Assembly: GCA_007131555.1 (NCBI GenBank)
Contig: SLQH01000477.1
Coordinates: forward strand, 1-30,626
Direction: 5' to 3'
Source: Planctomycetota bacterium
GTDB lineage: Bacteria; Planctomycetota; UBA11346
DNA: 30,626 bases
Of the stretch, positions 1-30,626 are shown piece by piece. The number at the start of each line of letters is the position of its first letter. Positions within the stretch are counted from its first letter, which is position 1. The notes under the pieces are model-generated. The model made no database searches. It saw nothing but the letters and a program-made list of their open reading frames with translations, and was not told the origin of the DNA. The position numbers and the translations under genes were made by a program.

Positions 1-1
1 C

Positions 2-150
2 TACGCTTGATGCTCTGTTTGTCAGAAATCCATATCACGTATTGCGTCTTTTTACGTCTGGCCTGATTTCAGCACGAAGAGCACGAAGTACACGAAGAAA
101 GACTGTTTCCATTCAGTCCGTTCGGCTTTTCGTGGTTGCTGAACACCATT
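2..150. repeat. Dispersed ~150-bp repeat, copy A, with 3 internal 9-bp units; probably cut by the window edge
   Basis: Aligns to 2688-2863 with 13 substitutions by hand count; copy B has an extra 27 bp. Units AGCACGAAG-AGCACGAAG-TACACGAAG are followed by AAAG. Confidence 0.95.
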
Positions 151-154
151 ACTG

Positions 155-934
155 TCAGCGGGCTCCTTCTTCAATACGGGCGATCAGGGCGGCATCGATG
201 ACCTCACGACCGCCGCCGTCACGATGCTCAATGACGACACTGGTCAATTGACCATCAAGGTCAATGCGGCGGGTGATGACATGGCATAACATGGTGCCGC
301 CGTTGGTGAAGATGATGCGGTCAAGAGGGCGCTGCTTGGCCGTTTGGTCGCTGGTGCCTGCATCATCATCATCGTTGTCTGCGCTCTTATCCTGGTCCAC
401 GTCCTCATCACTGTCTGGGTCATCATCGTCCTGATCATGGCCGTTGTCCTCAGCAGATTTCTCAGCAGCGTCGTTTTGGGCCTCCTGCAAGGCCTTTTCA
501 GCGGCAGCTTGGGCTTCGGCCACGGCCTGTTGTAATTCAGCCATGCGTCGTTTTTCTGCCTGCTCCTGGCGCCAGGCGGCGACCCATTGCGCCCAGGCTT
601 GCGGCGAGTTGTGCTCGGGATGTTCTGGGTAGCCGCTGCCGATCTGGCCTCGAGAATCGGGCCTGCTGCGGGCGCTGACACCTGAGATGGTGGCCAGAGC
701 GGCGTAGGCATGGCGGCGGGTTTGACGGTCCTCGGTTGCTTGCAACAGGAGGGTGTAGGCCTGATCACGATCAGGCAGACTGGTCAACGCCGCGACCGCG
801 GCCTGCTTGCGTTGGGCATTTTGGGTGGTCATGGCCTCACGGAACTGGGTCACGACATCATCATCGTCAGCCAGGGATGAGGCCATGCCAAGGCCGAGTA
901 GCAGCACGACAGCGATGATACGAGAGATGTTCAT
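155..934 (-). CDS. Hypothetical secreted protein with Ala/Gln-rich helical region and Asp-rich linker
   Basis: 259-aa ORF with signal-peptide-like N-terminus (MNISRIIAVVLLLGLGMASSLA). ATGA overlap with the upstream DJ-1 gene at 931-934. Confidence 0.75.
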   Translation of the reverse strand: MNISRIIAVVLLLGLGMASSLADDDDVVTQFREAMTTQNAQRKQAAVAALTSLPDRDQAYTLLLQATEDRQTRRHAYAALATISGVSARSRPDSRGQIGSGYPEHPEHNSPQAWAQWVAAWRQEQAEKRRMAELQQAVAEAQAAAEKALQEAQNDAAEKSAEDNGHDQDDDDPDSDEDVDQDKSADNDDDDAGTSDQTAKQRPLDRIIFTNGGTMLCHVITRRIDLDGQLTSVVIEHRDGGGREVIDAALIARIEEGAR

Positions 935-1503
935 GACGGGCTCCCGAGGGGGGTATAGGTGGTCAGCAGGGCGCTGGCGACCTCGCTGGCGACCTGCGTC
1001 GACACCAGGGCTGCGACCAGGTGCAGACCAAGGTCAATGGCCGTGCCGGGTCCCTGGCTGGTGATCAGGGGTCGATCAATGACCACGGGGGCGTCGATCC
1101 ATTGTCCCTGATCGGCGAAGCGCTTGCTCAACGATGGATAGCTGGTCAGGCGACGATTGGCGGCCAGGCCACGTGGCAAGAGGGCCAGCGGACTGGCGCA
1201 GATGATGGCCAACCAGCGTTCGGCCATCAATTGGGCGGAGATGAGGTCTTGGATGCGTTCATCCTGGCTGTGGTATTCCGCGGCGGGCATGCCGCCCGGC
1301 AGGAATATGGCATCGGCGGTGCTGCTGAGGCACTCGTCCAGCAGGAGGTCGCCAGCCATCGGCAGGTTGCGACTGCCCCGCTGGACGAGGCTGTCGGTCA
1401 TGGCCAGAGAGACCGTACATCCGCCCCTGACCAGGATATCGGCCACGGCCATGGTCTCGATCTCTTCCGCGCCGGGCGGTACGATGACGAGTACATCAGG
1501 CAT
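931..1503 (-). CDS. yajL: DJ-1/PfpI family protein (YajL/ThiJ-like)
   Basis: Motifs GAEEIE, FLPGG, AIICASP (nucleophile Cys) and TSQGPGT. Start moved to ATG 1503 (MPDVLVIV), which has an AGGGGA SD. Confidence 0.9.
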   Translation of the reverse strand: MPDVLVIVPPGAEEIETMAVADILVRGGCTVSLAMTDSLVQRGSRNLPMAGDLLLDECLSSTADAIFLPGGMPAAEYHSQDERIQDLISAQLMAERWLAIICASPLALLPRGLAANRRLTSYPSLSKRFADQGQWIDAPVVIDRPLITSQGPGTAIDLGLHLVAALVSTQVASEVASALLTTYTPLGSPS

Positions 1504-1671
1504 GGTGATTGATCCCCTGGTATGCAGCTGATCCGGCATGATGAGAGGTCTGGCATCGTCGCTTGTCAATGGCCAACATCATTCATTATCAAACACCATG
1601 GTTCGGATGCAAGCGGCGGGGTAGAGGCCAGCACAGTGGATATGGGCGCCGAGTGGCGTATCATCATACAT

Positions 1672-1738
1672 GGCGATGCCCTGGGCCATGATGGGTTCCA
1701 CCCAGCTTGGTGATCGCTCGTCATCAAGGGCCATCGCC
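1672..1738 (+). other. Imperfect 67-nt stem-loop upstream of the LolA-like gene
   Basis: Nested pairings 1672-1678/1732-1738, 1679-1682/1727-1730, 1688-1695/1717-1724 and 1699-1702/1709-1712. Confidence 0.5.
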
Positions 1739-1766
1739 TGGCGTCAAGACTGGACCGGAGACAGGT

Positions 1767-2555
1767 ATGCATATGCAGCAGTTGGTCGTGTTGATGTTGG
1801 TCATGGTCTGGGCCGCGCTAGGCGGGGCCGAAGAGGCTGCCCAGGAGGCCGAGGTCCAAGTGGAAGAGGCTGGCGCAGATGAAGCGACCCCGCCGCAGGA
1901 GGCAGAAGACGGCCTCTTGACCCGCATTGCTGCGGCCCATCAAGAACGGACCAGGGTCCAGGGACGTCTGCTGCAACGCATGCTGCGCGCTGATGACCCC
2001 ATGCGGCAGGTCACCGAGTACACGGTGGCCTTCCATCTCAGGGCTCCAGATCACTACCATCTGCGCCTCCAGCCGGTTGAGGATCAGGAGAGCACTGAGT
2101 GGTTCCTGAGCAATGGCGCATACAGTTGGCATGCGGTCCAGGATTTTTCTGATGAACCGCCTCTGGTGACCAAGAAGGCCATTGAACGAGACGAGGAGAG
2201 TCGCGACGCCTTTGCCCGCATCAGCGACTTCTTTCGTATGGAACTCGACGGTCTGCGCGAAGATTTCCGCATACAGGCAATCGATGTCGAGACCAGCCCT
2301 GAGGACGACGAGGATCGTCCTGAGCTATTGGTCGATACGGCTCGCTACCTGGTCCTGCTGACGGCGCGGCGGCGGGAGTTGCAGGAGCATGTCGACAAGG
2401 TGTTCATCGAACTTGATCAGGATTTTGGAACCGTGGCTCTGCGGGTGATCGATGGTAGTGGCAACACCCGCGAGTTCCTTGTCCAGGACATCAGCTATCC
2501 TGATGAGATCGACAAGAAGCTCTTTGTGTGGCCGGAGCCGCGCACCTCCGAGTGA
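1767..2555 (+). CDS. LolA-like outer-membrane lipoprotein carrier fold protein
   Basis: Signal peptide, acidic linker, then a beta-rich pattern (FHLRAPDHY, WFLSNG, VIDGSGNTREFLVQDISY...KLFVWPEP) resembling LolA. GGAG SD before ATG 1767. Confidence 0.65.
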   Translation: MHMQQLVVLMLVMVWAALGGAEEAAQEAEVQVEEAGADEATPPQEAEDGLLTRIAAAHQERTRVQGRLLQRMLRADDPMRQVTEYTVAFHLRAPDHYHLRLQPVEDQESTEWFLSNGAYSWHAVQDFSDEPPLVTKKAIERDEESRDAFARISDFFRMELDGLREDFRIQAIDVETSPEDDEDRPELLVDTARYLVLLTARRRELQEHVDKVFIELDQDFGTVALRVIDGSGNTREFLVQDISYPDEIDKKLFVWPEPRTSE

Positions 2556-2647
2556 GTGTGCGCTAGGAGCAATGGTGTGAGGCAACAGCGTCACAATACC
2601 AGATCCTTCTGGCCTGATCAGACCCAGATAGTTGTCTTCATGGATTC

Positions 2648-2674
2648 CTTCGTGATCTTCGTGTCCTTCGTGGT
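2648..2674 (-). repeat. Three inverted 9-bp units CTTCGTGAT-CTTCGTGTC-CTTCGTGGT
   Basis: Reverse complement is ACCACGAAG-GACACGAAG-ATCACGAAG, the same unit as 2757-2810. Confidence 0.9.
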
Positions 2675-2687
2675 CAAAAAATGTTCT

Positions 2688-2863
2688 TACGCTTGATGCC
2701 CTGTTTGTCAGGAATCCATATCACGCATTGCGTCTCTTTACGTCTGATCTGATTTCACCACGAAGAGCACGAAGTACACGAAGTACACGAAGTACACGAA
2801 GTACACGAAGAAAGAGTGTTTCTGTTCAGTCCGTTCCGCTTTTCGTGGTTACAGAACACCATT
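2688..2863. repeat. Dispersed repeat copy B with 6 internal 9-bp units (2757-2810)
   Basis: Direct copy of 2-150. Units ACCACGAAG, AGCACGAAG and 4x TACACGAAG, then AAAG. Confidence 0.95.
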
Positions 2864-2889
2864 GGCGCTAAGAGTCTGTCCTGTCTGAA

Positions 2890-3049
2890 CCTAAATCCGG
2901 CTGTCGGCTTGCGGCTGTAGGGCTACTTTACAAGGCGATATCGCCGGATTCAGGCTGTCACTCAGAAGGTGAACCGGTTCTGAGTGCGCATATCCGCTTG
3001 AATGGCAACCCTACAGCCTAAAGTCCAGAACCTAACTGCCGTTTTTAGG
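2890..3049. mobile_element. MITE-like 160-bp foldback element
   Basis: Terminal inverted repeats CCTAAATCCGGCTGT / CCTAAAAACGGCAGT (12/15) and flanking direct repeat CTGAA (2885-2889, 3050-3054). Inner inverted repeats at 2913-2922/3009-3018 and 2959-2967/2978-2986. Confidence 0.6.
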
Positions 3050-3075
3050 CTGAACCCTGCTTGCGGGAATACGTC

Positions 3076-4101
3076 ATGTCTCTGACCTTCGCCGACGCCC
3101 GAGTCGCCCTTGTCGCACCGGGAGGTCTTGATGAACAGTCCACCGTCGCCCTGATCGACCTGCTGCTCTCAGGCAGCCTGGCCCCTGAAGAGGGGGCCGA
3201 CCTGCTGGTCACCTGGGCCCAGCGGGGCGAGACCGGAGCCGAGTTGGCGGCGGTGGTCCGGGCCCTGCGGGCCCGGGCGGTGCCGGTGGCCTTGACCCGC
3301 TCCAGCGTCGATGTGGTCGGTACGGGGGGGGTCGAGGGCAGCCGCTTCAATGTCAGCACCACCGTGGCCTTCGTCCTGGCCAGCGCCGGCGTGGCTGTGG
3401 CCAAGCATGGCAACCGGGGTTCGCGCAGTCCCAACGGCAGTTTCGACTTCCTGGAGGCCCTGGGCATCCCCATCGACTTGCCGCCAGCAGCCCTGACCAC
3501 CCTGCATCAGGATCATGGCCTGTGCTTCCTGTTCGCCCGGGCCCTGCATCCGGCCATGGCAGCGGCCGTACCCTACCGCAAGCTGGCCGCCCGACGGACC
3601 ATCTTCAACCTCGCCGGGCCCTTGGCCAACCCGGCCCCGGTCGACCATCTGCTCATCGGGGCCGTCGATCAGCGCAGCGCCCTGGTGCTGGCCCAGGCTC
3701 TGCGCCTGCTGGGTGACGGCCGGGCCCTGGTGGTCTGTGGCGAACCGGGCATCGACGAGGTCTCGATCAGCGGCCCGACCCATACCTGGAATGTCACCGC
3801 CCAGGACATCAACCAGGGGATCCTGACCCCAGCCCCGCAATCAGTGGTCGACCGCGCCCTGCTGCCCGGTGGGGATGCCACCACCAACGCCGCCCTGTTC
3901 GCCCGCCTGATCGCCGGTGATCCCTGTGACGGCCTGGCCGAGATGGTCCAGGTCAACGCCGGTTTGGTCTTCGACCTCCTCGACGGTCAGCCCCCCGTCT
4001 ACCATGGCCCTGGTTACCATCGTGCCGCCCAACGGCTGGCCGATGGCCGCGTGGCCCGCTTCTTCACTGCCTATCAGGCGGCGGCAGTGGGGCTTGCCTG
4101 A
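3076..4101 (+). CDS. trpD: Anthranilate phosphoribosyltransferase
   Basis: Motifs DVVGTGG, FNVST, KHGNR, RTIFNLAGPLANP and GIDEVS. Confidence 0.95.
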   Translation: MSLTFADARVALVAPGGLDEQSTVALIDLLLSGSLAPEEGADLLVTWAQRGETGAELAAVVRALRARAVPVALTRSSVDVVGTGGVEGSRFNVSTTVAFVLASAGVAVAKHGNRGSRSPNGSFDFLEALGIPIDLPPAALTTLHQDHGLCFLFARALHPAMAAAVPYRKLAARRTIFNLAGPLANPAPVDHLLIGAVDQRSALVLAQALRLLGDGRALVVCGEPGIDEVSISGPTHTWNVTAQDINQGILTPAPQSVVDRALLPGGDATTNAALFARLIAGDPCDGLAEMVQVNAGLVFDLLDGQPPVYHGPGYHRAAQRLADGRVARFFTAYQAAAVGLA

Positions 4102-4121
4102 GGTCTTGCCAGGACTATCAT
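4094..4121 (+). promoter_or_regulatory. Putative sigma70 promoter TTGCCT-N16-TATCAT for the POTRA-domain gene
   Basis: Near-consensus hexamers overlapping the trpD stop codon. Confidence 0.4.
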
Positions 4122-4196
4122 CACTTTTCTCAATTTATCTTCCATTCCGGCCTGAGTTCATCGGGTCAATGCTGATCATTGGCTAAGGATTCTGTG

Positions 4197-6656
4197 ATGC
4201 ATGCAGGGCGCTTGCTATGTGCTGTCTTGGCAGTGGTTGCGTGGATGACTCATGCGGTGATGGCAGAGGAGGATGACGGGCCCTGGTCCGAGGATCAGTT
4301 CATCAAGAAGACCTTCAATATCAATCGGGTATTGTTCAAGGGCAACGAAGCCTTTACTGATGCCAAGATGCGAGCCTCTCTGGCCCATCATCCAGATGTC
4401 CGTAGCGCCATGCATGCATTTTCAGGAGTGGATTTCCGTCGGGCCCTGAAAACCGGCATCACTTTGGGATACCTGGCATCTGGTTTTCCTGAGGTGCAGG
4501 TCCGTTTCTCACTGATAGACCAAGATGGTTTGCCGTATCTCTGCTTTTCGGTTACTGAGGGGCCGCGCTATAATCTGCGTTCGCTGGAGGTTGTCGACAG
4601 CCCGCCGGATTATCCTCCTGAACTGATCAAAGCCCTGTTGACCCAACCGCTCATCGACCATGCTCCACAACAGCCAGATGATCCGCGCCAACCAAGCCAT
4701 GATCCGCTGTTGACCATTGGTGGCCATGCCCGCTGTGACATCATGTGGCCCAAGCGGGCTGCGCAGATCATCAATCGGTGGATAGCCCGGTATCATCCTG
4801 ACGGTCATGTGCCGATGCAGATACGGACGCATGCCTTTGTTGTCAATCCATATGAGATGCGTCAGTTGGTGCGGGTGCTGCCGGATACCGAGCTGCCGAT
4901 CATTCGTGCTATTCGATGCGAGGGCGACCTGCATCAGGTCCCCGAGGCCATCACCGGGTGGCTGGCGAGCGAAACAGGTCTGGATGTCGGAGTTCCCGCC
5001 TCATGTCTGATCAAGTATCGGGTGCGGCGGATCTTGCGGGATTCAGGGTGTTTTGTTCGCTGGGACATGGTGTTTGAACCTGATCCTCAGGATTCCCAGC
5101 AGGTGACTGTTGTTCTGCATCTTGATCAGCATGCCACCCTCCCCCTGGCTGGAGCAGCGCTGACTGTGATACAAGAAGACATGAAACGCCTCCACGATCG
5201 TCTTCATCAGGACTTGTCCGGACAGGATGCAGGTTTTGTGTTGACCTTTGCCCCCGATGACACCGACTTCGTGGTGGACATGGCCTTCTGGCCTGGTCAG
5301 GGTGTTTTCTTGGGCCTCAAGCAGGATGAGGGCACTGCAGACTACGATCTGTCGTTACTGCTGACGGCTGATCAGACCGTGTGGTCATCAGCCCGGAGGG
5401 CAGTCCGGTACCGGTTGGCGCGAACAGACCAGTATGGCATGAATGTGACGGTGTCGCTGAAACCATTGTCCTCATCACCTGACGTACCAGAACACCCCCT
5501 TCAAGAGGCTGACGATAGTCTGCCCGCTCCACCCTTTAGCATATTTTTCGGTTACGGAGCCTCAAGCGGGTCACGAGGACTCAGCGTGGATTTTCGGTCC
5601 ACCCCCATGCCGTTTCTGTCATTGGCAACATATGCTGCAGAACGCACGGAGCGTGATGATGGCACCGTGCGCCTGCTGTTTGCCAATCAGGCTGAGGTGC
5701 TGTTTGATCAGGAATACCGCCTCCTCCATGCTTCAGTCACCCTCCCCGAAATGGTAGCACTTGTCATGCGTCGTGCTTCGGGTCGTTTCATGGAACTCCA
5801 GGATCAGGGTACTGACCAAGTCGATGATGGTTGGCAAATCCAGCAGGTTGACGGATTGTTGTCTCTTGTGCAGATCATGGCGACAGACCTTGAGCCGTTG
5901 CTCAGTCTCCTTTCCCCAGCAGGTCAAAGCTCTTTTTTTGGGGACTTGGGTCCTGTTTTTGCTGAAAAGATGCGTGGTGTCACGGCGCTCTTGAGGGCCA
6001 TGGAGTCGGCGGTGAGTGATGTGCTGTCAGCGGTTGCGGGAGACGCATTCAGCATACCTGAACTTCCTTCCGATGAGATCAATGCTGCTGCCATGATGCT
6101 GGCTCATCTCGCAGCAAGCGCGCAGGAGTTCATGGCCCATGATGCCTGGCCGGTCGTCATCCTGTCTGAGGCCAGTCGTTATGTTGAGGGCGTATCAACG
6201 CATGGTCAGCTTACCGTGCGCAAACTGATGCATGATGACCGGATCGGCCCCTTGGGGTACTTCTGTGCTGCGGTCTTGTTGGATTGGATCCATGTTCACG
6301 ACACCGCCCGGATATTTGCAGAGAAGGCCCTGCAGACCAATAGTGCCGAGGCTGTCCTGCGGGAGTTGACTCTGCTTCTGGGCGACCCGCAGCCCTTGGT
6401 GAGCGTCTTCAGCGTCATCAATGCCGAGGACTTCTCCTTGCTGTTGCCGGTCTCAGACCGTTCTGCGGTGATTGCCGCGATCCGTTCCTTGCAGGCCGCA
6501 CCCGAAGACCAGGACCGTTCAGTTCTGTTGCCGGCTATTTTTGACGCCATCTGGCCGCACGAGATGCAGGCGCTGTTCCGCTATGCAATTGAGGCCCTGG
6601 TGCCTGAGCGTGATCTGGAAGGGCCGACGATATTGCAGCAGCCCAAAGGGATGTAG
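4197..6656 (+). CDS. Large secreted hypothetical protein with N-terminal POTRA-like domain(s)
   Basis: Signal peptide, then INRVLFKGNEAFTD...GYLASGFPEVQV...FSVTEGPRY, resembling BamA/TamA POTRA repeats. No recognisable C-terminal beta-barrel. TAAGGA SD before ATG 4197. Confidence 0.6.
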   Translation: MHAGRLLCAVLAVVAWMTHAVMAEEDDGPWSEDQFIKKTFNINRVLFKGNEAFTDAKMRASLAHHPDVRSAMHAFSGVDFRRALKTGITLGYLASGFPEVQVRFSLIDQDGLPYLCFSVTEGPRYNLRSLEVVDSPPDYPPELIKALLTQPLIDHAPQQPDDPRQPSHDPLLTIGGHARCDIMWPKRAAQIINRWIARYHPDGHVPMQIRTHAFVVNPYEMRQLVRVLPDTELPIIRAIRCEGDLHQVPEAITGWLASETGLDVGVPASCLIKYRVRRILRDSGCFVRWDMVFEPDPQDSQQVTVVLHLDQHATLPLAGAALTVIQEDMKRLHDRLHQDLSGQDAGFVLTFAPDDTDFVVDMAFWPGQGVFLGLKQDEGTADYDLSLLLTADQTVWSSARRAVRYRLARTDQYGMNVTVSLKPLSSSPDVPEHPLQEADDSLPAPPFSIFFGYGASSGSRGLSVDFRSTPMPFLSLATYAAERTERDDGTVRLLFANQAEVLFDQEYRLLHASVTLPEMVALVMRRASGRFMELQDQGTDQVDDGWQIQQVDGLLSLVQIMATDLEPLLSLLSPAGQSSFFGDLGPVFAEKMRGVTALLRAMESAVSDVLSAVAGDAFSIPELPSDEINAAAMMLAHLAASAQEFMAHDAWPVVILSEASRYVEGVSTHGQLTVRKLMHDDRIGPLGYFCAAVLLDWIHVHDTARIFAEKALQTNSAEAVLRELTLLLGDPQPLVSVFSVINAEDFSLLLPVSDRSAVIAAIRSLQAAPEDQDRSVLLPAIFDAIWPHEMQALFRYAIEALVPERDLEGPTILQQPKGM

Positions 6657-6666
6657 CGGCTGGCTG

Positions 6667-7164
6667 CTACCCACGCCGCGCCCGTCGGGCGATATCGCGT
6701 TGGGCGTCGCGTTCGCGTTCGCGGTTGCGCAGGGCCTCGCGCTTGTCGCCCTTGCGGCGGCCCCTGACCAGGCACAGTTCGATCTTGGCCCAGCCCTTGC
6801 GGAAGTAGATCGACGCTGGCACCAGGGCCAGGCCCTTGGTGCGCAGACTGCCGGCCAGGCGGACCAGTTGGCGCTGATGCAGTAGCAGCTTGCGGGTGGC
6901 TAGCGGCTCATGGTTGAAGATGCCGGCGGCCTGACGGTAGGGGGCGATGTTGAGCCCATGCAGCCATAGCTCGCCGCGCTCGTCGAGGCGGGCATGGGCA
7001 TCAGCCCATTGGCCACCGTGGTCACGCAGGCTCTTGACCTCGGTCCCGGTCAGCACCATGCCGGCCTCGAAGCGTTCGAGGATCTCGAAGTCATGGCTGA
7101 CGCGTCGGTTGCGCATCACCATCAGGATGTCGTCGGGCGCTTTCTTGCCAGGACCGTGTGCCAT
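6667..7164 (-). CDS. smpB: SsrA-binding protein SmpB
   Basis: Motifs NRRVSHDF, EAGMVLTGTEVKSLR, RKLLLH, YFRKGWAKIEL and basic tail RKGDKRE. Start moved to ATG 7164. Confidence 0.97.
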   Translation of the reverse strand: MAHGPGKKAPDDILMVMRNRRVSHDFEILERFEAGMVLTGTEVKSLRDHGGQWADAHARLDERGELWLHGLNIAPYRQAAGIFNHEPLATRKLLLHQRQLVRLAGSLRTKGLALVPASIYFRKGWAKIELCLVRGRRKGDKREALRNRERERDAQRDIARRARRG

Positions 7165-7231
7165 GGTCAGGAGCATACAGCCCGGATCGCCCAGCCAAGG
7201 CCCGGAGCCCGGCGGCGCCGGGGCTGTGGTG

Positions 7232-7252
7232 GTAGCGCCGGCTTTAGCCGGC
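7232..7252 (+). repeat. GTAG-type REP-like palindrome
   Basis: GTAGCGCCGGCTTTAGCCGGC, identical to 7368-7388. Confidence 0.75.
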
Positions 7253-7322
7253 ATGGACGGCGGTCTTTAGTCTGCCGATTGGGCATTGGCCGTTTTTGAC
7301 CGTGATGGTTCTAGTCAACCCA

Positions 7323-7440
7323 TGTGAGCACACGATTATATGCGCAGATATGTGAAGCCGCTCTTTCGTAGCGCCGGCTTTAGCCGGCGCTACGTGTGAG
7401 CGGCAAACCGCACATCGGCTGTTGTCGTGTTGTGCGCACA
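7323..7440. repeat. 118-nt foldback with a REP palindrome at its apex
   Basis: Perfect 13-bp stem 7367-7379/7382-7394. Outer stems at 7357-7363/7398-7404, 7350-7354/7411-7415, 7332-7336/7424-7428, 7328-7331/7432-7435 and 7323-7326/7437-7440. Confidence 0.75.
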
Positions 7441-7510
7441 GACAACCAGGGTTGCGGGCCATGGTCCGTCTCAGCCGCCTTGAACGACAGCCCTCCCGCC
7501 TGATGTCGCC

Positions 7511-8398
7511 TCAGCCCTGGTCCCGCACGGTCAGCAGACGCAGGGGCTGGTCGGCGGCGACGAAGCGGGCGGCGCAGCCGGGGGGGATCGGTCGTTGGAG
7601 GTGGGCGCCGTCGAGATAGCAGCAGATGCCGGGGATGGTGGGGGTCAGTTGCAGCTGCTGGGGTGGTGCCTGGCAACCGCTGGTGCGGGTGAAGCGGCGA
7701 TGGCCGAAGAAGGGTTCGCGCACCAGGTAGAGCAGGACCGGGCCCGGCGGGGGCGGAGCGGCACCGGCCGAGGCGATGGCGCCGCTGGCCCCAGTGGCGG
7801 TGCTGATCCAGACGCCAGACGCGGCCTGGACCTCCTCGCCCTGGGCGTCATGCAGACGGTAGCGGGTCATGGCGGCGGGGTTGGCATTGGTGAACAGGGC
7901 GTCGTTGAGGATCAGGTCGCCAGCCCCGTTGCGCATCCGGCCGCTGCCCAGATCGACGATGTGCAGGCGCAGGCGATGGCAGCGTTCCTCGGCCGCCCGG
8001 CCGGCCAGCCAGTCCTCGACCAGGGCGGCCACGGTCTCGGCCCGGATGCGGGTGTAGTGACCGACGCTGCGGTGGGGGTCGGAGTTGACGCTGATCACCG
8101 GGGTGTCGTTGAGCAGGGCATGGCAGGCCAACACGGTGCCGTCACCGCCCACGGTGACGATCAGGTCGGCCTCGGCGGCGGCCTGGGCATCAAGGACATC
8201 GACCTGACGCTCATCGACCCGGCAGTGATGCAGTTGCTGGTGGACGATGCCCAGGCAGCGATGGTGGGCGGCGTGGGCCTCTTCCAGTTGGCGGCGGTCC
8301 TGGGCCCCGATCGCGTCCAGGCAGGCGACCTCGTCGGCCGACCAGCGTTCCAGGGCGGTGCGCTTGCTGACCACCAGGACCCGCGGCCCGGACATCAT
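7511..8398 (-). CDS. NAD(H) kinase family protein, divergent subtype
   Basis: Motifs VTVGGDGT, VNSDPHRSVG, LILNDALF and ASGVWISTATG. ATGA overlap with dxr. Confidence 0.8.
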   Translation of the reverse strand: MMSGPRVLVVSKRTALERWSADEVACLDAIGAQDRRQLEEAHAAHHRCLGIVHQQLHHCRVDERQVDVLDAQAAAEADLIVTVGGDGTVLACHALLNDTPVISVNSDPHRSVGHYTRIRAETVAALVEDWLAGRAAEERCHRLRLHIVDLGSGRMRNGAGDLILNDALFTNANPAAMTRYRLHDAQGEEVQAASGVWISTATGASGAIASAGAAPPPPGPVLLYLVREPFFGHRRFTRTSGCQAPPQQLQLTPTIPGICCYLDGAHLQRPIPPGCAARFVAADQPLRLLTVRDQG

Positions 8399-9549
8399 CC
8401 ACCTCCCTGGTCGACGGCATGTCGTTGGCGGACCTCGGTATCGGCGGCGATGATGGTGGCCAGATCCGGGTCGCAGATGTTCGGGGCCCTGCTCACAGCC
8501 GCTTCCAAGGCGGTGAAGATGCCGGTGAAGGGGATGCGGCCGGCCAGGAAGTCGGCCACCGCCAGTTCGTTGGCGGCATTGAGGATGGTCGGGGCCACCC
8601 CGCCCTGGCGCAGGGCGGCGCGGCCGAGGTCGATGGTCGGAAAGCGGTCGAGATCCGGGGCGGTGAAGGTCAACTGGGCCAGACGGGCCAGATCGGGGGC
8701 GGCCACCGGGCCGGGCAGATGGCGCGGCCAGGTCAGGGCCAGCTGGATCGGGGTGCGCATGTCCGGCAGGCCGAGCTGGGCCAGCAGGGAGCCGTCGCGA
8801 AAGGCCACCAGGCTGTGGACGATGGACTGGGGATGGATGAGGATTTCGATGCGCTCGGCCGGGACATCGAACAGCCAATGGGCCTCGATCAGCTCCAGGG
8901 CCTTGTTCATCAGGGTGGCCGAGTCGATGGTGATCTTGGGGCCCATGTTCCAGGTGGGATGGGCCAGGGCCTCATCAGGGCTGACCGTCTCCAGGTCGGG
9001 GCGCTGCCGCAGAGGCCCGCCGCTGCCGGTGATGATCAGGCGTTCGACATCCGCCGGATCATGGCCGGCCAGGCACTGGAAGATGGCCGAGTGCTCGCTG
9101 TCGATGGGCAGCAGGCTGGCTCCGCTGGCCGCTGCGGCCCGGCGGATGAGGGCCCCGGCCATGACCAGCGGCTCCTTGTTGGCGATGCCCAGACGCTTGC
9201 CGGCAGCCACCGCCGCCAGGGTCGCCTGCAGGCCGGCGGCTCCGACGATGGCGGTGATGACGGTGGTCACGGCTGGCGCGGCGGCGACCTCTTCCAGGGC
9301 CTGGGGGCCGGCGGCCGTGGCGATGCCGCTCCCGGCCAAAGCCTGGCGCAGATCCTCATGGCCGGCCGGATCGGCGATCACGGCCACCTGGGGGTGATGG
9401 CGGCGGGCCAGCTCGGCCAGGGTGTCGACCTGTCGCCAAGCAGTGATGGCGTGGATGCGGCAGCCCAGATCCTCGGCCACGGCCAGGGTGTTGCGGCCGA
9501 TGCTGCCGGTCGCGCCCAGGATGGTCAGGCATTGCCCGGACGGGGTCAT
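8395..9549 (-). CDS. dxr: 1-deoxy-D-xylulose-5-phosphate reductoisomerase
   Basis: Motifs LGATGSIG, ANKE, PIDSEH, HPTWNMGPKITIDSATLMNKALE and NAANE. Start moved to ATG 9549 (ATGA overlap with hisC). Confidence 0.97.
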   Translation of the reverse strand: MTPSGQCLTILGATGSIGRNTLAVAEDLGCRIHAITAWRQVDTLAELARRHHPQVAVIADPAGHEDLRQALAGSGIATAAGPQALEEVAAAPAVTTVITAIVGAAGLQATLAAVAAGKRLGIANKEPLVMAGALIRRAAAASGASLLPIDSEHSAIFQCLAGHDPADVERLIITGSGGPLRQRPDLETVSPDEALAHPTWNMGPKITIDSATLMNKALELIEAHWLFDVPAERIEILIHPQSIVHSLVAFRDGSLLAQLGLPDMRTPIQLALTWPRHLPGPVAAPDLARLAQLTFTAPDLDRFPTIDLGRAALRQGGVAPTILNAANELAVADFLAGRIPFTGIFTALEAAVSRAPNICDPDLATIIAADTEVRQRHAVDQGGG

Positions 9550-10616
9550 GCCAGGGCTCGCAGGGCGGCCAGCAGACGGCAGTTCTCCTGCGGGGTGCCG
9601 GTGTTGATGCGCAGGTCGTGGCGCAGCTGCGGGGTATCCCACCAGCGGACCAGCAGGCCGCGCTGGGCCACGGCGCGCATGATCTCGCCGGCCCGGGTCC
9701 CGACCCGGCACAGTAGGAAGTTGGCCGCCGAGGGGGGCCAGGTCCAGCCCAGGGCCTTGACGCCCTCCTCAAGCTGACGCCGGCCGGCCAGGGTATCAGC
9801 CACGGTACGGCGGAAGTAGGCCCGATCACGCAGGGCGGCGATGCCCATGGCCTGACTGAGGGCATTGACGTTGTAGCTGTCCTTGACCTTGTTGAACAGG
9901 CTGATCAGGTCCGGATGGGCGAACAGCAGCCCCAAGCGGGCCCCGGCCAGACCGTAGCTCTTGGAGAAGGTCCGCAGGACGATGAGGTTGGGCAGCGATT
10001 CCAGTTCCGGCAGCAGGCTGGCCCCGGCGCCGGCGAAATCGACATAGGCCTCATCGACCACCACCACCGCCTCGGTGGCGCGGGCCAGGGCAGCCAGTTG
10101 GGCGCGCGGGATCAGGGTGCCGGAGGGGTTGTTGGGATTGGCGATCAGGATCAGGCGCGGCCTGGCGGCCGTCAGGTCGGGCAGGCCCCAGTCGGCGGCG
10201 AAGGGCACGGTGACCAGCTGGGCCTCCTGGAGGGCGGCCAGGGTCTGGTAGAGGCCGTAGGTCGGATGGGGCACCACCACCCGGTCGCCGGGCCGCAGCA
10301 GGCTGCGGTAGATGATGGTCAGGCAGTCATCAGAACCGTTGCCGACCAGGATGCGGTCGGCCGCGACCCGGTAGACCCTGGCGGCGGCCCGCCGCAGGGC
10401 GCTGGCGGTCGGATCCGGATAGCGGCGCAAGGCATTGGGGTCGATGCTGGCCAGCACCTGGAAGACGCCGGGAGCCGGGGGCCAGGGCGACTCGTTGGTG
10501 TTGAACTTGATCGCCCGTGGTGACTGTTCGCCGGGCACATAGCCGGCCATGGCCTGGACCGCAGGGCGGACCAGGGCCGTGGCCGGACAGCTGGGATTGA
10601 CTGGGGCTTTGGGCAT
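9546..10616 (-). CDS. hisC: Histidinol-phosphate aminotransferase
   Basis: Motifs YVPGEQ, NTNESPW, RYPD, GNGSD, NPNNPSG, DEAYVDF and RTFSKSYGLAGARLG (PLP Lys). Confidence 0.95.
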   Translation of the reverse strand: MPKAPVNPSCPATALVRPAVQAMAGYVPGEQSPRAIKFNTNESPWPPAPGVFQVLASIDPNALRRYPDPTASALRRAAARVYRVAADRILVGNGSDDCLTIIYRSLLRPGDRVVVPHPTYGLYQTLAALQEAQLVTVPFAADWGLPDLTAARPRLILIANPNNPSGTLIPRAQLAALARATEAVVVVDEAYVDFAGAGASLLPELESLPNLIVLRTFSKSYGLAGARLGLLFAHPDLISLFNKVKDSYNVNALSQAMGIAALRDRAYFRRTVADTLAGRRQLEEGVKALGWTWPPSAANFLLCRVGTRAGEIMRAVAQRGLLVRWWDTPQLRHDLRINTGTPQENCRLLAALRALA

Positions 10617-10638
10617 GGCGGCAGCTACCTGGGCTTGT

Positions 10639-11259
10639 TCAGCCAGCGCGGATCCGGGCCAGTTCGGCGGCCGTCTCACGGGCGGCCTGTTCGATCTGCT
10701 CAGGACTGCCCGAGGCCAGATTGCCGCCCATGCCCACGGCCACCGCCCCGGCGGCGAACCAGTCCTTCATGTTGCCCAGCGACACGCCGCCGGTCGGCAT
10801 CATGTGGATGTCGGGCAGGGGGGCCTTGACGGCCTTGATGTAGTCTGGCCCCACGGCGCTGCCGGGGAAGATCTTGACCGCTGCCGCGCCAGCCGTCCAG
10901 GCCTGGACGATCTCGGTCGGGGTCAGCCCACCGGGCATCATGGGGATGCCCAGATCAAGGGCCGCCGCCAGCAGATCCGGCTCGTAATGCGGCGATACGG
11001 CAAAGCGGGCCCCGGCGGCATGGGCCTGTTCCAGCTGGGCGACACTGCGCACCGTCCCGACCCCGATGACCGCCGTATCGCCCATCTCGTCAACCATGCG
11101 GGCGATGGCCTCACAGCAGTCAGGCGTGGTATAGGTCAGCTCCAGGGCCCGCAGACCACCCGCCAGCAGGGCCCGGCAGATCTCAGCGGCATGATCAACG
11201 CCCTTGGCGCGGATCACCGCCACCACGCCGAGGTCCTTGAGGGTTTCAATGAAGTCCAT
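10639..11259 (-). CDS. eda: KDPG/KHG aldolase
   Basis: Motifs VVAVIR, LELT, GVGTV, TPTE, VKIFP and PTGGV. AAGGAG SD. Confidence 0.92.
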   Translation of the reverse strand: MDFIETLKDLGVVAVIRAKGVDHAAEICRALLAGGLRALELTYTTPDCCEAIARMVDEMGDTAVIGVGTVRSVAQLEQAHAAGARFAVSPHYEPDLLAAALDLGIPMMPGGLTPTEIVQAWTAGAAAVKIFPGSAVGPDYIKAVKAPLPDIHMMPTGGVSLGNMKDWFAAGAVAVGMGGNLASGSPEQIEQAARETAAELARIRAG

Positions 11260-11471
11260 GACTGCTCCTTCGTGTGCTGCGGGGTCAGGGGGCTGGGGAT
11301 CAAGGGGCTGACGTTCCGCCCCAAGGACACTGCCTTATCGTCCCCGCAGCTGTCAGACAAGCGGCATCCGCGCTCGTGTGCGCGGGTGGGGGGTGATGGA
11401 GGGGGCGTTTCGGCATTGCGTGTGGCTGGCACCCCAGCTCTGATAGCCAAGCGTTGGGCCTGAAATGGCCT

Positions 11472-11565
11472 CACGCAGAGACCGCAAAGAGCGCAACGGC
11501 CCTGCGGGGGGCGGCGGAATACGGGGATCAGACATGCACATGTCTGCATGCTCTTGGCGCTCTTG
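11472..11565 (+). repeat. 9-bp-periodic head (CACGCAGAG-ACCGCAAAG-AGCGCAACG) with a complementary tail, at the left island flank
   Basis: AAGAGCGC (11487-11494) pairs with GCGCTCTT (11557-11564). The palindrome 11529-11546 lies between them. Confidence 0.6.
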
Positions 11566-11748
11566 AACGAAGCAGGCGTGAGGAATCTTCTGGAATGGCC
11601 GTACACGAGCGCGCGCCCGGATCGCATAGGGAATTGGGTGACACGGCAGGGGCCACCAGGAACCCTGCAGACCCTCAAAGAGGACTCTGAGACAGCGATG
11701 CCGGAGATTGCGGTGGGAGTGTTTGCCTTTTTCCCCAACAGTTCCGGC

Positions 11749-11757
11749 TGGTATAAA
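11749..11757 (+). promoter_or_regulatory. Extended -10 element TG-G-TATAAA, 6 nt before the MNT ATG (leaderless geometry)
   Basis: Position relative to ATG 11764; no SD present. Confidence 0.5.
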
Positions 11758-11763
11758 GTGCTC

Positions 11764-12069
11764 ATGGCAGTCGATATCGTTCTAGACCGTGTGCGCCTGG
11801 CCGATCTGTGTCGGCGTTACCATGTGGCCAAGCTGGAGCTGTTTGGCTCGCGTGCCAAGGGGACTGCGGGTCCAGAGAGCGACGTGGATTTGCTGGTGAC
11901 GTTTACGGGGCGGACACCCGGTTTGGCCTTTGTGTCCATGGTCGAAGAGCTGGAAGCCATTTTCGGACGTCATGTCGATCTGCTGACGCGCGGTGATGTG
12001 GAGCGAGACGAGAATCCTATTCGTCGCCAGAGCATCCTCGGATGCACCGAGTCCCTGTATGCTGCTTAA
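11764..12069 (+). CDS. MNT minimal nucleotidyltransferase antitoxin (MntA-like)
   Basis: Exact GSX10DXD motif (GSRAKGTAGPESDVD) and GRHVDLL. About 101 aa; overlaps a HEPN gene. Confidence 0.93.
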   Translation: MAVDIVLDRVRLADLCRRYHVAKLELFGSRAKGTAGPESDVDLLVTFTGRTPGLAFVSMVEELEAIFGRHVDLLTRGDVERDENPIRRQSILGCTESLYAA

Positions 12070-12367
12070 CGCTGATGATATCGCTCGCCTTCAGGACATG
12101 GTCATTTGGTAGCGAAAGGCGATCGCCATCCTCGGCGGATTGTCATTCGATGCGCTGATATGCAACGAGGAGAAACGTCTGGCATTGGTCCGTTGCATTG
12201 AAGTTATCGGCGAAGCGGGGCAGAAGGTAGCCCCAATCGTCAAAGACGCACTGCCAACTGTCCCGTGGCCAGCCATGTACGGCATGCGTAACCGGCTGAT
12301 TCATGACTATGGCAATACCAACTACGAAGTCGTGTATGATGCGGGCAAAAACGGGGACAGGCAATAA
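12059..12367 (+). pseudogene. HEPN/DUF86 RNase toxin (HepT-like) pseudogene
   Basis: ATG 12059, in-frame TAG at 12110-12112, then CIEVIGEA, PWPAMYGMRNRLIHDY (RX4HXY). The usual last helix is missing after YEVVYD. Confidence 0.88.
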
Positions 12368-12971
12368 GTCATTCGACCCGCCGCTGTCAGAGGCCGAAGT
12401 GGCCGGCATCATCGACGGCCTGCCCCGCGCCTCGGTCTACGACCTCCGGGCGGTGTGCCTCCTGGAGTTGCTTTACGGCTGCGGCCTGCGGATCTCGGAG
12501 GCCCTGAATCTCGACCTGGACGACCTCGACCTCCACCGCCGCACCGTGCTCATCCGTGAGAGCAAGCACGACCAGACCCGTCTCGTCCCGTTGCCCAGGA
12601 CCGCCAAATCCAGCCTGCAGGCCTACCTCAGCCTTCGCAAGGCGCTGGTCATCGGTCCCGACCGAGGCGCTCTGTTCCTGACCCAACAGGGCCGACGGTG
12701 GGCCATCGGGTCGATCTACGTCATCTTCAGACGCCTCAACGACCAGGGCCTCTGCGCCGGCCGCACCCTGCATCCCCATATCTTCCGGCACTCCATCGCC
12801 GTCCACCTGCTGCGACGCGGAGCGGACATCCGCTACATCCAGCAGTTCCTGGGCCACGCCAGCCTCGACACCACCAAGATCTACCTGCGGCTGGTGCCAG
12901 GGCACCTCAAAGAGGACTACGAGGCGGCTATGCCGGAGATCGAGGTGGGGGCGGGGGCGTCGGATTGGTAG
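12336..12971 (+). pseudogene. XerC/D-like tyrosine recombinase, catalytic domain only
   Basis: Motifs YGCGLRISE (R), ESKH (K), HIFRH (HxxR), LGH and TKIY (Y) are all present. The N-terminal core-binding domain is absent and homology starts near PPLSEAEV. Confidence 0.8.
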
Positions 12972-13005
12972 TGGACGCACGAAAGATGTACGATATCATG
13001 TACAT
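12972..13005 (+). promoter_or_regulatory. yefM-yoeB promoter/operator: TGGACG-N16-TATCAT overlapped by TGTACG and TGTACA cores
   Basis: Cores at 12987-12992 and 12999-13004 are 12 bp centre to centre, the geometry known for the E. coli yefM-yoeB operator. Confidence 0.75.
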
Positions 13006-13028
13006 AACGAACAAGTAGGGGGAGAGCC

Positions 13029-13283
13029 ATGGGAGCCATCGCCGCGACCGAAGCCCGAAGGACAATTTTTGCGCTGATCGAGCGGGTTTCAGAGAACCGC
13101 GAAGCCGTGGAGATCACCTCCAAGCATGGGAATGCCGTGCTGATGAGTCTGGATGAATATGAGTCGCTGCAAGAGACAGCGCATCTGCTGCGCTCGCCTG
13201 CGAATGCCAAGAGACTCCTGGAATCCATCGGACAGGCTCGTAAGGGCAAGGGGCGGGAAAGGAATCTTGCCAAGTGCGATTGA
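13029..13283 (+). CDS. yefM: YefM/Phd family antitoxin
   Basis: Motifs VEITSKHGNAVLMSLDEYESLQETAHLLRSPANAKRLLESI; 84 aa; GGGGGAG SD. Confidence 0.95.
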   Translation: MGAIAATEARRTIFALIERVSENREAVEITSKHGNAVLMSLDEYESLQETAHLLRSPANAKRLLESIGQARKGKGRERNLAKCD

Positions 13284-13528
13284 TCTTCACGCCCCATGCG
13301 TGGCAGGAGTATCAGCAGTGGTTGCAGGAAGACCGGGCCGTCTTGAAGCGGATCAACCGGCTCATCGAAGATGCGTTGCGCGAACCATTTTCCGGCATCG
13401 GCAAGCCTGAACCACTCAAGCACATGTTGCAGGGCGCATGGTCGCGTCGCATCACCGAGGAGCACCGCCTTGTCTACTTGGTCGAAGGCGATGATCTGGT
13501 GGTGGTCCAGCTGCGCTACCACTACTGA
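13274..13528 (+). CDS. yoeB: YoeB/Txe family toxin
   Basis: Motifs FTPHAWQEY, GIGKPEPLKH, WSRRITEEHRLVY and RYHY C-terminus. Confidence 0.96.
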   Translation: MRLIFTPHAWQEYQQWLQEDRAVLKRINRLIEDALREPFSGIGKPEPLKHMLQGAWSRRITEEHRLVYLVEGDDLVVVQLRYHY

Positions 13529-13813
13529 GCGATTCACGCAGGCGGGGCGGCCATCCTCGTGGATGACCAGCCCGTCCCGACGCATAGGCTCCCGGTCATG
13601 CGAGGGATGCTGAGCAGGTTGTGCCGGGGTGCTGGCCGGATGGCGATCGCCGTCCTGCTGCTCCTTGTCGGCATGCTGACCCCGGCTCCCCCATGCCCTC
13701 AGTCCATCGCCCCAACGGGCCACGTCCTCCATGCGCGAAGTCCACAAACATCAATTCGACCCCAGTCGCCGCTTTGGCTGCATTGCACAGGTCGCTGTGT
13801 GCGCCGGGCTTTT

Positions 13814-13840
13814 CTCTGTGTGCTCTGTGCTCTTTGTGGT
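13814..13840 (-). repeat. 9-bp-periodic tail CTCTGTGTG-CTCTGTGCT-CTTTGTGGT, at the right island flank
   Basis: Reverse complement ACCACAAAG-AGCACAGAG-CACACAGAG-AAAAG has the same architecture as 2757-2814. Confidence 0.8.
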
Positions 13841-14012
13841 AAATAATCGGGCCGTCGGTTCCTGAATCATCCCTGATGTGGTCAGCGCATAGGAAGACCA
13901 GGGATGCACGGAAGTGTGCTCAGTAACCTGTATCCGACCGTGTCAAGACGTCCGGATGCTTCTTGGTGCAATTCCATCGGTCCGCGTTCCTGAAGCCGCC
14001 CTCCATCGCCCA

Positions 14013-16814
14013 TCATCTATCGCTTGGGGTGATGGTCAGGGCCAGGTCCTGTGAGGGGGATGGGAGGTGGATGGTGAGGCGGCCGTGGCGGTCGGCGCTG
14101 CGGGTCCGGTTGAAGCGCTGGTGGCCTGTGTGGAGGTCGTGGCCGCGTAGGCGGTAGTTGATTCCGGGGTGGAAGCCGTCGATGACGATGACTCCGGCGA
14201 CTTGGGGTCGGGGCAGACCTTCGATCAGATGGGCATGCCAGGTGTCGGCTTGGTGGCGGGGCCAGAGCAGGGCTTGGCTGGGGCTCTGCCAGCCGATGGT
14301 CCGCCAGGGGGCCTGGTTGTCGAGTTGGCGATGGCGCAGGTCGGGGTCGGTCCAGTCGATCCGGGCCACGGCGTCGGCCAGGGGGCGATAGAGCGGCCAC
14401 AGGTCGTGATGATCGATGTAGACATCCCACCACCAGTTCATGGCCGAGCCGTAGCCCCCCAGGAGGAAGCCGGCCCAGGCCTGATGGAGCAGGAGCAGGC
14501 CCTGGGGGTCGATGGCATTGCCGGGGTTGTCGTCGTTGCTGCCATGGAAACCGGTCTCGGAGAAACGGAAGGGGCGGGGGTCGTCGGCCACCAGGTCGCC
14601 CAGGCTGGTCAGCAGACCGACGCCATCCTTGTCCGGTTCGGCCAGATGTTCGAAGCGGGGGACGTAGGCGTGGAAGTCGATCAGGTCGAGGGCCGGAGCC
14701 CGCAGGACGCGCGGCCATTGCCGGGGCCGGGCCAGGGATGCGGCGATCAGGCGCTTATCCTGGTCGAGTTGGCGCAGCGCTGTGGCGGCGCCTTGGATCC
14801 AGGCGTAGGCTCGCTGTTCACCATCCTCCAGGGCCAGGCCCTGTTCGCCGATGACCTCGTCGATCTCGTTGAACAGCTCCCAGGCCATGATGGTGGGGTC
14901 GGCTCCGTAGCGGGCCATGAGATAGCGCAGGCGCCGGACGTAGGCGGCCGGCGGGGGGTTGGCGAAGAAGGTTTCGACCCGCTCTTCCAGGCTGTCGCCG
15001 TAGGGGGCGTTGCGGTGATGGATGAGGTCGTGATGGTTGTCGAGGACCAGAGTCACCCGTAGGCCCTGGCGGCGGGCCAGGGACAGGACGCGGTCGAGCA
15101 TCCAGGCCTGGTCGAGGCGGTAGTCGTCTGGCTGCTGGCCTTCGATCTGGCAGCTCCAGCTGGCGCACCACAGGCGGAAGTGGTTGCCGCCGTTGATGGC
15201 CAGTTGCAGCAGGTGCATGCGTAGATGATCGATGCGGTTGGCCCCCACGCCCCAGGCGATGTTGGCCCCGATGGGGATGAAGGGGCGGCCGTCGCTGGTG
15301 GCCAGGAGACGGGGATTATGGGGGCTGATGCCGATCATTCTCAGAGGTTCGGCCGGGGCGACCTGGAAGACCCCGCTGGCCAGGGGGCGGTTGTCAGGGC
15401 TGCTGAGCTGCCAGGAGTGGTCGCCGGGCAGGTCGAAGCGATGGCGCAGGCGCAATTCCTCCGGCCCGGTGGCGGTGAACTCTGGGCCGCTGCCGTCGGC
15501 GCTGCGGGTCGGGCGGTAGGGCCGATAGAGGAAAGCCGACCGGGTCCGTTGGCCGCCGGACGGGTCGGTGATGGTCAATTGCGGGGTGCGGGTGACATCC
15601 AGATGGCGCCAGTCGTCGGTCAGTTCCAGACGCCATTCGGCCAGACCGACCATCAGCTCATCACTGCCGACCGGCTCCAGGTCCAGGCCCAGGGCGCAGC
15701 CGACGATCAGCAGCAGGGCGGCGATGCGGCGGTAGAGGGCCAGATAGCGTGGGCAGACCCGCTGGGGGGCGCAGTGGGCCGCCGCCCGCCGCCCGGCGGC
15801 GATGCGGGCCTGGCGCCGGGTCGGATCATCGAGCAGATCCTGGACTGCGGTGGTCAGGTCTGTGATCTGACGCGGACGGGCCTCGACCAGCCCCTGCTGG
15901 CCCAGATCAATGAGTCCGCCGACCGCCGGGGCCACCACCGGCACGCCGGCCCCGGCGGCCTCGATCGCGGCCAGGGGCTGGCCTTCGTGGCGGGAGGTCA
16001 TCAACAATACGTCCATGGCCGCCAGGGCCTCGGCGGTGGCACAGTGACCGGCGAAGTGGACCCGCAGCCCCAGGGCCGCCGCCCGGAGCTCCAGGTGACG
16101 CCGCTGGTCGCCCTGGCCGCAGATCACCCCTTGCACCGGGCGTTGCTGCTGGAGGGCTGCCAGGCAGTCCAGCCACAGGTCACCATCCTTGACCGGGGCC
16201 AAGCGCCCCAGAAAGCCGATGCGGGGCCGGTGCGGGTCGAGCTGGTCATGCCAGGGGGCGCTGTGGGGCGTGACCGGCCGCACCGGGACCGGCAGGCAGT
16301 GCCAGGCCGGGGGTCGGCCCAGGTGAAAGTGGTCGCGCAGGGTCTGCACCAGGGTCGGGGTCAGGCTGTGGCAATGGCCGTAGCGGGCTGCCAGGCGCTC
16401 ACCAGCCAGGATCGCCTGGGCGATCAGGGGATGGAAATGGCCGCTCAAGACATGGCCGTGATAGCTGTGCAGGCAGGGCAGGGCCAGATGACGGGCGATC
16501 AGGCGCCCCATCAGGCCGGCCTTGGCGGTATGGGTATGGAGGAGGTCAGGACGCAGGCACCGTAGGCGACGGGTGAGGTGCTGGGCAGCCCTGATCTCGG
16601 CCCAGGGGTCGATGCGCCGGGCCAGCCCCGGCACCGCCTCGACCCTGATGCCGGCTGCGGTGAGCTGCGGGGTGAAGTCCGGCTCATCTGCCGCCACGCT
16701 ACCGCTGAGGACTCTGACCTCATGGCCCATGCTCTGGGCGTGGGTCGCCAGTTCGACCAGCACTCGGGCCGGGCCGCCATCATTGAGACGGGCGATGAGG
16801 TGGATGATCCGCAC
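14013..16814 (-). CDS. Fusion of a GT4 glycosyltransferase, a hydrophobic linker and a DUF5060-like plus clan GH-A (GH5-like) glycoside hydrolase
   Basis: N half has IIHLIARLNDGGPAR, HTHTAKAG, GRLAPVKD and EGQPLAAIE. C half has DGRPFIPIGAN, WELFNE (acid/base) and FSETG (nucleophile). GTG start at 16814 with GGAG SD. Confidence 0.85.
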   Translation of the reverse strand: MRIIHLIARLNDGGPARVLVELATHAQSMGHEVRVLSGSVAADEPDFTPQLTAAGIRVEAVPGLARRIDPWAEIRAAQHLTRRLRCLRPDLLHTHTAKAGLMGRLIARHLALPCLHSYHGHVLSGHFHPLIAQAILAGERLAARYGHCHSLTPTLVQTLRDHFHLGRPPAWHCLPVPVRPVTPHSAPWHDQLDPHRPRIGFLGRLAPVKDGDLWLDCLAALQQQRPVQGVICGQGDQRRHLELRAAALGLRVHFAGHCATAEALAAMDVLLMTSRHEGQPLAAIEAAGAGVPVVAPAVGGLIDLGQQGLVEARPRQITDLTTAVQDLLDDPTRRQARIAAGRRAAAHCAPQRVCPRYLALYRRIAALLLIVGCALGLDLEPVGSDELMVGLAEWRLELTDDWRHLDVTRTPQLTITDPSGGQRTRSAFLYRPYRPTRSADGSGPEFTATGPEELRLRHRFDLPGDHSWQLSSPDNRPLASGVFQVAPAEPLRMIGISPHNPRLLATSDGRPFIPIGANIAWGVGANRIDHLRMHLLQLAINGGNHFRLWCASWSCQIEGQQPDDYRLDQAWMLDRVLSLARRQGLRVTLVLDNHHDLIHHRNAPYGDSLEERVETFFANPPPAAYVRRLRYLMARYGADPTIMAWELFNEIDEVIGEQGLALEDGEQRAYAWIQGAATALRQLDQDKRLIAASLARPRQWPRVLRAPALDLIDFHAYVPRFEHLAEPDKDGVGLLTSLGDLVADDPRPFRFSETGFHGSNDDNPGNAIDPQGLLLLHQAWAGFLLGGYGSAMNWWWDVYIDHHDLWPLYRPLADAVARIDWTDPDLRHRQLDNQAPWRTIGWQSPSQALLWPRHQADTWHAHLIEGLPRPQVAGVIVIDGFHPGINYRLRGHDLHTGHQRFNRTRSADRHGRLTIHLPSPSQDLALTITPSDR

Positions 16815-16968
16815 GCCAGAGGCTCCGTGGGCAAGGGGGGGTGATCGATTGTTGCAAAGCAGCCAGGACATCAGCCAGGTGCTGTTGCGCCGGCTCTTTC
16901 ATGCTGACTCCTGAACTCATACCCCCGCCCGGTTTCTGGGCAAGGTACAGGCTTGAGCAGGCCACGAT

Positions 16969-16998
16969 TTGACAGATCTGTAAAGATGCGTATAGCAT
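16969..16998 (+). promoter_or_regulatory. sigma70 promoter TTGACA-N18-TAGCAT upstream of the rny leader
   Basis: Perfect -35 hexamer and a TAnnnT -10. Confidence 0.6.
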
Positions 16999-17094
16999 AG
17001 ACGTCAAAAGCACAGGTCCTATCACATCGTCGTCGGCGGGGTGATGGATGTTGTGCACAGTCTCTCGTCGATATCCGTCAGGATCTCGACGAGA

Positions 17095-17251
17095 ACGCCC
17101 ACGTTGAGCAGGTTGGTACGGTGAAAGTGTTCTGTGATGGTTCTCACAAGATCCGGTATTGATAGACCAAATGCCCTTGAAAGGCCGAGATGCAGTCTTG
17201 TCTGATGCAGTATTCAGCGTCTTGTCCGTAAAGGGTCTCAACGTGGATCGT
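17095..17251 (+). ncRNA. Candidate 6S-like RNA (rod with central bubble)
   Basis: Closing stem CCACGTTGAG/CTCAACGTGG, TACGG/CCGTA, an 11/13-nt central bubble and a distal stem ACAAGAT/GTCTTGT. Lies directly upstream of rny. Hand folding only. Confidence 0.4.
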
Positions 17252-17276
17252 CCCTAATCCATGAAGGTGACTATCC

Positions 17277-18842
17277 ATGCTGTATTATCTGTTGGCCGCC
17301 CTGGGCGGCGTCGTGGTGGGCGCAGTGGCCGCCTCTCTTGTGGCTGTGCGGCGTTGCGTGGCCCATCGCGAGGCGGCTGCCAAGACCCTTGAAGATGACC
17401 GCCAGACGGCCCTGATCGGCGCCCGTGAAGCGGCCCAGGCCGAACTGGAGCGCGATCGTCTGGATCTGGCTGAGCAGCGTCGTGAGATCGAACAGCTGGC
17501 GGCCAAGACCACCCGCCGTCAGGAGCGCCAGGCGGCTCAGGAAGAGGCGCTTGATGCTCGTGACAAGGTCCTCGAAGAGAAACTCGCCGCCTGTGATCGT
17601 CGGGAAGCCAAGCTGCTGCGGCGAGAGGAGGAGCTTGAGATCCGTTCTGGGGAACTGGAGCAGCGGTCTCAGGCGGTCATTGATCAGGAGCAGGGGGTCG
17701 CGGCCCGGCTGGCCGAGATCGCCGGCCTGAGTCGTGATGAGGCGGCGACCCGGCTGTTGCAGCAGCTCGATGCCGAGATGGCCATCGAACAGGCCGAGAT
17801 CATCGCCAAGAAGACCAAGGAGATCGAGGCCCGGGCCAAGGAGGTCGGCTGCGAGATCGTTGGTCGGGCCATCCAGCGCTACGCCGCCGAACATACCGCC
17901 GAGACCACCACCGCCGTGGTCAAGCTGGGCGATGATGACATGAAGGGGCGCATCATCGGTCGTGAAGGTCGTAACATCCGCGCCTTTGAACAGGCCACCG
18001 GGGTCGACCTGATCATCGATGACACCCCCAATCAGATCACTGTCAGCTGCTTTGACGGCATCCGCCGTGAGATCGCCCGCCAGACCCTGGTCGAGCTGGT
18101 CGCCGATGGGCGCATCCAACCGGCCCGGATTGAGGAAGCCCTGCAGAAGGTCCAGCAGGACATGGATCGGGCGGTGCTCAAACTGGGCGAGGATGCCGCC
18201 TTCGAGTGTGATGTCTCAGGTTTGCATCCCCAGTTGCTGCGCATGCTCGGCAAGCTGCATTATCGCAGCAGCTACGGTCAGAATGTGCTGCGCCATGCCA
18301 TCGAGGTCGCCCATCTGGCCGAGGCCATGGCCAGCGAACTGGGTCTGGACGCCAAGCTGGCCAAGCGCTGCGGCCTGCTACACGATATCGGCAAGGCCCT
18401 TGATCATGAGCATGAGGGCAGCCATCCCGAACTGGGGGCTGAGGCCCTACGCCGCTACCAGGAACACCGCCTGGTGGTCAATGCCGCCCTGGCCCATCAT
18501 GAGGGCAAGGAGTCCCTCGGCATCTACACCACCCTCACCGCCGCCGCTGACGCCATCTCGGCCGCCCGCCCCGGTGCCCGGCGTGAGAACGTCGAGCGCT
18601 ACCTCAAGCGCCTTGAGCAGCTCGAGGACATCGCCCTGGGCTACAAGGGGGTGATGAAGGCCTACGCCATCCAGGCCGGGCGCGAACTGCGGGTGTTCAT
18701 CAACGGCAATACCCTTCAGGATGCCGCCCTGCCCAAGGTCGCCCGTGACATCGCCAAGCGCATCGAGACCGAGGTCGCCTATCCCGGCGAGGTCAAGGTG
18801 ACCCTGATCAGAGAGACCCGCAGTACTGCTGTGGCCCGTTGA
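17277..18842 (+). CDS. rny: Ribonuclease Y
   Basis: N-terminal TM anchor, coiled coil, KH domain (KGRIIGREGRNIR), HD motif (LLHDIGK) and C-terminal YAIQAGRELRV, YPGEVKVTLIRE. Confidence 0.97.
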   Translation: MLYYLLAALGGVVVGAVAASLVAVRRCVAHREAAAKTLEDDRQTALIGAREAAQAELERDRLDLAEQRREIEQLAAKTTRRQERQAAQEEALDARDKVLEEKLAACDRREAKLLRREEELEIRSGELEQRSQAVIDQEQGVAARLAEIAGLSRDEAATRLLQQLDAEMAIEQAEIIAKKTKEIEARAKEVGCEIVGRAIQRYAAEHTAETTTAVVKLGDDDMKGRIIGREGRNIRAFEQATGVDLIIDDTPNQITVSCFDGIRREIARQTLVELVADGRIQPARIEEALQKVQQDMDRAVLKLGEDAAFECDVSGLHPQLLRMLGKLHYRSSYGQNVLRHAIEVAHLAEAMASELGLDAKLAKRCGLLHDIGKALDHEHEGSHPELGAEALRRYQEHRLVVNAALAHHEGKESLGIYTTLTAAADAISAARPGARRENVERYLKRLEQLEDIALGYKGVMKAYAIQAGRELRVFINGNTLQDAALPKVARDIAKRIETEVAYPGEVKVTLIRETRSTAVAR

Positions 18843-18855
18843 CCGGAGTCCGCTG

Positions 18856-19518
18856 ATGTCCGCCCAGGCGGCTGTTGCCGACATTCTGCGCATCGACGGC
18901 CTGGTCATCGCTGTCGATGGCCGGCCGCTCTGTCATCCGGTCGACCTGACGCTGGGACTTGGTCAACGCCTGCTGATCCAGGGCCCGTCTGGCTGTGGCA
19001 AGACCACCCTGCTGCGGTGTCTGCTGGGCTTTGCCTGGCCGTCGGCGGGCAGCATCGTCATCAATGGTCTGCCTTTGACCTCGCAGAACTGTTGGCAGCA
19101 GCGCCGATCGCTGGCCTATGTGCCCCAGGAGATCGATCTGGGCCAGGGCCTGGTGAGCGAGGTGATGCAGCGCCCCTTCGCCGTGCAGGCCAATGCCGGT
19201 CGGGGGGATACGGCTGTCCTTGAGGCCCTGATGCAGGAACTGGGTCTGGGGTCGCAGTTGCGCGAACGCCGGATCGAGCAGCTGTCCGGGGGTGAGAAGC
19301 AGCGCCTCGGCCTAGTCATCGCCCTGGCCCTGGAGCGTCCCCTGCTGGTGCTCGACGAACCGTCCTCGGCCCTGGATGCGGTGGCCCGTGATCTGGTCCT
19401 GGCGGCCTTGGAGCGGCGACCGCATCTGGCGGTGCTGAGCGTCAGCCATGATCCCCACTGGCGCTTGGAGCAGCAACGGACCTGCCTCATGCGGCTGACG
19501 AGCGGGGAGGCCCCATGA
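18856..19518 (+). CDS. ABC ATP-binding protein, FetA/YbbL-like
   Basis: Walker A GPSGCGKT, signature LSGGE and Walker B VLDE. Overlaps the downstream FetB-type permease. Confidence 0.85.
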   Translation: MSAQAAVADILRIDGLVIAVDGRPLCHPVDLTLGLGQRLLIQGPSGCGKTTLLRCLLGFAWPSAGSIVINGLPLTSQNCWQQRRSLAYVPQEIDLGQGLVSEVMQRPFAVQANAGRGDTAVLEALMQELGLGSQLRERRIEQLSGGEKQRLGLVIALALERPLLVLDEPSSALDAVARDLVLAALERRPHLAVLSVSHDPHWRLEQQRTCLMRLTSGEAP

Positions 19519-20312
19519 GTGCAGTCGCCATCACGACTCCCGGCATGCTGGTCGCCTACCTCATGGCCCTGCTGCCGGTCCTGGCCCTGCTGTGGTGGCG
19601 GGTACCCCTGGTCAGCACGACCCTGATCGCCCTGCTGCGGATGAGCGTCCAACTGCTGTTCGTGGCCCTCTATCTCCAGGTCATCTTTCGCCTCGACCGG
19701 CCCTGGCTGACCGGCCTGTGGCTGGTGGCTATGATCGTGGCCGCCGAATGGAACATTGTGCGCGGCTGCGGCTTCTCCTGGCGGCGGGCGGCGTTGCCCA
19801 TCGCCGCCGGCCTGGTGCTGGGTACCGCCCTGCCCCTGCTGGTGCTGATGCTGGGGGTTCTGGGGCACAGCGCAGTGCTGGAGCCGCGCTATGCCATCCC
19901 CCTGGCCGGCATGATCCTCGGCAACTGCCTGCGGGCCGACATCGTTGGCCTCAAGAGCGCCTTCGGCAGCCTGCGCCGGGAGCGCAAGGCCTATGAGCTG
20001 CATCTGGCTTGGGGCGCTCGGGCCAGCGAGGCCTTTGCACCCTATGCCGCCGCCGCCCTGCGGGCGGCCTTGGAGCCCACCATCGCCACCATCGCCACCA
20101 TCGGCCTGGTGTCCCTGCCGGGCATGATGACCGGTGTCATCCTGGGTGGCACCGATCCGGCCACCGCCGTCTGCTACCAGATCGCCATCATGGCCGCGAT
20201 CTTCGCCGGCACCACCCTGACCGTGATGGTGGCGGTCAGTCTGCTGCGCCGCAGCGCCTTCGATGTCGCCGGCAATCTGGATGAGACCTTGTTCAGCCAG
20301 CCTGAGGGCTGA
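19515..20312 (+). CDS. fetB: FetB/YbbM (UPF0014) membrane protein
   Basis: Motifs RMSVQLL, GMILGN, GLVSLPGMMTGVILGG and YQIAIM. Confidence 0.88.
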   Translation: MSAVAITTPGMLVAYLMALLPVLALLWWRVPLVSTTLIALLRMSVQLLFVALYLQVIFRLDRPWLTGLWLVAMIVAAEWNIVRGCGFSWRRAALPIAAGLVLGTALPLLVLMLGVLGHSAVLEPRYAIPLAGMILGNCLRADIVGLKSAFGSLRRERKAYELHLAWGARASEAFAPYAAAALRAALEPTIATIATIGLVSLPGMMTGVILGGTDPATAVCYQIAIMAAIFAGTTLTVMVAVSLLRRSAFDVAGNLDETLFSQPEG

Positions 20313-21243
20313 TGCCCTGATCAGCAGTCTTGGCGATCAGGTCCCGGAAGACCTCCTCAAGGCTGCGCTTTTCAGGACTGAACTCGTCCACCGGGCCGAG
20401 ATCAAGGGCCAGGGGGAGAAGACGATCGCGAGCATCATCGTCCAGGTCGATGCTCCAGGTCTGCTCTCCATGCCTGGTGAAACTGCGGACCCATGGCGCG
20501 GCCTCCAGGGCCGTCTCCATGGCCTTGGCAGGGGCCCGACAGCGGAGCAGTGCCCGACAGATCTGGTGGGCCCGGCGTTGCAACACGCCGACTGGTTCAT
20601 CGAGAACTGTGCGGCCATTGTCGATCATGACCGCCCGATCGCAACAGCGTTCGACCTCTGCCAGGATATGGGTCGACAGCACAATGGCGTGGTCATCAGA
20701 CAATTCGCGGATCATATCGCGGAAGTTGGCCACCTGGGCAGGGTCAAGTCCGGCGGTGGCCTCATCAAGGATGAGCAGGGGGGGGGCTCCGAGCAGGGCC
20801 TGGGCCAAGCCGACGCGCTGGCGGTTGCCGCCTGACAGCTTGTGGATATGCCGCCGTTCGACGCCGGTCAAGGCACATCGTTCCATGACTCGCCATACCT
20901 CATGGCGGCGGGCGGTGGCGGTGATCCCCTTCAGGCGGGCGACATGGTCAAGATAGGCGGTGACGCGCATCTCGCCGTAGAGGGGCAGATCCTGGGGCAG
21001 ATATCCGATCAGGCGCCGGCAGGCCAGAGGGTCCTCGCTCTGATCATGGCCATCAATGACCACCCGTCCGGCACTGGGGGCGAGGTGTCCGGCGATGATC
21101 TTCATGGTAGTCGATTTGCCGGCACCGTTGGCTCCCAGCAGGCCCACGACATGACAACGGTCCAGGACCAAGTCCACTCCGTCGAGGGCCTGGATGGTCG
21201 CGAAGCGTTTGCGCAGTTGATGGGCCTCAAGCAGCAGGGTCAT
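20293..21243 (-). CDS. ABC-2 type ATP-binding protein (GldA-like)
   Basis: Motifs GANGAGKST, GYLPQ, LSGGNRQRVGLAQA, ILDEATAGLDP and STHILAEV. ATGA overlap with dnaE. Confidence 0.9.
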   Translation of the reverse strand: MTLLLEAHQLRKRFATIQALDGVDLVLDRCHVVGLLGANGAGKSTTMKIIAGHLAPSAGRVVIDGHDQSEDPLACRRLIGYLPQDLPLYGEMRVTAYLDHVARLKGITATARRHEVWRVMERCALTGVERRHIHKLSGGNRQRVGLAQALLGAPPLLILDEATAGLDPAQVANFRDMIRELSDDHAIVLSTHILAEVERCCDRAVMIDNGRTVLDEPVGVLQRRAHQICRALLRCRAPAKAMETALEAAPWVRSFTRHGEQTWSIDLDDDARDRLLPLALDLGPVDEFSPEKRSLEEVFRDLIAKTADQGISPQAG

Positions 21244-24200
21244 CGTGTCTGGCTCCGGGAGTGGTCATCGCCCAGGCGACCATGGCGGACGCTGACTCCG
21301 GTCTCTGTCCAGATGTCCTGGAGGCCGGCCAATATGGCTTCGCTGGGATGGACCTGCCAGCCATCGCCGCAGCGCAGGGTCAGCAATACGTCATGTCCGG
21401 TCTGCACCAGGGCGGTGACCGGGCAGGTGCCATTGTGGGCGGCCATCAGATCACGGGTCTGGGCAAGGCGCTGTGGGGTCAGGGGATCTTCGGCATCAAC
21501 ATGCAGGGTGATCTCGCGGGTCAGGCGTTCTCCGGCCAGGTCGATCGGTACCATCTCGGCGATGATCAGCGACGGGATCTCCTCGGTGTCGTCATCCATC
21601 GCCTCGCCGTCGTTGGCCTCATTGCCGTCCTGGGTCTGGGCCGGGCGCCGCCGGCGTTGCCGTTTGTCGACAGTGCCCTGGAACAGGGCCACCAGATCAG
21701 GGGTGCAATCAGCAGCGAAACGCTCGCACGGACCGGGTTCATAGATGCCCCGACGGTTTTCACGACCGGCAAACAGCACGCCTTCAAAGCGGCCATGATC
21801 ATCTTCCAACGACAGGATCGACATCGGTTTTCCGGACTTGGTCTTGATGTCGCGTCGTGACAAGACCACGGCCCCGACGATGACATCTCCGGCCGGCCGG
21901 GCGATCAGGTCGATGCTGCGATGGGTGGCGTGCAGATCAAGGGTGGCGCGATGTTCATTGAGGGGATGGCTGCTGATCCAATACCCGGTCAATTCCTTTT
22001 CGAAGGCCAGGCGTTGCCCCAGGCCCCAGTCCTCCATGACGGGTAGGGCCTGGGTCTGGGCCCGGAAGGCCTCGTCTTCTTCAAAAGCGTCAAAGAGGGT
22101 GGCCTGGGCGGCGGCCTTGGTCTTGGCGATGCGTTGACCGCGATCAAAGGCCATGTCGATGGCCGCGCAGGCGGCCTGACGGTTGGGGTGCAGACTGTCG
22201 AAGGCTCCGGTCTTGACGAGGTGTTCAATGACCCGTTTGTTGACGGTGCGGGTATTGATGCGAGCGCAGAGGTCGAACAGGGATGTGAAGGGGCCGTCCT
22301 GGTCACGCAGGGCGCTGAGATGCTGGGCGGCGTTGTGACCGACCCCCTTGATGCCGCCGAAACCGAAGCGGACGCTGGTTCCGGTATAGGTGAACTCCCA
22401 GCCGGATTCGTTGATGTCCGGCGGCAGCACCGGAATGTTGCGGCGTTGCAACTCCTGGGAAAACAAGGTCATCTTGTCCTTGTTGCCCATCTCGTAGATC
22501 AGGTTGGCGGTCATGAAGGCGGCGAAGTGGTGGGCCTTCATGTAGGCCGTCCAGTAGGCGATCAGGCCGTAGCAGGCCGAATGTGACTTGTTGAAGCAGT
22601 AGCTGGCGAAGCCGAGGATGTTCTCCCACATCGCCGCCGACTTCTCGGCCGGGAAGTCGTGGCGCTCCAGGGCTCCGGCGATGAAGCGTTCGCGCAGGCT
22701 CTGGAGCATGGCCAGGATCTTCTTGCCCATGGCCTTGCGCAGGTCATCGGCCTCGGCCGGGCTGAAGCCGCACAACTCGCGGGCGATGTTCATGACCTGT
22801 TCCTGGTAGATGTACAGGCCGTAGGTCTCCTGGAGGATGGCTTCCAGGACCGGGTGCGGGTACTCGACCTTCTGCCGGCCATGCTTGCGCTCACAGTAGT
22901 CGATGTGCATGTTGGCCCCCAGGGGGCCGGGCCGGTACAGGGCCACCAGGGCGATCATGTCCTCAAAACGGTCTGGCTGAAGATGACGGATGAGCTGTTG
23001 GAATCCGGTTGATTCACATTGGAACACGCCCAGGGTCTCGCCGGTGCCGAGGAACTGGAAGGTCCGGCGGTCATCCAGGGGTAGGGACGGGAAGTCGATC
23101 CGGGCGCCGTCGACCTGGGCCGCGATGTCGGCAGCGGTCTTGAGGATGGACATCGTCTTGAGCCCCAGGAAGTCCATCTTCAACAGGCCGCAGGCCTCGA
23201 CCTGGGTCATGTCGTACTGGGTCGCGGGGCGCCCCTTGACGGCGCATACGGGCACGTAGTCGTGGACGGGGCCGGGGGCGATGATGACACCGCAGGCATG
23301 GACTCCCAACGACCGGCCCAGGTTCTCAAGGCCGGCTGCGGTGTCAAAGACCTGCTTGGCCCTGTCGTCGTGCGTGTAGCGGGCAAGCATGGGTTCAGCC
23401 ACGTCATAGGTGTCATCCTTGATCGGCTTATGGCCCAGGCAGACAGGGATGGTGTGCTTGCCGGAGGGGTCTTCGGGGACCAGGTTGGCCAGGGTCTGGG
23501 CATCCTCAGGGGTCCAGCCATAGGCCCGGGCGACGTCCTTGATGGCCATGCGGGCCTTCATGGTGCCCAGGGTCATGATCTGGACCACGGCTTCACTGCC
23601 ATATTTCTGGCTGACGTAGTCGATGACCCGGCCCCGGCCGTCCTTGCAGAAGTCGATGTCGATGTCGGGCATCGATTTGCGGCCCGGATTGAGGAAGCGT
23701 TCAAACAGCAGACCGTAGCGCAGAGGGCAGATGTCAGTGATGCCGATGGCATAGGCCACCAATGATCCGGCTGCTGATCCGCGCCCCGGTCCGACCGGGA
23801 TGTTCTCATTCTTGGCCCAGTTGATGAAGTCGGCGACGATCAGGAAGTAGGCGGCAAAGCCCATCTCGGCAATGGTCTGCAACTCGAAGTCCAGGCGTTC
23901 GTCAGCCTCCGGTGGCGGGTTGCCATGATACCGTTGTTGCATGCCCGTGGCGCAGAGTTGGCGTAGATAGTCGATGTCACTGAGATTGTCCGGACAGGTG
24001 AAGTAGGGCAGGTGGTACGACCCGGTCGGCAGGACATCACTGGCACACATCTCCGAGACCCGACGGGTGTTGCTGATGGCCTCAGGCAGATCGGCGAACA
24101 GTTCCGCCATCTCCTCGGCGCTGGCCAGGTGGAAGCGGTCGCTGGGCATGCGCTTGCGGCGCGGGTCTTCAAGGGTGGTGACCTTCTGGACCGCCAGCTG

Positions 24201-24848
24201 GACATCATGCAGGATGTGATCCTGGCGATTGAGATAATGGACCCAGTTGGTTGCCACCAGGGGCAGGTCGAGATGTCGGGCCAGTTCGATGTTGCCGGCC
24301 AGGGCGCTGACGGGCCCTTCATCACCATGATTGCAGACCTCGACGAACAGACGGTCGGCAAAGATGTCACGCAGGATGCCGGCCTGCCGCTCGGCCTCTT
24401 GGGGGGCACCAGCGAGCAGATGGTGATTGAGAAAGCCATCCGGACCGGCCCCGGTCAGGCAGATCAGCCCGGGCGCATAGCGGGCGATGCGTTCGATATC
24501 GACCCGTGATTCGTAGTAGAAGCCCTCCAGCCAGCCTTCACTGACCAGACGGACCAGATTGCGGTAGCCGGTGGTGTCAGCAGCCAACAGGACCAGCTGC
24601 AGCATGTCGCGGGTCTTTTCGGTCATGCCCAGCGGGGCGATGTTGACCTGACAGCCGATGATGCCCTTGATGCCCGCCTTGTGGCAACGGCTGTGCAGAT
24701 CGAAGGCCCCAAACAGGCCGCCGCGATCGGTCAGGGCGATGGCGTCCATGTTGCGGTCCAGGGCTCCCTGCACCAGCGTGGCGACGGTATTCGTCGATTC
24801 CAGCAAGGTGAAATGGGAATGGACATGCAAATGGACGAAGTCAGGCAC
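21240..24848 (-). CDS. dnaE: DNA polymerase III alpha subunit
   Basis: PHP domain (HLHVHS), GPGRGSAAGS, FERFLNP, catalytic PDIDIDF, KMDFLGL, YCFNKSHS and C-terminal OB fold. No intein. Confidence 0.98.
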   Translation of the reverse strand: MPDFVHLHVHSHFTLLESTNTVATLVQGALDRNMDAIALTDRGGLFGAFDLHSRCHKAGIKGIIGCQVNIAPLGMTEKTRDMLQLVLLAADTTGYRNLVRLVSEGWLEGFYYESRVDIERIARYAPGLICLTGAGPDGFLNHHLLAGAPQEAERQAGILRDIFADRLFVEVCNHGDEGPVSALAGNIELARHLDLPLVATNWVHYLNRQDHILHDVQLAVQKVTTLEDPRRKRMPSDRFHLASAEEMAELFADLPEAISNTRRVSEMCASDVLPTGSYHLPYFTCPDNLSDIDYLRQLCATGMQQRYHGNPPPEADERLDFELQTIAEMGFAAYFLIVADFINWAKNENIPVGPGRGSAAGSLVAYAIGITDICPLRYGLLFERFLNPGRKSMPDIDIDFCKDGRGRVIDYVSQKYGSEAVVQIMTLGTMKARMAIKDVARAYGWTPEDAQTLANLVPEDPSGKHTIPVCLGHKPIKDDTYDVAEPMLARYTHDDRAKQVFDTAAGLENLGRSLGVHACGVIIAPGPVHDYVPVCAVKGRPATQYDMTQVEACGLLKMDFLGLKTMSILKTAADIAAQVDGARIDFPSLPLDDRRTFQFLGTGETLGVFQCESTGFQQLIRHLQPDRFEDMIALVALYRPGPLGANMHIDYCERKHGRQKVEYPHPVLEAILQETYGLYIYQEQVMNIARELCGFSPAEADDLRKAMGKKILAMLQSLRERFIAGALERHDFPAEKSAAMWENILGFASYCFNKSHSACYGLIAYWTAYMKAHHFAAFMTANLIYEMGNKDKMTLFSQELQRRNIPVLPPDINESGWEFTYTGTSVRFGFGGIKGVGHNAAQHLSALRDQDGPFTSLFDLCARINTRTVNKRVIEHLVKTGAFDSLHPNRQAACAAIDMAFDRGQRIAKTKAAAQATLFDAFEEDEAFRAQTQALPVMEDWGLGQRLAFEKELTGYWISSHPLNEHRATLDLHATHRSIDLIARPAGDVIVGAVVLSRRDIKTKSGKPMSILSLEDDHGRFEGVLFAGRENRRGIYEPGPCERFAADCTPDLVALFQGTVDKRQRRRRPAQTQDGNEANDGEAMDDDTEEIPSLIIAEMVPIDLAGERLTREITLHVDAEDPLTPQRLAQTRDLMAAHNGTCPVTALVQTGHDVLLTLRCGDGWQVHPSEAILAGLQDIWTETGVSVRHGRLGDDHSRSQTR

Positions 24849-24885
24849 GGGTTCCTCGTCGTCCGGTCGACCCCGCGGCCGGGAG

Positions 24886-26217
24886 TCAGAAGCGGATATG
24901 GCCGTTGAGGCCGAAGATGCTGATCATATCCTTGCCGGGGTCGTTGCGCGGGGCGACTTCGCGGAAGGCGTCGCCGGGCAGGAATATGCCGCCGAACAGG
25001 CCGAAGGAGGTGAACTCATTGTAGTGCCAGGTCAGCGTCAGGTCGTATTCCTGACCGAAGTCACGCGATCCGCCCAAGCTGCGATTGAGACGATACAGGG
25101 CTGCGACGGCCTTGGTCGTGAAGCCCCGGCGGGATCCAGGATCGCCAAATGACTGTTCAAAGGTCAGCTTGAAGGCATCCAGATTGCCCAGCATGTAGCC
25201 GGATAGTTCGCCGTAGCGTTCATGCTCGACGATCAGGGTATCGCTCACGCCTTCCCAGGGAGCAACGAAGGCGCCCAGGTTCCGATCGCCGACGCGATGA
25301 CCGGACAGGTGGTCATATTGCAGGGTCAGGACGGGGCTGTTGTCCTGCATGGCGGCCTGCTCCAGTTGCCACTGCATGCCGACGCTCAGTCCCAGACCCT
25401 TGAACTTGGTGTCGCTGTCAACATCGCCACTCTGGAACACGGTTTCGGCAAACAAATCGATGCCGTGGTCAAAGCGCATTTCCACGCCCAGGGAGTAGGA
25501 ATGCAGTTCGCGACCGTATTCGGGCAGATTGGCTCCGTCGACATCTCTGGTGGCAGCCAGGGGAACGTTGCGGGCGATGCTCAGCATCCCGGTGAAGAAC
25601 AGACGGTCGTCACCCAGGCGATCCGGTTGCCAGTCACCGGCAATGCCATAGATGGAGGTGCGGTCTCCGAGCTTGCCGCTGGTGTTGCCGTCGTGACCGG
25701 AGCTTTCTTCGATGATGAAGCCGAACGGCGACAGGGTGAAATTATCGACCTCCCAGTAGGCGCGGACGCCATCCCAGCGGTTGACCTCGGGATTGTCGGC
25801 GCGACTGTCATAGAGGAATCCGCCCCGGCCTGGGCGCAGATTCCAGCTGACCGGCTGCCGACCGATGCGCAGATGCAGTTCCGGACGCAGGAACTGACGC
25901 AAATCGATGTAGGCCTCATTGAGGGCGACGCGAGAGCGGGCATCGTCTTCATCGTCTCCGGCGATGCCCTGGTAGACAAAGCCGATGCTCAAGGCGACGC
26001 TGTCCTCAAACTTGATCTGGGTGCCGAGTCCGCAGCGGATCCACATCTGCTCCAGACGATCGTGGGCATCGCTGTCGCCATCAAGATAGTTGTTCTGGCT
26101 GATGCCTTCGATGAGCAGTTCACCGGTCAATACCTGTTCGGTCTCGACGGCCTGCAGGTTGATCAGCGCGGCCAGGCTACCGACGACGGGGAGCAGGCGG
26201 GGTACGGAAACGGACAT
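24886..26217 (-). CDS. Outer-membrane beta-barrel protein, alginate-export (AlgE)-like
   Basis: Signal peptide, LNEAYIDL, LRIGRQ, YDHLSG, GQEYDLTLTWHY, amphipathic strands and terminal Phe. Confidence 0.7.
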   Translation of the reverse strand: MSVSVPRLLPVVGSLAALINLQAVETEQVLTGELLIEGISQNNYLDGDSDAHDRLEQMWIRCGLGTQIKFEDSVALSIGFVYQGIAGDDEDDARSRVALNEAYIDLRQFLRPELHLRIGRQPVSWNLRPGRGGFLYDSRADNPEVNRWDGVRAYWEVDNFTLSPFGFIIEESSGHDGNTSGKLGDRTSIYGIAGDWQPDRLGDDRLFFTGMLSIARNVPLAATRDVDGANLPEYGRELHSYSLGVEMRFDHGIDLFAETVFQSGDVDSDTKFKGLGLSVGMQWQLEQAAMQDNSPVLTLQYDHLSGHRVGDRNLGAFVAPWEGVSDTLIVEHERYGELSGYMLGNLDAFKLTFEQSFGDPGSRRGFTTKAVAALYRLNRSLGGSRDFGQEYDLTLTWHYNEFTSFGLFGGIFLPGDAFREVAPRNDPGKDMISIFGLNGHIRF

Positions 26218-26321
26218 CAGAGCACCTCGTGGCTGGATCAGGGGAGTCCTTCACGGTCGAGCCGGGACTCTAGGCCCTCGGTCGCCACGGGCAAGCGCTG
26301 AGCCCTGCCCCCAGGGCATCC

Positions 26322-27404
26322 TCAGCCGCCGGCATGCTCGGCGGTCCAGACCTCCTGACGGCAAGCGCTGGCGGCGCTGGCGATGGCGGCATGGACCATG
26401 GCCAGGCTCTTGATGTTGTCGGCGGCGGCGGTCTCGGGCTGGCGGCCGTCGAGCAGGCAGGAGATGAAGTGGCGGATGGCACCATCGTGGCCCCGCCCTT
26501 CCACCGTTGGACAGTCCGCCGGGACCGGGATCGGCCCCAGGGCGCGGATCAGGTCGCCACCGTCCTCGGCGCTGGCCTGGGCCGGATCAACCAACCCTTC
26601 GGCCTGGATGTCCTGGTAGCCATCCCAGGTCACGGCTCCGGCGCTGCCGATGATGCGCCAGGCGCTCTCCCAGCTGGTTTGGGCCCCAGTGGCGGTCCAG
26701 CTGCCGCGATAGCTGAACATCGCCTCATCGAAGCGGAAACAGGCGCAGGCGCTGGCACCATGGCGATACCAGGAACCGACCGGGTTCCATTCGTCGGCCA
26801 CCACGCTGCGAGGGCTGCCGGGGGTGAACATGCGGGCCATGTCGAAGGTATGGATGGCCATGTCGAGCAGGAGGACGTGATCCATGCTGGCTCGGAAGCC
26901 GCCGAAGTGGGCGGCAATGAAGAAGTCGGCGTGGACGCTGTGGACGGTGCCGATGGCACCGCTGGCCAGGAAGGCCTGCAGTCGCCGGGCCTGGGGATTC
27001 CAGCGCCGGGTCTGGGTCACGGCATACAGCAGTCCGCTGGCACGGGCGGCGGCGACCATCTCCTGGGCCTGGGCCATGTCGGCGGCCATGGGCTTCTCGC
27101 CCAGCACATGACAACCGGCCGCCAGGGCGGTGGTGGTGATGGTGTGGTGGGCTTCGGGGACCGTGCAGTCGAAGACCACGGTCGCCCCGGAGTCCTTGAT
27201 CACGGTCGCCAGGTCCCGGCCGATGATCACCGACTGGTCGAGATCGTGGGCCTGCTGCAGGCGCTGGGCGGCCGCCAGATCGAGATCGACCAGACCGACG
27301 ATCCGGACCAGTTCGCGACAGGCATCGGTCTTCAGCCAGGCGTTGGAGATGCCGCCGCAGCCGGCCAGGACGACCGGGATCGGGGTGGTGAGGGGGGATG
27401 TCAT
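26322..27404 (-). CDS. Gfo/Idh/MocA family oxidoreductase
   Basis: Motifs AGCGGIS, TVPEAH, HVLGEKPMA and LLDMAIHTFD. Confidence 0.92.
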   Translation of the reverse strand: MTSPLTTPIPVVLAGCGGISNAWLKTDACRELVRIVGLVDLDLAAAQRLQQAHDLDQSVIIGRDLATVIKDSGATVVFDCTVPEAHHTITTTALAAGCHVLGEKPMAADMAQAQEMVAAARASGLLYAVTQTRRWNPQARRLQAFLASGAIGTVHSVHADFFIAAHFGGFRASMDHVLLLDMAIHTFDMARMFTPGSPRSVVADEWNPVGSWYRHGASACACFRFDEAMFSYRGSWTATGAQTSWESAWRIIGSAGAVTWDGYQDIQAEGLVDPAQASAEDGGDLIRALGPIPVPADCPTVEGRGHDGAIRHFISCLLDGRQPETAAADNIKSLAMVHAAIASAASACRQEVWTAEHAGG

Positions 27405-27472
27405 GGGACGCAGCTCCAGTGGTCAGGGTTCCAGATGGTGCAGTGACTGTGCCAGGTCCAAAGCGGCGGTCT

Positions 27473-27510
27473 TCCCGCTGCCTCCGATCGCATTCCTGGA
27501 TTGTCCGATC
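27473..27510. promoter_or_regulatory. Putative AraC-family operator: two 17-bp direct repeats with a 21-bp period
   Basis: TCCCGCTGCCTCCGATC (27473-27489) and TCCTGGATTGTCCGATC (27494-27510), 11/17 identical, lying between the divergent genes. Confidence 0.55.
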
Positions 27511-27535
27511 ACTGAAGACGCCTATATCAGGGTCC

Positions 27536-28414
27536 ATGGACAGGGAGTTCAGGATTCCGTCGAGCTGGGCGATGCGGTTGCCCATGGCCCCGCGTCATGA
27601 TCCGGAGCTGCATGTCCATCCGGTGCACGAGTTCTACATTGCCCATCGTGGTGGCTGGCAGCACATCAAGGGGGCGGTCCTGGCCATGAAGCACGGCGAC
27701 TGCTTCCTGTTTCCGGCCGGCATGCCGCATATCGGCAGCGGGGCCGAGCATGGGCTCAGCGAGGGCCTGGTGCTGAACGTTGATCCTCGTCTGCTGGATG
27801 ATGCTGCCCAGACGGGCCTGGAGGCCCGGCGGATGCTTGACGCCCTTTGTCGGCATGTGCATCGCCATGGCCCGGCGATTTCGCTGAGTCCTGAAGGTCG
27901 TCGGCAGGCGGCCAGGGCCATGATGCGGGTCATTGCCGAACACGCTGATTGGCGTCCAGCACGCAATATGGCGATCGTCTCCGCCATTCAGGCCTTTCTG
28001 GTGGTCCTGGCCCGTGATGGCACCTGTGCTGCGATGTGCCGGCCGTCCTTGCTTGAGAACGACCACAATAGCCAGCGGATTGAGATGGTCTGCTATTGGA
28101 TCGCCCAGCACTGCTTTGATCAGATCTCTGTGGCCCAGGCGGCGACTCTGGCCGGACTCAAGCGCAGTCGCTTTCATGAGGTCTTCCGCGCTGCTACTGG
28201 GGAGACCTTCACGGCCTATCTGACTCGCCTGCGCATTGAAGCGGCGCAGCGCCTGCTGGTGGAAAGCCGCCGCCCGGTGCTGGACATCTGTTTCCATGTC
28301 GGCTTCAACAGCGTGAGCCGTTTCTATGCCGCCTTTCGGGAGCGCAGTGGCCATAGTCCACAGGCCTGGCGGGACCAGCATCAAGGCCGACAAGAAAGCG
28401 CCGCTCCGGCATGA
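27536..28414 (+). CDS. AraC family transcriptional regulator (cupin sensor plus double HTH)
   Basis: Cupin LHVHPVHEF...GDCFLFPAGMPH; HTH region FHEVFRAATG, YLTRLRIEAA, VGFNSVSRFYAAFR. Start is either 27536 or 27584. Confidence 0.9.
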   Translation: MDREFRIPSSWAMRLPMAPRHDPELHVHPVHEFYIAHRGGWQHIKGAVLAMKHGDCFLFPAGMPHIGSGAEHGLSEGLVLNVDPRLLDDAAQTGLEARRMLDALCRHVHRHGPAISLSPEGRRQAARAMMRVIAEHADWRPARNMAIVSAIQAFLVVLARDGTCAAMCRPSLLENDHNSQRIEMVCYWIAQHCFDQISVAQAATLAGLKRSRFHEVFRAATGETFTAYLTRLRIEAAQRLLVESRRPVLDICFHVGFNSVSRFYAAFRERSGHSPQAWRDQHQGRQESAAPA

Positions 28415-28429
28415 GCAGGAGCGGCGCTT
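28396..28429. terminator. Hairpin between convergent araC-like gene and gap
   Basis: Perfect 12-bp inverted repeat AAGCGCCGCTCC/GGAGCGGCGCTT with a 10-nt loop. No clear U tract. Confidence 0.6.
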
Positions 28430-28461
28430 GATAGGTCGTCAGAGAGGCAGATCAGGGGAGA

Positions 28462-29505
<1,044 letters not shown>

Positions 29506-29554
29506 TCATGGGGGCGACGGACCGCCGTGGCGATCCGGGGTGTTGATGGTGGGG

Positions 29555-29716
29555 TTACTTGACCTTGATGCTGCGGACCTTGGGCAGTCCAAAGATGCCC
29601 TGGTCCTTGTCCCAGCGCTTGGTCGCCTTGAGCTGGTCAAGACGTTCCTGGCGGGTCAGGACGTTGCGATGCTTGGTCAGGCCGCCGCTGCCGGCGAAAC
29701 TACGATGGATGGTCAT
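29555..29716 (-). CDS. PVC-superphylum signature small basic protein (53 aa)
   Basis: MTIHRSFAGSGGLTKHRNVLTRQERLDQLKATKRWDKDQGIFGLPKVRSIKVK carries the RNVLxRxER...W...GLPK pattern. It appears in the ORF track only as the tail of a 140-aa ORF. Confidence 0.85.
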   Translation of the reverse strand: MTIHRSFAGSGGLTKHRNVLTRQERLDQLKATKRWDKDQGIFGLPKVRSIKVK

Positions 29717-29860
29717 GCTGAGATCCTTCCTGGTGACGCTGCCCGGTGGTGCCGATATCCGGGCGGAAGGGCACCATAGGCCCGATTGGCAAAACACAAG
29801 TGCCGACCCGCACCCCTTGGCCGGGGCTTGCCCCAGGGCTGCGACAGGTAGCATGCCTCC

Positions 29861-30442
29861 ATGATCGCCATCCAGCGTCTGGGCCTGATCGGAGTCCTGC
29901 TGCTGTGTGCCTGTGACCAGCAGCGCAGCGACACCCCGGCCATCGTTCGCGGCCAGGCCATGGCCCATGCCGACCATCTGGTCGAGTATCGGCGGCTGGA
30001 CTGGGGGCCGATCATCACCACCTGGGAGCCGGCCCCAGTGCCCGGCCTGCGGGGGGTGTGGTGGCAGATCGACTATCGTCCGGGCGAAACGGTACGCAGT
30101 GTCCTGGTGGATGCCGAATCGGGCTGGGCCCGCCTGCCGCCCGATGCGGTCCCCCTGCGCCGTCAGGCCTCCGGTCTGACCCCGGTGTCAGGACACTGGA
30201 TCATCGTGCTGGAAGACCCCCAGGTCGAGGACGGCAGCGGCCCAGCCCGGGTTGAGGCCCTGAATGCCCAACTGGCCGGGGACATCGAAGCCCTGGTCAG
30301 CCTGCGCCGCCTGCCCGACGGCCGGGTCCAGGCGGTCTACGGCTGGCGCGATGGCACCGGCATCCAACGCGACGCCCGTATCGCTGAACGCATCCAGCGC
30401 CGTCTCGGCCAACCGGTGCGCTGGCGCGACCTGTCGCAGTAG
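29861..30442 (+). CDS. Hypothetical lipoprotein
   Basis: Basic N-terminus, hydrophobic core and lipobox LCA-C; 193 aa. Confidence 0.7.
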   Translation: MIAIQRLGLIGVLLLCACDQQRSDTPAIVRGQAMAHADHLVEYRRLDWGPIITTWEPAPVPGLRGVWWQIDYRPGETVRSVLVDAESGWARLPPDAVPLRRQASGLTPVSGHWIIVLEDPQVEDGSGPARVEALNAQLAGDIEALVSLRRLPDGRVQAVYGWRDGTGIQRDARIAERIQRRLGQPVRWRDLSQ

Positions 30443-30626
30443 AAACCGCAGTAGCACACCATCGTCGCTGTCGCCTCTTGCCTGTGTGGGCTAGGAGTTT
30501 GTAAGGGATAGCGACCGAAATGGCCCCGCCAGTCGACGTGTCAGTCTGTTGCTGACGGCCTAGCAGCATTATTACACGGAGTACCGGGCCTTGGCCCGCG
30601 TACATTGGCGGGCGATGATCCTTGAG

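Follow-up and report, generated by a model that had tools for sequence, protein, structure and literature searches.

Period-9 word arrays in a planctomycete contig: probable miniature, putatively mobile derivatives of a cassette family that is scarcely described

What are the short tandem arrays found along this planctomycete contig, and are they connected with mobility? The window, by which we mean the whole analysed stretch of 30,626 nucleotides, contains five arrays of 9-base units. A preliminary description had taken them for marks of non-core DNA and for possible ends of a cassette-type mobility system, analogous to attC or REP sites, rather than ordinary VNTRs. On balance, we lean towards reading the arrays as arms of small foldback elements, which would be miniature relatives of a widespread gene-bearing cassette. 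The coordinates of all five arrays were verified:

71-97, plus strand: CACGAAG array of three units
2648-2674, minus strand: CACGAAG array of three units, ACCACGAAG GACACGAAG ATCACGAAG as read on that strand
2757-2810, plus strand: CACGAAG array of six units
11472-11498, plus strand: CGCAGAG/CGCAAAG-type array
13814-13840, minus strand: solo CACAGAG-type arm (CACAAAG/CACAGAG), ACCACAAAG AGCACAGAG CACACAGAG as read on that strand

Tandem Repeats Finder returns the claimed period of 9 at four of the five arrays and a period of 7 at 13819-13833. Two other parts of the proposed grammar have a narrower scope: the start ACCAC holds for the CACGAAG and CACAGAG types, but the CGCAGAG type starts with TCAC, and the AAAG said to follow the arrays is present in some subtypes only and is not a general rule. 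DNA folds confirm the hairpin pairing of 2757-2771 with 2838-2850 and of 11487-11494 with 11557-11564; the array at 13814-13840 has no inverted partner, and the fold z is -0.5. Arrays of the window coincide with one synteny break and one truncated gene.

The proposed pattern was then run across the genome, a 3.2-Mb draft of 564 contigs (77% complete) with crude gene calls of our own. It yields 56 arrays of at least three units, 54 of which have exactly three; read backwards as a control, it has no match in this genome and two in 40 relatives. The three core variants claimed from the window dominate genome-wide: an unbiased scan for any 7-mer present three times at period 9 is led by CACGAAG (24), CACAGAG (13) and CGCAGAG (6), and every other core occurs at most twice. 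The outer end of the arms consists of a conserved T-rich stretch followed by ACCAC or TCAC, and TT(C/A)AC is kept across phyla. An inverted partner unit lies within 200 nt of 34 of the 56 arrays, and dispersed copies have conserved loops and unrelated flanks. Many arrays sit at contig ends in this genome.

This anatomy and these copy numbers are direct observations, and they bear on the reading of the arrays as plain slippage-born tandem repeats, functionless and immobile. The six-unit array at 2757-2810, whose paralogous copies have 2, 3, 4 or 6 units, speaks for slippage. Against it stand the unit number of exactly three in 54 of 56 arrays, the spacers that differ between units of one array, the conserved outer end, the pairing of arrays in inverted orientation, and the recurrence of identical words across phyla. 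We give slippage alone hardly any credence; with a fixed unit number, a conserved outer end and inverted pairing, these are not ordinary VNTRs.

As had been supposed from the window, the arrays are intergenic: 53 of the 56 fall outside the crude gene calls; for comparison, a random 27-mer hits a gene in 88% of cases. By spacer type, 32 arrays divide into 12 in convergent, 20 in tandem and 0 in divergent spacers, compared with 14 of 70 in divergent spacers for another repeat family under the same gene calls. This placement at gene ends is seen directly. It would suit host-useful RNA structures, i.e. processing, stabilising or insulating signals that are transcribed with the upstream gene and kept by selection, examples being RNase III sites of the kind known from 23S rRNA intervening sequences, and REP/BIME elements. 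The hairpins also fold better than shuffles, and heptamer repeats of Xanthomonas and Nostoc share the placement bias, being scarce between divergent genes and transcribed according to Rehm et al. 2015 (PMC4692102). Those repeats and the TAACTGA repeats of Beggiatoaceae (PMC4679880) are, like ours, short non-coding tandem words with a preferred unit number, shared by distant lineages. They have a 7-nt period without spacers, whereas the period is 9 and the preferred number 3 here, and the Xanthomonas and Nostoc repeats are G-rich and interpreted as quadruplex-forming, whereas there are no G tracts in our arrays. An RNA role for the host is further opposed by the T runs 5' and A runs 3' of the hairpin, because of which the hairpins are not intrinsic terminators, and by Rfam, which returned no believable family for the whole window or for 13500-14050.

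The match between paired arms is uneven. Complementarity reaches 97% at core positions and 40% in the spacers, where shuffled partners give 38 +/- 4%; this chance level is another point against selected RNA structures. Since the 7-base words match between arms and the 2-base spacers do not, the pattern points to recognition of the words rather than to stem stability.

One candidate reader could be a host DNA-binding protein, either a global regulator or a nucleoid protein, that reads three 7-base words. Conserved words, free spacers and a word number fixed at three agree with this, and such a role was proposed for class 2 of Geobacter metallireducens, comprising 21 paired sites with three 9-nt repeats in tandem, the partners lying on opposite strands, which Aklujkar et al. 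2009 (PMC2700814) labelled as predicted binding sites of a global regulator. The two sets share the three tandem 9-nt repeats, mostly paired on opposite strands, with a variable pair distance in Geobacter, as well as multicopy occurrence and intergenic position. The words differ, the Geobacter consensus TCTCCGTSY being on the other strand a CACGGAG-type word one base from those here; furthermore, the Geobacter sites belong to one genome and were predicted as regulator sites without a link to a cassette or to mobility. Regulator sites are difficult to reconcile with 0 arrays in divergent promoter spacers. Moreover, CACGAAG triplets occur in at least 120 stretches, against an estimated chance expectation of about 0.3; they are mostly gene-less hairpins and come from about 15 phyla among the matches listed, which have no known shared regulator. 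Carriers in culture include Herpetosiphon aurantiacus DSM 785, Methylobacter luteus, Thioalkalivibrio denitrificans and Desulfobacter vibrioformis.

The reading of the arrays as arms of foldback elements leads to the modules in which they are embedded:

1-150, plus strand: second composite copy, right-hand part, cut by the contig edge, with the 3-unit array 71-97
2568-2865, plus strand: MITE-like composite element of ~300 bp that holds both CACGAAG arrays
2757-2850, plus strand: hairpin module in which a ~28-nt loop separates array 2757-2810 from its one-unit inverted partner at 2839-2850
11409-11674, plus strand: CGCAGAG-type hairpin unit with array 11472-11498 and a degenerate inverted arm at 11552-11583
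13841-13982, minus strand: flanking module outside the CACAGAG arm, common to two other genome loci

The composite element ends in imperfect 18-bp inverted repeats (2568-2585 and 2848-2865; consensus end GCAATGSYGTTCAGCAAC) and has about 10 genome copies with 76-95% identity and unrelated flanks; the stretch 2560-2870 folds with a z of -4.4. Its second copy is 77% identical to 2688-2863 and 93% identical to C154:1751-1899, and has the one-unit inverted partner of its array near 128-138 (fold z -3.0). The outer stem of the CGCAGAG hairpin unit pairs 11469-11476 with 11576-11583 (fold z about -3.2), and about 45 partial or full genome copies of this ~115-bp unit were found, often in tandem with a period of ~115 bp. 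The module at 13841-13982 is 84% identical to C466:5285-5460 and 81% to C6:15624-15690.

MITEs, e.g. Correia/NEMIS, are small and non-coding, with inverted ends, many dispersed copies and gene-bearing full-length relatives. Our elements are likewise small, non-coding and dispersed (~10 composites, ~45 units of 115 bp, 56 arrays), and they have terminal inverted repeats, namely the 18-bp ends of the composite, the arrays themselves serving as ends in the hairpin modules. They differ from MITEs in that these inverted ends are tandem word arrays, and in that the gene of the full form encodes a ~125-aa nuclease resembling Cas4 and lambda exonuclease instead of a known transposase. Evidence on target-site duplication is ambiguous and gave no clear case: several composite copies are flanked by CTAGG-like words, which could be part of the ends or of an adjacent repeat; we considered such CTAG-like flanks as a possible sign of IS5-type origin.

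The comparison with relatives gave no support to the claim that arrays mark non-core DNA: from 97 to 2648, gene order is conserved in both same-genus genomes, so that the arrays there do not mark non-core DNA. A length difference between related loci, in line with the mobility proposal, was seen. The spacer of the 2648-2810 arrays is 505 bp long, its counterpart in two congeners ~100 bp, and the composite element together with a second repeat accounts for nearly the whole difference; the absence of the element from the congener spacer is a matter of observation. Neither transposition nor excision nor an empty site exact to the nucleotide was observed; the closest genomes compared are only ~70% identical at the DNA level, and a metagenome search seeded with TrpD for close strains with filled or empty sites, in a collection that may lack nearly identical records, returned no relative. 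Three same-genus genomes contain 60, 25 and 0 matches to the pattern. Such a range within one genus, and an element that is missing from the orthologous spacer of two congeners, are unexpected for RNA structures useful to the host, which we regard as an unlikely explanation. Close relatives without any sites also count against a host regulator.

Could the arrays instead delimit the accessory genes beside them? The islet at 11764-13528 comprises two toxin-antitoxin pairs (MNT/HepT and YefM/YoeB) and a xer-like recombinase fragment, and the preliminary description had placed arrays at its two edges. It is flanked by the CGCAGAG-type hairpin on one side and by the solo CACAGAG arm on the other; arrays of such unlike types cannot pair, which speaks against their being its ends. 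No arrays lie between the MNT/HepT, xer and YefM/YoeB genes, and ARAGORN found no tRNA or tmRNA as a potential attachment site. We infer that the arrays beside the islet are bystanders or recombination scars.

A recombinase fragment and two toxin-antitoxin pairs between two arrays might nevertheless suggest attC sites of an integron-like kind, with the adjacent tyrosine recombinase capturing toxin-antitoxin cassettes. The recombinase (12303-12971) is, however, a 5'-truncated, Xer-like C-terminal half that matches the XerC/XerD profile at positions 105-292 only; it scores 158 bits for XerC and 99.7 bits for the integron integrase, against a cut-off of 265. The arms are tandem 9-mers starting with ACCAC or TCAC, the GTTRRRY core is absent from the ends of the window arrays inspected, and around the islet we found no row of same-direction cassettes with one site each. 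The assembly, with its 56 arrays, has no more than two matches to tyrosine recombinases. Together with the unlike types of the two flanking arrays, this makes attC sites exceedingly improbable.

Adjacent to the solo arm lies another trace of a mobile gene:

13729-13813, plus strand: frameshifted 5' remnant (~28 codons) of a ~370-aa Y1/HUH-like IS gene

Three related genomes have full-length genes whose 5' ends the remnant matches at 72-77% identity; tblastn gives 67% over 30 aa, and the match of the remnant to Pfam Y1_Tnp is weak (22.1 bits, just under the 23-bit cut-off). It ends exactly at the array start (13813/13814). This junction and the presence of Y1-like genes in the genome would be consistent with REP-like repeats moved by the genome's own HUH/Y1 (RAYT-type) transposase. 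REP/REPIN sequences with RAYT are intergenic hairpin repeats, often in inverted pairs, downstream of genes. The elements here resemble them in all these respects, but REP/REPIN are imperfect palindromes of 20-40 nt, whereas our arms are 27-nt arrays of three 9-mers whose pairing needs a second arm. The HUH/Y1-type genes of this genome also carry other end sequences, and no Y1 (RAYT) gene flanked by the same repeat was found: the ~370-aa Y1-like genes terminate in inverted repeats of another kind (ATTGCCATCCACTGTAT) and lack arrays, the small Y1_Tnp gene on contig C483 has an unrelated 40-bp repeat at its flanks (more than 50 copies among the matches listed), and in relatives the same Y1-like gene has no adjoining array. 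The gene behind the remnant was rejected as mobiliser because its full-length copies have other ends, and a RAYT-type mobiliser is altogether very unlikely.

The gene-bearing relatives that the foldback-element reading invokes are found in other genomes. In agreement with what the preliminary description had suggested for Planctomycetes and other lineages, inverted arms of this grammar surround small stand-alone genes. In 17 related genomes, this applies to 20 of 26 GxxExxY genes and 9 of 28 four-helix-bundle genes (scored as PF05635, with tandem-word inverted arms), against 0/92 and 0/94 in the respective shifted controls. This link of arms to GxxExxY genes is observed directly, as are the conserved words and unconserved spacers. 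The arm types of the window are among those involved. A same-genus genome has a GxxExxY gene with the window's own CACAGAG arm, ACCACAGAGGACACAGAGAGCGCAGAGG; two Desulfobacterota contigs have the gene exactly between CACGAAG arms; and in a same-family genome a CGCAGAG-like arm is present at the gene. Arms that travel with a nuclease gene are a further argument against sites of a host regulator, a reading we consider quite unlikely. Within 23S rRNA intervening sequences, a four-helix-bundle ORF (Pfam PF05635) lies in inverted arms that can form a long stem. The bracketed PF05635 genes of the searched relatives recall this arrangement of a small gene in inverted arms, whereas the window elements are gene-less and lie between protein genes, not inside rRNA.

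The window itself contains no GxxExxY (PF13366/TIGR04256) gene, and no gene lies between matched arms there; what its elements share with the GxxExxY hairpin cassette are inverted arms that are built from 7-9-nt units in tandem and have a fixed outer end. It counts against our reading that the single GxxExxY copy of this genome, on contig C490, has arms of the CACGAAT/CGCGAAT type, and no gene-carrying element with the window's arm types was found in the genome. This cassette lies between cheR-like and cheB-like genes; the relatives carry several chemotaxis gene copies, so that its empty-site comparison is ambiguous. Also against it, arrays and GxxExxY genes co-occur only weakly at the level of whole genomes: among 41 genomes, 10 have both, 8 arrays only, 8 genes only and 15 neither, a table that is non-significant by rough estimate. 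No GxxExxY gene was detected in two genomes that are 86% and 98% complete and have 14 and 29 arrays, respectively.

The GxxExxY protein has an invariant nuclease triad (D72/E82/K84). Its predicted structure (pLDDT 95.7) has Cas4 and lambda exonuclease as nearest neighbours in a fold search, by which alone it was placed, a sequence search of solved structures giving no match. Protein similarity follows arm similarity (Mantel r 0.235, reached by 11 of 5000 permutations), a covariation that could stem from shared descent alone. In the literature searched, we found no description of the arm-gene link, either for the array sequences or for GxxExxY/PF13366.

Taken together, the repeats of the window are probably miniature, putatively mobile derivatives of a cassette family that is scarcely described. 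An arm normally consists of three 7-base words at 9-base spacing, starting at a fixed outer end, and the full cassette has the same kind of arms around a ~125-aa PD-(D/E)xK nuclease gene (GxxExxY) or, in fewer cases, around a four-helix-bundle gene. The words may be recognition sites of a protein acting in trans, for which the nuclease of the cassette itself is the most plausible candidate; this protein would move or copy the element. Gene-less copies would persist and vary by slippage, and in this genome hairpin modules have probably been incorporated into larger repeats that spread as units, the ~300-bp element with inverted ends and the ~115-bp tandem unit. The most far-reaching version, in which the 9-base arrays are cis-acting ends of pan-bacterial tiny mobile cassettes, their own GxxExxY nuclease reads the words, and the hairpins of the window are miniatures mobilised in trans, we put forward only tentatively, as a possibility that is less likely than its opposite.

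Tandem-word hairpins occupy much intergenic space in many bacteria, yet they were described before only case by case, whether as putative sites of regulators, as quadruplex repeats or as STRR; in practical terms, such repeats break short-read assemblies. The window is a gene-less example, which gives breadth to the family rather than its key exemplar. If the proposed mechanism is true, it would represent a route of transposition or homing without any known transposase family. PF13366, a large family of nucleases without an assigned function, gains a concrete candidate DNA partner, and the link between arms and nuclease suggests a new kind of small selfish element.

The arrays of tandem 9-base repeats, in which a 7-base word (the core) alternates with a 2-base spacer, are real and occur far above chance; this is evident from the pattern counts, the excess of period 9, the lack of reversed matches and the placement outside genes. 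Re-reading of the window sequence recovered all five arrays of the preliminary description at their coordinates, and Tandem Repeats Finder assigns period 9 to four of the five, and period 7 to the stretch 13819-13833. The window corresponds to contig C274 in the draft genome G000 (3.2 Mb, 564 contigs, 77% completeness), in which the search pattern proposed at that stage yields 56 arrays with at least three units: 54 have three, one has four, and the array at window 2757-2810 has six. Read backwards, the pattern has no match in this draft. According to an unbiased scan of G000 for any 7-mer occurring three times at 9-base spacing, the commonest cores are CACGAAG (24), CACAGAG (13) and CGCAGAG (6), with at most two occurrences for each remaining core; by period, 57 loci have period 9, ten period 7, seven period 8 and none period 10.

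The arrays of the window are not free-standing, but parts of larger structures:

1-150: second composite copy, truncated by the contig edge (similarity to the composite element)
2568-2865: composite element, ~300 bp, with imperfect 18-bp inverted ends at 2568-2585 and 2848-2865
2648-2674, minus strand, and 2757-2810: CACGAAG arrays inside the composite element (sequence reading)
2757-2810 with the single inverted unit 2839-2850: right-hand array hairpin of the composite element, fold z -3.2
11409-11674: CGCAGAG unit; array 11472-11498 makes up one of the two arms in a hairpin unit of ~115 bp
11764-13528: toxin-antitoxin/recombinase islet comprising MntA, a HepT frame interrupted by an in-frame TAG, an Xer-like recombinase truncated at the 5' end, and YefM/YoeB
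13814-13840: solo CACAGAG arm without partner, fold z -0.5

The proposed pairing of array 2757-2810 with the unit at 2839-2850 is thus borne out by its fold. The composite element has about ten copies in G000 (76-95% identity, flanks unrelated), and its right-hand array contains 2, 3, 4 or 6 units depending on the copy, a clear sign of slippage. The ~115-bp CGCAGAG hairpin unit is present in ~45 copies, frequently in tandem; the CACAGAG arm forms a ~90-bp hairpin with a conserved loop at other sites of the genome. Altogether, an inverted partner unit is found at most 200 nt away for 34 of the 56 arrays, and 12 arrays are solo. In about ten contigs, including window 1-150, arrays and their modules lie within ~100 bases of a contig end, so that the assembly is probably fragmented in large part by these repeats.

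Placement relative to genes was analyzed with our own simple codon-usage gene caller, by which 86% of G000 is coding. The intergenic location of the arrays is confirmed: 53 of 56 lie outside called genes, whereas random 27-mers overlap a gene in 88% of cases. Arrays flanked by a called gene on either side (32) are found in convergent (12) or tandem (20) spacers and never in divergent ones, unlike a different, ~160-bp repeat family, of which 14 out of 70 copies are placed in divergent spacers by identical gene calls. That separate repeat (window 2885-3053) has at least 97 copies of at least 120 bp in the 3.2-Mb draft; its consensus folds into a single long hairpin (-87 kcal/mol, RNA parameters), and its arms carry the 7-base periodic words GGCTTTA/GGCTGGA, which resemble arms around some four-helix-bundle genes in relatives. 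As to the array hairpins, T runs are located 5' of the arm and A runs 3' of the hairpin, which rules out a reading as intrinsic terminators.

The window was compared with two same-genus genomes, both with only ~70% DNA identity to G000. The order of the window genes at 155-4101 is kept in both, and the spacer upstream of trpD is ~100 bp there vs 505 bp in the window, the extra length being made up by the composite element together with a second repeat. The genes enclosed by the arrays at 97 and 2648 are thus conserved core and no cassette, contrary to the proposal that arrays mark non-core DNA. Downstream of the KDPG aldolase gene (10639-11259), both congeners possess genes that are found on another G000 contig, and the islet is therefore located at a synteny break. 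The arrays on its two sides differ in type and are unable to pair. Array-pattern matches are highly uneven across kin genomes: 60, 25 and 0 in three genomes of the genus, and 145, 46 and 29 in three further genomes from the phylum.

The HepT reading frame (12071-12367) contains an in-frame TAG at 12110-12112, after which only 75 codons are open; the MntA antitoxin gene is intact, but the toxin has probably been inactivated. The Xer-like recombinase lacks its N-terminal third, and the final 45 bases of the fragment (12905-12949) recur with 84% identity at 11673-11717, directly upstream of the MNT gene, which suggests that the locus was rearranged or inserted twice. A frameshifted 5' remnant (28 codons, 13729-13813) of a ~370-aa Y1/HUH-like insertion-sequence gene terminates exactly at the solo arm; full copies with inverted ends ATTGCCATCCACTGTAT are present on contigs C409 and C558, and further full copies in three related genomes. 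We read the remnant as a deletion or recombination scar at this array, consistent with the synteny break.

Such arms do enclose genes in other genomes. Inverted arms (ungapped score at least 16) lie within 160 bp on both sides of 20 out of 26 full-length genes of the small nuclease family GxxExxY (PF13366) from 17 genomes of the same phylum, vs 0 of 92 shifted control positions (top score 13). Their words, with a period of 8-10, include CACAGAG, CACAAAG/CACGAAG, CGCAGAG, CACGGAA and CGCGGAG, and the CACAGAG arm of the window is also used around a GxxExxY gene in one same-genus genome. For four-helix-bundle genes (PF05635), inverted tandem-word arms, with differing words, are found at 9 of 28 vs 0 of 94 controls. 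For these two families, the claim that arrays flank small stand-alone genes stands in relatives, but not in the window. The sole GxxExxY gene of G000 lies between cheR-like and cheB-like genes, with arms CACGAAT/CGCGAAT; a search of this 77%-complete draft found no PF05635 gene. Co-occurrence of arrays and GxxExxY genes at genome level is weak (both in 10 genomes, arrays only in 8, genes only in 8, neither in 15), and no GxxExxY gene was found in two array-bearing genomes (14 and 29 arrays).

For 36 hairpins in which both arms have three units, complementarity between arms is 97% at core positions and 40% at spacer positions, the latter no better than shuffled partners (38 +/- 4%). The word of each arm is conserved, and the base pairing is not; this speaks for recognition by a protein rather than for selection on stem stability, and argues against copying of one arm from the other. 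GxxExxY protein similarity tracks arm similarity (Mantel r 0.235, reached by 11 of 5000 permutations), to which shared descent could contribute. Residues G29, E32, Y35, D72, E82 and K84 are invariant; the predicted model (pLDDT 95.7) presents a minimal PD-(D/E)xK core, whose nearest folds are Cas4 SSO0001 and lambda exonuclease (query-length-normalised TM-scores of 0.5-0.6). The family is described as having unknown function and many horizontal transfers (PMC3424549).

Beyond the phylum, CACGAAG triplets with 2-base spacers occur in at least 120 stretches of the sequence collection, where ~0.3 matches would be expected by chance as estimated from its size. Carriers among the listed matches belong to ~15 phyla and include the cultured Herpetosiphon aurantiacus DSM 785 and Methylobacter luteus. 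The listed loci form 86 arm pairs with loops mainly of 20-150 nt; only two enclose a GxxExxY gene, both exactly between arms 376 bp apart. AC (82% and 93%), behind a T-rich stretch, precedes the first unit and gives the arrays a fixed outer end.

As a putative mobiliser, a tyrosine recombinase drops out, with only two matches in the G000 assembly, of which that of the window is the Xer-like fragment. Judged by flanking repeats, an HUH/Y1 enzyme drops out too: one Y1 gene is bordered by a different, 40-bp repeat, and the ~370-aa Y1-like genes have their own inverted ends. The former, a small Y1_Tnp gene (C483:1468-1929, 42 bits), adjoins the REP-like repeat at C483:1411-1450, which has more than 50 further sites among the matches listed in G000 and none in the window; they are likely a REP/RAYT pair distinct from the arrays. 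A further array family with the word CGCAAAG, again of 9-base period, forms an inverted pair at C6:14270-14475 (loop ~150 nt). It lies upstream of a gene that, on inspection by eye, is a putative Crp/Fnr-type regulator and has a mosaic of several hairpin modules on both flanks. Neither a mobility event nor an exact empty site was observed, nor was a target duplication clear.

Among the nearest published descriptions, the class 2 paired sites of Geobacter metallireducens likewise consist of 9-nt repeats, three in tandem and on opposite strands, and have been labelled predicted regulator sites (PMC2700814). Heptamer repeats of Xanthomonas and Nostoc share the placement bias (PMC4692102), and the TAACTGA repeats of Beggiatoaceae also belong to these descriptions (PMC4679880); a link between such arms and a GxxExxY gene is absent from the literature searched. 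The interpretation of arrays as cassette ends is right for the family, whose arms enclose GxxExxY or PF05635 genes in relatives, but wrong for the window, which contains hairpin modules without genes plus one solo arm, in part set within larger repeats, none bracketing cargo. With moderate confidence, we regard them as miniature and probably mobile representatives of a cassette family that has hardly been described, its mobiliser being putative.
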